DNA from: Gemmatimonadota bacterium
GTDB taxonomy: Bacteria; Gemmatimonadota; Gemmatimonadetes; Palauibacterales; Palauibacteraceae
NCBI GenBank assembly: GCA_021295785.1
Contig: JAGWBR010000003.1
Span: 65,236-129,235 of the forward strand
Length of the DNA: 64,000 nt
Reading direction: 5' to 3'
Both the position numbers and the translations under genes were made by a program. Under the pieces are notes generated by a model that saw only the letters and a program-made list of their open reading frames with translations, ran no database searches and was not told the DNA's origin. The first letter of the stretch is position 1, and each line of letters begins with the position of its first letter. Shown here one piece after another: positions 1 through 64,000 of this stretch.

Positions 1-192
1 CATGGGCCCGGCCTGCGTCAATTTCGGTTCCACATCAAGCGCCATGACATCTTCGGGAAACTGCGCCAGCGCAGACCCGATTTCATGGACACGGTACTCC
101 CGCAGGGGTTCTGCATCCCCGCACGCCGTCATCGCCAGCACGGCTGGCGCCACCCACGGCAAGGGCACCCGCGACAGACGAGTGGTTCTCAT
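1..192 (-). CDS. Partial (5' end only) putative lipoprotein; gene continues beyond window edge
   Basis: Reverse complement of 1-192 reads ATG(192) MRTTRLSRVPLPWVAPAVLAMTACGDAEP...: n-region, hydrophobic core and an L-A-M-T-A-C lipobox. No stop before the window edge. Not in the ORF track because it is truncated. Confidence 0.3.
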   Translation of the reverse strand, partial: MRTTRLSRVPLPWVAPAVLAMTACGDAEPLREYRVHEIGSALAQFPEDVMALDVEPKLTQAGPM

Positions 193-323
193 GTCATCTC
201 CCTCTCCCGCGGAAACGTAGGTCGGTGTTTCCAAGGGGATTGGCTGTAGTTCGGGGCTCAGCCCGGAGGCCTGCCGGCCTCCGGACTGAGCGCGGATATT
301 CGTCTAACGTCCAACCGGAGACG

Positions 324-686
324 TCAGATTCCGAAGCTGCAGCCGCCAAGATCGACGTGGACTTGCCAATTGCCGAAATAGATGCACGCGCACAGCTCGC
401 ACTCGAGGTCGAGCCCGCCCGGGAAACTGATGTCAATGACGGTCAAGCAAGCACCTACGACGAGGTCTGCCTCGCAGCCAGGGCCACAATCATAGGTTTC
501 AGCACAACCGGCAGTGCTCGCGGCACCGGACGAGGTTGTTGGTGCCGGAGCGGGCGCGCCGGGGGCCTCTTCCGGGACCACCGGCCCGACGGATGCGGCG
601 TTTGCGGCCACTACACCACCCGCACTGCCCACCGCCAACGCGACTGCGGCCACCGCACCGGAAATAAAGCGCATAGTTCTGCTCAT
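324..686 (-). CDS. Small secreted cysteine-rich hypothetical protein (120 aa)
   Basis: Clear Sec-type signal peptide MSRTMRFISGAVAAVALAVGSAGGVVAANAAS, then a mature part with 9 Cys (CAETYDCGPGCE...CLT...CELCAC...GGC). No recognisable family. The overlapping plus-strand 317-aa ORF looks like an artefact. Confidence 0.3.
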   Translation of the reverse strand: MSRTMRFISGAVAAVALAVGSAGGVVAANAASVGPVVPEEAPGAPAPAPTTSSGAASTAGCAETYDCGPGCEADLVVGACLTVIDISFPGGLDLECELCACIYFGNWQVHVDLGGCSFGI

Positions 687-800
687 AGGAATTTCTCCTG
701 TTGTCGAGATCTCTCGGGGCGGCCAATCCGCCCCGCGGATGTCCCTACTGTGTCGGGAACTCTCAACGGGATCTCAACAACAGGATCGACGCGCCGGGCG

Positions 801-3099
<2,299 letters not shown>

Positions 3100-3103
<4 letters not shown>

Positions 3104-4188
3104 GCCGGGATCAACTCGCCGTCGGACATCTCGTACTGCGGCAGGCCCCTGGCTCCCCTCGGGCCTTCCTCCGCCCTGGACGACGTGAGAATGAGCTGCG
3201 CCGACTCCCGGCCTCCAAACAGCTCAAGCAGCCGGTTGCTGCGCCCGTCATCCAGTTCGGCAAAAATGTCATCCAGCAGGTAGACCGGTTCCCCGGCCAG
3301 GCGGCGCCTGAGCCGTTCGGCCTCGGCCAGCCGCAGGGCCAGCACTGCCGTGCGCTGCTGCCCGCTGGATCCGTAAACGCGCAGATCTCGGGACCCCTCG
3401 GGCCTTTCGGTAATGAACCGGAAATCGTCGCGGTGCGGGCCGATGGCTGTTGCACCCTGCGCCCTCTCTCTGGAACGCATCGAATCGAGGGCCTCCCGGA
3501 AGTCGGCCGCGTCGTCGGGACCCGAAGGTGCGTACGCCAAGACCCCACCCTCCCCGCCCGACACGTGCGCGAAAAACGACACAAAATCGCTCGAACTCTC
3601 CTGGATCCACGACCCGCGCCGCCGCGTCACGAGAGCACCCGCGTCGACCAACCCGTCCGTCCACGCGTCAATCTCCCCTTCGCTCGCGTCTCGCCGCAGC
3701 GCCTCGTTGCGGCGAACCAGCGCTGCCCGGTAGTTCTGGAGCGCACGCACGTATCCGGGGGATTCCAGCGCCAACGCGATATCGAGAAACCGGCGCCTTT
3801 CGACGGGTGAATTCCTGATGATGGACAGGTCTTCCAGACGGAACACCGAGATGCCGATCCGGCCCAGAGCATCCGACACGCGTTGGACGTCAAGCCCGCC
3901 TGCCTGAACCTTCTTGATCCGTTGCTTCCTGTCGTAAGCAGCAGCAACCCTCCCTCCCCCCTCAACCTCCGCCTCGACCCGGAACACATCTTGGTCGAAC
4001 GCCACAAGATCTCGGTCGGCCGCGCCCCGGAACGACCGGAACACCTCAAGATAACCGATGGCTTCGAGCAGGTTGGTCTTGCCCGCTCCGTTTGGGCCAA
4101 CCACGGCCGCGCCGGTTTCCGGGACCTCCCAGTCCAGCGGCGCCAAGTTCCTGAATCCCCTGATCTTGAGCTTCTTGAGGACCGCCAC
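3100..4188 (-). CDS. recF: DNA replication and repair protein RecF
   Basis: GTG start. VAVLKKLKIRGFRNLAPLDWEVPETGAAVVGPNGAGKTNLLEAI has the Walker A. C-terminal LLDDIFAELDDGR signature. 362 aa. Confidence 0.9.
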
Positions 4189-4235
4189 GGGTCAAACCCT
4201 GATACCTGCCGCGGCGCGTATTCTCAAGCTCTCTC

Positions 4236-5144
4236 TTGCATGCCGGAATTTACTCTCCGGGGGAACCCGCCGCAGCACTCGGCCGGCCCCCAACCGGTAT
4301 GTTGGGCAGCAAATGCCGGAGCCGGAATCACCCGGCCAAGAATCAACTCCACCAAAGGAACCTGACGACGGGAATCTCGGCGGGTCGGTGTCTGCGGGGC
4401 GGGCTGGTCGGTGCGGTGGCGCTTGCCGGCATGCCTTCCGGTGCGGCGGCTCAGTGGGACGACGCTTCGATCGGGGCTGCCGTGATCGTGGCAGCCTTCG
4501 TGGCCGACGCCCCCGTGCGCCGCACGGCCCTGGTGGTGCAAAACCCCATGAGCGATGCGATTTCTTCGTTCGGCAATGCCTACGGAGACTGGCACACCAC
4601 GCTGCCGATTTTCGCAGGGGTGGGTATCGCGATCGGAGCGTCGGGGGGCCGTGAGGCCTGGGAATCCGTGGCGGCGGGGGCGGCCGGAGTCGCGGCGGCG
4701 TCGATGGCCAATGAACTGGTCAACCGTGCCATTGGCCGGCACCGTCCCAACGCCGACGAGGGTCCGTGGAGTTTTGCCCCCATGGGCGGGCACGCTTCCT
4801 TCGGTTCCGGCCATGCCACTTACGCGTTCGCAGTCGCGGGTGTGGTAGACGAACTGACCACCGGACGATGGGTGGCCCCGCTCTACGTGGCGGCCGCTCT
4901 CACGGGGGCGTCCCGGATATACTCCGACCGGCACTGGGTGTCGGACGTGGCGTTCGGGGCAGCGGTCGGGATCATGGTGAGCCGCATGGTGGCCCGGACC
5001 GTGGCTGACCGCCTCGGAGCGGTCGGGTCAGATGGGGCCGGCGCGGATGCCGGGGGGGGCCTCGAAGCGGACCATGAGAAGCGGCGGGTGTCGTGGGTAC
5101 TTTCCCCGGGTTTTGCCGGGATTACTTTGAAAGCACCCCGCTAG
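4236..5144 (+). CDS. PAP2-superfamily phosphatase (membrane-associated acid phosphatase/phosphatidic-acid-phosphatase type 2)
   Basis: Three PAP2 signature motifs: GRHRPNADEG (KX6RP), SFGSGHA (PSGH), SRIYSDRHWVSDV (SRX5HX3D). Several TM segments. The true start may be an internal M (e.g. 4299). Confidence 0.75.
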   Translation: MHAGIYSPGEPAAALGRPPTGMLGSKCRSRNHPAKNQLHQRNLTTGISAGRCLRGGLVGAVALAGMPSGAAAQWDDASIGAAVIVAAFVADAPVRRTALVVQNPMSDAISSFGNAYGDWHTTLPIFAGVGIAIGASGGREAWESVAAGAAGVAAASMANELVNRAIGRHRPNADEGPWSFAPMGGHASFGSGHATYAFAVAGVVDELTTGRWVAPLYVAAALTGASRIYSDRHWVSDVAFGAAVGIMVSRMVARTVADRLGAVGSDGAGADAGGGLEADHEKRRVSWVLSPGFAGITLKAPR

Positions 5145-5367
5145 TCCCCGTCGCGGCTCGGTAGCGGTGGATGGAATAGATCGCAAAGACCGGGAGAGCC
5201 AGGGCAATCGCGATCTTCATGGCAAGCTCGCCGCCGAGCACCCGCGCAGGGATTGCTACCAGGACCATGAGCCCGACCCAGTAGGGTGTCGAGATGAGTG
5301 CGACGCGTAACGCACGCCTCCAGACGAATGCTTCGGAATCGCGTCTCTGACCGTGTGAATCCATCAT
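5122..5367 (-). CDS. Small hypothetical membrane protein (81 aa, two predicted TM helices)
   Basis: ORF with two hydrophobic helices (LISTPYWVGLMVLVAIP; IAIALALPVFAIYSI). 4-nt overlap with the downstream lipoprotein gene start region. No known family. Confidence 0.3.
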   Translation of the reverse strand: MMDSHGQRRDSEAFVWRRALRVALISTPYWVGLMVLVAIPARVLGGELAMKIAIALALPVFAIYSIHRYRAATGTSGVLSK

Positions 5368-5891
5368 TTCGGGTCCCCTTCTTGGATGAGCTTCCGGGCC
5401 TTGGCCACGATCTCCGCACGTTCCTCGCTGGAAAGCTTGGCCATCTCCTCGGGCGAGCGCATGAGAGCCATCGCCTTCCGCACACGCGCCAGCTTGTCGT
5501 CAAAGTCGGCTCTTTCTTCCGGCGACAGAGCTGCGAGTTGCTCCGGCGTGATAAGCGGCTGTTTTTCCATCAGATCCGGATCCGGAAGGTTACTGTACGC
5601 CTCCAACGACAGCTCGTATAGCTGGTTAGCGGCATCCGGCAAGTTCTCCGCGTGAACAGTGTAGTCGCCGCTGGGAGTTGAGACGGTAAGGCGCACGGGA
5701 TCACTGAGGTTTGAGAGCTCGCCATAGTCAATGTCCAGGGTGCCCGCGTCGTCTATGCTGATGCTGACCTCAGCGGCGCTGACGCTGACGTCAGGGGCCT
5801 CGGCAGAGTCCAGGGAATCAACCTGCCCGCCACAACCGGCCCAGAGGCACGCCGCCGCGAGCAGGGAACCCAAGCGTGCTGTTCTCGTCAT
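5364..5891 (-). CDS. Hypothetical lipoprotein
   Basis: Internal start MTRTARLGSLLAAACLWAGCGG is a lipoprotein signal with lipobox L-W-A-G-C. The C-terminal half is a charged helical region (SPEERADFDDKLARVRKAM...). Confidence 0.5.
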   Translation of the reverse strand: MTRTARLGSLLAAACLWAGCGGQVDSLDSAEAPDVSVSAAEVSISIDDAGTLDIDYGELSNLSDPVRLTVSTPSGDYTVHAENLPDAANQLYELSLEAYSNLPDPDLMEKQPLITPEQLAALSPEERADFDDKLARVRKAMALMRSPEEMAKLSSEERAEIVAKARKLIQEGDPK

Positions 5892-5993
5892 TTTCCGTGC
5901 GCCTTGTGTTTTGTCAAGGTAAATCGGGCCGGCCCAAGAGCAAGCGTAAGCCCCTAAGAAGATCACCGCAAGTCAGCGGTTTCCAGTCTAGCT

Positions 5994-6902
5994 CTAGCGT
6001 TTCACGAAATCTGAAACGACCGGTTTCTCGCCGCGGTAGTCGTAAAACCCAATCCCCGTCTTCCTGCCGTGCCTGCCGGCCAGGAACAGTCGCCGAAGCA
6101 ACGGGGGCGAGGCATAGCGTTTCTCGCGGTACTCGTCGAACATGATCTCGGTCACGTGGTACAGCGTGTCCAGGCCGACGAAATCCCCCAGGGTGAACGG
6201 TCCCATCGGATAGCCGCAGCCCAGTTTGAGAGCCAGATCGATGTCAGTGATCGAACCAATGCCCTCTTCGTAGGCGCGGATCGCGTCCAGCATGTAGGGC
6301 ACTAGCAGCCGGTTGACGATAAACCCGGTGTTGTCCCGGCAGGAGACCGGTTTCTTCCCGAGCGACACCGCAAACGAGAAAGCTGCGTCCGCCGCGCTGT
6401 CCGAAGTAGCCCCCGAGCGCACCACCTCAACCAGCGCCATGACCGGAACCGGGTTGAAGAAGTGCAGCCCAACGAAGCGCTCCGGCCTCGAGGTTGAGGC
6501 GGCCAGCTCGGTGATCGAGAGGCTGGAAGTGTTTGAGGCCAAGATGGCGTCTGGGAGCAAGGACTTCTCGATGTCGGCGTAGAGGGTCTTCTTGGCATCC
6601 AAGTTCTCGGTGATCGCCTCAATCACAATGTCGCAGCCCCCCAGATCTGCCGCGCTGAGGGTGCCGCTGAGGCGTCCCAGGGCCCCGTCGCGGTCGGCCG
6701 AGTCGAGCTTGCCCTTGTCAACCGCCCGGTCGAGCCGCTTCTCAACGGCGGCCATCCCGCGCTGCAGGAAAGGCTCCCGTGCTTCCAGAACCACCGTCTC
6801 GTAGCCTGCCATCGCCGAGACCTGCGCAATTCCGTTGCCCATGAGCCCGGCCCCGGCCACACCGACCCGCTTGATTCCTCTGCTGTCCGCGTTATTCGTC
6901 AT
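5994..6902 (-). CDS. 3-hydroxyacyl-CoA / 3-hydroxybutyryl-CoA dehydrogenase
   Basis: ATG at 6902. IKRVGVAGAGLMGNGIAQV is the Rossmann GXGXXG. Motifs HFFNPVPVMALVEV, DNTGFIVNRLL, VGLDT; C-terminal 3HCDH_C domain. Confidence 0.9.
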   Translation of the reverse strand: MTNNADSRGIKRVGVAGAGLMGNGIAQVSAMAGYETVVLEAREPFLQRGMAAVEKRLDRAVDKGKLDSADRDGALGRLSGTLSAADLGGCDIVIEAITENLDAKKTLYADIEKSLLPDAILASNTSSLSITELAASTSRPERFVGLHFFNPVPVMALVEVVRSGATSDSAADAAFSFAVSLGKKPVSCRDNTGFIVNRLLVPYMLDAIRAYEEGIGSITDIDLALKLGCGYPMGPFTLGDFVGLDTLYHVTEIMFDEYREKRYASPPLLRRLFLAGRHGRKTGIGFYDYRGEKPVVSDFVKR

Positions 6903-6979
6903 TCGTGCGTTTCTCCGTCGCGTTTCCTGTCGCGTCTGTTTCCGAGTTTCTTCAGGTTCGGGTCCGCAGCTCGAAGCGG

Positions 6980-7813
6980 CTACTGCGGGATCTGCCCCAG
7001 AATTCGTTTGTGCCACGGCTCTCCCCCGTCATCGAGCCTCTCTCCTCTTTCCAAATGGTCAAGGATTCCGTCCAGCTCAAGCAGGGTGCGGGCGCGTCTC
7101 TTGGCCATCTCCCGCCTGGTGGAAAAACCGATTGCAGCCGAGATACCGCCCCACACCACCACCGCCCCGACAATCGGAAGGATCCCGCCGATTGCCGCGG
7201 CCCCGAGGCCGAGGCCGACTCCCGAGAAGCCCACGCCGGTCACCGCACCACCCACCGCGTCGCCCCGGAACTTCGTGAGATCGGCAGTGACGGCCGCCAT
7301 CGACCACCCGTCTTCCAGCGGTTCAACCGAGACCTGAAGGTTCTTGGTCTTGGCGAGCACATAGCCCTTCCCGCTGAAATCGAACGCCATCTTCATCTGG
7401 CTCAACGCCCCCGGTTGGGGTTCCCAAAGACCCTGCCCCTGCCGGGACCTGACCTCCTTCAACAGTTGTTTGCCCCGAAGATGGCCGGCCAGGTTCGCGT
7501 ACACATCCGCCCAGTGGCCGGGAACCGTTCGCGTTGCCTGCACCGTGGCGGGTCCGGTCAAACGAAACAGGAACCCCCCTTCCGCGGGAAGATCCGGTAC
7601 CAGCGCCGACGCCCGGGTCTCGGCCAGAGCGCGCCGCACGTACTGGTCGTCGATCCCGACCTCGGCGGCGATCTGCATTACCTCGGATTCGCTCAGGCGG
7701 TCGGTATCCGTGGCTGACCCGGTGAACTGGAGCTCGGCGGCCCGGCGGATCACCTGCTCCAGCATCTCGGAGCTGATCTGTCGGTCCGGTACCGGTGCGG
7801 GGGGTTGGGTCAC
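6980..7813 (-). CDS. Hypothetical protein with C-terminal glycine-rich transmembrane region
   Basis: 277-aa ORF between hbd and thiolase on the same strand. Soluble N-terminal region followed by GVGFSGVGLGLGAAAIGGILPIVGAVVVWGGISAAIGF. No family recognised. Confidence 0.45.
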   Translation of the reverse strand: MTQPPAPVPDRQISSEMLEQVIRRAAELQFTGSATDTDRLSESEVMQIAAEVGIDDQYVRRALAETRASALVPDLPAEGGFLFRLTGPATVQATRTVPGHWADVYANLAGHLRGKQLLKEVRSRQGQGLWEPQPGALSQMKMAFDFSGKGYVLAKTKNLQVSVEPLEDGWSMAAVTADLTKFRGDAVGGAVTGVGFSGVGLGLGAAAIGGILPIVGAVVVWGGISAAIGFSTRREMAKRRARTLLELDGILDHLERGERLDDGGEPWHKRILGQIPQ

Positions 7814-7834
7814 GTTGGCTCTGTTCTCCCGCGC

Positions 7835-9019
7835 CTAACTGCCGACCTCGACGACCACGGCGATCCCCTGCCCACCACCGATGCAGGCCGCGCCGAGACC
7901 CACGCCGCCTCCGCGACGGCGCAGCTCGTGAAGCAGTGTGCCGGTGATGCGTGCACCCGACATGCCCAGCGGGTGGCTCAGGGCGACGGCGCCCCCGTTC
8001 ACGTTGACCTTTTCCCTGTTTAGCCCCAGTTCGCGTTCGACCGCTGCGTACTGCGGGGCAAATGCCTCGTTGATTTCTACGAGGTCGATGTCTCCCAGGC
8101 TCATCCCGGCCTTCTCCAGCGCGGCACGGGATGCGGGAGCCGGCCCGATTCCCATGATTCGCGGCGGCACCCCGGCGACCGCCCACGAGACGAGCCGTCC
8201 GATTGGACGCAAGCCGTGGGCCCCGGCGTATTCGCCGCTGGCCACCACCAGCGCCGCGGCTCCGTCGCCGATGCCGCTGGCGTTCCCGGCCGTAACCACT
8301 CCGTCGGCCTTGAAATAGGGCCGCAGTGAGGCCAAGCCTTCGGGGGTGGAGTCCGGGCGCAGGTGCTCGTCGCGGTCGAAAGACTTCTCGCGCCCCTTCC
8401 GTCCCACCTTGACCGGGACGACCTCTTCGGCCAGCCGGCCCTGCTCCCAGGCTTCGTGGGCAAGGCGCTGGCTCCGCAGGGCTACGGCGTCGGACTCCTC
8501 GCGGGTGACTCCGTATTCGTCGGCCAGGTTCTCCGCGGTCTCGGCCATCGACAGTCCACAGTAGGAGTCGGTGAGCGCCTCCCACAGCGTGTCCTCCAGC
8601 TTGGGAGAGGGCCCGAGCGGCAGGCCCCAGCGGGCACCGCGAACCACATGGGGAGCCTGGCTCATCGACTCAGCACCGCCGGTCAGGCAGACCTTGGCGT
8701 CGCCGAGCAGGATGTCCCGTGCACCGTCCACTACCGCCTGGAACCCCGAACCGCACAGCCGGTTCACGGCCAGCGCGGGCATGTTCTCGGGGAGACCTGC
8801 CTTCAGGCCGATGTGCCGCGCCAGGTAGATGGCGTCCGGGGATGTCTGCATCACATTGCCGAACACAGAGTGCCCGAAATCGGCCGGATCGGCACCGGAG
8901 CGCTCGACCGCGGCCTGCGCCGCACCTACGCCCAGATCAATGGCGGAAAATTTTCCGAGGCTCCCGCCGAAGGTCCCCATGGCCGTTCTGGCAGCCGACA
9001 GAAACACAACCGTCATCAT
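7835..9019 (-). CDS. Acetyl-CoA C-acetyltransferase (thiolase II)
   Basis: ATG 9019-9017 gives MMTVVFLSAARTAMGTFGGSL. Active-site regions NRLCGSGFQAV (Cys), GNASGIGDGAAALVV, C-terminal NVNGGAVALSHPLGMSGAR and AACIGGGQGIAVVVE. The ATG overlaps the upstream gene's TGA (ATGA). The ORF track extends the frame to 9616, which is not coding. Confidence 0.9.
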   Translation of the reverse strand: MMTVVFLSAARTAMGTFGGSLGKFSAIDLGVGAAQAAVERSGADPADFGHSVFGNVMQTSPDAIYLARHIGLKAGLPENMPALAVNRLCGSGFQAVVDGARDILLGDAKVCLTGGAESMSQAPHVVRGARWGLPLGPSPKLEDTLWEALTDSYCGLSMAETAENLADEYGVTREESDAVALRSQRLAHEAWEQGRLAEEVVPVKVGRKGREKSFDRDEHLRPDSTPEGLASLRPYFKADGVVTAGNASGIGDGAAALVVASGEYAGAHGLRPIGRLVSWAVAGVPPRIMGIGPAPASRAALEKAGMSLGDIDLVEINEAFAPQYAAVERELGLNREKVNVNGGAVALSHPLGMSGARITGTLLHELRRRGGGVGLGAACIGGGQGIAVVVEVGS

Positions 9020-10134
9020 GATGCTCCCCGCGTTGCGATGTGAGTTGCTGTGTGATTTGAAATACGGCGGCACAGCCAGTCGCCGGTTTCCTGCGTCGTG
9101 GAGGATCCCCCCAGGTCGGGCGTGCGGACACCCCCGGCCAGCGCTTCCTCCACCGAGGTCTCTACAACTTGCGCCGCTCCACCGAACCCGTGCCGCCGGA
9201 GCAACAGGGCGCCGCTGAGCACCGCAGCCATTGGATTGGCCTTGCCCTGCCCCGCGATGTCCGGCGCCGTGCCGTGGACCGGCTCGTACAGGGCCGAACA
9301 CCTCGGTCCGCCTGCTCCGGCCGCGCCCCCCTCTGGTCGGAAATTGGCCGAGGGGGCCACGCCGGGCCCCCCAACCAAACCGGTGCCCAGATCGGAAATG
9401 ATGTCGCCCAGCAGGTTGGAGGCCAGCACGATCCCGAACCGCGCCGGGCTGCGGACCATCTCCATCACCAGGGCGTCGATGTGCATCGCTTCGCTCGCGA
9501 CGCCCGGGAAGTCCGGTTGCAGCTCGCCGAAGACACGCCGCCACAGGCCCCACATGTGCGGTACCGCGTTCGCCTTGTCGGCCACCGCCATCGGGCGCTC
9601 CTCTCGCTCCGCCCACTGGAACGCAAATCGCGTGATCCGCTCGACCGCGTGCCGGGTGGCCACTCCGGTCGAGTACGCCACTTCCCTGGGCGTGCCCGCA
9701 CCCTCCACACGGCCCGCGCCCGAGTAGAGGCCCTCGGTGTTTTCCCTCAGAATCTCCATGTGTAGATCGGCGGCCCGGGCATCCTTGAGCGGGGAGAGGT
9801 CGGCCGCCCGCAGCCGGACGGGGCGCCAGTTGACGTACAAATCCAGCCTGGTGCGGAGCCCCAGAAGCAGGTCGCGCGCATGTTCGCCTTTGGGCACCCG
9901 GGGGTCGCCGACCGACCCGAACAGGATGCAGTCAAAGTCGTCGCGCAAGCGGGCAAACGTCTCGTCCGACATCGTTTCGCCCGTGGCGAGGTAGTGGTCC
10001 GCGCCATGGGGGAAACGCGTCATTTCCAGGTCGGCGAGTCCGGCCCCGCGGACCGCCTCGAGTACCCGGCAGGCCTGTTCGGTTACCCCGGGTCCGATCC
10101 CGTCGCCTCCGATGACGGCGACCCGGATGGTCAC
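9016..10134 (-). CDS. Isocitrate/isopropylmalate dehydrogenase-family protein, closest in motifs to tartrate dehydrogenase/decarboxylase or 3-isopropylmalate dehydrogenase
   Basis: VTIRVAVIGGDGIGPGV, ILRENTEGLYSG, GVAPSANFRPEG, YEPVHGTAPDIAGQGKANPMA, TPDLGGSSTT. GTG start overlaps the corC-like TGA (GTGA). Confidence 0.75.
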   Translation of the reverse strand: MTIRVAVIGGDGIGPGVTEQACRVLEAVRGAGLADLEMTRFPHGADHYLATGETMSDETFARLRDDFDCILFGSVGDPRVPKGEHARDLLLGLRTRLDLYVNWRPVRLRAADLSPLKDARAADLHMEILRENTEGLYSGAGRVEGAGTPREVAYSTGVATRHAVERITRFAFQWAEREERPMAVADKANAVPHMWGLWRRVFGELQPDFPGVASEAMHIDALVMEMVRSPARFGIVLASNLLGDIISDLGTGLVGGPGVAPSANFRPEGGAAGAGGPRCSALYEPVHGTAPDIAGQGKANPMAAVLSGALLLRRHGFGGAAQVVETSVEEALAGGVRTPDLGGSSTTQETGDWLCRRISNHTATHIATRGAS

Positions 10135-11516
10135 TCCGCGCCGCCGCCGTCCTGCTGGGAGAGGATCTCCCGGCGGTTGGCGGGCACCCCGTGCAGGGCC
10201 AGCCGGGTGATTCGCTGATCCACCACTTCCAGCACCTCCAGTTCGGCTCCGCCCAGCGGCACCCGGTCGCCCGGCTCCGGAATTCGTTTCAGGGCTCCGA
10301 TCACGTAACCCGCGGCGGTGTCGTAGGCCCCGTTCCCCTCGCTCTCCAGATCCAGCGCCTCGGCCAGGTCCGAGAAAGGAAAGCCGCCTTCAATGGACGC
10401 CGACCCGTCATCAGACCACCGAACGCCCTCTTCTTCTTCGTCGTGCTCGTCGTAAATCTCGCCGACGATCTCCTCCAGCAAGTCCTCGAGCGTAACCAAT
10501 CCGGCCGTCCCTCCGAACTCGTCCACGATCACTGCCATGTGGGTCTTGGCCCGGCGCATCTCGGCCAACAGGTCGTCCACGGGCTTTGCGCCCGGAACGA
10601 AGAAGGCCTCGCGCATCACGTCGCCGGCGGTGCTGGGCGGGGACGAGTGTTTCGCTTCTACCTCGCGTCCTTCCAGCACGTGCGGAATCAGGTCCTTGAC
10701 CACCACCACTCCTACAATATCGTCGAGCGACTCTCCCGTGACCGGGACGCGTGACCGGCCGGACTCGGCTGCTGCTCTCAGGATTTCCGAGATCCCGTCA
10801 TCGGCGGCCACCGCGATGATGTCGGGGCGCGGCGTCATCACCTCGCGGACGGCGGTTCGGGTCAGATCGAAGACGTTGGAGATCATTGCCTGTTCGTCTT
10901 CTTCCACCACCCCTTCGCGAGTGCCCAGATTGACGAGCATCTCAATCTCTTCGGGACTGTGTACCCGGTCTTCGCCGTGGGCGTCGGCGCGGGGCACCCG
11001 GAGCAGGTCCAGGAAACGCCTCGCCGATCCGTTCAGTATCCATATGCCGGGCCGCATCAGGCGGTTGAATGTCAACAGCGGGCCGGCCACGTACCTGCTG
11101 ACCGACTCCGGGCGGAGCAGCGCGACAGTCTTGGGGGCCAGTTCCCCGAGGACGATGTGCAGGTAGGTGATTATCAGGAACGCGATTGCGACCGCGGCCG
11201 AATGGAGCGCGACTTCGCTGGCCTGCACGCCAAGGAACGCCAGCAGGCTCTCGAGCGATGACGCCAGCGCGGGTTCACCGATCCACCCCAGCCCCAGTGA
11301 AGACAGTGTAATTCCGAGCTGAGTGCCCGAAATGCTACGGTCCAGGTCAGACTGGGCACGCTGAACGATTCGCGCAAGCCGGTCGCCTTCCTGGGCAAGC
11401 TGGTTGATGCGAGTGCGCCGGGCACCCACCAGAGCAAACTCGGCAGCAACGAAAAATGCGTTGGCGCCCACCAGGCCCAAGACCGCTGCAAAACGCAGCA
11501 CCAGCCCGAATTCCAT
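10131..11516 (-). CDS. CNNM/CorC/HlyC-family transporter (DUF21 + CBS pair + CorC_HlyC transporter-associated domain)
   Basis: ATG at 11516. N-terminal DUF21 membrane domain (LVLRFAAVLGLVGANAFFVAAEFALVGARRTRI), tandem CBS domains (VREVMTPRPDIIAV...; VVVKDLIPHV) and C-terminal CorC_HlyC (LVTLEDLLEEIVGEIYDEHDEEE...GGAELEVLEVVDQRI). Confidence 0.85.
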   Translation of the reverse strand: MEFGLVLRFAAVLGLVGANAFFVAAEFALVGARRTRINQLAQEGDRLARIVQRAQSDLDRSISGTQLGITLSSLGLGWIGEPALASSLESLLAFLGVQASEVALHSAAVAIAFLIITYLHIVLGELAPKTVALLRPESVSRYVAGPLLTFNRLMRPGIWILNGSARRFLDLLRVPRADAHGEDRVHSPEEIEMLVNLGTREGVVEEDEQAMISNVFDLTRTAVREVMTPRPDIIAVAADDGISEILRAAAESGRSRVPVTGESLDDIVGVVVVKDLIPHVLEGREVEAKHSSPPSTAGDVMREAFFVPGAKPVDDLLAEMRRAKTHMAVIVDEFGGTAGLVTLEDLLEEIVGEIYDEHDEEEEGVRWSDDGSASIEGGFPFSDLAEALDLESEGNGAYDTAAGYVIGALKRIPEPGDRVPLGGAELEVLEVVDQRITRLALHGVPANRREILSQQDGGGAE

Positions 11517-11583
11517 TTAAGCCTTCTGCGGCGGCGGTAGCGGAGCCTGAGTCAGGTCCGCCTCGCCTATGTGTGGCGTGATA

Positions 11584-11826
11584 CTAGTCGGCAGCGCGCG
11601 CCCTGCCGTGGGGGATCACCGGCGCGCAGTACCTGAGGCCAATGGTGCGGAGGACCTGGATATCCGATCCGCTCAGGTCCGGGTACCGCCCCGCCATGTA
11701 CTCAAGCGTGTCATCAAACCACGCCTCGCGCTCGTCAGGTTCAGCCTCCAACACCTGGCAAGCCCGGATGTGGCTGAATAATTCGTCCCGCGCTTTGTCA
11801 ACTTGATTGGTTTGGTGTCCTCCCAC
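11584..11826 (-). CDS. Small hypothetical protein (80 aa)
   Basis: Stand-alone ORF in a 450-bp gap. Acidic helical sequence (DELFSHIRACQVLEAEPDEREAWFDDTLEYMAGRYPDL). No family recognised; could be spurious. Confidence 0.25.
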   Translation of the reverse strand: MGGHQTNQVDKARDELFSHIRACQVLEAEPDEREAWFDDTLEYMAGRYPDLSGSDIQVLRTIGLRYCAPVIPHGRARAAD

Positions 11827-11962
11827 TTACCCTCCTGATATTTGTTTTCGGTATGCCCTTCGCCCCTTGCCGGACGCCGAAAAGGATACTCGCGCAGGCC
11901 TCCCTTCGCAAAGGTCCGCGATGCATGGGAAGGCCCCCGAGTCTGCGCCGGCCGGTGTTGTC

Positions 11963-13684
11963 TTACAGGCTGGGAGGTTGGGCGGCCCCGGTGCCAGGAG
12001 AGTACTCGTCCAGGTACATGTTGATCTGACTGATCCGCGTGTTGAACCTGATCTGGACGATGATCCTCTTATCGTCGTCGCTCAGGTAGACCTCAGAGTC
12101 GTTGTCTTCGCCGAATGAGCTGCTGGACCTGATGATCGGGCGGACCACAATGGTCTGGAAGGTTCCCGCCTCAACCTGGACTCGCTCCCGCCGTAGCACC
12201 TCGACAATCACCGGGTTGTCTTCTTCGTCGAAATGGCGCTGGAGGTTATGGACCTGCCCCACTTCGAGCGGCAGGGTCCTGACCAGGTAAAGCAGCGATA
12301 TCTCGTCCAAGGCTCCTTCCATGACCGTGAACCGCGGCGGGTCCGCCACTTCCGCGTAGACACCGGTTTCCTCGTCCAGTTCGTAGATGATCCCCGTTTT
12401 GCTTTGGTGGTCAATGACCGTGCGCCGGTCCCGGCTGAAACCGGGCTCCCGTACCTTCTCTTCGAACAGGAGGGACCGGAACGGATCCGGGGCGAGCCAG
12501 CTGACCGTGCGCTGTTCGAGCCGGAACCCCAGAACCCTCCCGCTCAGTTCCATTGCCAGGCGCAGGGTCTCGGTTCCGCGAATGAGCTCGCTCGCCTCGA
12601 CGGCGAGGCTGGCCACTCCGATCCGGCCACGGGCCCGGCCCCAGCCGGCCGTCACGGTGTACTGCGCTGTCTCACCAACTCCAAACGGCAGGTCAAGAAG
12701 GAAACCGTCGGGGTCGCGCGGGGGCGTATGGCTCTCAACACCGGCCAAACCGTTTGTCGGAGCCTGGGCGGCGAGGGGCAGCGCCGTCGCTCCCGCCCCC
12801 AGGGCGGCAGCTGCGGCGGCGGCCGACACCATCGCGACACGGGCCGCCGTGCTTCGGGCCGTGCGCCACAACGAACCGTCGCGTGCGGCCGAGGCGAGGC
12901 ACCTCAGTTCGCGCCTGGCCGAAAAACGGCTCGGTCGCAGCCGTCCGTAATCGTGCAGGCGTTGGCCTTGAAGCCTGATTTCGTGCCTGCGGCGTACGAA
13001 GGGCGCTGTGCGGGCCAGCAGTTCGACGTTGGCCGCCCAACCCTTGTGGCGCATCAGAGGGCCGGTGTCGGCCGCCTCGATGACGCGCTCAAGCAGGGTG
13101 AGCCGGTACAACCGGAAAGAACTCCCCGGGTTGCGGTCGCTCAGTCGCCCCCGCGCCCGTGCCGTGCGCCGCAGAGCGGCGCGGACAAGGCGGCGGCGCA
13201 GCCTGCCCCGTTTCGGGCCGGGGATGCGGGCCCCGGGCGGTACGGTGACCAGGTCAACACCCCCCTCAAACCGGCGGACCATCTCGGAAATCAGGTCCGG
13301 CGAATCAGTCAGATCAGCCTGCATGGTCAGAAGCCCATCGCGGCGAGGGTAATCGGAGCGACTCACAGCCGAGCGGATCAGCTGCTCGAGCGCCGCCGCC
13401 CGGCCCGGCCGGGCCGGAGGTTGCACGATCTCAACGGGAACGAGTTTGCTGTACCGCCGCACAATGTCGGTGAGCCTGTTACGGTCTCCGTCTCCACAGA
13501 CCAGAACCGTGTAGGCCGCCCGGTCACGGGCCGCTACCTGCCGCAGCCGCCACAACAGGGGGCCGAGGGTCGCCTCGTCCAGCGTCGGTATTCCGACGTA
13601 TATCAAAAACCGCCCTCCGAACTTTCTTCCGAGTTGTCTTTCGAGCTTTCCGGGGGTGAACCCTTCCAGCGCCGGTGGAACCAA
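11963..13684 (-). CDS. Composite protein: degenerate GT2-like (DPM1-like) N-terminal domain + Arg-rich linker + signal-peptide-like hydrophobic segment + DUF3108 C-terminal domain
   Basis: N-terminal: YTVLVCGDGDRNRLTDIVRRY...PGRAAALEQLI...LLTMQADLTDSPDLISEMVRRFEGGVDLVTV aligns with GT2 signature blocks but with DxD/DAD replaced (GDGD, QAD). Middle: ARVAMVSAAAAAAALGAGATALPLAAQAP. C-terminal: YTVTAGWGRARGRIGVASLAVE...VIDHQSKTGIIYELDEETG...LVRTLPLEVGQV is DUF3108-like. The 5' 80 nt overlap lpxL, so the real start is probably near 13600. Confidence 0.55.
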   Translation of the reverse strand: MVPPALEGFTPGKLERQLGRKFGGRFLIYVGIPTLDEATLGPLLWRLRQVAARDRAAYTVLVCGDGDRNRLTDIVRRYSKLVPVEIVQPPARPGRAAALEQLIRSAVSRSDYPRRDGLLTMQADLTDSPDLISEMVRRFEGGVDLVTVPPGARIPGPKRGRLRRRLVRAALRRTARARGRLSDRNPGSSFRLYRLTLLERVIEAADTGPLMRHKGWAANVELLARTAPFVRRRHEIRLQGQRLHDYGRLRPSRFSARRELRCLASAARDGSLWRTARSTAARVAMVSAAAAAAALGAGATALPLAAQAPTNGLAGVESHTPPRDPDGFLLDLPFGVGETAQYTVTAGWGRARGRIGVASLAVEASELIRGTETLRLAMELSGRVLGFRLEQRTVSWLAPDPFRSLLFEEKVREPGFSRDRRTVIDHQSKTGIIYELDEETGVYAEVADPPRFTVMEGALDEISLLYLVRTLPLEVGQVHNLQRHFDEEDNPVIVEVLRRERVQVEAGTFQTIVVRPIIRSSSSFGEDNDSEVYLSDDDKRIIVQIRFNTRISQINMYLDEYSPGTGAAQPPSL

Positions 13685-14472
13685 AAATACTGCTCGGGCC
13701 GGCGGCGAATCTCACGCTCCAGCGCCGCCATCCAGCGAACGGTCAACTCCCGCGCCGATACACCGGCCGGTACCCCCGCCCCGGTCGGGCCTTTAGATCC
13801 GTCGTCCATGCGTTCGTAGACGAACCTGTACCCCTCCGAGTCTCGCGCGGCATCTCGCACGAGCGCGGCAAAATACAGCGGCACCCCGGCGGCGATGCTC
13901 AGCTTGGCGGGTCCCCGGGAGGCGCGGGCCGGGCGTCCCAGGAACTGCACCCACTCACCACCGGGAGCGTGCTGATCGGCCACGACCGCCGCCACACCGG
14001 TGCGGGCTGCCCGCAGAAGGACCCCGGCCTGCCCGGGTCCCCTGTGGGTTACGCGTATTCCCAGACCCCGGCGCATCCTCCCGAGCAGAGGCCCGGCCAG
14101 CCAGCCCTGTGGCTGTACCGCAGCCACCAATCCCGTCCCGGACTGCGCGGTGGCGGCGGCACCCAGCTCCCAGTTGCCCAGGTGACCCGTCACCACCACC
14201 GCCCCTCCGGTCCCTTCCCGGCGGCCGTAGTCCAGCGACCGTACGAACTCTTCGACCCCTGCGATCCGGGAGAGCGTTGCCTCCAAGGTGCCGGGAGAAC
14301 GCGACGCCCGCCACGAAACGGCCAGTTCCCGACTGAAATGCCGGTAACACTCCCGGGCAACTTCCGCGGCCCAATCGGAGGATCGTTCGGGGAAGCTCGC
14401 CGTGACCTGCGACTGTGCCACCCGCCGCCGCCAGCCCGCCAGACGTGCTGCCTCACCGACCCAGGCTACCAC
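13603..14472 (-). CDS. Lysophospholipid/lipid A late acyltransferase (LpxL/HtrB/MsbB family)
   Basis: GTG start. VVVTGHLGNWELGAAA has the HX4D/E acyltransferase motif. C-terminal ...RRPEQYFWFHRRWK matches the LpxL family. Adjacent to an msbA-like gene. Confidence 0.8.
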   Translation of the reverse strand: MVAWVGEAARLAGWRRRVAQSQVTASFPERSSDWAAEVARECYRHFSRELAVSWRASRSPGTLEATLSRIAGVEEFVRSLDYGRREGTGGAVVVTGHLGNWELGAAATAQSGTGLVAAVQPQGWLAGPLLGRMRRGLGIRVTHRGPGQAGVLLRAARTGVAAVVADQHAPGGEWVQFLGRPARASRGPAKLSIAAGVPLYFAALVRDAARDSEGYRFVYERMDDGSKGPTGAGVPAGVSARELTVRWMAALEREIRRRPEQYFWFHRRWKGSPPESSKDNSEESSEGGF

Positions 14473-14509
14473 GGGGCACCGCCGGCCGTCCTGATTCCGT
14501 GTTCCGTAG

Positions 14510-16350
14510 CTATACGGCCACCGCCGCCAACTGAGGCGAGAACAGTTGCCAGAACTCGCCCCTGGCGGCTAGCAGATCGGCGCAGGTGCCTGACTCGGCA
14601 ATGCGGCCCTCCGAAAGAACCCAGATCCGGTCCACCTCCCGCACCGCGGCCAACCGGTGAGCCACGATCACGACCGTCCCGACATGCGGGTCTTCGGCAA
14701 GCCGGTCCAGCACACGTTTCTCCGACTCGGCGTCCAGGGCGGAGGTGGCTTCGTCCAGAATCAGCAGCGCCGGCCTGCGGTACGCCGCCCGCGCCAACCC
14801 GATCCGCTGGCGTTCGCCTCCGGAAAGGCGGGTGCCCCGGTCGCCAACACGGGTCGCGTAACCGGCCGACAAGCGCCCGATGAAATCGGCCGCACCGGCC
14901 ACCGCCGCAGCTGCCCCGACACGGTCCGTGTCGGGCTCCGCGCCGTAGGCGATGTTCGCGCTGATGGTGTCGTTGAACAGGTGCGTCTCCTGCGTCAGGA
15001 GCGCGACGCGGTTCCGCAGCCGGGACGCCGGGACCACGGAAATGTCACGGCCGTCAACCAGGACCCGACCGCCGTCTGGTTCCCAAAACCGGCAGACGAT
15101 TCCCGCCAGGGCGCTCTTACCCCCGCCGGACGCGCCGACCAGAGCCGCGCTGCTGCCGGCCGGGACCGCCATCGACACGCCACGCAGAACCGGCTTGTCG
15201 CGAGTGTAGCCGAATTCCAGGCCCTCCACCCGCAGGTCGGCGGCATTGGTGCCCCGTGCCGCTCCGTGTGCCGCCACCGTGGCAGGGCCCGACGAGGTCG
15301 CCGGCTCGGGTGCCCGGTCCAGGACCGAGAAGAACCGCCGGGCCGCAGCCAGAGCCGGTGCAGCCGCGGTCCGGTACCCGACCAACGCCTTGAAAGGTGA
15401 AATAGCGCGCAGGGCAATCACGACAAACGCCATGAACTGCTCGGGGGCCAACCCGGTCCCCCCCGACGCCAGGTTGGCGCCGGCCTGCACCAGTATGAGG
15501 GCCACCGCCGAGCCGAGCACCTCCGACAGGGGCGACGCGAGCAGGGCCGCGGACTCGGCGGAAACCGTGCGCTGGCGAACCGATTCGGAGTGTCGCCTGA
15601 ACCTGGCGGTCTCCCATGCCTCGGCACCCCAGGCCTTGACCAGCCTGATCGCGCCGAGCGTCTCCTGGAGGAGCGCCGACATCCGGCCGTGTTCGCGGAA
15701 GACCCGGCCGAAGCGGCCGCGCAGGCCCCTCAGCAACGGGCGGAGGATGAAACGGCTGGCCGGGACCAACAACAAAGCCGCCAGCGCCAGCACCCAAGAC
15801 AGGGCGGCCAGCGCGGCCGCGTAGGCGATCAGAGTCGCGGCGTGGCGGACGGCAGCCGCAAGCAGATCGGTCGCCGCGCTCTTCGCCCTCTCCGTGTCGG
15901 CTAGTACCCTCGCGGCCAGATCGCCGGCGCGGTTTGCCTCCAACCACCCCAGCGGAAGCCGGTGCAGCCGGTCGTGAACCGCATCCCGCATGTCGCGCGC
16001 CGAACGCTCGCGCACCCGCGCGGCCAGAACGGAGCTTCCCCACAGGCAGGCGTTCTTCAGCGCGATAGCCGCAAACACCGCCAGGCAAACCGCGCCCAGA
16101 CCTTCCAGTCCTTCCGCGGACCCAAGCCACCGGCCGGTTACTTCGTCGAGCAGCCGCTCGGCCAGATTTCTGCCCCCGTCGGGCAGGAGGGGGCCCATGT
16201 CGAAAAGCGAACGCAGGAACGGGATTAACAGGAGAAGTCCGAAAGCATCCAGACCCCCTGCCAGAGATCCGAGAACCACCGCCCCCGCGAACGCGCCCCG
16301 GGACGGCTTCGAAAAATGCAGCAGGCGCCGGAGTCCCGGCGGGGCAATCA
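14510..16350 (-). CDS. ABC transporter permease/ATP-binding protein, MsbA-like (lipid A/lipid exporter)
   Basis: 6-TM N-terminal domain beginning around LRRLLHFSKPSRGAFAGAVVLG. NBD with Walker A GASGGGKS, signature LSGGERQRIGLARA, Walker B LLILDEATSALD. The start is not ATG and is approximate; the ORF frame extends to 16483, overlapping the upstream gene. Confidence 0.85.
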
Positions 16351-17922
16351 CCGGGGAGTCAGCAACGCCACCGGCAGCACCATTTCTTCGAGGCTCACGC
16401 CCCCGTGCAGGAAACTGTTCCTGTACCTCCGCCGGTATTCGTTGAGCTTGGTCGGATAGACAAAGAAATAGTCTTCCCGGCACAAAACGTAGCTCTGCCG
16501 CAGCCCCCCCGGCGGCAACCTCAGCTCGTCTGCGTCGCGGGCGGAATACACGTTGTCGGGGTTCTCGGCGCGAATGTCGTTCCCGATCTTGTACCTGAGC
16601 CCGCGCGAGGCGTCCGGCCCGGCAAACACTGTGGTCGGACGGTGGCAGTGGATGGAGCCGTGGTCGGTAGTCACCAGAGTACGCACTCCCAGCCGGGCCG
16701 CCAACCGCAGGGCATCCAGCGCCGGTGATCTCTCGAACCAGGCGGTGGTCAGTGACCTCAGGGCACTTGGGTCGCCGGCAATCTCCCAGAGCAGCCGCGA
16801 CTCCGCCCTGCCGTGGGTCAACAAATCCACAAAGCCAAACACCAGCGCGGTGGCCCCCGGGGTCGACAGTACTCCACCCAGATTGGCCAGGGCCGTCCCC
16901 GCCTCACGCCGGGTAAAGACCCTCTCGTAGTGGGTTTTCACGCGCCGGCCGGCCGCCCGCTCCACCGCGTTCTGGAACAACTCGGCCTCGGGTGAATTGT
17001 CGCCCACGGCCCACCAGTCGGGCTTGACTTCCGCCAACTCGTCGGCAAACAAGCCCGTGAATATTCCGTTGCGAGAAAAGGGAGTGGCAGTCGGCAACAC
17101 CGATGAATACAGCGACTCCTCGATCTCGAAAAAGTCCTCCAGGTGCGGCCGAATCGCCCGCCACTGGTCCAGCCTCATGCAGTCCATCACGATGATCAGA
17201 GTCGATTCGTCCTCCCGCACCAGCGGGCCGAAGAACCGGGGCATGATATCGACCGAGAGCGGCGGGCCGCGCGCCCCGCCCTCGTGCACCCACTGCCCGT
17301 ATCGCTGGGCGACCAGGTCGCAGTACCCGCGGCGTGCCTCGGTCAAAAGACTGTCAAGCGTCTCGGCCAGCCCCGCCTCCCGAGCGGCATCCAGCCTCAA
17401 CTGCCAGTCCACCAGCTGCGAGTAGAGGTTGGCGTAATCCCGCCAAGAGCTGGCCTCCGCCGCCGCTTCCGCCAGCCGGGGATAGAGTCGTGTGAAGTCA
17501 CGGGCCATGAACTCGTGGCGCAGCTCGGGACCCGCGAGCAGGCGGGTCACCACCGAGAGGACCTGACGCGGACTGGTCGGCTTGACGATGTAGTCTTCCG
17601 CCCGGCGCCCGATCGCCTCGCGAAGCGTCGAGTCCTCTTCGCTCTTGGTGACCATTACCACAGGCAGACGGGGAGCCTCGCGCCTCACGCGCTCCAGCAC
17701 CTCGATGCCGCGCAGGCCGGGCATTCGCTCGTCCAGGAGCATGAGGTCGTAGCTCCAGCGCGACAACAACTCGAGCGCGTCGGCACCGTTCATTACGGGG
17801 TCGACAACGTAACCGGCCCGGCGGAGTGTCATTAGATGAGGACGAAGCATGTCGACTTCGTCGTCGGCCCACAGAATCCGTCCGCGGCTCTGGCCGCCCG
17901 CCGGCTCTTCTGAATCTCTCAT
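16348..17922 (-). CDS. Response regulator with C-terminal PglZ (alkaline-phosphatase-superfamily) domain; PorX-like
   Basis: ATG 17922-17920 gives MRDSEEPAGGQSRGRILWADDEVDMLRPHLMTLRRAGYVVDPVMNGADALELL...LLDERMPGLRGIEVL, a CheY-like REC with phospho-acceptor DD...D. Followed by about 400 aa of PglZ-like domain (TLIIVMDCMRLDQW...TTDHGS). No adjacent histidine kinase. Confidence 0.85.
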   Translation of the reverse strand: MRDSEEPAGGQSRGRILWADDEVDMLRPHLMTLRRAGYVVDPVMNGADALELLSRWSYDLMLLDERMPGLRGIEVLERVRREAPRLPVVMVTKSEEDSTLREAIGRRAEDYIVKPTSPRQVLSVVTRLLAGPELRHEFMARDFTRLYPRLAEAAAEASSWRDYANLYSQLVDWQLRLDAAREAGLAETLDSLLTEARRGYCDLVAQRYGQWVHEGGARGPPLSVDIMPRFFGPLVREDESTLIIVMDCMRLDQWRAIRPHLEDFFEIEESLYSSVLPTATPFSRNGIFTGLFADELAEVKPDWWAVGDNSPEAELFQNAVERAAGRRVKTHYERVFTRREAGTALANLGGVLSTPGATALVFGFVDLLTHGRAESRLLWEIAGDPSALRSLTTAWFERSPALDALRLAARLGVRTLVTTDHGSIHCHRPTTVFAGPDASRGLRYKIGNDIRAENPDNVYSARDADELRLPPGGLRQSYVLCREDYFFVYPTKLNEYRRRYRNSFLHGGVSLEEMVLPVALLTPR

Positions 17923-18009
17923 CTGGTCAGCAGGTCTCGGTCCATTGAAATACGGCTCCTCAGCCCGCAAGGCATGACGCGCGCACCGGTCCAAACGTAA
18001 CTTCGCGGC

Positions 18010-19395
18010 GTGAAAACGATCACCCGGTACGTACTCCGCTTGCATGTGGCGCCGTTCTTTTTTTCGGTTTCGGCGCTCACACTGGTCTTCCTGATGGACC
18101 AGGTGGGCGAGAAACTCCCCGACCTGGCCGGCAAGGGCCTGCACTGGACCATCATCGTGAAGGTGTTTGGGCTTTCGCTTCCGTTCATCCTGGCGCAGAC
18201 CGTTCCCATGGGTGTGCTCATCGCCGCCCTTTACGTGTTCAGCCGACTCGAACTGGACCGGGAGATTACCGCGCTCAGGGCGGCGGGGGTCTCAATTGTG
18301 CGGACGGCGGGGCCGCTCTTGGTTGCCGCGGTGATGCTGACCGGGTTCATGGTTTGGTTTTCCGACCGCGTGCTGCCCGAGTCCAATCACGAGCTGACCA
18401 AACTGACGGTTGGGATCCAGAGGAAAAAGCCCCTTTTCTCCATGAGGGAAGGAACGCTCAACGGCGTATTGCCGCGAGTTTACTTGCAGGCGGCCCGGAT
18501 TGACCACGAAACCAACCAGATGTCCGAGGTTCGTCTCTACGACGAGCGGGGCGGTCAGCAGAGCCGGACGGTCTACGCGGACAGCGGCTCCACCACTCCC
18601 GGCAACAAGGGCACCGACCTTTTCCTTCACCTTGGGGACGGGGTGGTGCAGGAGAAACCGTGGCAGCGTTCGGACATGTTCCGGCAGATCCATTTTGACA
18701 ACATGATCATGAGGCTGCCCGATATCGCCAACGACCTGGAAGTTGACTCCGTCCAGGCGCGCGGCGAGCGCGAGATGTCGATTGCCGACATGAGGGTTGC
18801 CGCCGCCGAGGGGGACAAGCGGGCCGAACTGGCCAAGTCGGAAACCGGCGCGTTCACGCACCAGGTCACCCACCGGATCTTGGGGATTGCCGCCCCCGCG
18901 GAGTCCGGAGCGGAAGGGGTCGGGGGCGGAGCGGGCACCACCGAAGAGGCGCTGCAATTGGCCGCTGCCGATTCGACTTTCGCCGAGGCGCTGGGCACGG
19001 TGGTTCAGCGGGGCCGGGACCAGGGCGAGCGCGTGCACAGGACCGTGGAGGTAACCGAGACCTTCAGGCAGCTGACCGCCCGCGAACGCGCCGGCGTCAA
19101 CACCTCCCGGAGATACTGGGTTGAGATCCACAAGAAGGGTTCCATCCCGGCGGCCTGCATTGCATTCGTGCTGCTGGCCGTGCCAGTCGCCATTCGTTAT
19201 CCGAGGGGGGGAGTGGCTCTGGTGGCCGGGGTCAGCTTCACGATATTCGCGGCCTATTACCTGGCGCTCAGCGGCGGAGAGAAGCTGGCCGACCAAGACC
19301 TTGTGACGCCGCTGTGGGCGATGTGGCTGCCCAACGTCCTGTTTGGGGGAGTGGGCCTCTGGATTCTGATGCGCACCCGGACGGCGTTCCGGTGA
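18010..19395 (+). CDS. LptF/LptG-family (YjgP/YjgQ) LPS export permease
   Basis: GTG start. VKTITRYVLRLHVAPFFFSVSALTLVFL is the typical LptF/G N-terminus. Large periplasmic beta-jellyroll region. C-terminal TM helices (YWVEIHKKGSIPAACIAFVLLAVPVAI). Confidence 0.85.
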   Translation: MKTITRYVLRLHVAPFFFSVSALTLVFLMDQVGEKLPDLAGKGLHWTIIVKVFGLSLPFILAQTVPMGVLIAALYVFSRLELDREITALRAAGVSIVRTAGPLLVAAVMLTGFMVWFSDRVLPESNHELTKLTVGIQRKKPLFSMREGTLNGVLPRVYLQAARIDHETNQMSEVRLYDERGGQQSRTVYADSGSTTPGNKGTDLFLHLGDGVVQEKPWQRSDMFRQIHFDNMIMRLPDIANDLEVDSVQARGEREMSIADMRVAAAEGDKRAELAKSETGAFTHQVTHRILGIAAPAESGAEGVGGGAGTTEEALQLAAADSTFAEALGTVVQRGRDQGERVHRTVEVTETFRQLTARERAGVNTSRRYWVEIHKKGSIPAACIAFVLLAVPVAIRYPRGGVALVAGVSFTIFAAYYLALSGGEKLADQDLVTPLWAMWLPNVLFGGVGLWILMRTRTAFR

Positions 19396-19462
19396 GCCCG
19401 CGTGCCGCATTCCGATGAACGTCGCATCGTTCCGGCCGCGCCGGCCCCGGTGGCTGCGAATC

Positions 19463-20551
19463 ATGGATTTGTACGTGGCCGGGCAGTTCATGCAGGTGTT
19501 CATCGTGTGTATGCTGGGCGTTCCGTTCCTGTTCTGGGTCATCAACCTGGTGGACACGCTCGACGTGGGGCGTGCCGGCAACCGTCCGGGCTTCGGCGCG
19601 ATGGCCGTGCAGTACTTCTTCGAGGCGCCCTATCACAGCCTGGTCGCCTTCCCAATCGCCCTTCTGCTGTCTTCGGCGTTCACCGTGTCCAACTTCGCGA
19701 GGCGCATGGAACTGGTCGCCGTCAAGGCAGGCGGCACCTCGTTTTACCGGTTCTCGCTCCCCATTGTCATCTGCGCGGCCGGCCTCAGCGTAGGCGGGAT
19801 TGGGCTGGCCGAGGTGGCCGCGGCCGGCCAGCGCAAGGCTCGCGAGGTGTCGGGCGAGGGACCTTCTCTGACCGGGCGCCGCAGCACTTTCGTGTTCGCC
19901 GGCGACAACGAGACCATGTACAAAGTGCGTTCGCTCGACGCCAACCAGGGACGCATGACCGAGGTGCAGATCGAACGCGCGCCGAGGTCCGCGGGGGATC
20001 CCCGGATGAATGCGGCGGCCGCTCAGGCAATCTATCAACCTGGCTTGGGCCGGTGGCTGATGGAGGACGGCTGGATGCGCCTGATGCCGGCAGAGGGCCG
20101 TGAGACCGCGTTCCAGTTTGCGGAACTGCAAATGCGGAGTTTCGACGCCGACCCCGACGAGCTGCTAGCGACCGAAAACGACCAGCGGCAGGGCCGTATC
20201 GAAGACAAGGAGCTGCGGTACGGGGAGCTAGAGGAGGCGATCCGGGGTATCGAACGGTCGGGGGGAGAGCCGCTGTTGCTGAGGACCCTTCTGGCGCAGC
20301 GCATTGCCTACCCGTTCTCGGGACTCGTAATCACGCTGTTCGGGATTTCGCTTGCTCACACCACCAGGAGGGGCGGCACGCCGACTGCCCTGGCTGTCGC
20401 CCTGCTGACGACATTCCTCTACATCATCCTCATCGAGATAGGGGAAGCGGCAGGCGGCGGCGGACTTCTTTCCCCGGCGGCAGCGGCCTGGATTCCGAAC
20501 ATGGTCTTTCTGGTACTCGGGCTGGTGATGTTTTGGCGGGTCAGGACCTAG
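19463..20551 (+). CDS. LptF/LptG-family (YjgP/YjgQ) LPS export permease (second paralogue)
   Basis: ATG at 19463 gives MDLYVAGQFMQVFIVCMLGVPFLFWVINLVD. C-terminal YPFSGLVITLFGISLAH. Directly downstream of the first permease, the usual lptF-lptG arrangement. Confidence 0.85.
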   Translation: MDLYVAGQFMQVFIVCMLGVPFLFWVINLVDTLDVGRAGNRPGFGAMAVQYFFEAPYHSLVAFPIALLLSSAFTVSNFARRMELVAVKAGGTSFYRFSLPIVICAAGLSVGGIGLAEVAAAGQRKAREVSGEGPSLTGRRSTFVFAGDNETMYKVRSLDANQGRMTEVQIERAPRSAGDPRMNAAAAQAIYQPGLGRWLMEDGWMRLMPAEGRETAFQFAELQMRSFDADPDELLATENDQRQGRIEDKELRYGELEEAIRGIERSGGEPLLLRTLLAQRIAYPFSGLVITLFGISLAHTTRRGGTPTALAVALLTTFLYIILIEIGEAAGGGGLLSPAAAAWIPNMVFLVLGLVMFWRVRT

Positions 20552-21672
20552 CCTCCGACTCAGCCGTCGATCTGGCCGCACCGGCGCATAGCCCCAAACG
20601 GCAGAGCCCGGTCCCGGCCTGGGTGCCCGATCTGCCTGCCGCGCCCGGCGTCTACGAATTCATCGACGAGGCGGGGACAGCCCTCTACGTCGGCAAGAGC
20701 GTCAATCTGCGCCAGAGGGTGCGGAGCCACTTCTACGGCGGTGCCCGTGTTGGCGAACGCCTGGGCGAGATGCTGGCCCTCTCCCGAGGAGTCAGGTTCC
20801 AACCTGCCGGGACGGACCTGGAGGCCCAACTCACCGAGGCAGAGCGGATTATCCGGGAGCGGCCCCCGTACAACCGCGCCCTCAAACGCCGCGCGACCGG
20901 ATGGTACCTGCACGTCCGCTGGCGGGACCCGTTTCCCCGGTTCAGGCTGGCCGGGAGGGTCGGCCCCGCCGGATCCACGTCGTTCGGTCCGTTCGCCGGC
21001 AAACACCTCCCGGACCGCATCCGCCGCCTCTGCGAGAAACTGTTCAGATTGCGAAACTGCGCCGGTCAGATCACTCCTGCCCGGGGCCATACACCGTGCG
21101 TGCAGTTCGACCTGGGGCTGTGCACCGCTCCGTGCGCCGCCAGAGTGGGCGTCGCCCGGTACCGGAGCCAAGCGCGGAAGGCATCGCGGTTTTTGTCCGA
21201 ACGGGAATTTGGGTGGGAAATCCGCGATCGGCTCGAACGCGCCCGCGATGCGGCTGCCAGGGCGCTCGACTACGAACGAGCCGCGGCCATGCAGCTGCGC
21301 CTGAAATGGCTGACCGAACTGGAAGAACTTCGCTGGGCGCTGGACGCCGAGGTGCCCAACCGTTCGTGGCTGATTCTGTTGCCGGCGGCAGACGGTGCCG
21401 GATACGTGTTGCTGCCGGTGGCTGCCGGGAGGTTACTGCGGATGCGCCGGCCGTCAGGTCCCGTCGAGGCGCTCCGGACCGTGTTTGAAGATGCCTGCTA
21501 TGCCGTGGGTGTGGCCGAGTTGCGGGCGACGCGGCCCACCGGCCTGGAGGCCGTTACCTCGTCGATTGTGCGCCGGTGGCTTGAAGAGGGATGCCCGGGC
21601 GGAGAAGCCGTAGACATCGACACACAGCGACCCGGGCTGGCGGTGGAAACGGCGCTCGCCCTGACCGGCTGA
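20533..21672 (+). CDS. GIY-YIG nuclease-domain protein, UvrC-homologue (Cho-like)
   Basis: LPAAPGVYEFIDEAGTALYVGKSVNLRQRVRSHF is the GIY-YIG motif. Downstream Cys cluster (LRNCAGQITPARGHTPCVQFDLGLCTAPCAA) as in the UvrC N-terminal half. No C-terminal RNaseH/HhH domains. Start uncertain (TTG at 20533 overlapping the lptG stop, or an internal GTG). Confidence 0.65.
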   Translation: MAGQDLASDSAVDLAAPAHSPKRQSPVPAWVPDLPAAPGVYEFIDEAGTALYVGKSVNLRQRVRSHFYGGARVGERLGEMLALSRGVRFQPAGTDLEAQLTEAERIIRERPPYNRALKRRATGWYLHVRWRDPFPRFRLAGRVGPAGSTSFGPFAGKHLPDRIRRLCEKLFRLRNCAGQITPARGHTPCVQFDLGLCTAPCAARVGVARYRSQARKASRFLSEREFGWEIRDRLERARDAAARALDYERAAAMQLRLKWLTELEELRWALDAEVPNRSWLILLPAADGAGYVLLPVAAGRLLRMRRPSGPVEALRTVFEDACYAVGVAELRATRPTGLEAVTSSIVRRWLEEGCPGGEAVDIDTQRPGLAVETALALTG

Positions 21673-21723
21673 CGGCGAGCCAGCCGAACGGCCCCCTCCG
21701 GGCGCCGCGAGTTCCGGGGCCGG

Positions 21724-23330
21724 TTAAGCCCCGGCGCCGGCAGTTTCGTCGGTGCCGCCTGCCTCCTCAAGGGCCTTGTTCAGCTCGCGCCGTGCGGTCC
21801 GCGTAACTAACGCCACAACCAAGACCGTGGCGACCAAACCGGCAACCAGCAGTGCGGTCTGTCCCCAATCGGCCGCCCCGCCCGCGGCCGCCGCCACTTC
21901 GGCCCCCGCCGCGCCGAAATAGACGTAGAGCATGGTCCCCGGCAGCATGGCGACCAACGAAGACGCCAGGTAGTGCCGGTGTTTCGCCTTGGTCAATCCG
22001 TAGAAGTAGTTCTGGACATTGAAGGGGAACGCCGGCGACAGTCGGGTCAACACAATTACGCGCCACCCCTGTTTCTCGACCGCGCGGTCCACGGCCTGGA
22101 GCCTCTTCCGACCGGAGAGCCACTTCTCGACCCTGGATCGCAGCAGGTACCGGGCCACCAGGAACGCGAGGTTGGCGCCGAGGTTGGCACCCGCGACGAC
22201 AGTCGCAGTGCCCAGTCCAAACCCGAAGGCCACTCCGGCGCCGATTGTCATCAGGGAGGCCGGAATCAGGCAGACGACCAGTACGGCATAAATGAGGGCG
22301 TATACCACCGGCCCCAACCATCCAAGGTTCGTGACCCATTCACCCAGAGCATCGACCTTCTGGCCCAACCACCCGCGCTCGGACGCCCCTTTTCCCGAAG
22401 CGCCCGATTCCTGGCTGTCCTGGTCGGTCCCCCCTCCGAACGGAAACGGTACCAGCCCGGCCTGAAGCTGCCGGGGTTCGGGCTCCTGCCCGGTGCCCCC
22501 CGTAGCCTGATTGAGGTCCCAATCGTAATCCACAATCTCCACGCGGATTCCCGGGTTGGCCGCTACCGCAGCCCGCACTTCTTCAGTAGCGTACATCGCT
22601 ACGAACCGCGGGATGGTCTCGGCCCGCGGGGTCCACCCCTGCTCCGTGAAATCGGTCCCGTACCAGTCGAAGTAGCTGCTGAGGTACAGTCGCCCGTTAC
22701 GGAGGGTGACATTGGTCGGATCCGTCAGGAAGGACCGGGATCGCTCCTCCAACTGGGACTCCAGTTCGGTCCCGTTGAACGCCCAGTTGGGGAGCGGAGC
22801 GCACGACATGGAGGCGCAGTTGACCGCGAAGTGAATCCGCGGGTCCCGCCAGAACGGCCTGAGCACGTTGTGTTCGATGTTGTCCAGAGTGAGCCGGTGC
22901 CCTCCCACGTTCCATGTGCGGTCGGTCCACACGCCGTCAATCTCGCGGATCGAACTGACGCCCCAATCGTCGAGAATCGCCGCCACCGTGATCGCGTTGT
23001 AGGCATTGATCAAGAAAGCCATCAACTCGTCGGCGGCCAGCGAGGCGAGGTTCGCGGCCGCAATCTGGCCGAGGTAAACGTCCAGCAGATTCCTGTTGTC
23101 GATCATGTACTGGTAGTCCACCAGCCCCTCGCGGGCCCCGCCGCGCAGAAGCTCGTCCCAGATGCTGTGATCGAACGTGGCGGTGCCGCCCTCCAGGGCA
23201 GCTTGGACCTGCTGCGCCACCGGACCCTCGATCGCCTGCGACACCGGGGCCGAACACGCCGGCAGGGGCACGGCGACCAGCACGACGGCGCACGCCGTGG
23301 CACGGGCCCCGCTCCATCTCGAGCGAAACC
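21724..23330 (-). CDS. Fusion protein: DUF547 domain + DedA/TVP38 (SNARE-associated) membrane domain
   Basis: N-terminal lipoprotein-like signal (AVVLVAVPLPACSAP). DUF547 motifs (FLINAYNAITV, SYFDWYGTDF). C-terminal DedA/TVP38 TM region (LGPVVYALIYAVLVVCLIP...VLTRLSPAFPFNVQNYFYGLT). Start approximate; the six-frame ORF extends to 23583. Confidence 0.65.
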
Positions 23331-23366
23331 CCACGGGCCGCTTCCGCGGCCGGCCGCGGGTCGGAA

Positions 23367-24677
23367 TCACCGCGGGATCTCCAGTCGGTCGTGCACTGCC
23401 AGAATACGCTGGATTTCTTCGTGGGGCAGACCGTGCACCACGTTGCCGTCTCGGCCCGTCATGGTCCGGGCCGCCACCATGGCGTTGGTAATAGCTTCCT
23501 CGGTGGCCAGCGCCGTCGCCAGCATGAGCGGCGACATGCGCGGATTTGAAACCATCGATAATCCGGCTCCTTCCTGTGTCCACGCGCCCTCGTTGGCTGT
23601 TGAGAACGCGATGAAGATGTCGCCCGAACTGTCGGCGCCGTAGCCCCCCATCCGCCCGATGCCAACCGGCACCCGGCGCGCGAGACGCTTCAGCTGATGC
23701 GGCAAAAGCGGTGCGTCCGTCGCAACAACCACGATTATCGAGCTTCCGCCCCGGGGTTGGTTTTCCAGCGTCCCGGCGCCTGGTTCACCGGACCCATCTC
23801 CCGCGCCGTTTTCCCTCCCGCCCGCGGGCGGCCAGCCCAGTAGTTCTCGGCCGACGGGCACGCCAGCGATCAGCAGTTCGGGTCTGCGCCCGTAGTTGCA
23901 CTGAACCAGGACGCCCACCGTGTAGGACCCCACGACCCGCGAAGAGGTCCCGATCCCGCCCTTGAACGAGTTGCACACCATCCCGGTGCCGCCCCCGACT
24001 GAGCCCTCGCTGACCGGGCCGCCGGCCGCCGACTCGATGGCCGCGAACACATGCCGCTTGCGGACGTGAAACCCGTTGATGTCGTTCAGCCGCCCGTCCC
24101 AAGTCTCCGCCACGACGGGCAGGCTCCACCAAACCCCCGGCGCATCTGGATTCAGTGCGGCGGCATTCCGCGACCACTCGATGGTGGCCTGATGGACCGT
24201 CCCCACGCTGTGGGTATTGGTGATCATGACCGGACCCTCGAGGAACCCGGACTCCTCCACCCAGGTGGTCCCCGTCATTTCGCCGTTTCCGTTCAGCGAA
24301 TACCAACCCGCGAACACCGGTTCGCTGGTGCCGGTCCGGGGGAAAACAGCCGTGACGCCGGTGCGGACCGGCCCCTGCCCCACGACCAGCGGGCCATCGC
24401 CCTCGATAATGGTGGAGTGCCCTACCCTGACTCCTTCCACGTCGGTAATGGCGTTGAGCGGTCCCGGGACGCCCTGGAACGGGATGCCGAGATCCCTTGC
24501 CCTTGGAGCGCCCGCGCCCGGGTCCTGACCCCGGGCGGCCGACGGCAGCAGCAGGCAGAGGCCAAACAGCAGGCCCGCACTTCTAGCGGAACGCGCTCTG
24601 GATCCCAAGGGTGAAAACCGTGGAAGGGCGGAAACCGAAGCTCCCCGGAAGCGGGGCAAGAAAATCGCTGACAACAT
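23367..24677 (-). CDS. DmpA/OAT (peptidase S58, L-aminopeptidase/D-Ala-esterase-amidase) family protein, secreted
   Basis: ITDVEGVRVGHSTI...GVTAVFP...GFLEGPVMITNTHSVG...GGTGMVCNSFKGGIGTSS...SIIVVVATDAPLL are DmpA family signatures. Signal peptide LLFGLCLLLPSAARGQ. Start uncertain: the ATG at 24677 would give a 95-nt same-strand overlap with the upstream gene. Confidence 0.75.
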   Translation of the reverse strand: MLSAIFLPRFRGASVSALPRFSPLGSRARSARSAGLLFGLCLLLPSAARGQDPGAGAPRARDLGIPFQGVPGPLNAITDVEGVRVGHSTIIEGDGPLVVGQGPVRTGVTAVFPRTGTSEPVFAGWYSLNGNGEMTGTTWVEESGFLEGPVMITNTHSVGTVHQATIEWSRNAAALNPDAPGVWWSLPVVAETWDGRLNDINGFHVRKRHVFAAIESAAGGPVSEGSVGGGTGMVCNSFKGGIGTSSRVVGSYTVGVLVQCNYGRRPELLIAGVPVGRELLGWPPAGGRENGAGDGSGEPGAGTLENQPRGGSSIIVVVATDAPLLPHQLKRLARRVPVGIGRMGGYGADSSGDIFIAFSTANEGAWTQEGAGLSMVSNPRMSPLMLATALATEEAITNAMVAARTMTGRDGNVVHGLPHEEIQRILAVHDRLEIPR

Positions 24678-25989
24678 CCAGCATCCCCCCGATTCTGGCC
24701 TTGAAGCCGAGACTGGCGTTGAGGTAACCGCGGAACGGATCGTTGATTTCAATGGGAGAGACCTCGGTGTTGACGCCGGCCGGTATAATTGCCGGGGGCG
24801 GGGCGGCGGGGCCGCTCCCCCGGAATTCCCAGCCTCCCTGAAGCCCGCCCGAAATCGAAAGTCCCCGCTGGGGCCGGTAGTCCGCACCGACGCCGACCAG
24901 CGCCTGGTCCCTTTCCGGGTTTTCGGCCCGGGCAAGGTAGCCGAGGTTGGCGTGCCAGCTCATCACTTTCGAGCGAGCCGTAAACGCGGCGATCACCCGC
25001 GCCCGCGCCTCGCCCGCACCGAGCAGATCGTCGGCCGCACCCGTTGGCAGCGACACTTCGGCCAGCAGCGCGCCCGTGACACGCGGCGGGCCGCCCGCCG
25101 CGGGCACCCCGTGAGCCCCGCCACCAATGCTGAGCCTCATCCGGGCCGCCAAGTCACCCATCCCGGTGGCAGTTCCCCTGACCTCCCTGCTTGCACCCAG
25201 CACAGGAATTGACGGCGTGCCGCCGAACCGGTGCGGACGACCCGGATCGATGGTTACTATCGCTGCTTCCGACGACGCATTCAGGGTGGTGGTCACCGCC
25301 GGCACCGTCAGGCCGAAGTCCAGAAAATCCGTCAAACCCAGACCGAGGCCGAAGTTGACCCGCATCATGTCCAGAGCAATGGTCGAAGACGCCGAAATGA
25401 CGTCTGTTTCGGAAGACTCGCCGGGCTCCGGCGGACCGTGGACGAAAACCGTCGAAAACCCGGAGGTGGATGTTCCGTTGATTCGGTTGAACCGGGCGAA
25501 ACTCGCGTCAACACCCAGGTTGAAACGGCCCCGGCCCAGCGTCATTGCCCGGAGGAGCCTGGTCGGACCGGGGTCTTCTTCGTCGGCCAGGACCCGCCCC
25601 AGGAACGGCGTGGCCAGGGGCATGTTCCCGGGAACCTCGTTCAGAACACCGGTCAAGAACGAAATCACCGCCGCGTTGGACGGGGAATTCTCCGGCACGA
25701 AATGGCTGTCGTGCCCGCCCGGATCGCCCGTCGTCGGCTGAAGGCACAGCGGCGCGCCGCATTCGATATAGTCGAAAAGGGACTCCAGAAGGCTGCTCAT
25801 CGACTGCCCCCGCACAGACCCGGGCGCTCCAGCGGCCAACAATGCCGGCACCAGGAAGAACTTCGGGACGCGATGTGTTCTCAAGATCTCGTGCCTTCTG
25901 GCGGTGGGGAGCGCATTTTCGGCAATTGAGCGCGTCTCTGGCGGTGAGGCGCCCGTTTCCCGCGGCGCGGAGCTTACATTACACTTCAA
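24583..25989 (-). CDS. Hypothetical outer-membrane beta-barrel protein
   Basis: Signal peptide (FFLVPALLAAGAPGSVRGQ). Alternating amphipathic beta-strand pattern. C-terminal ...VFTLGIQSAFR resembles an OMP terminal strand. No family recognised. Confidence 0.45.
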   Translation of the reverse strand: MKCNVSSAPRETGASPPETRSIAENALPTARRHEILRTHRVPKFFLVPALLAAGAPGSVRGQSMSSLLESLFDYIECGAPLCLQPTTGDPGGHDSHFVPENSPSNAAVISFLTGVLNEVPGNMPLATPFLGRVLADEEDPGPTRLLRAMTLGRGRFNLGVDASFARFNRINGTSTSGFSTVFVHGPPEPGESSETDVISASSTIALDMMRVNFGLGLGLTDFLDFGLTVPAVTTTLNASSEAAIVTIDPGRPHRFGGTPSIPVLGASREVRGTATGMGDLAARMRLSIGGGAHGVPAAGGPPRVTGALLAEVSLPTGAADDLLGAGEARARVIAAFTARSKVMSWHANLGYLARAENPERDQALVGVGADYRPQRGLSISGGLQGGWEFRGSGPAAPPPAIIPAGVNTEVSPIEINDPFRGYLNASLGFKARIGGMLDVVSDFLAPLPGSFGFRPSTVFTLGIQSAFR

Positions 25990-26102
25990 GGGTCACCTTT
26001 GCTTTGGCCGGACGGCAGGTCGCGTCCTTCACCACCGCTGCGACAGGAGGCTGTTGATCAACGCCCACACCGGGAATTGCTAGCCGCCCGCCGGAGGCTC
26101 GG

Positions 26103-27893
26103 ATGACCTCCCCAGCTCCCCTTACACACCAAGATCACGACGTGATTGTGGTCGGCTCCGGCGCGGGGGGGGGGATGGCCGCCTACGTGCTCGCCTGCCA
26201 CGGGGCGAAGGTGCTCCTGCTGGAGGCGGGCCGCGACTACGATCCCGTCACCGAGACGCCGATGTTCCAGCTTCCCCGGGAAGCGCCGCTGAGGGGAGCC
26301 GGCACCCAAGACAAGCCGTTCGGGTTCTACGACGCCACGGTGGACGGCGGGTGGACGGTACCGGGCGAGCCCTACAGCTCTGCCGAGGGGACGAATTTCA
26401 TGTGGTGGCGCGCACGGATGCTGGGCGGACGCACAAACCACTGGGGCCGCATCTCGCTCCGGATGGGTCCCTACGATTTCAAGCCGCGCAGCAGGGACGG
26501 GCTGGGAGCCGATTGGCCGCTTACCTACGACGACCTGGCCCCGTATTACGATCGCACCGAGATGTTCGTCGGGGTCTACGGGTCCAACGAAGGACTGGAG
26601 AACACGCCCAATTCCTCGCCCGGAGTACTCCAGCCACCCCCCGCCCCACGGGCTTACGAACTCCTGACCCGCGACGCGTGCAGGGGGATGGGCATTCCCG
26701 TGATTCCCGCCCACTTGGCCATTCTGACCGAGCGGATGGACGGCGCCGCTTTGGCCCGCGGACTCTGGCCCAACAACGCCACGGCGCGCCGGGTCACCGA
26801 AGAGGCGATGAACGAACGGCTGGCGTGCTTCTGGGCCACGCCGTGCGGCCGGGGGTGTTCGATCAAGGCCAACTTCCAGACGCCGACGGTCTGCCTTCCC
26901 CCCGCGCTCGCGACCGGCAACCTTGACATCGTAACTGACGCGATGGTCCGCGAGGTGACCGTGGACTCGGCCGACCGGGCCTCTGGAGTCCATTACATCG
27001 ACCGCCGTACCCGGGAAGATGTCTGGGTCGGCGGGCGGACCGTCGTGCTGGCGGCCAGCGCCTGCGAGTCGGCGCGCATTCTCCTGAATTCGGTCAGCGG
27101 GCCGTTTCCCGACGGCTTGGGCAACGGAAGCGGTCTGGTCGGCAAATACCTGATGGACACCGTGGGCGCCGGTGTTTACGCACAGATCCCCGCCCTCGAA
27201 AACCTGCCCCGGCACGCGGAGGAGGGCGCTTCGGCGATGCACATGTACATGCCGTGGTGGCTGTACGGAGAGCAGCTTGCCGGGCAGCTCAATTTTGCCC
27301 GCGGCTACCACGTTGAGTTCGGCGGCGGGCAGCGGATGCCCGGATACGGCGCGTTCGGCGGCTTGGAACCACTGACCGACGGAGCCTACGGTCAGCGCTT
27401 CAAGGAAGAGTGCCGGCGGTATTACGGCTCGTTCGTGTTCTTTGACGGGCGCGGAGAGATGATTCCCAACGAAGACAGCTACTGCGAACTCGACACCGAC
27501 CAGCTTGACCAGTGGGGCATTCCCACGCTGCGGTTCCACTGGAAATGGTCCGAGCACGAACTGAACCAGGCCGTGCACATGCAGCACACTTTCGCGGGGA
27601 TTGTGGAAGAGATGGGGGGACAGGTGCTTTCCACCGTGCAGACCGACGGTTCTCGTGCGATTGCGGCCCCCGGCCAGATCATCCACGAGGTCGGCTGCGC
27701 CCGCATGGGCGACGACCCGTCGGACTCGGTCCTTAACCAGTACTGCCAGTCCTGGGAGGTCCCCAATCTGTTCGTCATGGACGGTGCTCCGTTCGTGTCG
27801 AACGCCGACAAGAATCCAACTCTGTCCATTATGGCCCTGGCTTGGCGCTCGTCGGACTACCTGGCCGAACAACTCCGCACGGGGGCACTGTGA
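26103..27893 (+). CDS. GMC-family FAD-dependent oxidoreductase (gluconate 2-dehydrogenase flavoprotein-like)
   Basis: HDVIVVGSGAGGGMAAYVLACHGAKVLLLEAG is the FAD Rossmann fold. GMC_oxred_N/C signatures. C-terminal HEVGCARMGDDPSDSV with the catalytic His region. Confidence 0.9.
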   Translation: MTSPAPLTHQDHDVIVVGSGAGGGMAAYVLACHGAKVLLLEAGRDYDPVTETPMFQLPREAPLRGAGTQDKPFGFYDATVDGGWTVPGEPYSSAEGTNFMWWRARMLGGRTNHWGRISLRMGPYDFKPRSRDGLGADWPLTYDDLAPYYDRTEMFVGVYGSNEGLENTPNSSPGVLQPPPAPRAYELLTRDACRGMGIPVIPAHLAILTERMDGAALARGLWPNNATARRVTEEAMNERLACFWATPCGRGCSIKANFQTPTVCLPPALATGNLDIVTDAMVREVTVDSADRASGVHYIDRRTREDVWVGGRTVVLAASACESARILLNSVSGPFPDGLGNGSGLVGKYLMDTVGAGVYAQIPALENLPRHAEEGASAMHMYMPWWLYGEQLAGQLNFARGYHVEFGGGQRMPGYGAFGGLEPLTDGAYGQRFKEECRRYYGSFVFFDGRGEMIPNEDSYCELDTDQLDQWGIPTLRFHWKWSEHELNQAVHMQHTFAGIVEEMGGQVLSTVQTDGSRAIAAPGQIIHEVGCARMGDDPSDSVLNQYCQSWEVPNLFVMDGAPFVSNADKNPTLSIMALAWRSSDYLAEQLRTGAL

Positions 27894-28579
27894 GCGGCGT
27901 CACCCGCCGGCGGATGCTCAAGACCCTCGCCGCGGGCGCCGCGGGGGCAGCGGGGGCCGTTGGGTCGGCGGGGTGCGGCGGGGACGGGCGTCCCGGAGAC
28001 AGCGGTGGAGCCGCCCGTGGCAGCGGCGCGGGCCGTGCGGCAGGCGGTCCGGGCAATCCCCTCGCTGCCGGCACGCCTACCGACCCTGACCTCATCAACC
28101 CGACCGTCCCGTGGGATTCGGTCCTGACAGAAGACGAACTGCGGCGGCTCGCCGCCCTGTGCGACGTGATAATCCCGGCCGACGACCGTTCGCCTGCGGC
28201 CGCCTCGATCGGTGCCCAGGATTTCATCAACGAATGGGTCAGCGCGCCGTACGAGGGCAACCAGAACGACCTCACTCTGATCCGCGGCGGGCTCGCTTGG
28301 CTCGACCGTGAGGCGACGGCGCGGTTCGGATCGGAGTTCTCCGGGTTGCCCGCGGCGCAGGCCCGCGCGATTTGCGACGACATATGCATGGAGAGCCGCG
28401 CGGCGCCGGAGTTCAAGACGGCCGCCCGGTTTTTTGACCGAGTCCGGGACCTTACGTCGACTGCGTTCTGGACCTCGGCCGAAGGGATGGAAGACCTCGG
28501 ATTCGTGGGGAATCGACCGATGGCCAGCTTTGAGGGTCCGCCGCGGGAGGTCCTGGACCTGCTCGGCATCACCCCGTGA
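27890..28579 (+). CDS. Gluconate 2-dehydrogenase subunit-3-family small subunit with Tat signal
   Basis: GTG at 27890 overlaps the GMC stop (GTGA). VSGVTRRRMLKTLAAGAAGAAGA is a twin-arginine motif. Conserved DELRRLAALCDVIIPADDRSPAAASIGAQDFINEWV. Confidence 0.7.
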   Translation: MSGVTRRRMLKTLAAGAAGAAGAVGSAGCGGDGRPGDSGGAARGSGAGRAAGGPGNPLAAGTPTDPDLINPTVPWDSVLTEDELRRLAALCDVIIPADDRSPAAASIGAQDFINEWVSAPYEGNQNDLTLIRGGLAWLDREATARFGSEFSGLPAAQARAICDDICMESRAAPEFKTAARFFDRVRDLTSTAFWTSAEGMEDLGFVGNRPMASFEGPPREVLDLLGITP

Positions 28580-28626
28580 CCGGGCCACACTGCCAGCCGG
28601 GGACCAGACAAAGGAGAGAACACGGC

Positions 28627-29997
28627 ATGAATCACAAGACACCCAGGGACAATTCCACCATGACCAAGGGTCTGACACGCCGTTCTTTTTTGGGCGCATC
28701 GGCTGCAGGGGCCGGGTTGGCCATTGTTCCCGGGAAGGTGCTTGGACGCTCGGGGCCTGTCCCGAGCGATGTTCTCAACGTGGCCCACATTGGTGTGGGC
28801 GGCATGGGGTCGGGCGATGTTAACGGCATGGCGGACGCCGGCGAGAACATCTACGCCCTGTGCGATGTGGACGAGCACCAGGCCGAGGGGTCGTGGGGCC
28901 GGTACCCGAAGGCTAAACGTTATTCCGATTTCCGCCAGATGCTCGAAACCGAGGCCGGCAACATCGATGCGGTAGTCATTTCGACTCCGGACCACACTCA
29001 CGCCGTCGCGGGAATGATGGCCCTGGGACTGGGCATCCCGACCCGCATCCAGAAACCGCTGGCCATCTGCATCTGGGAGGTTCGCGAGCTGGTTCGGGCC
29101 GCCAACGAGGCCGGCGTCGCCACCCAAATGGGAAACCAGGGACACGCCGACGACGGCACCCGCCTGATGCGCGAATGGTACGAGGCCGGTGCGATCGGCG
29201 AGATTCAGCGCATCGAGTACTGGACCAACCGGCCGATCTGGCCGCAGGCCCTCGACCGTCCCAGCGAGGCGCATTACGTGCCCCCCTGGCTCAACTGGGA
29301 TCTGTGGCTGGGCCCCGCCGCCGAGCGTCCCTACCACCCCGGATACGCTCCCTTCAACTGGAGGGGCTGGTGGGACTTCGGCACCGGCGCGCTGGGCGAC
29401 ATCGCCTGCCACGCCATGGACGCCGCCTTCTGGACGTTCGATCTGGGTACGCCCGAGCGGGTCGCGGGTGAATCCACAACCCTGTTTGACGAGACGGCCC
29501 CGCTGGCGTCGCGCATCGAGTACGACTTCCCCGCCAAGCCGGGCCGCGGACCGATCAAGGTGGTGTGGCGCGACGGGAGTTTCTCGCCGCCGAGATTGCC
29601 GGGGGTGGGCGCCGACGACCAGTGGCCCCCCGAATGGAGCGGGCAGATCTGGGTCGGTTCCGATGGGATGATGCGGTCCGGGATCTACGGCGACAACCCG
29701 AGGTTGATGGACCCCGTGCGCGACGAGGAGATCAAGGCCAATCCGGTGCCCGAGACCTACCCCAGGACGGAGGGCGTCTACGAGGAATTCGCCGAAGCCG
29801 CCAGAGGAGGGACGCCCGCCGGATCCAACTTCCCCGAACACGCTGGCCCCCTGACCGAAATGGTGCTGCTCGGGAACCTGGCCATCCGCAGCGGGCGGGA
29901 ACTGCGCCTGGACCCCGCCACCGGCGAGATCCTCAACGCGGCGGCCATTCCCCCGGAGCAGATTCGCGTGCCGTACCGGGAGGGCTGGGGCTGGTAA
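28627..29997 (+). CDS. Gfo/Idh/MocA-family oxidoreductase with Tat signal peptide (periplasmic)
   Basis: MNHKTPRDNSTMTKGLTRRSFLGASAAGAGLAIVPG is a Tat motif. NAD-binding LNVAHIGVGGMGSGDV. C-terminal GFO_IDH_MocA_C-like region. The alternative ATG at 28660 is also possible. Confidence 0.8.
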   Translation: MNHKTPRDNSTMTKGLTRRSFLGASAAGAGLAIVPGKVLGRSGPVPSDVLNVAHIGVGGMGSGDVNGMADAGENIYALCDVDEHQAEGSWGRYPKAKRYSDFRQMLETEAGNIDAVVISTPDHTHAVAGMMALGLGIPTRIQKPLAICIWEVRELVRAANEAGVATQMGNQGHADDGTRLMREWYEAGAIGEIQRIEYWTNRPIWPQALDRPSEAHYVPPWLNWDLWLGPAAERPYHPGYAPFNWRGWWDFGTGALGDIACHAMDAAFWTFDLGTPERVAGESTTLFDETAPLASRIEYDFPAKPGRGPIKVVWRDGSFSPPRLPGVGADDQWPPEWSGQIWVGSDGMMRSGIYGDNPRLMDPVRDEEIKANPVPETYPRTEGVYEEFAEAARGGTPAGSNFPEHAGPLTEMVLLGNLAIRSGRELRLDPATGEILNAAAIPPEQIRVPYREGWGW

Positions 29998-30020
29998 CCG
30001 GCTGGGGGATTGCTTCCTGA

Positions 30021-31790
30021 ATGCAACTGACCGGGTTGGACTGGTGGGTCCTCGCGGGCTACGGGCTGATGGCCGTTTGCGCCGGATTGTATTTCGCGCG
30101 GAGGGCGGGCCGCAGCCAGGGCGAGTTTTTCCTGGCCGGGCGGAAACTCCCGTGGTGGTTGCTCGGGACCTCAATGGTCGCGACCACTTTCTCCACGGAC
30201 ACTCCGAACCTGGTCACCGACCTGGTGCGCAACGGCGGTGTGAGCCGGAACTGGGAGTGGTGGGCGTTTCTGATCACCGCCATGTGCACCACGTTCTTCT
30301 ACGCGAAGCTGTGGCGGCGGTCCGAGGTGTTCACCGACATGGGGTTCTACGAACTCCGCTACTCGGGGCGTCCCGCGTCGTTCTTGCGGGGCTTCCGGGC
30401 CGTTTACCTGGGCCTGTTCTTCAACGTTGTCATCATGGCCACTGTTACCCTCGCCGCTATCAAGATCGCCGGCATTCTGCTGGGCGCGGACCGATACACC
30501 ACGGTCGTCGTTGCCGGGACCGCCACTGCGTTATATGCCGCCACATCAGGACTGTGGGGGGTCGTTGCGACGGACCTGATTCTGTTTGCGATCGCCATGG
30601 TGGGTTCGGTCGGGGCTGCGTATTACGCCGTTACCCACCCGGCGGTGGGGGGGCTGGCGGCCATGACCGAACACCCCGCCATCGCGGACAGCCTGGCGAT
30701 GGTCCCCGACCCAACCAACTGGTCGGTTTTTGTGCCGGTCTTGCTCGTGCCGATTGCCGTCCAGTGGTGGTCTACCTGGTATCCGGGGTCCGAGCCCGGG
30801 GGCGGCGGATACGCGGCACAGCGGATGCTGGCAGCCAGGACCGAACAGGATGCCATGAAGGCCACGCTGTGGTTCAACATCGCCCACTACGCGCTGCGAC
30901 CGTGGCCGTGGATTCTGGTGGCTCTGGCTTCGCTGGCCGTCTACCCGACGGTCGACGCTCTGGCCGAGGCCTTCCCCGGGCTGGATCCCGCCATCTTGGG
31001 CGACGACTTGGCCTACCCGGCCATGCTAACGCACATGCCGGCCGGCCTGCGGGGGCTGGTGGTGGCTTCGCTGGCGGCCGCGTTCATGTCGACCATCTCG
31101 ACCCATCTGAACTGGGGGTCCAGTTACCTGGTGCACGACTTCTACCGCCGGTTCGCGGCGAAAGACCGGAGCGAGCGCCACTACATCATGGCCGCCCGAG
31201 TCTCGACCGTGCTTCTGATTGTGCTCTCCTCCGTGCTGGCTCTGTTCCTGACCGGCGCGGAACAGGCGTTCCACTTGATCTTGGCACTGCACGCGGGCAG
31301 CGGTCTGGTGTTCCTGCTGCGCTGGTTCTGGTGGAGGGTAAACGCCTGGTCGGAGATCTCCGCGATGGCGGCGTCCGCGGCGACTGCGCTGTGGTTTGCG
31401 CTTTTCCATGAAGCCTTGGGGCTGGGAGCCCTGAACAGCTCGGTCAGGCTGGTAATGGGCGTAGCGATTACCTCCGCCGTCTGGTTGGGCGTGACTTTCC
31501 TGACACCGCCAACCGAGAAGGCCAAGATGCAGGCGTTCCATGACCGGGTCCGGCCATTTTCGGTCGGCTGGCGGCGGGCGGTGGATACCTCGGGAGTCGA
31601 ACCGGGGGGACTGGCGGCGAGCATGCTGGCCTGGGCGCTGGGCTGCGCTACCGTGTACCTGGCGCTGTTCGCGGCGGGAATGGCCCTCTACGGCCGAACC
31701 GGCCCTGCGATCACGTTTGGCGTGTTGACCGCGGCGTCGGGGGTATGGTTGTTCCGCGTTCTGCCCAGGGCGTCGCAGACAACGGCCTAG
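30021..31790 (+). CDS. Sodium:solute symporter (SSS) family transporter
   Basis: 13-14 predicted TM helices. N-terminal LDWWVLAGYGLMAVCAGLYFARRAGRSQGEFFLAGRKLPWWLLGTSMVATTFSTDTP is typical of SSS/SglT-like transporters. Confidence 0.85.
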   Translation: MQLTGLDWWVLAGYGLMAVCAGLYFARRAGRSQGEFFLAGRKLPWWLLGTSMVATTFSTDTPNLVTDLVRNGGVSRNWEWWAFLITAMCTTFFYAKLWRRSEVFTDMGFYELRYSGRPASFLRGFRAVYLGLFFNVVIMATVTLAAIKIAGILLGADRYTTVVVAGTATALYAATSGLWGVVATDLILFAIAMVGSVGAAYYAVTHPAVGGLAAMTEHPAIADSLAMVPDPTNWSVFVPVLLVPIAVQWWSTWYPGSEPGGGGYAAQRMLAARTEQDAMKATLWFNIAHYALRPWPWILVALASLAVYPTVDALAEAFPGLDPAILGDDLAYPAMLTHMPAGLRGLVVASLAAAFMSTISTHLNWGSSYLVHDFYRRFAAKDRSERHYIMAARVSTVLLIVLSSVLALFLTGAEQAFHLILALHAGSGLVFLLRWFWWRVNAWSEISAMAASAATALWFALFHEALGLGALNSSVRLVMGVAITSAVWLGVTFLTPPTEKAKMQAFHDRVRPFSVGWRRAVDTSGVEPGGLAASMLAWALGCATVYLALFAAGMALYGRTGPAITFGVLTAASGVWLFRVLPRASQTTA

Positions 31791-32920
31791 CCTTCGCGGG
31801 CCGGCGACCTGGCCTCAGCGCCGGCCGCGGGTCGGGCAACAAACGGCTCCGCGTCTTCCAGCGATTGCATGACTCGCCGGACTGCCCCTGCCTCGCAGAC
31901 GGCGACGATACAGCCCCCCAGCCCCGCGCCGGTCAGGCGGGCTCCGGAGGCCCCTGCTCCGAGGGCACGGTTCACCAGCTCGTCCAGCCTGGGTGTGCTC
32001 ACCTCGTACAGGTCGCGCAGGCTTGCGTGCGACTGATTGAGCAATTCCCCGAAGCGGCCCGGATCCCGCGCTCTGAGTGCAGCCACGGCCTCGTGGGTCC
32101 TGCGGGCCTCGCCGTTGATGTGGGCGAACCGCTTTTTCAGCACCCCAGGCAACTTGGCCCCGGACACGGGCAGAACCGAACCGAGCGCATTCGCCGCCGG
32201 GCCCGCTCCGAAATACCGGGCGATTTCGTCCGCCTGCGCCACCCGTTCGTTGAACACGCGCCGGGCCGACCCGCCCTTTCTCGCACTCTTCCCGCTCCAT
32301 GCGACCACCAAGCGCCAGTTTTCCGGCAGCGGGACCGGCTGAACCGAAGCGTGCGGCACAAAGCGAATGTGCAGGGCATGCCCGGCCACGCCCATGAGGC
32401 TGGCCGTTTGGTCCATGGCCCCGCCTCTGGTGCCGGCCGACCCGCGTTCTGCTTCGGCAACAACTGACGCCAGCCGAAGCCGGGCAACGGCATCGTCCGG
32501 GGCTGGAACAGATCCCCCTCCGACCTCGAGCGCCACCAAGGTCGCCGCCACCGCCAGCGCCGACGAGGAACTCAGCCCGGCGGCAACCGGCAAGTCGGAA
32601 TGAAACAGAACGTCGGCTCCGGCGGCGCTGGTCGGTTCGCCGGCCGGCCGGAGCCACTCCCGCGCTGCCCGAAACCCGGCCTCGGCATACCGCTCCCACT
32701 CGCTACCGGCCCCGCGCAGCATAGTGTCCACGCACGGCCGCACGGCCGGGGCCGCGGCTGCCCAGACAGCCCGGTCGATCGCCACCGGGAGTACGGGAAG
32801 TCCGCAGTAGTCGACATGCTCCCCGATCAAGTTCACCCTGCCGGGCGCGCGCACCAGCACCGCCGGCGGCCGTCCCCGCCGGTGCTCAAACTCCCGGCAG
32901 ACCTCCGCGGCGGTTGTCAT
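31787..32920 (-). CDS. galK: Galactokinase (GHMP kinase)
   Basis: ATG at 32920. GRVNLIGEHVDYCGLPVLPVAIDRAV is the galactokinase signature. GHMP ATP motif LPVAAGLSSSSALAVA. C-terminal GARLTGAGLGGCIVAV. Convergent 4-nt overlap with the symporter stop. Confidence 0.85.
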   Translation of the reverse strand: MTTAAEVCREFEHRRGRPPAVLVRAPGRVNLIGEHVDYCGLPVLPVAIDRAVWAAAAPAVRPCVDTMLRGAGSEWERYAEAGFRAAREWLRPAGEPTSAAGADVLFHSDLPVAAGLSSSSALAVAATLVALEVGGGSVPAPDDAVARLRLASVVAEAERGSAGTRGGAMDQTASLMGVAGHALHIRFVPHASVQPVPLPENWRLVVAWSGKSARKGGSARRVFNERVAQADEIARYFGAGPAANALGSVLPVSGAKLPGVLKKRFAHINGEARRTHEAVAALRARDPGRFGELLNQSHASLRDLYEVSTPRLDELVNRALGAGASGARLTGAGLGGCIVAVCEAGAVRRVMQSLEDAEPFVARPAAGAEARSPAREG

Positions 32921-33010
32921 GTCGGGTGCCCCCGATAGATTCCCAGCGTTCACTGCCAGCACCATCAAACGCCCAATTCTCCACCTTCGTCCGCCCAGGA
33001 GGACCGCCCA

Positions 33011-34246
33011 ATGCGGATCGCTTTCCGCGCCAATCTACGCTTCGCCAGAGCTCGTTCACCCCTTCCCGGCGCGCGCCCGCCTTCAGCCAGGTCCTGGTTT
33101 CTGGGGGCGGCTGCCGCAGTCGGGCTGGCGGGTGCGTGCGCCAGCCCGGACCCCGCGGCCCGCCTGACGGCAGCCGCCGACGCCATCGGCCAGTTAGAGA
33201 GAGTCTCATACGATTTCAACTATGAGGAATCGGGGAGAGGGCAGGCCGAGTACCGGGGCTGGGTGCGGCTGGTACCGCAGGCAGCACAGGCCCTGCCTCC
33301 CCTCTTTTCGGCTCGCATTCAGCCGTCCCCTTTGTGGGACGGAGTGAGTCCACACTGGGGACCACCGGGCGAACCGGTCCTGCTTGTGTCGGGCGGGTCC
33401 GAGGAAGTCGCGGTCATGGACTACGCCACCAGCCAGATGCGGTTCGGCTCGTTGGACGGCGCCGGCCTACATCTGGCCCATTTCTCCTTGTTTGGAGTGG
33501 TATTCGAGTTCGCCGGCCTGGGTCCGTTTGCGCGCGAACTCGGCAGCGAGCTGAGTTACGCGGGAAGAGGCTCCGTCCGCGGGGTGGCCACCGACATCAT
33601 CCGCAGCGTGCAAAGCGGGGGGGGCGAGCTACTGTGGCACATCGGGGCCGACGACAACCTCCCGAGGGGATACCAGTGGACGGGGCCGGATGGTGAGACC
33701 GTCCGCCTGACGATTGAGAACCTGGACCCCGTGAGGATCGTCCAGTCCCAGGAGCTCGGCCTTGTACCGCCAGAGCGTTTCGCGGTCATTCGGGAAGACG
33801 AGCGGCTGTTCGGCGTCGGCCACCCCGCCCCTCCCCTCTCCGGTGCATCACCCGAGGAAGCCGGGAACGCAGACGGCGGCGGACCGATGATAGTGGAATT
33901 CGGTGCCAGTTGGTGCGGGCCGTGCCGGGACTTGGAAACTGCCCTGGGCGAAGCCGGCGGCGAACTCGCTTCCCTTGGCGCATCCGCGCACGGGCTCAGG
34001 GTCTGGGAACCGGCCGCGACTGCTGATGGGGAGACCCCGGCGGCAGCACCCTACCAGGTCACGCGCAGGGCCGAGGCGGCAGCCCTCGATTACCGCGTCA
34101 GCGAAATCCCGGCGGTGTTTGTGATCGACGGCGAGGGAGTGTTGCGCCTCGCGCTGAACCCGGTCTCCGGTCAGGTGGACGAAGCCGTCTCGGCGGTCTT
34201 GGGCAGCCTGCGGGCGCTGCAGGAATTGAATCAGGCAACCCCGTGA
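33011..34246 (+). CDS. Lipoprotein with C-terminal thioredoxin-like domain
   Basis: Signal/lipobox LGAAAAVGLAGACASP. C-terminal MIVEFGASWCGPCRDL (WCGPC thioredoxin active site). N-terminal about 270 aa of unknown fold. Confidence 0.6.
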   Translation: MRIAFRANLRFARARSPLPGARPPSARSWFLGAAAAVGLAGACASPDPAARLTAAADAIGQLERVSYDFNYEESGRGQAEYRGWVRLVPQAAQALPPLFSARIQPSPLWDGVSPHWGPPGEPVLLVSGGSEEVAVMDYATSQMRFGSLDGAGLHLAHFSLFGVVFEFAGLGPFARELGSELSYAGRGSVRGVATDIIRSVQSGGGELLWHIGADDNLPRGYQWTGPDGETVRLTIENLDPVRIVQSQELGLVPPERFAVIREDERLFGVGHPAPPLSGASPEEAGNADGGGPMIVEFGASWCGPCRDLETALGEAGGELASLGASAHGLRVWEPAATADGETPAAAPYQVTRRAEAAALDYRVSEIPAVFVIDGEGVLRLALNPVSGQVDEAVSAVLGSLRALQELNQATP

Positions 34247-34298
34247 GTCAACGTAAATCACCCCTCGCGAAGGCCCATCCTCGTTTGCCCGGCGGTCT

Positions 34299-35699
34299 CT
34301 AGCGGCGTCCGCCAGTCAGTCGGTCCACGGGCAGCCCGCTGGGCACGGTGTCCGGGGCCAGATCCAGGGTCAGCGCCCTGGGATCCGTCAGCGACTTGAG
34401 AAACTCAACGATGTCCCCGGCATCCCCTTCCTCGAACCGGACGGGGATAAGCAATGTGTCCAGATTCGCCAGGATCTCGTCGAAGTTGTTCAGGAGAGTC
34501 CCCCGTAGTTCCGGAGGGATCTGGCTCACGTCATACTCGCGGAGCCGAGCCTCCACGTTGTTGTAGTGCCGCACGATCGCCTCGAGAGTGGCGAACTGAC
34601 CGGCGTGCCCGTACGGGGCCGTCAGCTCGACGTTGCGCAGCGGCGGCACCTGGAACAGGCGCCTGTCCGCGGGATCCCCGGTGACCCTTTCCCTGCCCAA
34701 GTCGTCGCCCACTCCCGGCTCGTCGGAGAAACCAGGCCCGAACTGCGGAACTCCCGAGTTGTGGAAATCACCCTGCCTGTCTTGGAACGAGTCCGTCTCA
34801 TGGCAACGCATGCACCGGTGCTCGTTCATGAACCTGAGCGCGCCGCGGAGCGCCGGTGTGCTCAGTTGCGTGGTGTCGCCCGCCAAGAACCTGTCGAACG
34901 GCGTGTCGTTCATGGCGAATCCCTCGATCATGAACGCGCCAATCGCGTTGCTGGCGTGCGCGAACGTCATGTCGTCGAACGCCACACCCGGATAGGCGGC
35001 CACAAAAAGGGCGCGGTAGTCCTCAAACTCGACCAAGCGGTCCATCAGTCTTGCCCACACGGCGGTGAACGCCCCGTCCGGCAGGGCCCCAACGGGGTTG
35101 TCGGAGCCGCCCCGCATCTCCTGCCGGTTCTCGACCGGGAACAGAGCCTGGGCGGACGTCACCCCGAACTCAAACACGTCGATCATCTCCGGGGTCAGGT
35201 GCGCTCCCGCATCGGTTCTCAGTTCCCCGTCCTCCAGTTCTTCCAGCCTCCCGTCCCAGAACAGCGACCGGCGCAGGTGGAGGTTGAACAAGGTCGTGGA
35301 GTGACGCGGGCCGAACACGCCGCTGGGGTGGATCCTGTCCGCGCCGAGCCCCTGGCCGCCCTGGCCCACGGTCAGAGAGAGCGCGTCCGAGCCACCGAGC
35401 TCGGGCAGATGGCAGGTCATGCAGGAGATGTCCTTCTCCCCGCTGAGGACGCGGTCGAACGCCAACATGCGGCCAAGTTCAACAAGTTCGGGCCGGATCG
35501 GGTCGTGCGGATCAAGCGGATCAAGGTTCCGCTGGTCGGCCACTAACCGGACGCTGTCGATCAGGATTTCCCGGGAAGTCTCCACCGGATCCGGCGGGGG
35601 AGGCGGCGGGGACGGTGCCACGGGTTCTTCACCACCGCACGCCCCCAGAAAAGCGAGCAGCACGCCCGCGGCGGTCGCTTTCTCCAACTGCGGCACCAT
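34299..35699 (-). CDS. Di-haem cytochrome c peroxidase (CCP/MauG family), lipoprotein
   Basis: ATG 35699 gives MVPQLEKATAAGVLLAFLGACGG (lipobox). Two CXXCH motifs (CMTCHLPE; CMRCHETD). Conserved PLRNVELTAPYGHAGQF. Confidence 0.9.
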   Translation of the reverse strand: MVPQLEKATAAGVLLAFLGACGGEEPVAPSPPPPPPDPVETSREILIDSVRLVADQRNLDPLDPHDPIRPELVELGRMLAFDRVLSGEKDISCMTCHLPELGGSDALSLTVGQGGQGLGADRIHPSGVFGPRHSTTLFNLHLRRSLFWDGRLEELEDGELRTDAGAHLTPEMIDVFEFGVTSAQALFPVENRQEMRGGSDNPVGALPDGAFTAVWARLMDRLVEFEDYRALFVAAYPGVAFDDMTFAHASNAIGAFMIEGFAMNDTPFDRFLAGDTTQLSTPALRGALRFMNEHRCMRCHETDSFQDRQGDFHNSGVPQFGPGFSDEPGVGDDLGRERVTGDPADRRLFQVPPLRNVELTAPYGHAGQFATLEAIVRHYNNVEARLREYDVSQIPPELRGTLLNNFDEILANLDTLLIPVRFEEGDAGDIVEFLKSLTDPRALTLDLAPDTVPSGLPVDRLTGGRR

Positions 35700-35805
35700 T
35701 CGGCGGCTCACCAGGTTGGGCCCTCCAAACAGTCCATGAACACGAAACAATACCGGTATGGTCAAATCCACGGTCTCGCAGCCACCCGCCGGAACCAGGC
35801 CAAGA

Positions 35806-36285
35806 TCAGCTGTCTTCTTCAACCACCTCAATCACCACGTCCATCATGTACTCGTGGTATCGGCAGAAGAACACGTATTTCCCCGGGAGGGGCGGGCGAT
35901 ATTCCCAGGTGCGTCCGGGGCGAAGGTCCCGGCTGTCCGCGTGCTCCACCGTATTCGGGACGGCGCTGAATTCAACGCGGTGGATCTTATTCCCGTTTTG
36001 CGTCCAGGTGACCATTTGCCCGACCTTAACCGACGCGTTGGCCTCCTCGTTGTGGTCGCCTTCTTCGTCAACGAAGGCATCGTCGATGATGTCGAAATTG
36101 GCTACCGACCCGAGGGGTATTTCCACCCGTCCCGTGTCCGGCGGAGCCACAACCGGAGGCGTACGAGGTTGTTCGGGTGTCGGCGGAGCCTCGGGCTCGC
36201 TCTCGGCGCAGGCGTGAAATACCGCCGCGGCCAGGAGCGCGGCCCTGGGTCCGTAAGACGCTGCCGTCGTGAGTGATTGCTTCAT
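35806..36285 (-). CDS. Cupredoxin (type-1 blue copper protein; pseudoazurin/plastocyanin-like), lipoprotein
   Basis: Signal AALLAAAVFHAC. Copper ligands in classic spacing ...H(R)VEF...FFCRYHEYMM (Cys-X2-His-X2-Met). Immediately upstream of cytochrome c peroxidase. Confidence 0.75.
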   Translation of the reverse strand: MKQSLTTAASYGPRAALLAAAVFHACAESEPEAPPTPEQPRTPPVVAPPDTGRVEIPLGSVANFDIIDDAFVDEEGDHNEEANASVKVGQMVTWTQNGNKIHRVEFSAVPNTVEHADSRDLRPGRTWEYRPPLPGKYVFFCRYHEYMMDVVIEVVEEDS

Positions 36286-36344
36286 CACATACGAAATAAA
36301 TGAGTTCGGGGCAGTGACGCAAATGCGGGTTGTCTACCCCTCGG

Positions 36345-37660
36345 TCAGCGTCCGGGGTCTGGGCGCGAGCGCTCCCGCGGGCCTTGATCGGGGTACTCGC
36401 GGTCAGCTGCTCCCGCGCGGACCCCTTCCCCGCTGATGTGGTCCCAGAGCGTGCTAACTCCGGCCTGGTCCGAATACGTCACCAGCGACAGCCCTCCGAT
36501 CGTCCGCGGATAGCTGGGCGGGACCGGCCACGCGAACAGTTCGGTGTCGCCGATGTGGGCGCGCATTGTCGCGTCCTTGATTGAGAACCGCACTTCGGTC
36601 AGTTCGCCCGGAGCGCTCTGGATCAGGTCGGAGTGACCCGACGCCGCGGGGATGCGCTGGAGTGTGATTTCAAAGAGGCTGACCGTGACGTAAAAAGTCA
36701 TGTAGTTGTGTGGTTCGGTTACCCCGTCCTCTTCCCAGCCCGATCCGATGCCAAACGCGTACCCGCTGGTGAGCAGGGCACCGGGGGCGACTGCGATCGC
36801 AGGGAACACACCTTCTTCTTCGGCCCGGCCCATGACCGCCGTGATTTCCCAGTCCGTCCAACTCCCCACCGAGGTTGAAGCAGCCAGAGCCCACGATTCG
36901 GCGTCGGTCTTGGTCAGTTGCATCACCCCGTCTTCGACCGTGCCTTCGGCATCGATGAAAGTCCATCCGTCGGTGCTGGAGAAGTCGCGGTCGATGATCA
37001 CCGACGCAAATACCGACACCTCAGCCGAGAGCGAGGCCATTTCGCCATGAGGGTCCGTGGCGGTGACCGTGACCACGGCGGACCCCGGCCCGGCACCTCG
37101 CACGGTGATTTTTCCGTCAGTCACCTCCGCTTCTACAAACTCCGTGTCGGACTCGGCCTCAAACGTCAGCGGGTCCCGGTCCGGGTCGGAAAAGAGCGCC
37201 CCGGCGTCTGTCTCGAAAGCCGTGCCGGCTTCGAGAGACGTGTCGGGAATCGCACCCACGACCGTGGGACCTCGGTTTGGCTGAAAGATGCTGACCGCCG
37301 CCCCTACCGAGGCGGAAAGTCCGTCCGGATCGGAGGCAGTAATGGTCAGTGGCACGACCACCGTCCCGATTACTTCCACGCCGTCGGCCACCCGCACGAC
37401 CACGCTGGTCCCGGCCACGCTGAGGGCGACCACGTCCTCGCCGCCGGTCGCCGTGATTGTGAGCGCGTCTCCGTCAGGGTCGCTGAAAATGCCGCTCACG
37501 TCAATGGTCAGGGTCTCTCCGGGCAACATCGTCTGAGCGGGAACCTCTCCCAGAACTTCCGGTTGTCGGTTAGGGGTGGGAGGCGGCGGTTCAGGGCCTC
37601 CGCCGCCTTCGCCGCAGGCCACTCCCAGAACCGTGGCGACTGCCCCAACCAACGCCCGGC
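36345..37660 (-). CDS. Ig-like repeat (putative-Ig/He_PIG-like) lipoprotein with conserved approx. 200-aa C-terminal beta-rich domain; paralogue A
   Basis: Lipobox LVGAVATVLGVAC. Three Ig-like repeats carrying FSDPDGD(A/P)LT(I/F) motifs. C-terminal domain shared with the neighbour (GIGSGWEEDGVTEPHNYMTFY...ELFAWP...STLWDHISGEGV). Start approximate; the six-frame ORF extends to 37826. Confidence 0.55.
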
Positions 37661-37702
37661 TCCTGGTGCAGGGGCCGGCGGCGGGGCGTCCGGGGGAAGG
37701 CA

Positions 37703-38995
37703 CTACTGCCGCCGTATTCCCCTGATCACGATGTGATCCCAAATGGAGCTGTTGCCCGCTGTCTCGGTCAGGGTCGCGAGAATTACCGAACCCAGGGTGG
37801 CCCCGTACTCCGCGCCCAGCGTCCACGCGAACAGCTCCTCCTGCTCCACCACGGCCCGCATCACGCCGTCCTTCACCGAAAGGTGAACCACGGTCAACTC
37901 GTCCGCGCCGCTGTCTATCTTGTCCGAGTCGCCCGACGCCTGCGGGATGTAGGTCAGTTCATCTTCGAAATCGCCCTCGGTGTGGAACATCACGTAATTT
38001 CTCGGTTCCTCCGTCGAAGGATCCACCCAACCGGAACCGATGCTGAACATGTAGCCGCCGCCGCCGGTCGCGGTCCCGGTCGGGATCAGCAGAGCCGGGA
38101 AGGTTCTGTCGGTCTGGCCGCGGCCGAATACTACCGACATTTCCCACTCCTCCCAGATGCCCTCAACCGAGGTGACCGCAAGCCCCGGGTTGTTGGCAGT
38201 CTGCGAGGATAGGGTCATCACGCCCGCCTGCGAAACAACCGTGGCGTCAACCGCCGACCAGGCATTGGCGTCGCTGAAGTCGTCTTCAAAAACCGTCTCC
38301 AGGGTGACCGTCACGCTGGCCGACACCGACGCCGCGAGGTTCTCGGGATCGGTCGCGCCAATCGTGATCAGAGCAGTTCCTTGCTTCACGCCGGTCAGGG
38401 TTGCTTCGCCGTCCGCAAGCTCCGCGGTGGCCACGGACTCGTCGTTCGACTGAATCGTGTAGGTGAGCTGGTCGCCGTCCGGGTCGGAGAACAGGGCAGC
38501 CACGTCGACTGTGACCGACCGGCCGGCAAATACGTCCAGTGAGGAAACCGACCCCACAACCTCGGGAGCGCGGTTGGGCTGGATGATGCTCACGTCGACG
38601 GTAGTCGTCGCGGAAAGGCCGTCGGGATCGGTTGCCGTCACCGTCAGGCCCACGTCCACCGTCCCGACGATGTTGACCCCGTCAGCAACCTGAACCGCGA
38701 CGGTCAGGTCCACGACCGTCAAATCGACGGTCCCCTCCCCGCCCGCCGCGGTCAGGGTGAGGGTGTCTTCGTTGGTGTCGGCAAACACGTCGGAAAAATC
38801 GATGACCAAAGTCTCTTCGGGGGTCATGGACTGCTCAGAAACAGACCCCACCACCTGCGGGGCAACGTTGGGACCCGGCGGCGGGGGTTGGGTGGTGGTG
38901 TCATCGCAGGACGTGGCCCAGGCCGCAGCCAGCAGCGTTAACACCGCCGACGTCGAAAAAAATCCGGCCGACGCCAGGGGCTGTGACTGCCTCAT
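37703..38995 (-). CDS. Ig-like repeat (putative-Ig/He_PIG-like) lipoprotein with conserved C-terminal domain; paralogue B
   Basis: Signal/lipobox LTLLAAAWATSC. Repeats with FSDPDGDQLTY and VFADTNEDTLT. C-terminal SIGSGWVDPSTEEPRNYVMFH...ELFAWT...SSIWDHIVIRG is homologous to paralogue A. Confidence 0.6.
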   Translation of the reverse strand: MRQSQPLASAGFFSTSAVLTLLAAAWATSCDDTTTQPPPPGPNVAPQVVGSVSEQSMTPEETLVIDFSDVFADTNEDTLTLTAAGGEGTVDLTVVDLTVAVQVADGVNIVGTVDVGLTVTATDPDGLSATTTVDVSIIQPNRAPEVVGSVSSLDVFAGRSVTVDVAALFSDPDGDQLTYTIQSNDESVATAELADGEATLTGVKQGTALITIGATDPENLAASVSASVTVTLETVFEDDFSDANAWSAVDATVVSQAGVMTLSSQTANNPGLAVTSVEGIWEEWEMSVVFGRGQTDRTFPALLIPTGTATGGGGYMFSIGSGWVDPSTEEPRNYVMFHTEGDFEDELTYIPQASGDSDKIDSGADELTVVHLSVKDGVMRAVVEQEELFAWTLGAEYGATLGSVILATLTETAGNSSIWDHIVIRGIRRQ

Positions 38996-39292
38996 CGCAT
39001 TCTCACTGGGGTTGGGGTTTCCTGGTCAGTCGCATTCTACGGGGCCCGCTCAGGCAGAAAAATACGCAGGCGCAAAAAATAGGCTCTTCCTCCCTCCTGT
39101 GGGTAGCAGGTGATACGGGTAGGCCATCGGGGTAGAGATCGGGGCCGCCCACCAGGGCCTTGCGCGGATACCTCCGGACAAGCATCGATGAGGCCATCGC
39201 CGTAGGAGGTAGCCGCGCCGAATTGATTGGCTTTTTCTTGGGGGACCTTCGGTTTTCCGCCGGTGCCGGAGGCGATTCGGTAGGGAGGTTCC

Positions 39293-41110
39293 TCAGCCGC
39301 CGGCCGCGATCCCCCGCAGCGTGTCCGCCAGCAGGCGGAGGCGGCGCGCATCGCCGGCACCGCGGGCGTTTTCGGCACTGCGGGCCGTGGATTCGAGTTG
39401 GTCGGCCAGAGACACCATGGCATCCCCGTCGACTGATCCCGTTTCAGCCATCTCGAGCAATTCTTCGGCCGCGGACGCCGCCTCGGGCCCGATTCCGCCG
39501 CTGCGCTGCATCTGCTTCAGGTAAGAGCGGGCGACCGGCACCGTGGCCGGCCACTCGACCAAAGGCTGGGTCTGGGCGTTGAATTCGTTCATCCGCACCG
39601 ACCGGGCCGCCTCGATCTCCGCCTCGGAAAGGTGTTCCCCCACGGCCAGCGCCAGCACGTCGATGCCGCGGGCCATCTCGGCTCCGTAGATCGCGCCATT
39701 GTGCCAGTAGGCCGACCAGTATCCGCCCGATAGCATCTCCACCGGATCCAGGGGACCGCGGTCGAAGTATCCGATTTCGTGAGCGTTGGCCGGGTCCGTG
39801 AAATCAAACACCGAGATTCCGCCCTGGTACCAGGCCTGGACCATGATGTCGCGGCCGGGCACCGGAATCAGGGAACCGTTGTGGGCCACGCAGTTCTCCT
39901 GCTCGGTCTGCGGCACCGGCAGCTTGTAGTAGCCGGCCAGCTCCATCTTGCGGTCGCGCACGCGGAAAATGGCGTTTGCCCCCCAGGTGTCGGGGTCGGT
40001 GGACCTGCACCGGGGCGCCCCTCCACCACCCCACTCGTCGGTGAAGACAATCGCGGTGCCATCGTTGTTGAAGGTGGCCGAGTGCCAGTAGGCGAAATTC
40101 GGGTCCGCAACCTGGTCGATCCGGACCGGGTTGGCCGGGTCGCTGATGTCGAGCAGGATCCCGTTACCGGAGCACGCCCCCGCCGCCAGCCCCAGGTCGG
40201 GCCGCACGGTGATGTCGTGACACTGGTTGGTTACCCGCGACCGCTGGGTCATGGGACCGTGGTCGCCCCCTGGCCACAAGCCGGCGATTTCGCCCGTCTC
40301 GGGGTCGGCGAAAATGCGCGGCGCGCTGACAATCCGCGCATCCTCGGGCATTGCCAGGGGCACCTCAATCACTTCGATCCGGAACAGAGCGGTGCCCGGC
40401 TCCTCGTCCGGGGTCCCCGCCACGCAACCGTCGAGTTCCTCGGCCGGGCGCACCCGCCCGGTTCCCGACACGTAAATCCAAACGCGGTCGTCCGCGTCAG
40501 GGTGCGTCACCAACGTGTGGGTGTGGGAGCCGCGGCAGGTCTGCACCGTCTTGACCTGGCGCGGATTGGAGACGTCGCTCAGGTCGAAGATGCGAATACC
40601 CATGAGCCGTTCGCCGCTCACCGGCGGCTCAACCCCTTCGGTTCCACAGTCTTGCCGGGCGCTGGACTGCTGCACCGACGTGAACAGCAAGTGGCCGTGG
40701 ACCGACACGTCGCCCTGGCCGCCGGGGCACACCACGCTGACGGTCAACTCGGGCTCGGCCGGATCTGAAACGTCGTAGATCTGGAAGCCCCAGTAGCTTC
40801 CCTGAATCATGTAATCGCCCAGGAAGGCGATGTCTGAGTTCGTGGGGCCGCGTCCGTCCGCTTCTTCGGTCAGAAACGCGTCGGGCTTGGGCATGCTGAT
40901 GAGCAGCGACAGCCCGTCGATTGCCTCGCCCGCGTCGAACACGCCGGCCTCCAGGCCGATGCGCGGATCGTCGGGATCCCACTGCCAGCTGGTTTCGGGG
41001 ATCTCAACCGGCGGGGGACGCTGTTGGGCTGCAGCATCCGAAGCGGCCACGGCCAGGAGTCCGGCGGCTGCCGCAAGGGTCAGGGGCTTCATCGCTGGTG
41101 TCAACTTCAT
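39293..41110 (-). CDS. Secreted LVIVD-repeat (beta-propeller) protein
   Basis: Signal peptide MKLTPAMKPLTLAAAAGLLAVAASDAAAQ. Repeated L.I.DISDP..P-type motifs (FQIYDVSDPAEPE, IRIFDLSDVSNPR, GILLDISDPANP, ISVFDFTDPANAHEIG). C-terminal helical tail. Confidence 0.55.
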   Translation of the reverse strand: MKLTPAMKPLTLAAAAGLLAVAASDAAAQQRPPPVEIPETSWQWDPDDPRIGLEAGVFDAGEAIDGLSLLISMPKPDAFLTEEADGRGPTNSDIAFLGDYMIQGSYWGFQIYDVSDPAEPELTVSVVCPGGQGDVSVHGHLLFTSVQQSSARQDCGTEGVEPPVSGERLMGIRIFDLSDVSNPRQVKTVQTCRGSHTHTLVTHPDADDRVWIYVSGTGRVRPAEELDGCVAGTPDEEPGTALFRIEVIEVPLAMPEDARIVSAPRIFADPETGEIAGLWPGGDHGPMTQRSRVTNQCHDITVRPDLGLAAGACSGNGILLDISDPANPVRIDQVADPNFAYWHSATFNNDGTAIVFTDEWGGGGAPRCRSTDPDTWGANAIFRVRDRKMELAGYYKLPVPQTEQENCVAHNGSLIPVPGRDIMVQAWYQGGISVFDFTDPANAHEIGYFDRGPLDPVEMLSGGYWSAYWHNGAIYGAEMARGIDVLALAVGEHLSEAEIEAARSVRMNEFNAQTQPLVEWPATVPVARSYLKQMQRSGGIGPEAASAAEELLEMAETGSVDGDAMVSLADQLESTARSAENARGAGDARRLRLLADTLRGIAAGG

Positions 41111-41188
41111 CCTGCAGTCTCCTTTGAGAGTCGCTTCTGGAAAATCACCGTTCAGGTGTTAGCCGGACGGTTGCCATGCGGCCGAAAG

Positions 41189-41986
41189 TCAAAAAATCCA
41201 AACCAGGAGGAACTGGATCGTATTCTCGTCCTCGTCGGTACCGAGTTTGTTAAGCCACAGCTGGTACTCGAACCCGGCGTGCAGGGTGTTGGGCGAACCC
41301 GCGAGCGCTTCTCCCAGATCCCAGCGGAGCTGCGGTTGCGCCAGGACCCACGAGTTCAACTCGCCGCCAAGTTCGTCGCCAACCCCGCTCACATACTCGG
41401 CGTGCCCGGTGAACTGGAACGTCTGGCCCGCGAGGCCGAAAATCGACAGCCAGCTCACGTCCCATCCCCAGCCGTCGCCGGTTTTGGGGACGCCGCCCGA
41501 ATCCACACCGCCGCTGTCGTCCCGGTAGGCCGTGAAATCGGTATTCACGAAAATGAACCCCGGCAGGTCCCACGAGAGCCGGATTCCGGGCAGGTACTTC
41601 CGGACGCGAGAGACGATCCCGATGTTCACACCCGCAATGACCTGGATGTCCCTCACTGGCCCCAGACCCGCCCTTCGCCCGGCCAGGCTACTGATGCTGA
41701 GGGTCGGATACCACTCGCCGTAAATGTCGCGGTCGTTGAATCCGTCGGCGCCCCGGTCGTCGGTGTGGTCCAGAAACAGGAAGGTTTCGCCCAGCGCCCA
41801 GGTGCCGGCGTGTTGGATCGTGGAGACCGCCGTGGAGCGGCTCTCCCCGGTGAAGGGGTTGAGGAGGCCACCGAAGGCGAACTGGGCCTCAAGCTGGGCG
41901 GTTGCGGGGGCCGACCCCACGAGCGCCGCGGCGAACACCGCGGCGACACCCGCTCCGACTCGACTGGTTATCGCCTTATTTGTCAC
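41189..41986 (-). CDS. Outer-membrane beta-barrel protein (porin-like; possibly Tsx/nucleoside-channel-like)
   Basis: Signal peptide VGAGVAAVFAAALVGSAPATAQ. Alternating aromatic and aliphatic strands. C-terminal ...TIQFLLVWIF (terminal Phe). 4-nt overlap with the upstream DUF305 gene. Confidence 0.5.
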   Translation of the reverse strand: MTNKAITSRVGAGVAAVFAAALVGSAPATAQLEAQFAFGGLLNPFTGESRSTAVSTIQHAGTWALGETFLFLDHTDDRGADGFNDRDIYGEWYPTLSISSLAGRRAGLGPVRDIQVIAGVNIGIVSRVRKYLPGIRLSWDLPGFIFVNTDFTAYRDDSGGVDSGGVPKTGDGWGWDVSWLSIFGLAGQTFQFTGHAEYVSGVGDELGGELNSWVLAQPQLRWDLGEALAGSPNTLHAGFEYQLWLNKLGTDEDENTIQFLLVWIF

Positions 41987-42771
41987 CGCGGCGCGCCATC
42001 CGGGCCGGCACCCGGATCCGGGTCGTCCCGCGCCGCGCCGGCGGCGATTTCGCGCAGCAGCAGCGCCATGCGGTCGATCTCCATGCTCTGGTCCGCGTCC
42101 ACGTCCGACGCGAACCGGAAGAGCTCGGTCTCCTGTCCGGCCCCCGGGCTCGCGAACAGCGTGTCCAACATGATCAGCGCCCCCTCGTGGTGCCGGATCA
42201 TGTACCGCAGGAACGCCATGTCGAACTCGGCCCCCGACAGGGAGGCCAGCTGCTCCATCTCTTCGGGCGACAGCATGCCGGGCATGGCCGGATGGTGGGC
42301 AGCCATGTGACCGTCCGCCATGTGGTCGTCTTCCCCGTGGTCCGTGTGGCCCTCTGTCATGTGCTCCGCGTGCATCTCATGCCCCTCGGGAGCCTCGTAG
42401 AGCGGCTCGCCCCGGCGCTCCAGCCAGCGCGACATCAGCGCGATCTCGTCCCTTTGAGAAATCGCGATCCGCTGGCCCAGCAGCCCGATCATGCGGTTTT
42501 GGCTCCGCCCCTCAATCAGAGCCGACATTTCGAGTGCCTGCTGGTGGTGCGGGATCATTCCCTGCATGAACCGAACGTCCGCATCCGTGTATTCCGGTCT
42601 GGGAAGCGCGGCCGCCTCTTCGGCGGTGAGTTCGCGACCTGCCTCGCCGGGGGGCCCCGGTTGAATGGTCCGCGCCTCCGAATCGTCCGCTCCGGAATCC
42701 CCGGCCGGGGCGCAGGCCCCCAGCACCACCAGCACGCCCAGCACTCCCAACGTCATCCGGCGGCTCGTCAA
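41983..42771 (-). CDS. DUF305-domain lipoprotein (duplicated DUF305 four-helix module, metal/copper-stress associated family)
   Basis: Lipobox LGVLVVLGACAP. Two DUF305 repeats (DVRFMQGMIPHHQQALEMS...; DMAFLRYMIRHHEGALIML). His/Glu-rich linker HEMHAEHMTEGHTDHGEDDHMADGHMAAHH. Confidence 0.75.
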   Translation of the reverse strand: MTSRRMTLGVLGVLVVLGACAPAGDSGADDSEARTIQPGPPGEAGRELTAEEAAALPRPEYTDADVRFMQGMIPHHQQALEMSALIEGRSQNRMIGLLGQRIAISQRDEIALMSRWLERRGEPLYEAPEGHEMHAEHMTEGHTDHGEDDHMADGHMAAHHPAMPGMLSPEEMEQLASLSGAEFDMAFLRYMIRHHEGALIMLDTLFASPGAGQETELFRFASDVDADQSMEIDRMALLLREIAAGAARDDPDPGAGPDGAPR

Positions 42772-44498
42772 GAGTCCTGGTCCTGATCGTCGGCCGCCAG
42801 TTGCTCTTTCGCCTCGCGTACCATCCGCCGCACATCGGCCAGAAGCTGCTTGGCGTCGTAGACGATGCCGTCTTTGATCGTGTACTTGATTCCTCCGACC
42901 CTTTCGACCTCGCCGGTCTCGTCGTTCAGCTTCAGGGCCCCGGTTCCGTACAGCACCTTGAGATTCTGGAGCGGGTTCTGGTCAACCACCACGAAATCGG
43001 CCTTCAGCCCCGCGCGGATCAGACCGAAATCGGGCTCGGTCCCCTTCGGATCGTTCAGTTCCTGCGCCCCGTGCAGAGTGGCCGCGCGCACCACCTCAAC
43101 CGGGTGGAAGCCGGCTTCTCTCAGCAGCTCAAGCTCCCGGATGTAATCGAATCCGTACAACTTGTAGATGAACCCGGAATCGGAGCCGGTGGTGACCCGT
43201 CCCCCGCGGTTCTTGTATTCGTTCAGGAATTGCATCCACACGCGATAGAAGTTCTTCCAGGCCACCTCGTCCTCGGTGGTCCAGTAGAACCAGTACGAGC
43301 CGTGGGCCGCGCGGCTGGGCTGGTAGAAATCCTCCAGGCTGGGCAGCGTGTATTCGTCGTGCCAGTCGGCGTTGCGGGCGCGCATTACGTCCCGGCTGGC
43401 CTCGTAAATGGTCATGGTGGGATCGATCCCGAAGCCGAGCTCCAGGAACCGGTCCATCAGCGCATTCCACTTGTCGCTGCCGGGTCCGTCGACCTGATCC
43501 CACAGCCTGGCCACGTTGCCGAACCGGTGCTGCTCGTTCTGGTAGTTGTAGTCGAGGGGCCAGTTCTGAACACTATAGTCAGAGAGCATGGACTCGAACA
43601 GGCCGTAGTAGTGGGTCATCATGTCCAGACCCACCTCGGCCGCGTCCAGCGCGGTCATGCGCGAAACGCCCATTTGCCCCAGGTGGGCCACGGTGCCCAG
43701 CCCGTGCTGGTGGGCCTCGTCGATCAGGGCGGCCATGATGGGGGGATCGTACGACCCCAGCTTGAGACCGTCGATCCGCTGGCCCTCGACCTCCTGCGCC
43801 GCAGCCCAGCGTACCCAGGCGCGGGCCTGTTCGGGTGTGTCGACCGGGCCCTGGTCCCAGGCTTCGCCGGGCCTCACGTAGGTATACATGCGAGGAGCCA
43901 CGATCTCGTTGCGCGCCGCCTTCGCCTTTTCGCCCAGCGACCACATCATGGGGCCGTGTCCGACTCCCCTTGAGGTCGTGATTCCGTGGGCCATCCACAG
44001 CTTGTAGACGTATTCGCCCTGGGGTGCCTTGGGCACGCCGCCGGTATGGGCGTGCATGTCCACAAAGCCGGGCATCGCGTAATGCCCGCTCAGGTCGATC
44101 TCGCGGGTCGATGCGCCGGGGTTGTTTTCGTCGGTCAGGTCGGGGCGGCGGTTTTCGTCGATCGGCAGGCCCGGGTAGCCGACCGTCCGCACCGACGCGA
44201 TCCTGTCGTTCTCAATAACGATGTCCACGGGCCCCATCGGCGGTGCGCCGGTGCCGTCGATGATTGTGACACCCCGGAGGATGAGTCTGTCGAACGGCCC
44301 CTCGCCTTCGTCGGCGTTCCGAGGAGTAGTCTCGGGCCGGCCGCTCTGGGCGGCGACCCGGGCCACGGGGGCGAGCGCCGCAATCAGTCCGGCGGCTGTT
44401 GCAACTGCCACTGCTGTGGCGCGACGAAAATCGGCGCGAGAAGCGCCAGAAAGGATAGACCAGGGTGCCCCGGCCGACGAACAGGGTGTGGCGTGCAT
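42768..44498 (-). CDS. Amidohydrolase-family metallo-dependent hydrolase, exported
   Basis: LRGVTIIDGTGAPPMGPVDIVIENDRIASV...GFVDMHAHTG is the HxH metal site. Central and C-terminal His/Asp motifs. N-terminal Tat-like FRRATAVAVATAAGLIAALAP. Start approximate. Stop overlaps the DUF305 ATG (ATGA). Confidence 0.8.
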   Translation of the reverse strand: MHATPCSSAGAPWSILSGASRADFRRATAVAVATAAGLIAALAPVARVAAQSGRPETTPRNADEGEGPFDRLILRGVTIIDGTGAPPMGPVDIVIENDRIASVRTVGYPGLPIDENRRPDLTDENNPGASTREIDLSGHYAMPGFVDMHAHTGGVPKAPQGEYVYKLWMAHGITTSRGVGHGPMMWSLGEKAKAARNEIVAPRMYTYVRPGEAWDQGPVDTPEQARAWVRWAAAQEVEGQRIDGLKLGSYDPPIMAALIDEAHQHGLGTVAHLGQMGVSRMTALDAAEVGLDMMTHYYGLFESMLSDYSVQNWPLDYNYQNEQHRFGNVARLWDQVDGPGSDKWNALMDRFLELGFGIDPTMTIYEASRDVMRARNADWHDEYTLPSLEDFYQPSRAAHGSYWFYWTTEDEVAWKNFYRVWMQFLNEYKNRGGRVTTGSDSGFIYKLYGFDYIRELELLREAGFHPVEVVRAATLHGAQELNDPKGTEPDFGLIRAGLKADFVVVDQNPLQNLKVLYGTGALKLNDETGEVERVGGIKYTIKDGIVYDAKQLLADVRRMVREAKEQLAADDQDQDS

Positions 44499-44680
44499 TC
44501 CCCTGGCTCCTGTTGTTCTTGTAGCCCGTCTGTCTGGATCGCATCGCTGCCCGCCCCCGGGCAGGCAAAGGCGAGGCAAAACCGGTACCGCGTCTGGTAC
44601 GGCCTTCTGGTGCGGTCATCGGGGCGGGTGTAGCCTGCGGAAGCTAGCGCCGGAGCGGAGGGCTGGCTACTCTCAGAACC

Positions 44681-45727
44681 ATGAAAAACGCCTCCTTTCG
44701 ACGTACCCGATTTCGTCGCATCCGGCGCTGGCTGGCGGTACCGCTTCTGCCTGCCGCGATGGCCGGTGCCGCTAGCGATTTGGGCGCGACTCAGGAACCG
44801 GACCATGCCACGGACCGGGACCCGGACTATCTGGGCACCTATTCCATTATTGCCCGGGACCCGGACACGGGCGAACTGGGCATGGGGGTCCAGTCCAAGG
44901 CCTTCGCCGCCGGCAACCGGGCCATGCACGCCCGGGGAGGGGTCGCCGTGATCGCCCACCAGGCCGCGGCGAATCCCATGTACGGAGGAATCGGGCTGGA
45001 GCTGTTGGAGGCCGGGTATTCACCTGAAGAAGCCCTGAACCAGATGGTCGCCGGCGACGAGGGCCGGGAGCGCCGCCAGGTAGCCATCCTGGACATTCGG
45101 GGACGTACCGCGGCATGGACCGGCACCGGGGCCAGCGACTGGAAGGGACACCGCTGCGGAGTCGATTACTGCGCCCAGGGGAATATTCTCACCGGTCCCG
45201 AAGTCGTGGACGCGATGGCGGAGTCCTTCGAGGGTTCTTCGGGGCCGTTGGCCGAACGCCTGCTCGACGCCCTCGATGCGGCGCAGGCGGCCGGGGGCGA
45301 CGCCCGCGGCATGCAGTCGGGTGCCATTCTTGTTGTCAGACCTCGGGTCGGGGGAGGCTTCAGCGACCGGGCGATCGACATTCGGGTGGACGATCATCAG
45401 CGCCCGTTGGCCGAGCTCAGGCGCCTGCTCGACAAGATCAGATCGGGTGAGATGCTGAGCGGGGCCCGCCGGTTGGCCAGAGAAGGAGAACTGAGCGCCG
45501 CGCTGCGTCAGGCCCAGGAGGCCGCGTTCAGATCGCAGGACAATGACAACGCGTGGATGACCCTGGCCGAAATCCACGCCGGTCTGGAGATGTGGAACGA
45601 GACGATCGAATCGCTCCAGAGGGCCGTGGCCCTTAACCAGTGGCGGCGCGCCGCGCTGGCCGACCACCCCGGCTTCGAGCCCCTTCGCGACGACCCCCGG
45701 TTTCGTGAACTGGTCCGGCCCCGGTGA
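44681..45727 (+). CDS. DUF1028 (Ntn-hydrolase-fold) protein with C-terminal TPR-like helical region
   Basis: GTYSIIARDPDTGELGMGVQSKAFAAGNRAMHARGGVAVIAHQAA is a DUF1028 signature; the first residue after signal cleavage is T/S. C-terminal helical repeats (AWMTLAEIHAGLEMWNETIESLQRAVALNQ). Confidence 0.7.
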   Translation: MKNASFRRTRFRRIRRWLAVPLLPAAMAGAASDLGATQEPDHATDRDPDYLGTYSIIARDPDTGELGMGVQSKAFAAGNRAMHARGGVAVIAHQAAANPMYGGIGLELLEAGYSPEEALNQMVAGDEGRERRQVAILDIRGRTAAWTGTGASDWKGHRCGVDYCAQGNILTGPEVVDAMAESFEGSSGPLAERLLDALDAAQAAGGDARGMQSGAILVVRPRVGGGFSDRAIDIRVDDHQRPLAELRRLLDKIRSGEMLSGARRLAREGELSAALRQAQEAAFRSQDNDNAWMTLAEIHAGLEMWNETIESLQRAVALNQWRRAALADHPGFEPLRDDPRFRELVRPR

Positions 45728-45757
45728 GGGCGCTTTGGGGAGTACGTTCCCGCCAAG

Positions 45758-46003
45758 GTGTTGCCTTCCGCCGGGGACATGATCGCGCGGATCGATCAGC
45801 CTTTTGGAAGCCTGCTGTTCAGCCTGTTGGAGCCTCGGTCCGACGACGGCTTCGCCACCCGGGGATTCTTGGCCGACCGCCTGGAGGCAGGCGCGGTATC
45901 CCGTTTCACGGGTGCCGAGAGGCTGAACGAGCGCACGAAATTTGCGGGGTCCGAGGAATTCTGCCGCCCGATCATGAAGCGCGCGGGACGGAAGGAACCC
46001 TGA
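45758..46003 (+). CDS. Small hypothetical ORF (81 aa) ending 4 nt before the P450 fusion gene start
   Basis: Its TGA at 46001-46003 is followed by cgta and the ATG at 46008. A GGAAGGAA Shine-Dalgarno-like sequence lies inside its 3' end. No family recognised; could be a small operon-leader ORF. Confidence 0.25.
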   Translation: MLPSAGDMIARIDQPFGSLLFSLLEPRSDDGFATRGFLADRLEAGAVSRFTGAERLNERTKFAGSEEFCRPIMKRAGRKEP

Positions 46004-46007
46004 CGTA

Positions 46008-48407
46008 ATGTTTGCCGGACTTCGCGATCTTCGGCGCCGCGTGCGTGATACCACGGGGTTATTCGCCGAGCTGCACCGCCAGGGCGGGGCCATGGCCGAT
46101 TACCGCATCCTCGCCAAACGGTTCAATGTGGTTTTCGACCCGGAAATAATGGAAGAGGCACTGCTCCGGAAGCACGCCTGTTTGGGCAAGGGCAAGCAGC
46201 AACAGCGCACGCTCGACAACCTCTGCATCGTCACCGCCGACGGCGATGATCACAAGTGGCGCCGCAAACTGTTGCAGCCTTCCTTCACGCCGAATGCGCT
46301 GCGCGGCTACGCGGTGGCGATGGTTGAGGAGGCCGTTCGGCAGCGCGACTCGGTTCGTGACGGGCAGGAGCTCGACATCGATCACCTCAGCCACGAACTG
46401 TCCCTTTCCATCACGGCCCGGACGTTCTTCGGGGACGACCTGCACGTTGAGCCTGCGATCATGAAGGAAGCGCTGGCAGGTTACCGGTGGCGGGCCGTCT
46501 TGGGGCTGCTTCCCCTGGGGCGTGTGGTTAAGGCCCTGCCCCTGCCCCGCACCATCGCCAGCGAGAGGGCGATCAAGCGGCTGGACGACCGTGTTTACGA
46601 GGCCATCCGCAAAGCCCGGGCCAGCGCGCAGGAGCGCACTGATCTGATTGCCCACCTTGTGGCCGCCTGGGATGAGGGGCACCCTGCGGGGACATTTCCG
46701 GAAAGCGCGCTCAAAGACGAGGCTTTCGCGATCTTGGTGGCGGCTCACGAGAACACTGCGGTAACGCTGACTTGGTGCTTCTATCATCTGAGCCGTAACC
46801 CCGGGGCCCGCGAGCGCCTCGAAGCCGAGTTGGAAGAGGTACTTGGCCACCGTCTGCCGGACTTCGACGACGTTGAACGCCTGGTGTACACGAAGGCGGT
46901 AATGGACGAGACCATGCGACTGACCCCGACCGCAACGTATTTGGGTCGTACTGCGCTAGAGGATATTGAGTTGGGCGGTCGGCAAATCCCCAGACACTCT
47001 GTGACGCAGTTTTCGATCCGCACTCCGATGCGGGATGCGAAGTACTTCCCCCAACCGGAACGCTTCCGGCCCGAGCGCTGGCTCTCGTCCTCCGCCGACC
47101 TTCCGCGTCTGGCCTACGCGCCGTTCGGTGCCGGCAACCGGTTCTGCAGCGGGTTCAGGTTTGCCACCATCCAGATGGTACTGGCACTGGCGATCATTGC
47201 CCGGCGCTGGCGGTTTGAGCTGGTCTCCAAGGAAGATCCGGCAGTCGTTGATTTCATCATCTACAAATGCAAGGATGGTCTGCCGGTTGTGGCCCGCGAG
47301 CGGACAGGCAAGGCAGAAATTCCCGTTGGTGGCCCGCGAGCGAAACTTCAAACGAGGGGCCAGAAGGGCGGTCGCGTGACCGACATTCCGCCGGTTTTTG
47401 TCTTCAGCACCGGTCGGTGCGGCTCAACCATGGTCTCGGAGATGCTGAACCAGCACCCGGGCGTGCTCAGCATGTCCGAGTTCTTTGCGCAGCTCGGGGT
47501 GGCGGCTTTCACCCGGAAGAAAATCAGCGGCGACGAGATGTGGCGGATGTACAGCGAGCACACGCCCCGAATGCGGATCGTGACGTACGAGGGCCTGACC
47601 GAGGTGCTCTACCCGTTCACAGATCCCGTTGCCCGCTTCAACGCGGAAAACCTCCCGCCGATTCTGGCCGTGACGCTTCCTCACCTGACTGACAAGTACG
47701 AAGAACTGTTCGACGAGCTGGGTCCGGCCGTGCGCGCGATGTCCGACGCCACACCCGCCGACCATATCAGGGCGCTCTGCCAGTGGCTGTGCCAGCGACG
47801 GGGCTCAAGGGTGTGGGTGGAGCGTCATGGCGGCTCACTGATCCTTGCTTCGCGACTGCTGCGCTACTTCCCCGAGGCAAGGATTGTGCATATGTACCGG
47901 GACGGCCGTGAGACGGCGTTGTCGATGGCGAAACACCCTCCGTTCAAGCTGGCGCTGGCTCGGGCCAGGCGGGCCAGGCGTATTGGCCTTGACGCGTACC
48001 GTTTGCTCGAACGGTTCGAGCGGCGGGACCGGCTAACCCAGGCGATTCAGAAGGCCCAGTGGCGGATGACCGACCTGGACGCCTTCATGGCCGAGGAAGC
48101 GACCCTGCCCGAGGCGGCGGAACTCTGGAGCAAGATGATCGAAACCGGGCACCGGGTCTTCGGCCATTTCCCCCCCGACCGGCTGCTGAACCTGCGGTTC
48201 GAAGACATGCAACAGAATCCGGCTGAAGAGGCGCGTCGCCTCATCCGGTTCATTTCGCCGGAACTCGACGACGACGCTTGGGTAGCCGAGGTGGCGAAGA
48301 TCCCGCGCCAGACAGAATCGAAATTTGCGCAGCTGGACTCGGCCCAGCAGGCCGCGATCACGGCCGCGTGCCGCCCCGGGCTCGAGCGGCTGGGGTATTC
48401 GTCCTAG
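46008..48407 (+). CDS. Cytochrome P450 :: PAPS-dependent sulfotransferase fusion protein (799 aa)
   Basis: N-terminal approx. 430 aa has P450 signatures: I-helix VAAHENTAVTLTW, ExxR DETMRLTP, haem-binding loop FGAGNRFCSGFRFA (FxxGxRxCxG). C-terminal approx. 340 aa (from about 47388) has the sulfotransferase 5'-PSB P-loop PPVFVFSTGRCGSTMV and 3'-PB YRDGRETALSM (Sulfotransfer_3-like). Single uninterrupted frame; ATG at 46008. Confidence 0.85.
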   Translation: MFAGLRDLRRRVRDTTGLFAELHRQGGAMADYRILAKRFNVVFDPEIMEEALLRKHACLGKGKQQQRTLDNLCIVTADGDDHKWRRKLLQPSFTPNALRGYAVAMVEEAVRQRDSVRDGQELDIDHLSHELSLSITARTFFGDDLHVEPAIMKEALAGYRWRAVLGLLPLGRVVKALPLPRTIASERAIKRLDDRVYEAIRKARASAQERTDLIAHLVAAWDEGHPAGTFPESALKDEAFAILVAAHENTAVTLTWCFYHLSRNPGARERLEAELEEVLGHRLPDFDDVERLVYTKAVMDETMRLTPTATYLGRTALEDIELGGRQIPRHSVTQFSIRTPMRDAKYFPQPERFRPERWLSSSADLPRLAYAPFGAGNRFCSGFRFATIQMVLALAIIARRWRFELVSKEDPAVVDFIIYKCKDGLPVVARERTGKAEIPVGGPRAKLQTRGQKGGRVTDIPPVFVFSTGRCGSTMVSEMLNQHPGVLSMSEFFAQLGVAAFTRKKISGDEMWRMYSEHTPRMRIVTYEGLTEVLYPFTDPVARFNAENLPPILAVTLPHLTDKYEELFDELGPAVRAMSDATPADHIRALCQWLCQRRGSRVWVERHGGSLILASRLLRYFPEARIVHMYRDGRETALSMAKHPPFKLALARARRARRIGLDAYRLLERFERRDRLTQAIQKAQWRMTDLDAFMAEEATLPEAAELWSKMIETGHRVFGHFPPDRLLNLRFEDMQQNPAEEARRLIRFISPELDDDAWVAEVAKIPRQTESKFAQLDSAQQAAITAACRPGLERLGYSS

Positions 48408-48632
48408 CGCGCTATCGCGGGAATACTCACCGGTGGATGTCCCTGGCGACGCGAAAACCCATTGTGGAGGCGCTATGAGCGAGCCCCTGTCAGTTTGTCG
48501 TCCCGAATCTCCTGCTCGCTCAGCGGCTCGCAAGCGCAGCCAGTGTCCTCACCACCACTTTCACGAAATTCATGCTGCCCGTAACGCCCCACGCTAGAGC
48601 GCTAGTTGAGTTTGCGCAATTCATTGTCTAGA

Positions 48633-49727
48633 ATGCCGCGCCTACGACGCCAAACTCCGAGGTGCGTTTTGCCCAACATCGATACGCCCCCCGTGTTTGT
48701 GGTCAGCACCGGGCGGTGCGGTTCTACGATGGTCTCCAACATGGCCCGGCTGCACCCCCGGATTCTTAGCGTGTCCGAGTTCCTGGCGTGCCTGGCCGAC
48801 AAGGCGCTTGTTGGATCCCATCTTGACGGCGAGGGGTTGTACGAGCGCTTCGCCAATCTGCGCCCCGTTGGGAAGGCCCTGCTCCGCAACAACCTGATCG
48901 TCAGCGAATACCTCTACCCCGTTGGGCAGCCCGGGTCCCGGTTCGGACCCCGGGACGTGCCGGCAATCATGGGAGCTACGCTACCCCACCTGTCGGACGA
49001 CCCGGAAGCCCTCTGGGACGAGCTTGTCCCCGTGATCCGGGCGCGTGGCCGGTACACCTTGCAGGCCCAGTACAGGTTCTTTTTTGAATGGCTGGCCGTC
49101 CGTTTCGGCAAGGATGTGTGGATTGAACGGTCCGGGGCTTCGATTCTCAGCGTCCCGACCCTGGCCAGGCTCTTCCCCGACGCCCGTTTCGTGCATGTCT
49201 ACCGCGACGGCCGCGACACGGCCATCTCCATGCGGGGCCACTACGTGTTCCGCATGTACCTGGGCATGGCGATGCGTGGCAGGCGCGTCGGCATGGATTC
49301 TTTCAGCCCGCGCAACTGGCCGGGGACCAGTCGTTGGGTGCCCTGGTTCACTCCTCTGGTGTTTCGGAGCTTTGACGCCAAAGCCGACAATTTCCGCGAC
49401 AATCCCGCCGCGCTGCACGAGTTCGGGTGGTTGTGGAGCAGTATGATCGAACGGGGTACCAGATACTTGGACGCGCTCCCGAAGGACCGCGTCCTCAACA
49501 TGCGCTTTGAGACTGTACTAGAATCCCCCAAAGATGAAATGCGGCGGTTTGCCGAATTCGTGGGCCCAGGATTCGTGGACGAAGACTGGCTTGAACGGAT
49601 CACCTTGCTTCCCCGCAAGAAGACACCCAGCTGGATGAAGTTGACTTCCGACGAGCATGCCCGCCTGGCCGCAGCATGCACACCTGGACAGCGGATTCTG
49701 GAATACGCCCAAGACGAGCAGTCGTGA
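48633..49727 (+). CDS. Sulfotransferase (Sulfotransfer_3-like), paralogue of the C-terminal domain of the upstream fusion
   Basis: MPRLRRQTPRCVLPNIDTPPVFVVSTGRCGSTMVSNM (5'-PSB) and ARFVHVYRDGRDTAISM (3'-PB). Collinear similarity to residues about 460-799 of the fusion through to the C-terminus (VLNMRFETVLESPKDEMRRF vs LLNLRFEDMQQNPAEEARRL). The ORF track starts at TTG 48606; ATG 48633 is preferred. Confidence 0.8.
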   Translation: MPRLRRQTPRCVLPNIDTPPVFVVSTGRCGSTMVSNMARLHPRILSVSEFLACLADKALVGSHLDGEGLYERFANLRPVGKALLRNNLIVSEYLYPVGQPGSRFGPRDVPAIMGATLPHLSDDPEALWDELVPVIRARGRYTLQAQYRFFFEWLAVRFGKDVWIERSGASILSVPTLARLFPDARFVHVYRDGRDTAISMRGHYVFRMYLGMAMRGRRVGMDSFSPRNWPGTSRWVPWFTPLVFRSFDAKADNFRDNPAALHEFGWLWSSMIERGTRYLDALPKDRVLNMRFETVLESPKDEMRRFAEFVGPGFVDEDWLERITLLPRKKTPSWMKLTSDEHARLAAACTPGQRILEYAQDEQS

Positions 49728-50932
49728 TCACTACCGAGACCCGCGAGTTGGCTCAGTATCCCGAGACGGGACCCGCATGTTACCGCGAGCGTTTCGACCG
49801 GACTGTTGCGAAGGTGGGGCCGGCACTGGCCAGAGAATACGTCATCCAGGCCCAGGTTGGCGACCCGCCGGCCGATGTCGCGGTGCAGGAGCTGCAGCCG
49901 CGCGGGGTGACCGAGATCAACCGGCTGATCCGGGCCGGAATGGACCGCGACAAGGAGACGCTGAAGGAAGCGCCGCGATCACTGATCGACCTCTTTGAAG
50001 AGGTCAACGAACCGCCCGACTGGTGGGATCCCAAGGTGGCACAGGCCGGGATAAGGGCGTTCCATGCTCATTCCGACCTGTTTATTCCGGCCCTCTTCGT
50101 GTCCACGGTCCAGAACGCCTCCACGCTGATCGCGAAGTCGTTCCATGCCACCGGGCGCGTCAATTCACAGTTCGGGCCCAGGCGAATTCGCCAAAACACG
50201 CGCCACTTTATCGAAATCATGATGCCGGGCGGCCTGGACCGCGAGGGAGAAGGCTGGCGCCTGTCGGTGCGTATTCGTCTGGTGCACGCCCAGATTCGGC
50301 GCTTGATCCTGGATTACGGCGAGTGGGACGAAGCGACTTTCGGGGCCCCGATCCACGCCGCTCATTTGGGGGTCGCGGCGGCCAATTTTTCGGCCGGAAT
50401 GCTGCGCCATGCGACCGCGCTGGGTGCATCCCTCAGTGCGGAAGCCCGCGAGGGGTTCATGCATGCCTGGCGATACGCGTCATTGCTGACTGGTATCCCT
50501 GAAAGACTCCTTTTCGAAGGGAACGAAGAGAAGACGCGAGAGCTGTGGCGGACCGCCCGGGCGATTGAACCTCCGCCGGGCGAAGAGTCACTCGTCATCG
50601 CCACGGCCCTGTTCGACGCTCTGCCGAGGATTGCGGGCAAGCGGGAGGGGAAGGAATTCGACCAGGTGCGCACCCACGCCGCCCGCGTAACCCGGGCGCT
50701 AATTGGCCGGAAAACTGCAGACCGCCTGGAGTTGGCCCGGGGCATGCCGGGGGCGATGGCGGCGATGCGAACGCGGCGCAAACTCACCGGGCAACTGCAT
50801 AAGGTTGCGCCGACGGTCGCCGCGGCATGGCGCGCATCGGCCTTTTCCTTCCTGTTGGATGCTGCGCTGCTCGATGACCTGAAGTACACGCTGCCCGACA
50901 AGCTCAAGGCCACCGAGGCTACCCCCTGGTGA
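49724..50932 (+). CDS. MpaB/DUF2236-family (latex-clearing-protein-like) putative oxygenase
   Basis: GTG at 49724 overlaps the sulfotransferase TGA (GTGA). Conserved DUF2236 blocks: PDWWDPKVAQAGIRAFHAHSDL, RRIRQNTRHFIEIMMPGG, WRLSVRIRLVHAQIRR. About 400 aa. Confidence 0.65.
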   Translation: MITTETRELAQYPETGPACYRERFDRTVAKVGPALAREYVIQAQVGDPPADVAVQELQPRGVTEINRLIRAGMDRDKETLKEAPRSLIDLFEEVNEPPDWWDPKVAQAGIRAFHAHSDLFIPALFVSTVQNASTLIAKSFHATGRVNSQFGPRRIRQNTRHFIEIMMPGGLDREGEGWRLSVRIRLVHAQIRRLILDYGEWDEATFGAPIHAAHLGVAAANFSAGMLRHATALGASLSAEAREGFMHAWRYASLLTGIPERLLFEGNEEKTRELWRTARAIEPPPGEESLVIATALFDALPRIAGKREGKEFDQVRTHAARVTRALIGRKTADRLELARGMPGAMAAMRTRRKLTGQLHKVAPTVAAAWRASAFSFLLDAALLDDLKYTLPDKLKATEATPW

Positions 50933-50976
50933 CCGCACCCCGGCACTGGTGAACCGCGCTTCGGCGGGACTGAACC

Positions 50977-51342
50977 GTGCCGCCTGAACTCAAACGGTGC
51001 CCCCGTTATCCGTGGACCTGCGTGAACAGCCACGATACCGTCCGGCCAAGATGTACCATTGCCCCCTTCACGATCGCCGGGGACCCGTGGCAGGAATTCG
51101 GGCGCCTCGCGGAGATCGTGCGCCGTCAGCCCCGCACCAAAATCGATACTGTGACCCAGGACTATCTGAGTGCGCGGTTCAGGACCCGGATCGCCTTCCC
51201 CGACCGGCTCGAACTCGTCTTGTCCCCGGACCAAGGAGTGATTCACGTGCGCTCGATGTCGATTCTGGCCCCGATTTGGGACTTTGGAGCGAATCGCAGG
51301 AGGGTCGAGTCCCTACGTGTCCAGTTTGAAGGCGAACGCTAG
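50977..51342 (+). CDS. Small hypothetical protein, DUF1499-like (tentative)
   Basis: 121-aa ORF between the oxygenase and cysD. C-terminal ...[21 protein letters not shown] resembles the DUF1499 motif. Family assignment is from memory and not certain. Confidence 0.35.
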
Positions 51343-51350
51343 GCCCGCCC

Positions 51351-52253
51351 GTGCGTGACGATCGCGTCCTGGCTGCCCTTGAGGACGAGGCGATCGAGAT
51401 CATCCGCGAGGGAGTGGCCGCGGCTTCCCGCCCCGTCATGCTCTATTCGATCGGCAAAGACTCCTCGGTCTTGCTTCGCCTGGCGCAGAGGGCTTTCTGG
51501 CCGGCCCCGCTGCCGATGCCTCTGCTGCACGTTGACACGACCTGGAAGTTCCGGGAGATGATCCAGTTCCGGGACCGCACGGCTGCCGAGGACGGGATCA
51601 AACTGATCGTGCACACCAATCAAGAAGGCGTGCAGGCTGGCGTCACGCCGTTCACGCATTCTTCGTCGCGCTATACCGAGGTGATGAAGACCGAGGCGCT
51701 GCGGCAGGCGCTCGACGCCGGCGGCTATGACATGATCTTCATCGGCGCCCGCCGGGACGAAGAGAAGTCGCGCGCCAAGGAGCGGATTTTCTCGTTTCGG
51801 AATGCGGCCCACCAGTGGGAGCCGCGGGCCCAGCGCCCCGAACTCTGGAACCTCTACAACACCCGGCTCGGGGCTGGCGAGTCGCTGCGGGTTGCCCCGA
51901 TGTCCAACTGGACCGAGGCCGACATCTGGCGCTACATCGCCGCCCGGGAAATCCCGATCGTGTCGCTTTACCATGCGGCCGAGCGGCCGGTGGTGGAGCG
52001 CGAGGGACAGCTCATCATGGTGGACGACGACCGCATGCCCCTGAATCCCGGCGAGGCGCCTGAGTCCCGGTTGGTGCGTTTTCGGACCCTGGGCTGCTAT
52101 CCCCTGACCGCCGCGGTCGAGAGCACGGCGACCACGCTGGACGCGATTATCGCCGAGACCCTGGCCGCCGACGGTTCGGAGCGCGAGGGACGCCTGATCG
52201 ACCACGATGACGAGGCCTCGATGGAGAAGAAGAAGCGGGACGGCTACTTCTGA
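51351..52253 (+). CDS. cysD: Sulfate adenylyltransferase subunit 2
   Basis: GTG start. [18 protein letters not shown] is the PAPS-reductase-like PP-loop. Motifs [50 protein letters not shown]. 300 aa. Confidence 0.95.
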
Positions 52254-54109
52254 TGGGCCGAGAAGTAACCTCCCCAACCTCCAACCGGCTTGCCCCACTC
52301 CGCCTTGTGCTTTGCGGGAGCGTGGACGACGGCAAGAGCACCTTGATCGGGCGAATGCTGTACGACAGCAACCAAGTCTTCGCCGATCAGCTCGGCAAAG
52401 TCGAAGCTGACTCTCGGCGGTGGGGCACGCAAGGCGAGAACATCGACCTCGCGCTGCTCCTGGACGGTTTGCAGGACGAACGCGAGCAGGGCATCACGAT
52501 CGATGTCGCCTACCGCTCTTTGGAGACGCCGCGGCGGCGGTTCATTGTTGCCGATGTGCCCGGCCACGAGCAGTACACGCGCAACATGGCGACGGGTGCC
52601 TCCACCGCGCAGGTGGCCATAATCCTGGTCAACGCGCGCCGGGGGATTCTGCCGCAAACGGCCCGCCACACGCGGATCGCGGCCATGTTCGGGGTGCGCC
52701 ATGTGGTGCTGGCGGTCAACAAGATGGACCTGGTCGATTGGGACCAGGCAACGTTTGAGGCGCTCGAAGAAGAGTACCGGGAGCTGACGGACGACGTCGG
52801 CGTGCCCGAGGTGGTGGCCATGCCGGTGTCCGGCCTGACCGGCGACAACCTCACGCGCCGCTCGGACAACATGCCCTGGTACGACGGTCCGACCCTGCTG
52901 GAGCACCTCGAAACCGTGCAAGTGACAGACCCGGGCGATGATGCCCCGTTCAGGATGCCGGTCCAGTACGTGAACCGCCCCCATTCGGAGTTCCGCGGGT
53001 ACTGCGGCCGCGTGGCTTCCGGGACGGTTAAACCCGGGCAGCGGATCCGGGTGGTGCCCGGGAGCAGCGAGTCACCGGTGAAATCGGTTCTGGTTGGCCG
53101 GGGCGAGGTCGAGCGCGCGGGCCGCGGCGATTCGGTCACGCTGACCTTTTCCACCGAGATTGACGTGACACGCGGGGACGTGATCGCCGACGCCGAAGAC
53201 GCACCGGCAGTCTCGGACCAGTTCCGCGCCTCGATCCTGTGGATGGGCGAGCAGCCGTTGGTGGCCGGGCGCCTGTACCTGCTCAAGATGCACACCCGCG
53301 AGGTCACGGCGAAGGTCACGTCCATTCGTCACTCGGTGGAGGTGCGCACCGGGGAGCGGCTTGCCGCCAAGCAGCTTGAGCTGAATGAGATCGGCGTGGT
53401 GAATTTGGCCACTTCCCGGCCCGTCCCGTTTGCCCCGTTCGAGGAGAACGGGAAGCTGGGCGGGTTCATCTTGGTGGACCGGGGCAACAACCGAACGGTT
53501 GCGGCAGGCACGATCAGTTACGCGCTCATGCGGGCAGCCAACGTGACGTGGCAACAATTCGACATCAGCCGCGAGGTCCGGGCGCAGCTCAAGCGGCAGG
53601 ATGCCCGGTGTCTGTGGTTCACGGGCCTGTCCGCGTCGGGCAAGTCCACGGTGGCGAATCTGCTGGAGCGACGCCTCTACATCGAAGGGCGGCACACCTA
53701 CCTGCTGGACGGCGACAACGTGCGCCACGGGTTGAACGCCGACCTGGGCTTCACCGAGATCGACCGTACCGAGAACATCCGGCGCGTGGCCGAGGTTGCG
53801 CGTTTGATGGTAGACGCCGGGTTGATCGTGATTGTGTCGTTCATCAGCCCGTTCCGGGCCGACCGCGAGATGGCGCGGGGGCTTTTCGAACCCGGGGAAT
53901 TTCTTGAGGTATTCATTGATGCGTCCGCCGAAGAGTGTGCCCGGCGCGACCCCAAGGGGCTCTACGCCAAGGCCCTGCGCGGCGAGATCAAGAACTTCAC
54001 GGGGATCAGCAGTCCGTACGAGCGGCCAGAGGAGCCCGAGATCCACCTCAGCACCGAGGAATTGTCGCCCGAAGACTGCGTCGAGGAGCTCCTCCGCAAA
54101 CTGAATTAG
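52253..54109 (+). CDS. cysNC: Bifunctional sulfate adenylyltransferase subunit 1 / adenylylsulfate (APS) kinase
   Basis: ATG overlaps the cysD stop (TGATG). N-terminal GTPase LRLVLCGSVDDGKSTLIGRML...DVPGHEQY...NKMD (CysN). C-terminal APS kinase CLWFTGLSASGKSTVANLL...LDGDNVRHGLNADLGFTE...SFISPFRADR (CysC). Confidence 0.95.
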   Translation: MGREVTSPTSNRLAPLRLVLCGSVDDGKSTLIGRMLYDSNQVFADQLGKVEADSRRWGTQGENIDLALLLDGLQDEREQGITIDVAYRSLETPRRRFIVADVPGHEQYTRNMATGASTAQVAIILVNARRGILPQTARHTRIAAMFGVRHVVLAVNKMDLVDWDQATFEALEEEYRELTDDVGVPEVVAMPVSGLTGDNLTRRSDNMPWYDGPTLLEHLETVQVTDPGDDAPFRMPVQYVNRPHSEFRGYCGRVASGTVKPGQRIRVVPGSSESPVKSVLVGRGEVERAGRGDSVTLTFSTEIDVTRGDVIADAEDAPAVSDQFRASILWMGEQPLVAGRLYLLKMHTREVTAKVTSIRHSVEVRTGERLAAKQLELNEIGVVNLATSRPVPFAPFEENGKLGGFILVDRGNNRTVAAGTISYALMRAANVTWQQFDISREVRAQLKRQDARCLWFTGLSASGKSTVANLLERRLYIEGRHTYLLDGDNVRHGLNADLGFTEIDRTENIRRVAEVARLMVDAGLIVIVSFISPFRADREMARGLFEPGEFLEVFIDASAEECARRDPKGLYAKALRGEIKNFTGISSPYERPEEPEIHLSTEELSPEDCVEELLRKLN

Positions 54110-54281
54110 AGCCCGGATGGCGTGATACAGGGTGGTTTCCGTGTTTGCAACGGCATCTGGGATCTGGTTTGCAATCCCCAACCGGACGGCGCCGAGGTCC
54201 GGTTAGGTTCCTCAAGCACCGCACTACCCCATACAGGAGTACGTCATGGTACGCCGCCACACAGCTCAAGTCCGTGGCCGC

Positions 54282-55361
54282 ATGGTGGCTGGCTCAACGG
54301 TCGCACCGGTCCTTGTTTCCGTTCTGGTCGGTCCCGGGACACGGGCCGCCCAGGGCCAGGATCGCGTCGGACCGGAGGTGATCGAGATCACGTCGGGAGT
54401 TGGTGCCGTCCTGCAGGCAGTGAGTCCCGTGTCGGATTCGGTGGTATGGATGAGCGGGCACGAGGGCGTGATCATCAGAACCCTCGACGCAGGAGACCGC
54501 TGGGAACGGGTGAACGCCCCCAGTGGCGACTCGCTTCAGTTTCGGGACGTCCACGGTTTCTCGGCAGCGCATGCGGTGGCGCTGAGCGCGGGCTCGGGAC
54601 CCGCGTCGCGCATCTACCGAACTGCGGACGGAGGCCGGAGCTGGGAGCTCGCGTTCGCCATGGACCATCCGGATGGCTTCCTCGACTGCCTGGACTTCTG
54701 GGACGACGGCCGAGGTTTCGCCTACGGAGACAGCTTTGACGGCGTACCCTACATCCTGGTAACCGCCGACGGAGGCGCGACTTGGGAACGGGCACCGCGG
54801 GACGGGCTGCCGGCCGCCAACGAAGGCGAGGGGGGCTTTGCGGCGAGCGGCACCTGCGCGAGGGCGGTCGGCGACGGACTCGGCTGGATCGGCACCGGGG
54901 CCGGCGGGTCCGCCCGCGTGCTGAGGACCAGCGACTACGGCGCAACCTGGACCGCGACCGATGTGGACATCGCGAGGGGGCCAAGCGCGGGGGTTTACAC
55001 GCTGGCCGTGGATCCGGCGGTGGCATCAGGCACCAGCGGTTGGGTCTTGGCACTGGGCGGAGACTATGCGGCCGATGCCGTCCTGGCCAATGTGGCCGTC
55101 AGTTCGGACCTCGGCGGGAGCTGGCGGCACGGAGAGGACGCCCCCGTCCCCGGGGCCATCTACGGCAGCGCGATCGCCCACGACGAAACGGGCCTCACCG
55201 CGGTGGCCGTTTCCCCCGCCGGCGCGGCTTTCACGACGACTTTGGGAATGTCCTGGACATCTCTGCCCGGCGTTAGCGCATGGGCGGTTGAGGCCGCCCC
55301 AACAGGAACAATGTTCTGGGCCGCCGGAGCGGAGGGCAGGATCTTGCTAATCGCGTTCTGA
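54282..55361 (+). CDS. BNR-repeat (Ycf48/sialidase-like beta-propeller) exported protein
   Basis: Signal peptide MVAGSTVAPVLVSVLVGPGTRAAQGQ. Five S/TxDxGxxW BNR repeats (TADGGRSWE, TADGGATWE, SDYGATWT, SSDLGGSWR, TTLGMSWT). Confidence 0.7.
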   Translation: MVAGSTVAPVLVSVLVGPGTRAAQGQDRVGPEVIEITSGVGAVLQAVSPVSDSVVWMSGHEGVIIRTLDAGDRWERVNAPSGDSLQFRDVHGFSAAHAVALSAGSGPASRIYRTADGGRSWELAFAMDHPDGFLDCLDFWDDGRGFAYGDSFDGVPYILVTADGGATWERAPRDGLPAANEGEGGFAASGTCARAVGDGLGWIGTGAGGSARVLRTSDYGATWTATDVDIARGPSAGVYTLAVDPAVASGTSGWVLALGGDYAADAVLANVAVSSDLGGSWRHGEDAPVPGAIYGSAIAHDETGLTAVAVSPAGAAFTTTLGMSWTSLPGVSAWAVEAAPTGTMFWAAGAEGRILLIAF

Positions 55362-55549
55362 GCAGCAGCTCCGGCTACCCAGCAAATCCATCCACGCGCC
55401 ACCTGCAAGGTGCCAACATCGACCTGAACTGGATCATTCCTGTGTCGTCGGTGTTCCAGTTCAAGACAATCCGAGCTGTTGCGCGACCAAAGGCGCCCGA
55501 CCCGCGCGAAAACATCCAGCGGCCGCCGTCCCGGCCTCGCCCCGCGGGA

Positions 55550-57415
55550 CTAGGTCTCGGCGGCCTCGGCCTCGGATTCGGCCTGGGCGTACAGCTCGTC
55601 AATCTGGTCGCCGAAGCGGGCCATGATTACCCGGCGCTTCACCTTCAGGGTGGGGGTCAGTTCCCCGGTGTCTACGCCAAACGGGCCCGGCACAAGGAGC
55701 ACGGCCCGGGGTTTTTCGTGCCGGGCCGCGTCCGCCACCGCTGCCTCCACCGCTGCCTCCAACACGGCCTGGGTGGCCTCCGACGTCAGCAGTTCGGCGT
55801 CAGACGTTCCCGCGGGAACGTCTGAAGCCGCCCGGAGCGCCGCCATCTCGGGAACCACGAGCACGGCCGCGAACTTCCTTTGGTCGCCGATCAGCACGGC
55901 CTCCTCAATGAGCGAGTGCCGTTTGAGCATGGCTTCGACCGGCTGGGGAGCGATGTTCTTGCCGTAGGCGTTGACGATGATTTCCTTCTTCCGATCTGTA
56001 ATACGCAAGTACCCGTCCTCGTCAATCGTCCCGATGTCACCGGTAGCAAACCACCCGTCGCTGTCGATCGCCTCGGCCGTGGCCTCCGGGTTTTGGTAGT
56101 AACCCCTCATGATCTGCGGACCGCGGGCCAGTATTTCCCCGTCGTCGGCGATCTTGAGTTCGGTTCCCGGGGCAGCCAGGCCGACGGTCCCGACCCTTGG
56201 CCGATCCTCTGGGTTCAGCGTGAGCACCGGCGAGGTCTCCGTGAGGCCATAACCCTCCAGAACCGGCAATCCGGCCGCAAACAGGAAATGCGCCACATCG
56301 GCCCGCAGGGGCGCGCCCCCGCTGACGAATGTCCGGATGCGCCCCCCGGTCAGCGCGCGCAGCTTGGAAAACACCAGTTTGTCGGCCACGGCGTACTGAA
56401 GGTTGAGCCAGGCACCAGGCTTTTCGCCGGCCAGTTTCATCTTGGCGCGGCGCTCGCCGACGTCCCGGGCCCACTTGAAGATGCCGTACTTGGCCGAGCC
56501 CCCCGCGCGGGCCTTGGCCTCGGCCCCCTCGACGACCTTCTCGAATACTCTGGGCACTGCAATCATAACCGTGGGGCGCACCTCCCCCATGTCACGCACC
56601 ACGGTCTCGGGGGCTTCCGCGTAGGCGATCCGATTCCCGGCCAACCACATCACAAAGTGCCCGCCAACTCGCTCGAACACGTGGGCCATGGGCAGAAGCG
56701 CCAGGGCAGTATCCTCCGGCCCGAGTCCCACCGGGCGCGCCGCGAGCGCCGCGTTGGAGTGGACGTTGGCATGGGTCAGCATCACGCCCTTGGGGAGTCC
56801 GGTCGTGCCCGAGGTGTAGATGATGGTCGCCAGGTCGCCCGGGTCGGTGTCGCGGGCGAACTCCTCCCACGAGTCGGCCAACTCTTGGCCGTTTTGTTCG
56901 CCGCGTGCGATCAGTTCGTCCATCGTCACCGCGCCAAACGGGACCTTCTCATCTCCGAGCGCGGCCCTGGGCGATCCGTCAAACAGCACGGCAAGCCGGA
57001 GTTCCGGCAGGTCGGGAGCTATCGACGCCAGCAGGGCCAGCTTCTCTTCGTCTTCCACGAAAACCGCGGAAGCGCCGGAATCCGCCAGGACGTGCTTGAC
57101 CTGATCGGCGGGAAGAATGGGATAGACCGGGACCGACACCGTCCGGGAAGTGATCACCCCCCAGTCGGCCAGCGCCCATTCGAGCCGCGTGGTGGACATG
57201 ATCGCGATTCGGTCACCGGGCTGAAATCCGAGTTCGCGCAGGCGTGTGGCGACGGCCTGCACCAGTCGCTTCACCTCGGCCAGCGGAACGCGGCTCCAGC
57301 CATCGTCTCCGCGGATTGTGTAGGGGTCGGGCCGTTCCATGTTCAGTCCTTCAAAAAACAGGTCGGCCAGGGTGCCGGTCCGGTAATCACGTGGGAGAGG
57401 TGTAGATGTTCTCAT
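55550..57415 (-). CDS. Long-chain-fatty-acid--CoA ligase (AMP-dependent synthetase/ligase, ACSL-type)
   Basis: ATG at 57415. AMP-binding signature IIYTSGTTGLPKGVMLTH. Motifs TGDIGTIDEDGYLRITDRKKEIIV and GKNIAPQPVE. Insertion typical of long-chain ACSL enzymes. 621 aa. Confidence 0.9.
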   Translation of the reverse strand: MRTSTPLPRDYRTGTLADLFFEGLNMERPDPYTIRGDDGWSRVPLAEVKRLVQAVATRLRELGFQPGDRIAIMSTTRLEWALADWGVITSRTVSVPVYPILPADQVKHVLADSGASAVFVEDEEKLALLASIAPDLPELRLAVLFDGSPRAALGDEKVPFGAVTMDELIARGEQNGQELADSWEEFARDTDPGDLATIIYTSGTTGLPKGVMLTHANVHSNAALAARPVGLGPEDTALALLPMAHVFERVGGHFVMWLAGNRIAYAEAPETVVRDMGEVRPTVMIAVPRVFEKVVEGAEAKARAGGSAKYGIFKWARDVGERRAKMKLAGEKPGAWLNLQYAVADKLVFSKLRALTGGRIRTFVSGGAPLRADVAHFLFAAGLPVLEGYGLTETSPVLTLNPEDRPRVGTVGLAAPGTELKIADDGEILARGPQIMRGYYQNPEATAEAIDSDGWFATGDIGTIDEDGYLRITDRKKEIIVNAYGKNIAPQPVEAMLKRHSLIEEAVLIGDQRKFAAVLVVPEMAALRAASDVPAGTSDAELLTSEATQAVLEAAVEAAVADAARHEKPRAVLLVPGPFGVDTGELTPTLKVKRRVIMARFGDQIDELYAQAESEAEAAET

Positions 57416-57448
57416 GGGCGGAATCGTAGACCTGGACAGCAGTGTTCG

Positions 57449-58148
57449 TCAAACAACAGCCGTGTTCCCCACCCAGGCCGTCTGGTCGGCCGCGACTTGC
57501 TGGAAACCTGGTCCGGCCAAACGGGCCAAGTCTTCCCGGCCCGGTTCCAGAACGGCAATGCGTGCACCGAACGCAAGGCACCGGACCGCCTCCTCCAGGA
57601 ACTGCTCGGCAGGCCCCAGAAGGGCGGCCGCGGCGAGACGGCCCGAACGGAGCGGCCAGCAGCCGGGTTGGGCTCCTCGTAACGGGTTTACCCCGGCAGG
57701 GCCGGCGAGGTCCTGGTCGGCCCAGACGATGAACTCCGCCCCGGGGGCGAGGGCCACCAACTCGCCTGCGACAGGCGCCAGTCCCGGGCCGAGAAGGACC
57801 ACGCCGCCGCGCACTTCCTGGAGGCCCAGGAAGGCGGCGACCCTGACGGCTTCCGGCGGCGGATATTCGCCGCCACTCCGGCCGATGGGCGATGTGCTGG
57901 TCGGGCCCTGTGTGTCGGACGGCACGGCAAACTGCATTACGCCCTCGGTGACCCGGAACTCCGCCTCGCACAGCGGGCACCCCAGCTGACCTTCCGAGAC
58001 GCGGCCGTCAACCGCCCTGTGTACCAGGGTCACCAGACCCGTGCCGGACCGGCACCCCGGGCAATCCAGAACTTCGGCCAGTTCTAACAGCACGCGCGCT
58101 TGCCCGGCGCAGGCCGTGGTGGACGGCGCATTGGCTCCGTCGCCACTG
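57449..58148 (-). CDS. Hypothetical protein with Trm112-like CPxC...CPxC zinc-ribbon N-terminus (tentative)
   Basis: VLLELAEVLDCPGCRSG...LGCPLCEAEFRV resembles the Trm112/UPF0434 zinc ribbon. The downstream approx. 150 aa is Gly/Ala/Leu-rich and not assignable. The six-frame ORF (to 58231) overlaps the 5' end of folE, so the true start must be internal. Weak call. Confidence 0.3.
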
Positions 58149-58751
58149 CTAGCGGTCCAGCGGAGAGTGGGCCAGCCGCAGAAACTCCTGGCGGGTTCGG
58201 TGATCGGAACGAAACTGGCCCCGCACGGCACTGGTCACGGTCATGGAGTTCTGCTTTTCGACGCCCCTCATCATCATGCACAGGTGGGCGGCCTCGATCA
58301 CAACTCCCACGCCCTTTGGCTTGAGGATGTTCTCGATCGCGTCGGCTATCTGCTCGGTGAGCCGCTCCTGCACCTGAAGGCGTCGGGCGTACACTTCGAC
58401 AATCCGGGGAAGTTTGCTGAGGCCGACGATTCGCCCGTTGGGGATATACGCAATGTGCGCGCGGCCGAAAAAGGGCAGCATGTGGTGTTCGCAGAGGGAA
58501 TAGACCTCAATGTCCCGGACCGCCACCATGGAGTCGTGGGACCCGTCGAATACGCCCTCGCCGAGGGCTTCCTGGGCACTCTCCGAGTACCCTCCGCACA
58601 AGTAACGGAGCGACGCCGCTACTCTAGCGGGCGTGCGGACCAGTCCTTCGCGTTCGGGGTCCTCGCCCAGCAATCTCAGTTGCGAGGCAACGAGAGGTTC
58701 CAGGGGATCGCCCCCGGGGGGCGGCGCACCATTTTCGGGTGACATCTCCAC
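58149..58751 (-). CDS. folE: GTP cyclohydrolase I
   Basis: Motifs [40 protein letters not shown] (zinc-binding Cys/His), [23 protein letters not shown]. 200 aa. Confidence 0.9.
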
Positions 58752-58789
58752 TCCAATTTCCTAGCGGACGGAATTCCTCGACGGGCAAG

Positions 58790-58816
58790 AAAAAAAGGCG
58801 GCCCACCGGACCGCCC
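58790..58816 (-). terminator. Rho-independent terminator downstream of the oxidoreductase-SelD fusion gene
   Basis: Minus-strand sense GGCGGTCCGGTGGGCCGCC followed by TTTTTTT (plus strand aaaaaaa-ggcggcccaccggaccgcc): 6-7 bp GC stem plus U-tract, about 150 nt after the stop at 58966. Confidence 0.55.
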
Positions 58817-58965
58817 TCTCTTGACACTGGGGGATGTGAGGGCCTTTTGTAGCCCTTCTGAAACAGATGACCCAGGCCGTCGGTGTTCGCAGTCCCCGCG
58901 AGGGGCGTTGCGTCTCCCTCGGGACCTAAGGCGCTAAGGGCAAGTGTTGGCTCAAAAGGTGAACC

Positions 58966-61299
58966 TCACATCCTTACGATGAGATTACCGCCGGCAGGGT
59001 CGCCAGGCAACGCGCCGGCCGGCACGGGGCCCGACCCGTCGTCCGCCGGTGGCGATGCCCTGCCGATGACGGCGGCACCCCGGTCACCGGCTTCGCGGAG
59101 CCTGGCGACGACGGCCGAGGCCTGCCCGGGGGCCACTCCGAACAGAAGACCGCCCGATGTCTGGGGGTCAAACAGGAGTTCGGAGCGCACCGCGCGGAGT
59201 GGATCGCCTGCCCCGCCGCCCTGCTCCCCGGTTTCCGGGTCCACATTCCGGACAAAACGGATCTTGGCACGGAGGCGGGCGTTGTCAGGATGGAACGTGC
59301 TCCGGACTCCGGTCGCCAACAAAGGAAGCGCACCCGGCAAGGCGGGGAGAGACGCCAACCCAACCGTAACAGTGACGCCCGACGCCTCGGCCAGGGTCAT
59401 CAAGTGGCCAGCCAAGCCGAACCCGGTCACGTCGGTGGCTCCCGTCGCGCCCGCATCCCGTGCAACCCGCGCCGCGTTCCGGTTGGTGCGCACCATGGAC
59501 TCAAGCGCCGCCTGGAGCCACGCCCCGCGCGCCAGACCCAGCATGTCGCCGCGCAACACGACCCCGGTCCCCAGCGGTTTGGTGAGGATGATCTCCTGCC
59601 CGGGCAGGATTCCGCTGACGAGCAACGGCTCCTCCGCGCCCAAGAAACCCTCCACGTGGAATCCGACCGAGGTTTGCGATCCGACCACGGTGTGGCCGCC
59701 CACCAGAACGGTCCCGGTGGACGAGAGGACCTCCCGCGCCCCGCTCATTATTTGGTGCAACATCTCTTGCCGGTCGTCCGGTGTCGCCTGTTCGGGCACT
59801 GACACGACCGCCTGGGCAACTCCTGGCCGAACTCCCTTGGCCAGCACGTCCGAAACGGCGTTGGCCGCGGCAACACGCCCGAGCGTGTACGGGTCGTCCG
59901 TGAACTGGCGCACAATATCAACGCTGGCCACGACCGCCTCGCCGCCGGGAGTGCGGTAGGCGGCGGCGTCTTCCAACGGGCTCAGGCAAGGCACTATCGA
60001 GCCGGCCGCCCCCTTGGGGGAACCGAGCCGGTCGAGCACTGATTCCAGCTCGGCACGACCGAGTTTCGCCGCGCATCCACCGCAGGTCTCGTTCATGGAA
60101 GCCAGCATCGCAGCGGGACGCCGGAACTGCCGAGCCACCGCGCCGTCGGGGCCCAACACTTGGAAGCGCTTCATGAAGCGGCGGTCGATAAGGGCCTTCA
60201 GGCGCCAGGCCAGCGCACCCCCAAACACCAGTGACCCCTTTGCGCCGACCGCGCTGCCGTCACCCAGGTTGAGGAGGGTGAGGAACCGCCGCTGCGGCCG
60301 GTAGCGGGCGAACCTGCCGGACGGGCCGCCCGATCCGCCACGCAGCAAGGTCCCGGCGGCGCGGCGCAGGTTCTTGGCGAGCACTGGTCCCTGACGCACC
60401 GCGTACACACCGGCCTTGGGCACCCACGGGGCGACCTCCAACGCGGCGCAGTCCCCCACCGCGAACACCCTCGGATGCCCTCTGGCCTGGAGGGTCGGCC
60501 CCACCAAGACAAATCCGGCCGAATCCACCGCGAGTTCGCCCGGATCGAACCCGGCGGGCGGCGCGGCACCGGTGGTCCACAGCACGACCCTGGCTCGCTC
60601 AAACGCGGGAGTCGGCTCAGACGACGACCGGGACCACTCCAAACTCACGCCGTCGCGAGAGACCGCGCGAACCCGGCAGGACGTCAGAACCCTGATCCCC
60701 CGCCGCCGGGCTTCGGCCCGAATCCGGCGGGCGACCTGCTCCGGGTATCCCGGGAGAATGCGGTCCGAGGCCTCGATGAGAGTCGCCCGGCCCGAGCGAG
60801 CCGCAACCGCGAAGGCCAGTTCCACCCCCCCCGCCCCCGCACCGACCACTACCGCACTGGCGGGCTCAGACGGGTCAAGCGCACTCAGCCTCGCCGCCAG
60901 AGCGTCCCCAAACCGACCGAGCGGCCGCGTGGGAACCACATGCTCGGCAGCGCCCGGAACATCCATACCGCGGACGGAGGACCCGATATCGAAAGACACC
61001 AAGTCATATCGCAGTGCGGGTCGATCGGCCAGCAAGATCCGGCGACCGGCCAGGTCAACGCCCCGTGCCGCGGACAAAACCACGCGTGCCCCCGCCATCC
61101 GGGCCAGGGGCACGATGTCGATTTCCAATTGTTCGGCGGAGTACTGCCCGGCCACCAACCCGGGCACCATGCCCGAATAGACGGCGACCGGCACATCCAC
61201 TACCACGGTCACCCGCACCGCCGCCGGCAGCGACCGCATGACAATGCTTTTCAACACCTGCACGTGGGCGTGACCACCACCCACCAGCACCAGGTCCAC
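58966..61299 (-). CDS. selD: Fusion protein: FAD-dependent pyridine nucleotide-disulfide oxidoreductase (NADH-dehydrogenase-like) :: selenide, water dikinase (selenophosphate synthetase)
   Basis: GTG start. VDLVLVGGGHAHVQVL...AVVVGAGAGGVELA...VFAVGDCAA are the two Rossmann FAD/NAD motifs. From about aa 440: MNETCGGCAAKLG (SelD N-terminal Cys loop, Cys not Sec), then the AIR-synthase-like fold (VVASVDIV...DPYTLGRVAAANAVSDVLAKG; TDVTGFGLAGHL). Confidence 0.85.
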   Translation of the reverse strand: MDLVLVGGGHAHVQVLKSIVMRSLPAAVRVTVVVDVPVAVYSGMVPGLVAGQYSAEQLEIDIVPLARMAGARVVLSAARGVDLAGRRILLADRPALRYDLVSFDIGSSVRGMDVPGAAEHVVPTRPLGRFGDALAARLSALDPSEPASAVVVGAGAGGVELAFAVAARSGRATLIEASDRILPGYPEQVARRIRAEARRRGIRVLTSCRVRAVSRDGVSLEWSRSSSEPTPAFERARVVLWTTGAAPPAGFDPGELAVDSAGFVLVGPTLQARGHPRVFAVGDCAALEVAPWVPKAGVYAVRQGPVLAKNLRRAAGTLLRGGSGGPSGRFARYRPQRRFLTLLNLGDGSAVGAKGSLVFGGALAWRLKALIDRRFMKRFQVLGPDGAVARQFRRPAAMLASMNETCGGCAAKLGRAELESVLDRLGSPKGAAGSIVPCLSPLEDAAAYRTPGGEAVVASVDIVRQFTDDPYTLGRVAAANAVSDVLAKGVRPGVAQAVVSVPEQATPDDRQEMLHQIMSGAREVLSSTGTVLVGGHTVVGSQTSVGFHVEGFLGAEEPLLVSGILPGQEIILTKPLGTGVVLRGDMLGLARGAWLQAALESMVRTNRNAARVARDAGATGATDVTGFGLAGHLMTLAEASGVTVTVGLASLPALPGALPLLATGVRSTFHPDNARLRAKIRFVRNVDPETGEQGGGAGDPLRAVRSELLFDPQTSGGLLFGVAPGQASAVVARLREAGDRGAAVIGRASPPADDGSGPVPAGALPGDPAGGNLIVRM

Positions 61300-61339
61300 G
61301 GCTACGGAACCTGGACGGTGGCCGGGGCCCCGCGTCCGG

Positions 61340-63736
61340 TCAGAACGTCAACTGGTAGGCCAGGCGGATGTCGCGGCCCCGCATCGGTGCAATGTCCTTG
61401 ATGTACGAAGTGTGCATGCGTCCTTCCGCGTTGGTCAGATTCCGTCCGGACAGGACGATCCCGTGCGACATTCTGCCCGAAATGATCGTGTACATGGCCC
61501 GCACGTCGAACATGGTGAAACCGTCGGTCTCGGTCTCGAAATCCGCGAGGCGGTCCTGTGCCGCCGTGGTCCGCATTCCGAACCGGCCGGCCAGGGCGCC
61601 CGACTCAAATGCGAGCCCCGCTCCAAACCGGGTCGGGGTGATGCGGGGCAAGGGATCACCCGTATCCGAGTTCTCCGCTCGCACCATATCCATGGACGCG
61701 TCCAGCGTCACCCGTGCGCCGGGGTGGTTGTGGTAGATGTCATATTCGGCCTGGGCCTCCACTCCGGTGAAACTGGCACCGGCCTGGGACCACAGCACGA
61801 CGGGCAAATGGTCTTCTTCTTCGCCGGTGTACGCCTGATGAATGAAACCGTCAAACGACGTGGTGAAGAAGTTGACCCTGCCGCGGAGCCCCTCGGTAGT
61901 CAGGCGCAGAGACGCATCGAAAGTAAGGCCAATCTCCGGCTCAAGAGTGGCGTCGCCGGTCTCAAACACCAGCGACGCAAGGTGGGGTCCGTCGGCGTAA
62001 AGTTCCTCGGCAGTGGGAAGTTTGGCCGAACGGCTGGCGTTCACCAGGAAGGAAAAATTGTCGGTCAAGGGCAACCGACCGCCCACCGAAGCCGAAAACC
62101 CGCTGTGCACCCGTTCGGTTCCCGGTGCCTTGTTGATCCGTTGTTCGAACCTGGCACCCACTTCCATGCGAAACTGGTCGGTTACCGGGAGGGTCTCAAA
62201 CACAAACGCTCCCCAACCCTGCGTGACGTACGGTGGCACGAAGGCCTCATTGCCCACCGGCTCAAAATCCTTGTCGCCGGCCTGGAACCCGATTGAGCCA
62301 CTCGAACCACTGCCCCAGAACGAATGTTGGAGCTCGACGCGGCCTTCGATTTCGTTGTTGTAGAACTCGGTTTCGATTTCGCGCTCGTCGCCTTCGTCGA
62401 TGACCTCGAAGTGCTGATAGTCCGCGTACCCGACCCGGGCGCTCACAACCTCGTTATCACCCAGCTGCCATTCGGCCTCCATGTCCACGCGCCGCTGCTG
62501 GAGGTCAACCGACACCCCTGCTTCTTCTTCGTCGCCGTGATCGTCTTCGTCTTCCTCTTCCATCCCCTCTTCTTCGCCTTCCTCGTGGGCGTGGCCGGGC
62601 ACACCGTAGTCGCTGTCATAAGCAGACCAGGAGACGCCGATGAAGCCGCGGTCAACCACGTATGACGCGCCCAGTGCCATCCGGCTCGTCTCTACCCCCG
62701 AATTGTGGAGGGTGCCTTCGTCTTCCTCCTCCATCCCCTCTTCTTCGCCCTGTTCATCGTGGTGGGCTTCGGCTTCCCCGGGAATGGCGTATTCACCCGC
62801 GTTGCGCACGAGTCCGCTCGCATGAAAAGCCAGGTTGCCGCTGCCGGCGTCCAACCGGCCGGCGAAGTTTGTCTGGTCGTCCACCGTGCCGGCACGAGCG
62901 CTGAAGAAACCGTTCACCCCGTGCGTCGGGACGCCCCTCGGAATTCGACCGTCCTCAACGTTCACGACGCCCCCGATCGCCGACGAGCCGTACCGAAGCG
63001 TGGCCGGTCCCCGGAGAATTTCGACCTGGTCCGCCAGACCCGCCTCAACGCTGGGCGCGTGGTCGGGGCTTGAAGCCGAAGCGTCTCCAGTGCCCACTCC
63101 CGACTCGAGAATACGCACACGGTCACCACCAAGGCCCCGGATAATCGGGCGCGAGCTGCCTCCGTAGGCAGTGGAAGACACTCCGAGTCGATCGCCAAGG
63201 GCATCGCCAAGCCCGCCCTGGCCCGCACTCCTCAGGTCGTCGCCCTCAACCGCGTCGGCTGCCATGAGAAAGTCAGAAGCGACGCCCCCCGCCACCTCCA
63301 GGACCAGCGGTGCCTCATGGTAGACCCGCGAGACGGTCACCATGACCTCCGTGGTCTCTCCCCCGGCAACCGTGGCGGTTTCAAACCCCCTTCCCCACTG
63401 GTGGGAATTCGCCAGAATCGTGTACGTGCCACCAAGCAGGCCCTCAAACCGGGCTGCGTCGCCCGCCTCTGCGTGACGGGTGACGGGTCTCCGCTGACCG
63501 CCGTGCCCGTCGCCGAGCTGCAGTGCGACCGATACGTCGGCGGCGACAGATTCGCCATCCGCATTGACAACACTAACAACAAGAACGCCCTCCCCGCGGG
63601 TCTCCTGCGCAAACAAACCGACCGGAAGGGCAGCGCCCGCAATGGCCGCGGCAACCGCAATCGCCGCGGCGACAATCAACCGATCCAGAGACCCCTCGGT
63701 ATGAACTCTTGCTATTGTCTTGAACCTCATCATCAC
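61340..63736 (-). CDS. TonB-dependent outer-membrane receptor with duplicated His/Glu-rich insert
   Basis: Signal peptide AAAIAVAAAIAGAALPVGLFAQE. Carboxypeptidase-regulatory-like N-terminal domain, plug and 22-strand-barrel periodicity. C-terminal ...RGRDIRLAYQLTF (TonB_dep_Rec terminal motif). Internal acidic repeats HHDEQGEEEGMEEEDEG and HAHEEGEEEGMEEEDEDDHGDEEE. Confidence 0.85.
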   Translation of the reverse strand: MMMRFKTIARVHTEGSLDRLIVAAAIAVAAAIAGAALPVGLFAQETRGEGVLVVSVVNADGESVAADVSVALQLGDGHGGQRRPVTRHAEAGDAARFEGLLGGTYTILANSHQWGRGFETATVAGGETTEVMVTVSRVYHEAPLVLEVAGGVASDFLMAADAVEGDDLRSAGQGGLGDALGDRLGVSSTAYGGSSRPIIRGLGGDRVRILESGVGTGDASASSPDHAPSVEAGLADQVEILRGPATLRYGSSAIGGVVNVEDGRIPRGVPTHGVNGFFSARAGTVDDQTNFAGRLDAGSGNLAFHASGLVRNAGEYAIPGEAEAHHDEQGEEEGMEEEDEGTLHNSGVETSRMALGASYVVDRGFIGVSWSAYDSDYGVPGHAHEEGEEEGMEEEDEDDHGDEEEAGVSVDLQQRRVDMEAEWQLGDNEVVSARVGYADYQHFEVIDEGDEREIETEFYNNEIEGRVELQHSFWGSGSSGSIGFQAGDKDFEPVGNEAFVPPYVTQGWGAFVFETLPVTDQFRMEVGARFEQRINKAPGTERVHSGFSASVGGRLPLTDNFSFLVNASRSAKLPTAEELYADGPHLASLVFETGDATLEPEIGLTFDASLRLTTEGLRGRVNFFTTSFDGFIHQAYTGEEEDHLPVVLWSQAGASFTGVEAQAEYDIYHNHPGARVTLDASMDMVRAENSDTGDPLPRITPTRFGAGLAFESGALAGRFGMRTTAAQDRLADFETETDGFTMFDVRAMYTIISGRMSHGIVLSGRNLTNAEGRMHTSYIKDIAPMRGRDIRLAYQLTF
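62520..62790 (-). repeat. Intragenic tandem duplication (period about 180 bp) encoding His/Glu-rich acidic loop segments of the TonB-dependent receptor
   Basis: Plus-strand strings ...tcttcctcttccatcccctcttcttcgcc... (about 62545-62580) and ...tcttcctcctccatcccctcttcttcgcc... (about 62725-62760) are near-identical. Each encodes EEGEEEGMEEEDE. Confidence 0.6.
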
Positions 63737-64000
63737 GTCATCCTCCCAGGCTAATAGCCTATATTCCCAACTGCTTCCCCTTTGGGGGCTCCAAGAAACA
63801 AATCACACCTTTCCATCGTTGCGGCCGGCCCGCTCACCAAGCGATTCCGTAGTCATCGCCGTGATGGCTTGATCCGCCCCAAAACGCACCGTTGGCCCAG
63901 TCAAGGAAGATCGCGTTGATCGGCCCGGACGTGCGCGCCGAAAACGTCAGGTCATACCCCATGTCGGACAGGCGGCTCCTGACCCACGGGGACGTGGCTT

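What the first reader, a model, noticed from the sequence alone, without database searches (positions are those of the whole stretch)
11963..13684. Degenerate GT2-like domain fused to DUF3108 with an internal signal-peptide-like segment, overlapping lpxL
The N-terminal approx. 220 aa aligns block by block with DPM1-type GT2 glycosyltransferases but has lost the DxD/DAD carboxylates (GDGD, QAD). It would therefore be a pseudo-glycosyltransferase or binding module. It is followed by an Arg-rich linker, a hydrophobic AAAAAAALGAGATALPLAAQA segment (which could be an internal signal anchor or a true signal peptide of a separately translated DUF3108 protein), and a DUF3108 domain. It lies immediately downstream of and overlapping the LpxL-family gene, so it may be an accessory factor of outer-membrane lipid biogenesis.
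Basis: partly seen in the sequence, partly recalled or inferred. Interest (0 to 1): 0.55.

Follow-up and report, generated by a model that had tools for sequence, protein, structure and literature searches.

The report
Fused glycosyltransferase-like and DUF3108 gene
This is a real single gene in a Gemmatimonadota bacterium, made by joining two neighbouring genes (a cytoplasmic glycosyltransferase-like protein and a secreted barrel protein of unknown function), so the barrel's export signal now sits mid-protein; it is a moderately interesting variant of known families, not a new kind of system.

Summary
The ORF is real, and both Pfam domains pass their cut-offs (GT2 34 bits, DUF3108 96 bits). 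The likely start is TTG 13606, not 13684. That gives 547 aa and a 4-nt TTGA overlap with the lpxL-family stop.

The gene belongs to a gene pair so far seen only in Gemmatimonadota. One partner is a GT2 domain most like DPMS/GtrB/ArnC. The other is a secreted DUF3108 beta-barrel. The two are always adjacent. They are one ORF in about 57 of 81 species-level loci and separate, usually 4-nt-overlapping, genes in 24.

The window's closest syntenic relatives are split. Its fusion is nevertheless genuine:
- an independent contig 98.8% identical carries the same intact ORF;
- that ORF differs by 22 substitutions and no indel;
- the codon-phase GC pattern is the same in both halves.

The "internal signal-peptide-like segment" is the DUF3108 protein's own Sec signal peptide.

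The non-canonical "QAD" is a family-wide feature ([H/Q/P]-A-D). The degenerate "GDGDRN" is specific to this lineage, which departs from 20 of 59 family-conserved positions. The GT2 half is still under purifying selection (pN/pS 0.08).

Function is unproven. Linkage to msbA-lpxL holds in one clade only. Verdict: partly supported, new variant of known kinds, modest interest.

The parts
11963..13606 (-). Fused gene: 547 codons plus stop (11963-11965), from the likely start TTG 13604-13606
   Evidence: ORF. The start is supported by the sequence (GGAGG 13614-13618, TTGA overlap with the lpxL stop). It is also supported by the identical N-terminus of P0001/P0002 and about 80 orthologues, and by the gene call on the independent contig L082.
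13607..13684 (-). Upstream extension of the longest ORF (26 codons), probably not translated
   Evidence: No orthologue aligns to these residues. The stretch lies inside the lpxL-family coding region.
12887..13606 (-). GT-A / GT2 glycosyltransferase-like domain (residues 1 to about 240), DPMS/GtrB/ArnC-like, predicted cytoplasmic
   Evidence: PF00535 scores 34 bits. PDB hits are GtrB and PfDPMS. Foldseek also finds GtrB/DPMS. AF2 pLDDT is about 70-89 for residues 1-120 and lower after that.
13475..13501 (-). Degenerate nucleotide-binding loop VCGDGDRNR (residues 36-44); orthologues have DD[AG]S[T]D[G]
   Evidence: Column counts: D38 is G here versus D in 74/81. S41 is D here versus S in 79/81. 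D43 is N here versus D in 79/81. D39 is kept (80/81).
13298..13324 (-). DxD-equivalent MQADLTDSP (residues 95-103). The first Asp is replaced across the whole family, and the metal-ligand Asp D98 is invariant
   Evidence: One search gives H43/Q25/P13 at position 96 and D in 81/81 at position 98. Residue roles come from PMC5526996 and PMC12698845.
12839..12943 (-). Basic C-terminal tail of the GT2 half, running into the n-region of the signal peptide (residues 222-256); this is the fusion junction
   Evidence: The tail aligns with the C-termini of stand-alone GT2 orthologues, which end ...RRYRxSRFRxxxxLWxLxRASRDxxLRR followed by a stop.
12767..12838 (-). Internal signal-peptide h-region VAMVSAAAAAAALGAGATALPLAA (residues 257-280), followed by Q-A-P; possible signal peptidase I site LAA|QAP
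   Evidence: It is the only hydrophobic peak in the protein. It is homologous in position to the N-terminal signal peptides of split orthologues. Cleavage is inferred, not shown.
11966..12706 (-). DUF3108 beta-barrel domain (Pfam match at residues 315-533 = nt 12008..12664), predicted periplasmic
   Evidence: PF11306 scores 95.9 bits. AF2 pLDDT is above 90. Foldseek top hits are EipB/DUF1849 6NTR (1.8e-5), 4FVS and BF2203 3FZX (3e-5).
13603..14472 (-). Upstream LpxL/PatA-family acyltransferase gene, translationally coupled to the fused gene (TTGA)
   Evidence: PF03279 at 7e-20. NCBIfam hits are all below their cut-offs. Sequence.
14510..16483 (-). MsbA-like ABC exporter, same strand and same apparent operon
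   Evidence: PF00664 plus PF00005. TIGR02203 MsbA at 1e-108, but below its cut-off.

Best explanation
The feature is one real gene, formed by an in-frame fusion of two genes that are always neighbours in Gemmatimonadota.

- The first partner encodes a roughly 250-aa GT-A glycosyltransferase-like protein with no membrane segment. It is related to the polyprenyl-phosphate glycosyltransferases DPMS/GtrB/ArnC.
- The second partner encodes a roughly 270-aa DUF3108 beta-barrel that carries a Sec signal peptide.

In the window the stop codon and frame offset between the two have been lost, so the signal peptide is now internal.

Expected product (inferred): the GT-like half stays on the cytoplasmic face of the inner membrane. 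The hydrophobic segment inserts N-in/C-out, and the DUF3108 barrel is placed in the periplasm. There it either stays tethered or is released by signal peptidase I near LAA|QAP.

In this lineage the GT-like half has lost several family-invariant active-site-loop residues but is still under purifying selection. It probably acts as a non-catalytic or altered-specificity nucleotide/lipid-binding module (inferred).

The gene sits last in a porX-like / msbA / lpxL-family operon, next to lptF and lptG. The pair most likely works on an envelope glycolipid: LPS/lipid A or a polyprenyl-phosphate-linked sugar. The DUF3108 barrel, which resembles EipB/YmcC and more remotely LolA/LprG, would bind the lipid on the periplasmic side (inferred, weakest step).
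For: Shown:
- Both domains pass Pfam cut-offs.
- The family profile hits PfDPMS, GtrB and ArnC best.
- A scan of one genome per species found 191 relatives. The best 80 are all Gemmatimonadota or unnamed MAGs, and the two halves are adjacent in every one.
- The halves are fused in 56-58 loci and split in 24.
- 16 of 25 split loci have an [A/G]TGA start/stop overlap. Five have the halves in the same frame, separated by a single stop.
- A neighbour-joining tree puts the window among split relatives (sister is L084, Ca. Palauibacter). Fused forms lie in at least three separate places, so fusion or fission recurred.
- The independent contig L082 (ENA ERZ18545435) is 98.8% identical over 19.6 kb, with 230 mismatches. 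It carries the same intact 547-codon ORF with 14 synonymous and 8 non-synonymous changes and no indel.
- The GT2 part has 10 synonymous and 2 non-synonymous changes, pN/pS 0.08, P = 1e-4.
- The GC1/GC2/GC3 phase pattern is the same in both halves.
- Hydrophobic segments in fused orthologues are signal-peptide-like: median 14 uncharged residues, range 10-24, versus 16.5 in split ones. They have Arg-rich n-regions and an A|Q-type end.
- The window departs at 20 of 59 family-conserved positions (D38G, S41D, D43N, F99L, D159N, G163S and others), against a median of 1 in the other sequences. It keeps E11, D39 and D98.
- The DUF3108 model has pLDDT above 90. Its best fold matches are EipB 6NTR, 4FVS and 3FZX; matches to YmcC, LprG, LppX and VioE are weaker.
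- The operon porX-like / msbA / lpxL / GT2(+)DUF3108 is conserved in the window, in L083 (32% identity, fused) and in L084 (split).
Against: - No experiment exists on any member of this pair. Only 5 papers in the library mention DUF3108, and none gives a function.
- Linkage to msbA-lpxL is confined to one clade. In Gemmatimonadales the pair follows a GT4 gene. In other Gemmatimonadota it stands alone with a GSU2086-family gene. The LPS connection may therefore be incidental.
- Fold similarity to known lipid binders (LprG, LppX) is weak: E about 4e-3 to 1e-2, TM about 0.3.
- D39, D98 and E11 are kept and selection is purifying. This fits a still-active enzyme as well as a pseudo-enzyme.
- The AF2 model of GT2 residues 120-300 has low confidence.
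- Cleavage at the internal signal peptide was not tested. The AQA-P alternative site would have a disfavoured Pro at +1.
- Recurrent fusion could be a neutral consequence of 4-nt overlaps, with no functional meaning.
Confidence: 0.6

Rival explanations
1. The GT2 half is a fully active glycosyltransferase. It would be tethered at the inner membrane by the former signal peptide and transfer a sugar to a phosphate acceptor (polyprenyl phosphate or a lipid A precursor). A DPMS-type mechanism would apply, which needs no catalytic base.
For: - D39 (base contact), D98 (metal ligand) and E11 are kept.
- Purifying selection gives pN/pS 0.08.
- PfDPMS is described as not needing a catalytic base, and its D89A variant keeps residual activity (PMC5526996).
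- The whole family lacks the first Asp yet is strongly conserved.
Against: - The window alone has lost D38, S41, D43, D159 and G163 of the family-invariant loops. It is the most deviant of the 81 sequences.
- The Gln that helps bind the metal in DPMS/GtrB is V/T/A in the family and T here.
- The Pfam GT2 score is 34 bits, against 41-76 bits in orthologues.
Confidence: 0.3
2. The fusion is an assembly or sequencing artefact. A 1-nt indel would have merged two overlapping genes that are really separate in the organism.
For: - The closest syntenic relatives (L084, L054-L076) have two genes in different frames with 4-nt overlaps.
- A single indel would therefore be enough.
Against: - The same intact ORF occurs on an independently assembled contig that differs by 230 substitutions over 19.6 kb, with no indel in the gene.
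- Codon-phase GC is continuous.
- There is no stop in frame and no orthologue-like start/stop pair at the junction.
- About 57 other species carry fused forms.
Confidence: 0.03
3. Two proteins are made from the one ORF by internal translation initiation at M259 (or a nearby GTG). DUF3108 would then be produced separately with its own N-terminal signal peptide.
For: - An ATG lies immediately before the hydrophobic stretch.
- Split orthologues show that the DUF3108 half can work as a separate protein.
Against: - No Shine-Dalgarno-like GGAGG precedes that ATG, unlike at the gene's own start.
- A product starting at M259 would lack the Arg/Lys n-region that every orthologous signal peptide has. 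The basic residues (R248-R256) lie upstream of M259.
Confidence: 0.1
4. The pair has nothing to do with LPS or lipid A. It would serve another glycoconjugate or metabolic pathway defined by its most constant neighbour, the GSU2086-family protein. The position after lpxL would be incidental.
For: - The GSU2086-family gene follows DUF3108 with a 4-nt overlap in most loci of both clades, at 56-64% identity.
- lpxL/msbA linkage occurs in one clade only, and GT4 linkage in another.
Against: - In the window the GSU2086-family gene is absent from all 64 kb.
- The 4-nt coupling to the lpxL-family gene and the porX/msbA/lpxL order are kept across relatives only 32% identical.
- lptF and lptG are adjacent.
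Confidence: 0.35

Closest known systems
Polyprenyl-phosphate glycosyltransferases: PfDPMS (5MLZ), GtrB (5EKP), ArnC (9HWJ/8VXH)
   Same: - GT-A/GT2 catalytic domain.
- These are the best sequence-profile and fold matches.
- Shared motifs: PxxNE, the D of the DG loop, xAD with the metal-ligand Asp, and a DxxSGF-like motif in the family.
- ArnC is the best NCBIfam match for orthologues.
   Different: - No C-terminal transmembrane helices. The only hydrophobic segment comes from the partner's signal peptide.
- The first Asp of DxD and the metal-helping Gln are absent family-wide.
- The window has also lost the DDxSxD loop.
- All scores are far below the equivalog cut-offs.
DUF3108 / YmcC-like fold proteins (Bacteroides fragilis BF2203, PDB 3FZX; Burkholderia BTH_I0360; Neisseria NGO1223)
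   Same: - Clear PF11306 membership.
- Fold match to 3FZX.
- Exported via a signal peptide.
   Different: - Known members are stand-alone exported proteins of unknown function (PMC4364669, PMC6424457).
- Here the domain is fused behind a cytoplasmic GT2 domain, so the signal peptide is internal.
Brucella EipB (DUF1849, PDB 6NTR), a periplasmic beta-spiral protein needed for envelope integrity
   Same: - Best Foldseek match of the C-terminal domain (E 1.8e-5, target TM 0.56-0.59).
- Periplasmic, cup-shaped beta-sheet with a mostly hydrophobic lumen (bioRxiv 10.1101/551135).
   Different: - A different Pfam family with no detectable sequence similarity.
- EipB is a stand-alone protein linked genetically to TtpA, not to a glycosyltransferase.
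Bradyrhizobium japonicum FbcH, a cytochrome b-c1 precursor cleaved at an internal signal peptide (recalled from memory: Thony-Meyer et al., around 1989-1991; not found in the paper library)
   Same: One ORF encodes a membrane/cytoplasm-side part followed by an internal signal peptide and an exported part. It is a precedent for processing into two proteins.
   Different: Unrelated proteins. Processing is demonstrated there and only hypothesised here.
Human DPM1 with its membrane tether DPM3 (recalled from memory)
   Same: A DPMS-type catalytic domain without its own transmembrane helices, which depends on another element for membrane attachment.
   Different: The eukaryotic enzyme has a canonical DAD motif. 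The tether is a separate small membrane protein, not a fused exported domain.

Membership tests
Glycosyltransferase family 2 (Pfam PF00535, GT-A fold) | Significant match to the family HMM over the N-terminal Rossmann-like half | tested here: met
   34.0 bits against a cut-off of 23.3, covering profile positions 2-165 of 168. Orthologues score 41-76 bits.
Glycosyltransferase family 2 (Pfam PF00535, GT-A fold) | Nucleotide-binding loop DDGSxD | tested here: not met
   The window has G-D-G-D-R-N. Only the second Asp (D39) is kept. Orthologues have DD[AG]S[T]D in 74-80 of 81 sequences.
Glycosyltransferase family 2 (Pfam PF00535, GT-A fold) | DxD metal/diphosphate motif | tested here: inconclusive
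   The window has Q-A-D. The first Asp is absent in all 81 family members (H/Q/P), and the second Asp is invariant. In PfDPMS and GtrB the second Asp is the metal ligand.
Polyprenyl-phosphate glycosyltransferases (DPMS/GtrB/ArnC) | Closest homology of the catalytic domain | tested here: met
   Family profile against the PDB: 5MLZ 2.5e-16, 5EKP 1e-13, 9HWJ 2e-13; the next family scores 9e-6.
Polyprenyl-phosphate glycosyltransferases (DPMS/GtrB/ArnC) | DADLQ motif, with Gln assisting metal binding | tested here: not met
   The window has QADLT. At the Gln position the family has V 38, T 27 and A 9.
Polyprenyl-phosphate glycosyltransferases (DPMS/GtrB/ArnC) | C-terminal transmembrane helices following juxtamembrane amphipathic helices | tested here: not met
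   Stand-alone orthologues are 248-285 aa with no hydrophobic segment. The window has a single hydrophobic peak, which is the partner's signal peptide. Amphipathic Arg-rich helices at residues 134-156 and 227-247 are only suggestive.
Polyprenyl-phosphate glycosyltransferases (DPMS/GtrB/ArnC) | Transfer of a sugar from a nucleotide sugar to polyprenyl phosphate | not testable with these tools
   Needs biochemistry.
DUF3108 (Pfam PF11306) | Full-length match to the family HMM | tested here: met
   95.9 bits against a cut-off of 26, covering profile positions 1-209 of 209.
DUF3108 (Pfam PF11306) | YmcC-like beta-barrel fold | tested here: met
   AF2 pLDDT is above 90 over residues 310-540, which are all-beta. 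Foldseek hits: 3FZX 3e-5, 4FVS 2.7e-5, 2IN5 (YmcC) 7.8e-3.
DUF3108 (Pfam PF11306) | Exported via an N-terminal signal peptide | tested here: inconclusive
   A signal-peptide-like n/h/c segment is present, but it is internal (residues 248-283). It is N-terminal in the 24 split orthologues. SignalP was not available.
LolA/LolB/LprG/LppX-type periplasmic lipid carriers | Half-barrel fold with a hydrophobic ligand cavity; binding of acylated ligands | tested here: inconclusive
LpxL-type late lipid A acyltransferase (the neighbouring gene) | Match to PF03279 and to an LpxL equivalog model above its cut-off | tested here: inconclusive
   PF03279 at 7e-20 is met. All NCBIfam models are far below their cut-offs, and the best is a 'lysophospholipid acyltransferase family' model. 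A PIM acyltransferase model also hits.

The most novel reading that the evidence does not exclude
The fused proteins, here and in about 57 other Gemmatimonadota species, would be bacterial two-compartment polyproteins.

- The internal signal peptide, which is too short in most orthologues (10-14 uncharged residues) to be a stable membrane anchor, is cleaved by signal peptidase I.
- One translation event would therefore yield equal amounts of two proteins. One is a GT-like protein tail-anchored on the cytoplasmic face. The other is a free periplasmic DUF3108 barrel.
- The barrel would receive the lipid-linked sugar or glycolipid that the GT-like partner makes or binds.

This would give the widespread DUF3108 family its first function.
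Probability: 0.2. Interest if true: 0.55.

Novelty: new variant of a known kind. Interest (0 to 1): 0.3.

Why it matters
DUF3108 is a widespread exported protein family. It has solved structures but no known function. This work shows that across a whole phylum it is an obligate neighbour of a DPMS/GtrB/ArnC-like glycosyltransferase-like protein, and is repeatedly fused to it. That gives a concrete, testable lead: the two act at one site on opposite faces of the inner membrane, on a lipid-linked sugar or glycolipid.

The fused forms are also a natural test case for how bacteria handle an internal signal peptide that follows a folded 250-residue cytoplasmic domain.

For genome annotation there are two practical lessons. 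The gene should start at TTG 13606. The fusion is not an assembly error.

The significance is limited. Both domains belong to known families. The architecture is already present, uncharacterised, in public databases (JGI names it "DUF3108/glycosyl transferase family 2"). No function is demonstrated.

Tried and rejected
- The promoter/terminator scan of 11400-18400 gave nothing above the shuffled background near the gene.
- Searches of the paper library found no function for DUF3108, nothing on LPS in Gemmatimonadota and no copy of the FbcH polyprotein papers. That precedent is therefore cited from memory.
- The conserved downstream protein (GSU2086 family) has no Pfam hit and no PDB sequence relative. 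It is absent from the window.
- I looked for an ArnT-like GT-C, a flippase or a second GT2/DUF3108 copy in the 64-kb window. None was found among the ORFs scanned or by tblastn.
- The word-index protein search with the single sequence found only 3 homologues. Profile queries were needed. Even then the 120 listed hits did not reach beyond Gemmatimonadota, so whether the GT2-DUF3108 pairing exists in other phyla stays open.
- A lipoprotein (lipobox) reading of the hydrophobic segment was rejected. There is no Cys in or after it in the window or in most orthologues.
- Stop-codon read-through or selenocysteine was considered for the five loci with one in-frame stop between the halves, and rejected. 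An ordinary start codon and signal peptide follow within 0-6 codons in four of them; L004 has no ATG/GTG/TTG in frame within 90 nt of the stop.
Full report
**1. Observation**

The minus strand carries an uninterrupted ORF at 11963..13684 (573 aa from the first TTG).
- Pfam detects PF00535 Glycos_transf_2 at residues 30-199 (34.0 bits, cut-off 23.3).
- Pfam detects PF11306 DUF3108 at residues 341-559 (95.9 bits, cut-off 26).
- NCBIfam has no model for the protein.

The upstream same-strand ORFs are a PF03279 lipid A acyltransferase-family protein (13603..14472) and an MsbA-like ABC exporter (14510..16483). Further upstream lies a response regulator with a PglZ domain. It passes NCBIfam's PorX model (493 bits, cut-off 300). 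lptF and lptG lie divergently beyond it.

**2. Start codon and overlap**

At 13606-13603 the sequence reads TTGA.
- TGA is the stop of the lpxL-family gene.
- TTG begins M-I-Y-V-G-I-P.
- A GGAGG lies 7 nt upstream.

P0001 (98% identical) and P0002 (35%) both begin MIYV, and so do about 80 orthologues. The real product is thus most likely 547 aa. The overlap with lpxL is a 4-nt translational-coupling overlap, not 82 nt. All residue numbers below use the 547-aa numbering.

**3. Relatives**

A scan of one genome per bacterial species found 191 relatives. The 80 retained are all Gemmatimonadota or unnamed MAGs. Exhaustive HMMER against 1.84 billion representatives gave 409 hits below 1e-30. A profile search of the 5.8-billion-protein set gave 2075 hits. 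Among those listed, the two-domain architecture is common, and JGI has auto-named it "DUF3108/glycosyl transferase family 2".

I re-derived the ORFs in every locus.
- The two halves lie in one ORF in 56-58 loci and in two ORFs in 24.
- In the split loci the GT2 gene ends with a basic tail (…RRYRxSRFRxxxxLWxLxRASRDxxLRR, then a stop).
- The DUF3108 gene then begins with an ordinary signal peptide.
- 16 of 25 split loci have an [A/G]TGA start/stop overlap.
- Five have the halves in the same frame, separated by one stop codon. An ordinary start codon follows within 0-6 codons in four of these.
- Gene calls on long contigs confirm both states. GT2 (249 aa) plus DUF3108 (277 aa) occur in Ca. Palauibacter. 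GT2 (248-285 aa) plus DUF3108 (255-267 aa) occur in two other lineages. Fused proteins of 541 and 501 aa occur elsewhere.

**4. Is the window's fusion real?**

A neighbour-joining tree of the DUF3108 domain puts the window inside a clade whose other members are split; its sister is the Palauibacter locus. Fused forms also appear in L083, in L003 and throughout a large Gemmatimonadales clade. On its own this could suggest a frameshift error in the window. Three results argue against that.
- Contig L082, from a separate ENA assembly, is 98.8% identical over 19.6 kb, with 230 mismatches. It has the same 1644-nt ORF with 14 synonymous and 8 non-synonymous differences and no indel.
- GC content by codon position keeps the same phase (GC2 low, GC3 high) in both halves.
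- There is no orthologue-like stop/start pair at the junction.

The junction lies where the GT2 tail (…SAARDGSLW, compare P0192 …ATRDSSLR) runs straight into the n-region of the signal peptide (RTARSTAAR). Fusion or fission has happened at least three times in the phylum. This is easy to explain: with a 4-nt overlap, or a same-frame single stop, one small mutation converts one state into the other.

**5. The hydrophobic segment**

It is the only hydrophobic peak in the protein. It occupies the same position as the N-terminal signal peptides of the split orthologues.
- Across fused orthologues the uncharged stretch is short: median 14 residues, range 10-24.
- It is preceded by Arg/Lys and followed by an A|Q-type end.
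- It is as signal-peptide-like as in split orthologues, whose median is 16.5.

Most of these stretches are too short for a stable transmembrane helix. Cleavage by signal peptidase I is therefore a serious possibility, but it is an inference. The window has the longest stretch: 24 residues, Ala-rich, ending LAA|QAP. Internal initiation at M259 is unlikely. No Shine-Dalgarno sequence precedes it, and a product starting there would lack the basic n-region.

**6. The GT2 half**

By sequence its nearest solved relatives are GtrB and PfDPMS. The family profile hits PfDPMS 2.5e-16, GtrB 1e-13 and ArnC 2e-13, well ahead of other GT2 enzymes. Foldseek agrees.

In PfDPMS the metal is held by D91 and Q93 of DADLQH, while D89 contacts the sugar, and D89A keeps residual activity (PMC5526996). 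In GtrB, D96 and Q98 hold Mg2+, and D94 is only a candidate base (PMC12698845).

In the present family:
- the second Asp is invariant (81/81);
- the first position is H, Q or P, never D;
- the Gln position is V, T or A.

"QAD" is therefore the family's normal state. In contrast, 74-80 of 81 members have a canonical DD[AG]S[T]D loop, while the window has GDGDRN. At the 59 positions conserved in at least 90% of the other sequences, the window departs at 20 (D38G, S41D, D43N, F99L, D159N, G163S and others). That is the most of any sequence; the median is 1. Its Pfam score is the lowest seen (34 bits against 41-76).

Yet comparison with L082 gives 10 synonymous against 2 non-synonymous changes in this domain (pN/pS 0.08, P = 1e-4). 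The domain is not decaying. My reading is a lineage-specific change: a loss or alteration of nucleotide-sugar use, with the fold retained for binding or scaffolding. A still-active enzyme is not excluded (about 0.3).

**7. The DUF3108 half**

AlphaFold2 with a 62-sequence alignment gives pLDDT above 90 for an all-beta domain at residues 310-540. Best Foldseek matches:
- Brucella EipB (DUF1849, 6NTR), 1.8e-5;
- the Parabacteroides lipoprotein 4FVS, 2.7e-5;
- the DUF3108 structure 3FZX, 3e-5.

YmcC, LprG, LppX and VioE match more weakly. EipB is a periplasmic beta-spiral needed for envelope integrity. It has a largely hydrophobic lumen and an unknown ligand (bioRxiv 10.1101/551135). DUF3108 itself has no known function. 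Only five papers in the library mention it.

**8. Context and function**

The order porX-like / msbA / lpxL-family / GT2(+)DUF3108 is kept in the window, in a relative 32% identical (L083, fused) and in Palauibacter (split, with a GT9 heptosyltransferase and lptFG nearby). This supports an LPS-related role in that clade. In Gemmatimonadales, however, the pair follows a hybrid kinase and a GT4 gene. In other lineages it has neither neighbour.

The most constant third partner is a GSU2086-family protein (NF052581, 390 bits). It is usually coupled by a 4-nt overlap and is 56-64% identical across clades. It is missing from the window. The lpxL-family neighbour is itself below every LpxL equivalog cut-off, and it also resembles lysophospholipid and PIM acyltransferases.

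The functional statement is therefore limited to this: a cytoplasmic GT-like module and a periplasmic lipid-binder-like barrel that act together on an envelope glycolipid. That step is inferred.

**9. Comparison with known systems and verdict**

- The gene is a member of GT2 by HMM, but it fails the DDGSxD test and meets DxD only in part.
- It is related to the polyprenyl-phosphate glycosyltransferases, but it lacks their transmembrane helices and the DADLQ signature. It should not be filed as one.
- It is a clear DUF3108 member, with an unusual internal signal peptide.

The architecture already exists, unstudied, in public databases. I rate it a new variant of known kinds, of modest interest (0.3). 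The most novel reading not excluded is a cleaved two-compartment polyprotein that links DUF3108 to lipid-linked sugar handling (probability about 0.2).

Noticed in passing
window 16348..18144 (-): The response regulator with a PglZ domain directly upstream of msbA passes NCBIfam's equivalog model for PorX, the type IX secretion response regulator (493 bits, cut-off 300). The porX-like / msbA / lpxL order is conserved in distant Gemmatimonadota.
   Followed up: partly
L085:11503-12459, L088:6801-7808, L089:6765-7739 and most other related loci; absent from the window: A protein of about 320 aa from the GSU2086 family (NF052581, 390 bits; no Pfam hit, no PDB sequence relative) follows the DUF3108 gene with a 4-nt overlap in most Gemmatimonadota loci. 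It is 56-64% identical across clades, much more conserved than the GT2/DUF3108 pair itself.
   Followed up: partly
window 11584..11826 (-): An 80-aa ORF with no Pfam or NCBIfam hit lies just downstream of the fused gene. It is conserved, next to the CNNM/CorC-type transporter gene, in the syntenic clade.
   Followed up: partly
L002, L004, L005, L006, L077 (junction regions): In five species the GT2 and DUF3108 halves lie in the same reading frame, separated by a single stop codon (TGA or TAG). A start codon follows 0-6 codons later in four of them; L004 has no ATG/GTG/TTG in frame near the stop. One point mutation would fuse or split them.
   Followed up: yes
window 21724..23583 (-): A 619-aa ORF combines DUF547 with a VTT/DedA-type membrane domain. 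DedA-family proteins have been linked to polyprenyl-phosphate recycling (from memory). It lies about 8 kb from the LPS gene cluster.
   Followed up: no
window 24583..25989, 26058..27872, 27829..30174, 39293..41110 (all -): Four long ORFs (468-781 aa) have no Pfam match at E <= 1e-4. Some overlap long ORFs on the opposite strand, so they may be uncharacterised genes or may be products of high G+C content.
   Followed up: no
window 801..4188 (-) and L082:17374-19599: gyrB, a DciA-family gene and recF lie at the left end of the window. The window therefore probably sits near the chromosomal replication origin region.
   Followed up: no
L076 and L080 (junction and DUF3108 regions): In these two loci the DUF3108 match starts late (query residues 25 and 102), and no start codon lies near the GT2 stop. 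This suggests local assembly errors or gene decay in those MAGs.
   Followed up: no

What the first reader, a model, noticed from the sequence alone, without database searches (positions are those of the whole stretch)
16348..17922. Orphan PorX-like REC-PglZ response regulator embedded in the lipid A/LPS export gene block
A CheY-like receiver (DD...D, K) fused to an approx. 400-aa PglZ/alkaline-phosphatase-superfamily domain is the architecture of PorX, the T9SS regulator of Porphyromonas. Here it sits between msbA-like (its stop abuts or overlaps the msbA start region) and divergent lptF/lptG, with no histidine kinase adjacent. The placement hints at regulatory or enzymatic (phosphodiesterase) coupling to envelope/LPS biogenesis rather than T9SS.
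Basis: partly seen in the sequence, partly recalled or inferred. Interest (0 to 1): 0.55.

Follow-up and report, generated by a model that had tools for sequence, protein, structure and literature searches.

The report
PorX regulator fused into LPS-export operon
The gene is a textbook member of the PorX family of signalling proteins known from type IX secretion, but in this bacterium's whole phylum (Gemmatimonadota) it is always welded to the gene for the lipid A exporter MsbA, an unreported arrangement that hints at a link between PorX signalling and outer-membrane lipid export.

Summary
Window 16348-17922 (-) encodes a 524-aa receiver + three-helix bundle + PglZ protein.

**Identity.** It is a PorX orthologue, not merely PorX-like.
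- It scores 493.7 bits on NCBIfam's PorX equivalog (cutoff 300).
- It aligns end to end with P. gingivalis PorX (E 9e-108).
- The AF2 model gives TM 0.88-0.90 against 7PV7/7PVK.
- All phospho-acceptor and Zn/nucleophile residues are conserved.

**Host and context.** The host is a Gemmatimonadota bacterium. The 64-kb window holds no histidine kinase and no T9SS gene.
- The porX stop overlaps the start of an MsbA-like gene (GTGA). LpxL-like and GT2-DUF3108 genes follow, and lptF/lptG lie divergently upstream.
- The porX-msbA junction is phylum-wide. It occurs in 29/30 Gemmatimonadota loci (30/30 within 2.3 kb) and in 0/46 loci from other phyla.
- In those other phyla, porX is followed by tsaE/ubK (40-42/49) and often preceded by a PorY-like kinase or sprA.

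**Limits.** "Orphan" is normal for PorX. The protein shows no sign of a changed function. Whether this lineage has a T9SS could not be tested.

**Verdict.** An ordinary family member in a new, conserved and suggestive operon context.

The parts
16348..17922 (-). porX orthologue, 524 aa (REC + three-helix bundle + PglZ)
17548..17877 (-). Receiver (CheY-like) domain, aa 16-125
   Evidence: Pfam PF00072 E 4.9e-23. The AF2 model shows a five-stranded alpha/beta fold.
17731..17733 (-). Codon of Asp64, the predicted phospho-acceptor (equivalent to P. gingivalis PorX Asp58)
   Evidence: Invariant in 84/84 PorX sequences.
17287..17532 (-). Three-helix bundle linker domain, aa about 131-212
   Evidence: AF2 helices 131-156, 160-179 and 183-212. 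Aligns to the PorX helical bundle.
16351..17256 (-). PglZ / alkaline-phosphatase-superfamily domain, aa about 223-524. Zn ligands are D247, D366, H370, D420, H421 and H506; the nucleophile is T280.
17083..17085 (-). Codon of Thr280, the predicted catalytic nucleophile (equivalent to P. gingivalis PorX Thr272)
   Evidence: residue roles from PMC9757075
16348..16351 (-). GTGA: the porX stop codon overlaps the GTG start of the MsbA-like gene (translational coupling)
   Evidence: The gene caller places the start 4 nt before the porX stop.
14510..16351 (-). MsbA-like ABC exporter (lipid A-core flippase candidate), 613 aa
   Evidence: ABC_membrane + ABC_tran. TIGR02203 MsbA is the top family at 364 bits, below its 602 cutoff. 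The best bacterial PDB match is MsbA, E 4e-76.
13603..14472 (-). LpxL-type lipid A late acyltransferase-like gene, 289 aa
   Evidence: PF03279, 71.8 bits
11963..13606 (-). GT2 glycosyltransferase fused to DUF3108, 547 aa. Its TTG start overlaps the lpxL stop (TTGA).
11584..11826 (-). Small conserved ORF (80 aa) between DUF3108 and the CNNM gene, function unknown
   Evidence: Called in L001, L003, L087 and L088
10131..11516 (-). CNNM/CBS/CorC membrane protein, syntenic in the Longimicrobiales-type loci. Not a GldE by score.
   Evidence: (TIGR03520 GldE 177 bits against a 376 cutoff)
17923..18009 (.). 87-bp divergent intergenic region between porX and lptF (presumed promoters). No sigma-70 consensus match and no Rfam family.
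18010..19395 (+). LptF-like LPS export permease
   Evidence: PF03739, 261.6 bits. TIGR04407 scores 185.7, below its 230 cutoff.
19415..20551 (+). LptG-like LPS export permease. The gene caller gives 362 aa, i.e. a start near 19463.
   Evidence: PF03739, 201.4 bits

Best explanation
The gene encodes a genuine PorX-family response regulator in a Gemmatimonadota bacterium.

**Mechanism inferred from the solved homologues.**
- An unlinked kinase phosphorylates Asp64.
- The Thr92/Tyr111 switch then remodels the alpha4-beta5-alpha5 face and the protein dimerises.
- The PglZ domain, with two Zn sites and the Thr280 nucleophile, becomes an active phosphodiesterase on small linear or cyclic oligonucleotides.
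- The phosphorylated receiver can dock onto a membrane machine.

**What is shown here.** In this phylum the gene is transcribed and translationally coupled with the MsbA-like lipid A-core flippase gene, inside a lipid A/LPS core operon (porX-msbA-lpxL-GT2/DUF3108, with lptFG divergent). The porX-tsaE/ubK pairing used by the other phyla is replaced.

**Most likely meaning (inferred).** PorX signalling in Gemmatimonadota is tied to LPS export and outer-membrane assembly. It would act as a regulator or protein partner, not as an LPS-modifying enzyme. This may coordinate LPS supply with surface-protein secretion.
For: **Family identity.**
- NF052313 scores 493.7 bits against a cutoff of 300.
- Full-length match to PDB 7PV7 at E 9e-108 and to 8TED at E 5e-101.
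- AF2 model has pLDDT 83 and TM 0.88-0.90 to 7PVK/7PV7. The next fold hit is BREX PglZ at TM 0.43.
- All 12 functional residues are conserved in 84 sequences.
- Gemmatimonadota PorX form one clade in an NJ tree.

**Operon.**
- GTGA overlap of porX and msbA, and TTGA overlap of lpxL and GT2.
- No terminator-like site lies between porX and msbA.

**Phylum-wide synteny.**
- An MsbA-like gene lies <=400 nt downstream in 29/30 Gemmatimonadota loci, and in 30/30 within 2.3 kb.
- Start and stop overlap or lie <=34 nt apart in 26 loci.
- These PorX are only 45-68% identical to each other, and their other neighbours differ.
- Control: 0/46 non-Gemmatimonadota loci have an MsbA-like gene within +-10 kb. 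Instead, 40-42/49 have tsaE/ubK downstream.
- In L005, porX sits between Kdo kinase/Kdo hydroxylase/heptosyltransferases and msbA.

**Known biology.**
- PorX activities and its PorL/GldL binding: PMC9757075, PMC10951265.
- T9SS cargo is anchored to A-LPS: PMC8545088.
- Lipid A 1-phosphatase activity depends on the T9SS: PMC12704123.
Against: - Gene order alone does not prove a functional link. Overlapping stop/start codons are common in compact high-GC operons.
- The protein carries no clade-specific change at functional sites, so nothing in the sequence points to MsbA or LPS.
- The MsbA-like gene is below NCBIfam's MsbA cutoff (364 against 602 bits).
- All the Gemmatimonadota cases probably descend from one ancestral rearrangement, so they count as one evolutionary event that has been maintained.
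- Presence of a T9SS, of PorY and of UbK elsewhere in the genome is unknown.
Confidence: 0.55

Rival explanations
1. Pure T9SS regulator, with neutral synteny. The protein does exactly what PorX does in Bacteroidota: it is controlled by PorY and acts on PorL/GldL, SigP and oligonucleotides. Its position upstream of msbA is a frozen accident of one ancestral rearrangement with no functional meaning.
For: - Sequence constraints are the same as in T9SS-linked PorX, with only 7 signature positions.
- The Gemmatimonadota PorX form a single clade, so the rearrangement is one event.
- The literature says a T9SS may be present in Gemmatimonadetes (PMC11285876).
- One NCBI protein is named [quoted passage not shown] (P0248).
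Against: - The junction has survived divergence down to 45% PorX identity, while every other neighbour changed between Longimicrobiales-type and Gemmatimonadaceae-type loci.
- It is usually kept at a 1-4 nt overlap.
- No T9SS CTD, sprA or PorY-like kinase was found in 686 kb of Gemmatimonadota DNA held here. By comparison, 864 kb from other phyla held 12 CTD ORFs, 12 kinases and 4-5 sprA genes. This is a weak test, because the Gemmatimonadota loci are syntenic copies of one region.
Confidence: 0.3
2. Operon-specific transcription regulator. Phospho-PorX binds DNA, as reported for the porT promoter in P. gingivalis, and autoregulates the porX-msbA-lpxL operon and the divergent lptFG genes from the 87-bp shared intergenic region.
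For: - A divergent promoter region lies between porX and lptF.
- PorX was reported to bind the porT promoter (PMC8050853, abstract seen).
Against: - PorX has no recognisable DNA-binding domain.
- The lptFG-porX juxtaposition is not conserved. A GT9 gene intervenes in L001/L003, and Gemmatimonadaceae loci have DnaB-like/RuvC/YebC genes upstream.
- No repeated operator-like element was looked for or seen.
Confidence: 0.08
3. LPS-precursor enzyme. The PglZ domain acts directly on a phosphorylated lipid A/Kdo intermediate at the cytoplasmic face, before MsbA flips it. It would work as a phosphatase, phosphodiesterase or phosphotransferase, like other alkaline-phosphatase-superfamily lipid A modifiers.
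For: - The fold is AP-superfamily, with a Thr nucleophile and two Zn sites.
- In L005 the upstream genes are Kdo kinase and Kdo hydroxylase, and the downstream gene is msbA.
- In the window protein, two nucleotide-contact elements differ. Asn358(Pg) is Gly363, and the Gua1-contact loop has a 4-aa deletion.
Against: - The active site and its surroundings match those of T9SS-linked PorX, which cleave oligonucleotides.
- 30/34 Gemmatimonadota PorX keep the Asn and 33/34 keep the full loop, so the window's peculiarities are not a phylum trait.
- The protein is soluble, with no membrane segment.
Confidence: 0.05
4. Phage-defence PglZ (BREX-like) that happens to carry a receiver domain.
For: Weak hits to BREX PglZ models: NF033449 at 68.8 bits and PADLOC PglZ at 64.2 bits.
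Against: - NF033449 scores far below its 250-bit cutoff.
- No BrxC, PglX or other BREX gene lies nearby.
- The structural match to BREX PglZ is TM 0.43, against 0.88-0.90 for PorX.
Confidence: 0.01

Closest known systems
PorX of Porphyromonas gingivalis (PGN_1019; PDB 7PV7/7PVA/7PVK), T9SS response regulator and phosphodiesterase
   Same: - Same three-domain architecture and length (524 aa against about 518 aa).
- 33-34% identity end to end, TM 0.88-0.90.
- Identical phospho-acceptor, Mg-binding, T/Y/K switch, Zn-ligand and Thr-nucleophile residues.
- No adjacent histidine kinase (PMC9757075).
   Different: - Host phylum is Gemmatimonadota, not Bacteroidota.
- The downstream gene is msbA-like, translationally coupled, instead of ubK1/tsaE (PMC13241743).
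- Gly363 replaces Asn358.
- A 4-residue deletion lies in the loop that contacts the first guanine of pGpG.
- T9SS partners are not demonstrated.
PorX of Flavobacterium johnsoniae (Fjoh_2906; PDB 8P6F, 8TED and related)
   Same: Same fold and active site (E 5e-101; TM 0.82-0.87). The phospho-dependent receiver there binds GldL (PMC10951265).
   Different: In 14-16 Flavobacteriales loci, porX is followed by tsaE and lies divergent from an HD-domain gene, lpxD, lpxC/fabZ and an lpxA-like gene. That is a lipid A neighbourhood of a different kind, not an msbA operon.
porY-porX-tsaE(ubK) arrangement of other FCB-group phyla (Eisenbacteria, Latescibacterota, Zixibacteria, Ignavibacteriota, Fibrobacterota and others)
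   Same: Orthologous PorX at 36-41% identity, with the same residues.
   Different: Those loci have a PorY-like kinase directly upstream (12/45), sprA upstream (4-5/45) and tsaE/ubK downstream (40-42/49). None of these is present in 28-30 Gemmatimonadota loci.
BREX PglZ proteins (closest is the BREX-3 type)
   Same: Homologous PglZ fold and metal site (PMC9757075).
   Different: BREX PglZ has no receiver domain, is over 600 aa, and needs BREX partner genes. Scores are far below family cutoffs, and no partner genes are present here.
Classical msbA-containing lipid A operons (e.g. msbA-lpxK in E. coli; from general knowledge)
   Same: An ABC half-transporter of the MsbA type sits next to lipid A late acyltransferase and core glycosyltransferase genes.
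   Different: Here a two-component receiver/phosphodiesterase gene is the immediately preceding, overlapping cistron. No such arrangement was found in the literature searched.

Membership tests
PorX (REC-PglZ response regulator of the T9SS) | N-terminal CheY-like receiver with phospho-acceptor Asp, two Mg-binding acidic residues, and the Thr/Tyr/Lys switch | tested here: met
   D20, D21, D64, T92, Y111 and K114 align with P. gingivalis D14, D15, D58, T86, Y105 and K108. Pfam PF00072 E 4.9e-23.
PorX (REC-PglZ response regulator of the T9SS) | Three-helix bundle followed by a PglZ domain, total length about 500-530 aa | tested here: met
   524 aa. AF2 helices at 131-212, then an alpha/beta PglZ domain. 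TM 0.88-0.90 and rmsd 2.7-2.8 A to 7PVK/7PV7 over 518 columns.
PorX (REC-PglZ response regulator of the T9SS) | Zn ligands and Thr nucleophile of the PglZ active site (Pg D239, T272, D361, H365, D415, H416, H500) | tested here: met
   Window D247, T280, D366, H370, D420, H421 and H506. Conserved in all 84 sequences, apart from one Thr-to-Ser.
PorX (REC-PglZ response regulator of the T9SS) | Score above the curated equivalog threshold (NCBIfam NF052313) | tested here: met
   493.7 bits against a cutoff of 300, full model coverage.
PorX (REC-PglZ response regulator of the T9SS) | Co-occurrence with T9SS core genes (sprA/sov, porK/L/M/N, porV, porU) in the same genome | not testable with these tools
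   - None in the 64-kb window.
- None within +-10 kb of porX in 30 other Gemmatimonadota loci.
- Whole genomes cannot be read here.
- The literature says only that a T9SS "may be present".
PorX (REC-PglZ response regulator of the T9SS) | Cognate PorY histidine kinase (unlinked in P. gingivalis, adjacent in several other phyla) | not testable with these tools
   No kinase in the window. There are no tblastn hits of a PorY-like kinase (L047) in the window or in Gemmatimonadota loci.
PorX (REC-PglZ response regulator of the T9SS) | tsaE/ubK gene directly downstream (typical, though not formally defining) | tested here: not met
   0/30 Gemmatimonadota loci against 40-42/49 loci of other phyla. msbA-like occupies that position.
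PorX (REC-PglZ response regulator of the T9SS) | Zn-dependent phosphodiesterase activity on oligonucleotides, and binding to PorL/GldL and SigP | not testable with these tools
   This is biochemistry. Here it is only inferred from residue conservation (PMC9757075, PMC10951265).
BREX PglZ (phage defence) | Score above the BREX PglZ family cutoff, and linkage to BrxC/PglX and other BREX genes | tested here: not met
   NF033449 scores 68.8 bits against a cutoff of 250. PADLOC PglZ scores 64.2 bits, with no BREX partner among the neighbours. TM 0.43.
MsbA (lipid A-core flippase), for the coupled downstream gene | Score above the MsbA equivalog cutoff, and lipid A gene context | tested here: inconclusive
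   - TIGR02203 is the best family but scores 364 bits against a cutoff of 602.
- The best bacterial PDB homologue is MsbA, E 4e-76.
- The context (LpxL-like, heptosyltransferases, Kdo kinase in relatives) supports the assignment.

The most novel reading that the evidence does not exclude
In Gemmatimonadota, PorX has been rewired away from the PorY/UbK/T9SS module to the lipid A-core exporter. Two mechanisms are conceivable. Phospho-PorX could dock on the cytoplasmic domains of MsbA, as it docks on PorL/GldL elsewhere. Alternatively, its oligonucleotide phosphodiesterase output could gate LPS export. This could be happening in a lineage that has lost or never had a T9SS. That would mean the core job of PorX is outer-membrane/LPS homeostasis rather than secretion control.
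Probability: 0.2. Interest if true: 0.7.

Novelty: new member of a known kind. Interest (0 to 1): 0.4.

Why it matters
[quoted passage not shown] Candidates include an ECF sigma factor, the PorL motor, oligonucleotide turnover, and now UbK phosphorylation.

A whole phylum keeps porX as the overlapping upstream cistron of the lipid A exporter gene and has dropped the porX-ubK pairing. This gives an independent and testable pointer to a PorX-LPS connection. It fits two known facts: T9SS cargo is anchored to LPS, and lipid A 1-dephosphorylation in P. gingivalis needs a working T9SS.

The arrangement also offers a simple synteny marker for Gemmatimonadota. It provides a natural system for asking whether PorX can act without T9SS genes nearby.

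Tried and rejected
1. **Longer ORF.** The GTG-started 598-aa ORF (to 18144) was rejected. It overlaps the divergent lptF start, homologues begin near \"GRILW\", and the public gene call is 524 aa.
2. **Long MsbA ORF.** The version starting at 16483, 136 nt inside porX, was rejected in favour of GTG 16351. The apparent upstream similarity in tblastn comes from alternative-frame hitch-hiking on the conserved PorX C-terminus.
3. **GldE identity of the CNNM gene.** Rejected: 177 bits against a cutoff of 376.
4. **T9SS evidence.**
   - No T9SS family or CTD was found in window proteins, even at E<=1.
   - A home-made CTD HMM found 12 ORFs in other phyla's loci and none in Gemmatimonadota DNA. The Gemmatimonadota loci are syntenic copies, so this is weak.
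   - A CTD profile search saturated, with no Gemmatimonadota names among the hits.
   - A Latescibacterota CTD-like query found one NCBI protein named as a T9SS sorting-domain protein from a Gemmatimonadota MAG. Its contig could not be assigned confidently: GC 0.61, thiolase only about 50% identical to Gemmatimonadota thiolases.
   - Literature searches gave only \"may be present\".
5. **Walking off the window edge via gyrB.** This gave a different, shorter contig and no new informative genes.
6. **Promoter/terminator scan and Rfam scan.** Nothing informative was found.
7. **BREX/defence reading.** Rejected.
8. **PorX-MsbA complex prediction.** Not possible. Only window or database proteins can be submitted, and only as single chains.


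Full report
**Observation**

The ORF at 16348-17922 on the minus strand starts at ATG 17922 and encodes 524 aa. A longer GTG-started ORF reaching 18144 is not credible. It runs into the divergent lptF start, and a public gene call for the identical protein is 524 aa. Pfam finds a receiver domain at aa 16-125 (E 4.9e-23) and a PglZ domain at aa 242-429 (E 1.3e-9).

**Identity**

The protein is a PorX orthologue, not merely PorX-like.
- NCBIfam's equivalog model NF052313 (T9SS response regulator signal transducer PorX) scores 493.7 bits against a cutoff of 300, over the whole model.
- phmmer against the PDB gives full-length matches to P. gingivalis PorX (7PV7, E 9e-108) and F. johnsoniae PorX (8TED/8P6F, E about 5e-101).
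- An AlphaFold2 model built from 29 homologues has mean pLDDT 83 and pTM 0.73. It superposes on 7PVK/7PV7 with TM 0.88-0.90 and rmsd 2.7-2.8 A. The best non-PorX fold is a BREX PglZ at TM 0.43.

Residue roles come from Schmitz et al. 2022 (PMC9757075). Every key residue is present:
- Receiver: D20, D21, D64 (phospho-acceptor), T92, Y111, K114.
- PglZ metal ligands: D247, D366, H370, D420, H421, H506.
- Nucleophile T280, and phosphate-platform R284.

In an alignment of 34 Gemmatimonadota and 50 other PorX these positions are invariant, apart from one Thr-to-Ser.

**Organism**

- The window is about 65% G+C.
- The closest homologues, at 67-68% identity, are from Gemmatimonadota/Candidatus Palauibacter MAGs.
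- The identical protein lies on a 225-kb ENA metagenome scaffold.
- The same GyrB protein occurs on a JGI metagenome contig.
- In an NJ tree all 34 Gemmatimonadota PorX form one clade with two halves: Longimicrobiales-type, which includes the window, and Gemmatimonadaceae-type.

**Surroundings in the window**

The minus strand reads porX (17922-16348), then an MsbA-like ABC exporter (16351-14510), an LpxL-type acyltransferase (14472-13603), a GT2-DUF3108 fusion (13606-11963), an 80-aa ORF, a CNNM/CorC protein and a leuB-like dehydrogenase.
- The porX TGA overlaps the GTG start of the exporter gene (GTGA).
- The lpxL TGA overlaps the TTG start of the GT2 gene (TTGA).
- lptF- and lptG-like genes diverge from porX across 87 bp.
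- The MsbA assignment is reasonable but not certified. TIGR02203 is the top family at 364 bits, below its 602 cutoff. MsbA is the best bacterial PDB homologue (E 4e-76), and the lipid A context fits.
- Across about 43 likely genes of the 64-kb window there is no histidine kinase and no T9SS component or T9SS C-terminal sorting domain.
- No Rfam family and no convincing promoter or terminator was found.

**Is the context meaningful?**

I fetched porX loci from elsewhere: three from the protein-contig index and 80 from one genome per GTDB species. Of those 80, 31 are Gemmatimonadota and 49 come from Bacteroidota, Balneolaceae, Ignavibacteriota, Eisenbacteria, Zixibacteria, KSB1, Latescibacterota, Calditrichota, Fibrobacteraceae, Poribacteria and unclassified MAGs. 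tblastn with the window's proteins gave the following.

| Feature next to porX | Gemmatimonadota loci | Loci from other phyla |
|---|---|---|
| MsbA-like gene <=400 nt downstream, same strand | 29/30 | 0/46 (none within +-10 kb) |
| MsbA-like gene within 2.3 kb downstream | 30/30 | 0/46 |
| tsaE/ubK directly downstream | 0/30 | 40-42/49 |
| PorY-like histidine kinase directly upstream | 0/28 | 12/45 |
| sprA (T9SS translocon) directly upstream | 0/28 | 4-5/45 |

- In 26 Gemmatimonadota loci the gap between porX stop and msbA start is at most 34 nt. In about half it is a 1- or 4-nt overlap.
- These PorX proteins are as little as 45% identical to one another.
- The other neighbours differ between the two halves of the phylum. 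Longimicrobiales-type loci carry heptosyltransferase, lptFG, LpxL, GT2 and DUF3108. Gemmatimonadaceae-type loci carry DnaB-like/RuvC/YebC upstream and a GT4 glycosyltransferase downstream. The one constant is porX-msbA.
- In L005, porX sits in the middle of a one-directional LPS core cluster, between Kdo kinase/Kdo hydroxylase/two heptosyltransferases and msbA.
- The family assignments for TsaE, TsaB, RimI, the kinase and SprA (TIGR00150 at 111 bits; SprA TIGR04189 at 1030 bits) come.

The porX-ubK1 pairing was recently used in P. gingivalis to discover that UbK1 phosphorylates PorX (PMC13241743). Gemmatimonadota have therefore replaced the family's usual partner gene with the lipid A exporter gene.

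**How it most likely works**

Inferred by homology (PMC9757075, PMC10951265):
- An unlinked kinase phosphorylates Asp64, and the receiver dimerises through alpha4-beta5-alpha5.
- The PglZ domain then hydrolyses phosphodiester bonds of small linear or cyclic oligonucleotides.
- The phosphorylated receiver can bind a membrane machine.

Shown here: the gene is co-oriented and translationally coupled with the MsbA-like gene inside a lipid A/LPS operon, and this has been maintained across a phylum.

Inferred: this reflects a functional tie between PorX signalling and LPS export or outer-membrane assembly. Known biology makes this plausible. T9SS cargo is covalently anchored to A-LPS (PMC8545088), and P. 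gingivalis lipid A 1-phosphatase activity requires a functional T9SS (PMC12704123). A second, independent lipid A neighbourhood exists in Flavobacteriales, where porX lies divergent from an HD-domain gene, lpxD, lpxC/fabZ and an lpxA-like gene in 14-16 loci. I put about 0.55 on a real functional coupling. The identity as PorX is about 0.95, and co-transcription with msbA about 0.85.

**Rivals**

- *Neutral synteny with a purely T9SS role (about 0.3).* The Gemmatimonadota proteins have only seven clade-signature positions and no change at functional sites. The synteny stems from a single ancestral event.
- *DNA-binding autoregulator of the operon (about 0.08).* There is no DNA-binding domain, and the lptFG juxtaposition is not conserved.
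- *Direct enzymatic action on lipid A/Kdo intermediates (about 0.05).* The active site is the same as in the nucleotide-cleaving PorX. The window's two peculiarities are Gly363 for the near-invariant Asn, and a unique 4-aa deletion in the guanine-contact loop. They are not phylum traits.
- *BREX-type defence.* Effectively excluded.

**What could not be settled**

Whether this lineage has a T9SS, a PorY kinase or a UbK elsewhere in the genome remains open.
- A CTD HMM built from seven sorting domains found 12 ORFs in 864 kb of other phyla's loci and none in 686 kb of Gemmatimonadota DNA. The Gemmatimonadota loci are copies of one region, so this is weak.
- Database probes with CTD sequences were saturated or ambiguous.
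- The literature says only that a T9SS may be present in Gemmatimonadetes. An older survey found the T9SS only in Bacteroidetes.
- No paper in the searchable library mentions PorX in Gemmatimonadota or links PglZ with MsbA.

**Novelty and verdict**

The protein is a new member of a well-described family and is already named PorX by automatic annotation. "Orphan" is the normal condition for PorX. What is new is the phylum-wide, exclusive porX-msbA operon and the loss of the porX-ubK pairing.

This is a moderate but concrete lead for people working on T9SS regulation and on LPS export. It is not a new kind of system. Interest is 0.4.

The most novel reading not excluded is that PorX controls or partners MsbA in a lineage that may lack a T9SS. 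Its probability is about 0.2, and it would deserve an interest of about 0.7 if true.

Noticed in passing
L037-L085 (porX loci of non-Gemmatimonadota phyla), position +1 after porX: tsaE/ubK lies directly downstream of porX in 40-42 of 49 loci from about ten phyla, usually followed by tsaB and rimI. This extends the porX-ubK1 linkage, published only for P. gingivalis strains, to most of the FCB group.
   Followed up: partly
L040, L043, L047, L051, L052, L061, L062, L065, L070, L072, L078, L081, position -1: A PorY-like histidine kinase lies directly upstream of porX on the same strand. A conventional porY-porX operon therefore exists in Eisenbacteria, Latescibacterota, Zixibacteria, Ignavibacteriales, Fibrobacteraceae and a Poribacteria MAG.
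   Followed up: partly
L046, L054, L059, L067, L083, position -1; L067:324-2794: The T9SS translocon gene sprA (TIGR04189, 1030 bits) lies directly upstream of porX in Ignavibacteria and some Bacteroidota MAGs. In L067, lptG-lptF lie divergent from sprA-porX-tsaE, which recalls the lptFG-porX arrangement of the window.
   Followed up: partly
14-16 Flavobacteriales loci among L044-L085 (e.g. L071:6189-7589, L076:7712-8728, L079:8722-9951): porX is divergent from an HD-domain gene followed by lpxD, bifunctional lpxC/fabZ and an lpxA-like gene. This is a second, independent lipid A neighbourhood of porX.
   Followed up: partly
window 16834-16836 and about 16990-17010 (porX codon 363 and the loop before Asn309): The window's PorX has Gly where 30/34 Gemmatimonadota and 50/50 other PorX have Asn (P. 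gingivalis Asn358, the phosphate platform). It also has a unique 4-residue deletion in the loop that contacts the first guanine of pGpG.
   Followed up: partly
window 11963-13606 (-): The GT2 glycosyltransferase and DUF3108 are fused into one 547-aa product. It is called the same way on two other contigs, but these are two adjacent genes in L001 and L003.
   Followed up: partly
window 11584-11826 (-): A small 80-aa ORF with no family match is conserved in position between DUF3108 and the CNNM gene in L001, L003, L087 and L088.
   Followed up: no
window 46008-54109 (+): A cytochrome P450 is fused to a sulfotransferase (799 aa). It is followed by a second sulfotransferase, an MpaB/Lcp-type oxygenase domain protein, and cysD plus cysN/cysC (PAPS synthesis). 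This looks like a sulfated-metabolite gene cluster.
   Followed up: no
window 58966-61299 (-): A pyridine-nucleotide-disulfide oxidoreductase domain is fused to AIRS/AIRS_C (selenophosphate-synthetase-like) domains in one 777-aa ORF.
   Followed up: no
window 801-4188 (-): gyrB, a DciA-like gene and recF lie together at the window start. This is an origin-proximal gene set, so the porX-msbA operon lies roughly 12-15 kb from it.
   Followed up: no
window 4236-5144 (+): A PAP2-family membrane phosphatase has only faint similarity to undecaprenyl-diphosphatases and to lipid A 1-phosphatase LpxE (E 0.013). It is possibly relevant to lipid A remodelling but unresolved.
   Followed up: no
window 39293-41110 (-): A secreted 605-aa protein has a choice-of-anchor B domain (TIGR04312, 42.6 bits) but an alpha-helical, Ala/Arg-rich C-terminus instead of a recognisable sorting signal.
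   Followed up: no

What the first reader, a model, noticed from the sequence alone, without database searches (positions are those of the whole stretch)
36345..38995. Tandem paralogous lipoproteins: He_PIG-like Ig repeats plus a shared uncharacterised C-terminal domain
Two adjacent minus-strand genes each encode a lipobox signal, several Ig-like repeats marked by FSDPDGD-LT(Y/F) motifs (dystroglycan/cadherin-like putative-Ig fold), and an approx. 200-aa C-terminal domain conserved between them: GIGSGW(E/V)...EP(H/R)NY(M/V)(T/M)F...ELFAW(P/T)...S(T/S)(L/I)WDHI. This domain is not recognisable as a named family. They are encoded beside the cytochrome c peroxidase/cupredoxin pair. Possibly surface adhesins or enzymes with a novel catalytic or lectin-like domain.
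Basis: partly seen in the sequence, partly recalled or inferred. Interest (0 to 1): 0.55.

Follow-up and report, generated by a model that had tools for sequence, protein, structure and literature searches.

The report
Tandem lipoproteins with lectin-fold head
Two neighbouring genes of a sponge-associated Gemmatimonadota bacterium encode lipid-anchored proteins with two cadherin-like Ig domains and a C-terminal domain that matches no named sequence family but is confidently predicted to have the very common concanavalin-A-like lectin fold, so this is an unannotated member of a familiar kind of surface binding protein.

Summary
Two minus-strand genes, G1 (37703..38995) and G2 (36345..37703, stop/start overlap TAGTG), are paralogues: 45% identity over 387 aa, E 2e-104. 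Each has a lipobox signal, two Big_9/cadherin-like Ig repeats (not "several"), and a shared ~200-aa C-terminal domain.

That domain has no Pfam, NCBIfam or PDB sequence match. This stayed true when all 47 aligned family members were scanned and when a 47-sequence profile was searched.

An exhaustive HMMER scan of 1.84 billion representatives found 62 proteins at E≤1e-3. Sixty are relatives and two are G1 and G2 themselves. The genomic copies lie almost entirely in Longimicrobiales / Ca. Palauibacter MAGs from sponge, coral and other (mostly unlabelled) sources. More than half carry a lipobox, and the listed members carry Ig repeats.

AlphaFold2 with that alignment gave pLDDT 93.9 and pTM 0.90. 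Foldseek places the model in the concanavalin-A-like lectin/glucanase fold (YesU, ERGIC-53/VIP36/Emp46p, legume lectins, GH16; TM 0.6-0.68, ~10% identity).

No GH16 catalytic motif and no T9SS C-terminal domain were found.

The link to the cupredoxin/di-haem peroxidase pair is incidental. Orthologous pairs elsewhere lack these lipoproteins, and a 99%-identical contig lacks the pair.

Most likely function: a lipid-anchored, non-catalytic binding (lectin-like) protein. Modest interest.

The parts
37703..38995 (-). G1: 430-aa lipoprotein. Signal peptide with lipobox (Cys30), proline-rich linker, two Big_9/cadherin-like Ig repeats (~residues 43-137 and 138-231), and a C-terminal ConA-like β-sandwich (~residues 232-430).
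   Evidence: ORF. Pfam Big_9 and Cadherin_4. Internal repeat. C-domain model with pLDDT 93.9. ConA-like fold matches. Identical to NCBI MCE2422098.1, 'hypothetical protein'.
36345..37703 (-). G2: paralogue of G1, about 452 aa if it starts at the GTG at 37703 that overlaps G1's stop (TAGTG). Same architecture as G1, plus a ~22-aa charged C-terminal tail that is absent from G1.
   Evidence: ORF and sequence. 45% identity to G1. Big_9 at 31.6 bits. C-domain HMM hit at E 4.7e-53. The start codon is an inference; the JGI gene call used a TTG 17 codons downstream (P0001).
37703..38305 (-). C-terminal domain of G1, approximately residues 231-430. This is the segment that was modelled.
   Evidence: Alignment A2. 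AlphaFold2 model mcbd52b465be3. Foldseek against PDB.
36345..37010 (-). C-terminal domain of G2 plus its unconserved tail.
   Evidence: Alignment A1. HMM hit covering profile positions 5-206.
35806..36288 (-). Neighbour, not part of the family: a small blue-copper (cupredoxin) protein with a C-x2-H-x2-M ligand loop.
   Evidence: Weak Pfam Copper-bind/Cupredoxin_1 and NCBIfam amicyanin/plastocyanin hits. Weak PDB cupredoxin hits. Orthologues with 61-66% identity sit next to the di-haem gene in L043 and L044.
34299..35831 (-). Neighbour, not part of the family: a di-haem cytochrome c peroxidase/MauG-family enzyme with two CxxCH motifs.
   Evidence: Pfam CCP_MauG at E 1.5e-32. The closest solved relatives are bacterial cytochrome c551 peroxidases, E 2.8e-30. 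More than 2700 homologues were found; every source name among the 120 listed is from Gemmatimonadota.

Best explanation
G1 and G2 are a tandem-duplicated, translationally coupled pair of lipid-anchored cell-envelope proteins. An N-terminal acylated cysteine tethers each protein to a membrane. Two cadherin-like/Big_9 Ig domains, carrying DPDGD-type (probably Ca2+-binding) motifs, form a short rigid stalk. The C-terminal ~200-residue domain is a concanavalin-A-like β-sandwich that most likely acts as a non-catalytic ligand-binding head. The ligand is probably a glycan or glycoprotein.

The pair belongs to a small, previously unnamed sequence family found almost only in marine and sponge- or coral-associated Longimicrobiales/Palauibacterales (Gemmatimonadota). 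In this family the same head is combined with variable numbers of Ig repeats and, in some members, with LRR modules. The genes are often tandemly duplicated. This pattern is typical of surface adhesin or ligand-capture repertoires.

Shown here: paralogy, lipoboxes, Ig repeats, family distribution, and predicted fold. Inferred: surface exposure, a binding rather than catalytic role, and a carbohydrate ligand.
For: - Paralogy and architecture.
- The family is real and rare. A profile of the two C-domains found 62 proteins at E≤1e-3 among 1.84 billion representatives. Twelve scored ≤1e-10, and all but about six of the hits cover most of the ~200-residue domain.
- The 13 homologues printed nearly all pair the domain with Ig repeats, either after a lipobox or as N-terminally truncated fragments. 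A lipobox occurs in 34 of the 61 library proteins that start with M, one of which is G1 itself and many of which are fragments.
- Fold: AlphaFold2 on the 47-sequence alignment gave pLDDT 93.9 and pTM 0.90, an all-β sandwich.
- Foldseek against PDB gave 268 hits at E≤1e-3. The best are YesU 1oq1 (E 2.8e-7), the L-type lectins ERGIC-53, Emp46p/47p and VIP36 (TMq up to 0.68), legume lectins, the YwfG and SraP surface lectin modules, calreticulin and GH16 enzymes.
- No conserved GH16 E.D..E motif: 2 of 47 members. The conserved positions are mostly core F/W/G/L residues plus a few polar ones (D11, D12, R65, N106, S130, E139, D193).
- Distribution: 36 loci in GTDB species representatives. Most are labelled Longimicrobiales, Ca. 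Palauibacter or Gemmatimonadota, including sponge (SB06xx, RHO1) and coral (Plut) MAGs.
- The window itself is 99-99.5% identical to contigs LXNJ01000325.1 and JGI 3300003254 'Pfc106'.
- 18 of 39 loci carry two tandem C-domain genes.
- Recurrent neighbours are further Ig-repeat proteins with leishmanolysin-like or LRR heads. In L003 a SusC-like TonB-dependent receptor lies directly upstream on the same strand.
Against: - No ligand, localisation or expression data exist.
- I could not obtain model coordinates or residue-level structural alignments, so I could not tell whether the conserved polar residues line the concave sugar-binding face.
- The ConA-like fold also houses enzymes (GH16, 3-keto-disaccharide hydrolase-type, sialidase-associated modules), and several acidic residues are conserved, so catalysis is not excluded.
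- G1 has Asp at position +2 after the lipid-modified Cys. In E. coli this signals inner-membrane retention. Sorting rules in Gemmatimonadota are unknown, so the proteins could face the periplasm rather than the cell surface.
- G1 and G2 are a divergent branch of the family, only 20-29% identical to the other members. They have lost some family-consensus residues (R62, W120; W194 replaced by H).
Confidence: 0.6

Rival explanations
1. The C-terminal domain is an enzyme: a glycoside hydrolase, transglycosylase or lyase built on the ConA-like scaffold. The Ig repeats would then position it at the cell surface to process polysaccharides.
For: GH16 enzymes (8va4, 5ocq, 3d6e, 4bow, 6t2r) and 'putative glycosyl hydrolase' DUF1080-type structures (3u1x, 4jqt) are among the Foldseek hits. 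Acidic residues D11, D12, E139 and D193 are 81-98% conserved. Some family loci sit near a polysaccharide deacetylase or a TonB-dependent receptor.
Against: No member matches any Pfam glycoside-hydrolase or ConA-clan model, even at E≤1. The GH16 E.D..E motif appears in only 2 of 47 members. The conserved acids sit in the N- and C-terminal edge strands (FRDDF, LFDW), which is typical of structural elements in this fold. Lectins, not enzymes, give the best TM-scores.
Confidence: 0.15
2. G1 and G2 work together with the downstream cupredoxin and the MauG-family di-haem enzyme. They could be protein substrates that receive a haem-dependent oxidative modification (as MauG modifies pre-MADH and MbnH modifies MbnP), or they could be part of a periplasmic redox or peroxide-handling complex.
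For: All four genes are on the same strand and tightly packed: G1/G2 overlap, a 56-nt gap to the cupredoxin, and a 26-nt overlap of the cupredoxin with the di-haem gene. NCBIfam places the di-haem protein nearest to MauG-like and MbnH-like models, below their cutoffs. In L027, a different Longimicrobiales genome, another Ig-C-domain lipoprotein gene is directly followed by a di-haem enzyme 50% identical to this one. The family has invariant Trp residues (W19, W57).
Against: Orthologous cupredoxin/di-haem pairs (61-66% and 61-62% identity) in L043 and L044, and di-haem orthologues in L045-L047, have no C-domain gene within 6 kb. Only 1 of the 38 other family loci has a di-haem neighbour. Contig LXNJ01000325.1, 99% identical to the window, keeps G1 and G2 intact but lacks window 34383..36270, which holds the cupredoxin and most of the di-haem gene. 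By sequence, the closest solved relatives of the di-haem protein are ordinary bacterial cytochrome c peroxidases. For those enzymes a cupredoxin is the classical electron donor (established knowledge), which explains that pair without involving G1/G2.
Confidence: 0.05
3. G1 and G2 are accessory surface lipoproteins of an outer-membrane uptake or metal-handling module. This would be either an SGBP-like partner of a TonB-dependent transporter, or part of the upstream DUF305 / outer-membrane β-barrel / LVIVD (choice-of-anchor-B) cluster.
For: In the window, the amidohydrolase, DUF305, a 265-aa putative outer-membrane protein, LVIVD, G1 and G2 are all co-directional with 4-nt overlaps or short gaps. 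An Ig-C-domain gene followed by DUF305 and LVIVD (56% identical) recurs in Ca. Palauibacter denitrificans and ramosifaciens (L034, L035). In L003 a SusC-like TonB-dependent receptor, an Ig-M8 protein and an Ig-C-domain protein are contiguous on one strand.
Against: A 297-nt gap separates LVIVD from G1. Most family loci have neither DUF305/LVIVD nor an adjacent TonB-dependent receptor. L034 and L035 are closely related genomes, so the recurrence may be inherited synteny. I noted no candidate TonB-dependent receptor among the ORFs within ~10 kb of G1/G2, but I did not run a specific search for one.
Confidence: 0.15

Closest known systems
L-type (legume-like) lectin domains: ERGIC-53/LMAN1, VIP36, Emp46p/Emp47p, pea and peanut lectins; also the L-type lectin modules of the bacterial surface proteins YwfG (7yl4) and SraP (4m01)
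   Same: Same predicted fold: a ~200-residue two-sheet jelly-roll with TMq 0.60-0.68 and Foldseek probability 1.00. In YwfG and SraP the lectin module is likewise displayed on a surface protein.
   Different: Only ~7-14% sequence identity. There is no Pfam Lectin_legB or Lectin_leg-like hit for any of the 47 members. The metal- and sugar-binding residues could not be mapped. The anchoring is by lipoprotein rather than LPXTG or a transmembrane segment.
YesU / DUF1961 (PDB 1oq1), a 'galectin-like fold' protein of unknown function from Bacillus subtilis
   Same: Best Foldseek E-value (2.8e-7), TM 0.63-0.65, similar size.
   Different: 10-11% identity and no HMM match. YesU is a single-domain protein without a lipid anchor or Ig repeats, and its own function is unknown.
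GH16 glycoside hydrolases and DUF1080/3-keto-disaccharide-hydrolase-type ConA-like domains (3u1x, 4jqt)
   Same: Same superfamily fold. The N-terminal 'F-x-D-D-F...W' strand and the C-terminal 'F-D-x-V' strand resemble the edge strands common in these families (resemblance judged from memory, not tested).
   Different: No conserved E.D..E catalytic motif, no HMM match, and lower TM-scores (0.50-0.64).
Bacterial multi-Ig surface proteins with Big_9 / cadherin-like (CADG, He_PIG clan) repeats; cadherin-domain proteins enriched in sponge symbionts (PMC8163846)
   Same: The stalk repeats reach the Big_9 gathering score and carry the DPDGD motif. The source organism is sponge-associated.
   Different: There are only two repeats here. 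The defining feature is the unnamed C-terminal head, which the cited surveys did not describe.

Membership tests
Concanavalin-A-like lectin/glucanase superfamily (fold level) | A ~200-residue β-sandwich (jelly-roll) of two antiparallel sheets that superposes on known members | tested here: met
   AlphaFold2 model with pLDDT 93.9 and pTM 0.90, with 14 β-strands. 268 PDB matches at E≤1e-3; the 50 listed all have this fold, with TMq up to 0.68.
Any named Pfam/NCBIfam family of the concanavalin clan (Lectin_legB, Lectin_leg-like, Laminin_G_3, 3keto-disac_hyd/DUF1080, DUF1961, Glyco_hydro_16 and others) | A match to the family HMM at or near its gathering threshold | tested here: not met
   No such hit for G1 or G2 at E≤0.1, nor for any of the 47 family members at E≤1. 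A profile search against PDB sequences found nothing. HMM-HMM comparison (HHpred) could not be run.
GH16 glycoside hydrolases | Catalytic E-[ILV]-D-[IVAF]-[VILMF]-E motif on a β-strand of the concave sheet | tested here: not met
   A regex for E.D..E matched only 2 of 47 members, and not at a conserved column.
L-type lectins | Conserved Asp/Asn/Gly/aromatic sugar-binding residues and a Ca2+/Mn2+ site in the loops of the concave face | not testable with these tools
   No model coordinates or residue-level structural alignment were available. Near-invariant G93, N106, S130 and D193 exist, but their spatial positions are unknown.
Bacterial lipoproteins (signal peptidase II substrates) | N-terminal signal peptide ending in a lipobox [LVI..][ASTVI..][GAS]-C (PROSITE PS51257-type pattern) | tested here: met
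   G1 has AWATS-C30 and G2 has VLGVA-C. 34 of the 61 library proteins starting with M also match, G1 among them. Processing itself was not tested.
Big_9 / bacterial cadherin-like Ig domains (Pfam E-set clan) | A Pfam Big_9 (PF17963) match at or above its gathering score, and repeats of ~90-95 aa | tested here: met
   G1 scores 23.7 bits and G2 31.6 bits against a cutoff of 23.6. Two repeats per protein.
   He_PIG is not listed for G1 or G2 at E≤0.1. A homologue in L027 just reaches it, 24.5 bits against a cutoff of 24. The family belongs to the same clan.
T9SS cargo (C-terminal sorting domain) | A Por_Secre_tail / TIGR04183-type C-terminal domain of ~80 aa | tested here: not met
   No Pfam or NCBIfam hit. 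The C-terminus is the last strand of the modelled sandwich.
MauG/MbnH substrate-partner systems | Conserved co-occurrence of the partner or substrate gene with the di-haem enzyme gene | tested here: not met
   Four other orthologous di-haem loci lack a C-domain gene. Only L027 shares the adjacency. A 99%-identical contig lacks the di-haem gene.

The most novel reading that the evidence does not exclude
G1 and G2, and the L027 homologue, could be dedicated protein partners or substrates of the adjacent MauG-family di-haem enzyme and amicyanin-like cupredoxin. A conserved tryptophan of the ConA-like head would then be oxidatively modified into a protein-derived cofactor or metal site, by analogy with MauG/pre-MADH or MbnH/MbnP. 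A milder alternative, also not excluded, is that the family is a lineage-specific lectin used by Longimicrobiales/Palauibacterales symbionts to recognise sponge or coral glycans. I put that alternative at about 0.2 probability.
Probability: 0.04. Interest if true: 0.7.

Novelty: new member of a known kind. Interest (0 to 1): 0.3.

Why it matters
The work gives a fold and a plausible role to a set of 'hypothetical proteins' from Longimicrobiales/Palauibacterales. This group is abundant in sponges, corals and marine sediments and has few or no cultured members. It also defines an unnamed ConA-like domain family that could be added to domain databases: 60 relatives at E≤1e-3 among 1.84 billion representative proteins. 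If the head binds host glycans, these proteins would be candidate attachment factors in sponge symbiosis. In itself, an Ig stalk carrying a lectin-fold head on a lipoprotein is a familiar bacterial design.

Tried and rejected
- Single-sequence searches found nothing. The word-indexed search of 5.8 billion proteins with the G1 C-domain returned no hit. The same search with the 47-sequence profile returned only 2 proteins because of the candidate cap.
- Single-sequence AlphaFold2 of full-length G1 failed (pLDDT 34.6). Only the alignment-based run was usable.
With the two-paralogue alignment A1 it found no close relative in the GTDB species representatives. In the metagenome collection A1 found only LXNJ01000325.1, a 99%-identical contig.
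- An exact look-up of G1 in the assembly index found nothing, although the sequence is in the protein collection.
- The Rfam scan of the window found no RNA families. The promoter and terminator scans gave nothing above chance, so operon boundaries remain inferred from spacing alone.
- Rejected: a T9SS C-terminal domain; a GH16 active site; He_PIG as the best label for the repeats; and obligatory functional coupling to the cupredoxin/peroxidase pair.
Full report
**1. What is in the sequence**

The region 36345..38995 holds two minus-strand ORFs.

- G1 (37703..38995, 430 aa) starts with ATG.
- The mechanical ORF for G2 extends to 37826. The in-frame GTG at 37703..37701 shares its first base with G1's TAG stop (TAGTG). 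Starting there gives a 452-aa product with a proper signal peptide (MPSPGRPAAGPCTRSRALVGAVATVLGVA-C). I take that as the start, which is an inference; a JGI gene call used a TTG 17 codons further in.
- G1 and G2 are 45% identical over 387 residues, E 2e-104.
- Both have a PROSITE-type lipobox (G1 ..AAAWATS-C30; G2 ..VLGVA-C), followed by a Pro-rich linker.
- Each has two ~93-residue Ig repeats, not 'several'. G1 repeat 1 and repeat 2 are 31% identical, E 3e-10.
- The repeats reach the gathering score of Pfam Big_9 (23.7 and 31.6 bits against 23.6) and approach Cadherin_4. He_PIG is not hit.
- The window holds no other copy of either module.

**2. The C-terminal domain at sequence level**

- Residues ~231-430 of G1 and the matching part of G2 are 40% identical.
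- They match nothing in Pfam or NCBIfam, or in PDB sequences.
- A word-indexed search of 5.8 billion proteins found no relatives.
- An exhaustive HMMER search with the two-paralogue profile against 1.84 billion cluster representatives found 62 proteins at E≤1e-3 (12 at ≤1e-10). Two of them are G1 and G2 themselves. All but about six of the hits cover most of the ~200-residue domain.
- Most of the 13 homologues printed have the same plan: a lipobox, then one to eight or more Ig repeats with F-x-DPDGD-x-LTY motifs, then this domain. Some have no Ig repeat (P0006), and some carry LRR or other modules (P0011, P0008).
- A lipobox is present in 34 of the 61 library proteins that start with M. One of these is G1, and many of the rest are fragments.
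- I aligned 47 full-coverage domains as alignment A2. None of the 47 hits any Pfam family of the concanavalin clan, even at E≤1. The profile finds no PDB sequence.
Also conserved are an N-terminal F-R-D-D-F...W19 block and W57-x7-G-R.

**3. Fold**

- AlphaFold2 on G1 alone failed (pLDDT 35).
- With alignment A2 it gave a confident all-β model: pLDDT 93.9, pTM 0.90, 14 strands.
- Foldseek against the PDB returned 268 matches at E≤1e-3. The 50 best that were listed all have the concanavalin-A-like lectin/glucanase fold. They include:
  - YesU/DUF1961 1oq1, the best E-value at 2.8e-7
  - the L-type lectins ERGIC-53, VIP36 and Emp46p/47p, with TMq up to 0.68
  - legume lectins
  - the lectin modules of the bacterial surface proteins YwfG and SraP
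  - calreticulin
  - GH16 enzymes
  - DUF1080-type 'putative glycosyl hydrolases'
- Sequence identities are 7-14% and TM-scores are 0.5-0.68. The fold assignment is therefore firm, but no particular family is close.
The sequence family itself is unnamed, and NCBI annotates both proteins as 'hypothetical protein' (MCE2422098.1 and MCE2422097.1).

**4. Catalytic or not**

- The GH16 E.D..E motif is absent, appearing in 2 of 47 members and not in register.
- The conserved positions are mainly hydrophobic or glycine core positions.
- The conserved acids lie in the first and last strands (FRDDF, LFDW).
- The highest TM-scores go to lectins, although two enzyme entries score almost as high.
- I therefore favour a non-catalytic binding head. 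I could not map residues onto the model, so this remains an inference.

**5. Who has it**

- Pattern scans of one genome per GTDB species found 36 loci. Most are labelled Longimicrobiales, Ca. Palauibacter or Gemmatimonadota. They include sponge MAGs (SB06xx, RHO1) and a coral MAG (Plut).
- A few contigs are binned as Gammaproteobacteria or Vicinamibacteria but carry genes 76-79% identical to the query consensus, in the same range as the Longimicrobiales copies. These are probably mis-binned.
- The window is 99.5% identical to a JGI contig 'Pfc106' from metagenome 3300003254 and 99% identical to LXNJ01000325.1.
- Palauibacterales (PAUC43f) are reported as most abundant in sponges and marine sediments (PMC10469786).

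**6. Genomic context**

*Within the window.* The following genes are all on the minus strand with overlaps or short gaps, apart from a 297-nt gap before G1:

- amidohydrolase
- DUF305
- a 265-aa putative outer-membrane protein
- LVIVD/choice-of-anchor-B protein
- G1
- G2
- cupredoxin
- di-haem CCP/MauG-family enzyme

*Across the 39 family loci.*

- 18 carry two tandem C-domain genes.
- Recurrent neighbours are further Ig-repeat proteins with leishmanolysin-like or LRR heads.
- In one lineage a SusC-like TonB-dependent receptor lies a few kb away. In L003 it is directly upstream on the same strand.
- This looks like a modular repertoire of surface proteins built from a shared stalk and variable heads.

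*The cupredoxin/peroxidase link.*

- One other family locus (L027) has a di-haem enzyme, 50% identical to the window's, directly downstream.
- Orthologous cupredoxin + di-haem pairs in two relatives (one named Ca. Palauibacter sp.; L043 and L044, 61-66% identity) have no C-domain gene within 6 kb. The same is true of the di-haem orthologues in L045-L047. In L044 the pair is flanked by the same divergent AhpC/Trx-like gene as in the window.
- The 99%-identical contig LXNJ01000325.1 keeps G1 and G2 but lacks window 34383..36270, which holds the cupredoxin and most of the di-haem gene. A 47-nt inverted filler sits at the junction. This may be a true deletion or an assembly artefact.
- By sequence, the closest solved relatives of the di-haem protein are ordinary bacterial cytochrome c peroxidases. 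Small cupredoxins are the classical electron donors for those enzymes (established knowledge).
- I conclude that the cupredoxin-peroxidase pair is a self-contained module and that G1/G2 sit next to it by accident of gene order. A functional link is not excluded, but I rate it at about 5%.

*The DUF305/LVIVD link.* An Ig-C-domain gene followed by DUF305 and LVIVD recurs in two closely related Ca. Palauibacter species (L034, L035). This may be inherited synteny.

**7. Verdict**

The domain is unnamed and lectin-like, but it is not a new fold. There is no sign of a T9SS domain or a catalytic centre, and the redox neighbours are probably irrelevant.
- The best explanation is a tandem pair of lipid-anchored proteins with an Ig stalk and a ConA-like binding head. 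They belong to a small Longimicrobiales/Palauibacterales-restricted family and plausibly bind glycans or act in adhesion.
- This is a new member of a known kind, and the interest is modest.

Noticed in passing
window 46008..50932 (+): A 799-aa fusion of a cytochrome P450 (residues 19-411) with a sulfotransferase (residues 462-755). It is followed by a second sulfotransferase (48606..49727) and an MpaB/Lcp-type oxygenase (49676..50932). This may be a small-molecule tailoring cluster.
   Followed up: no
window 34383..36270 versus L042 (LXNJ01000325.1) 10030..10076: A contig 99% identical to the window lacks ~1.9 kb that holds the cupredoxin and most of the di-haem peroxidase gene. In its place is a 47-nt segment equal to window 35230..35276 in inverted orientation. 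This is either population-level deletion or an assembly artefact.
   Followed up: partly
window 39293..42771 (-); L034 and L035 9359..12367: The DUF305 and LVIVD/choice-of-anchor-B genes (with a 265-aa putative outer-membrane β-barrel between them in the window) sit next to an Ig-C-domain gene both here and in Ca. Palauibacter denitrificans and ramosifaciens. The LVIVD proteins are 56% identical.
   Followed up: partly
window 33011..36288; L043 and L044 5272..8677: A cupredoxin plus a di-haem CCP/MauG-family enzyme forms a conserved module in Palauibacter-type genomes. In L044 and in the window a divergently transcribed ~400-aa AhpC/Trx-like protein accompanies it. The cupredoxin has an amicyanin-like C-x2-H-x2-M loop.
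   Followed up: partly
L008, L017, L018, L019, L037, L038: Contigs binned as 'Gammaproteobacteria' or 'Vicinamibacteria' MAGs carry C-domain genes. Four of them (L008, L017-L019) are 76-79% identical to the query consensus, in the same range as the Longimicrobiales copies. This suggests mis-binning or recent transfer.
   Followed up: no
L024 3617..7309, L003 5530..7902: The neighbours of family members are large Ig-repeat proteins ending in a leishmanolysin-like (Peptidase_M8) domain; the L024 one also has LRR arrays. The same stalk therefore carries different heads.
   Followed up: partly
window 37701..37705: The G1 stop and the putative G2 start overlap as TAGTG, which suggests translational coupling of the two paralogues.
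   Followed up: yes
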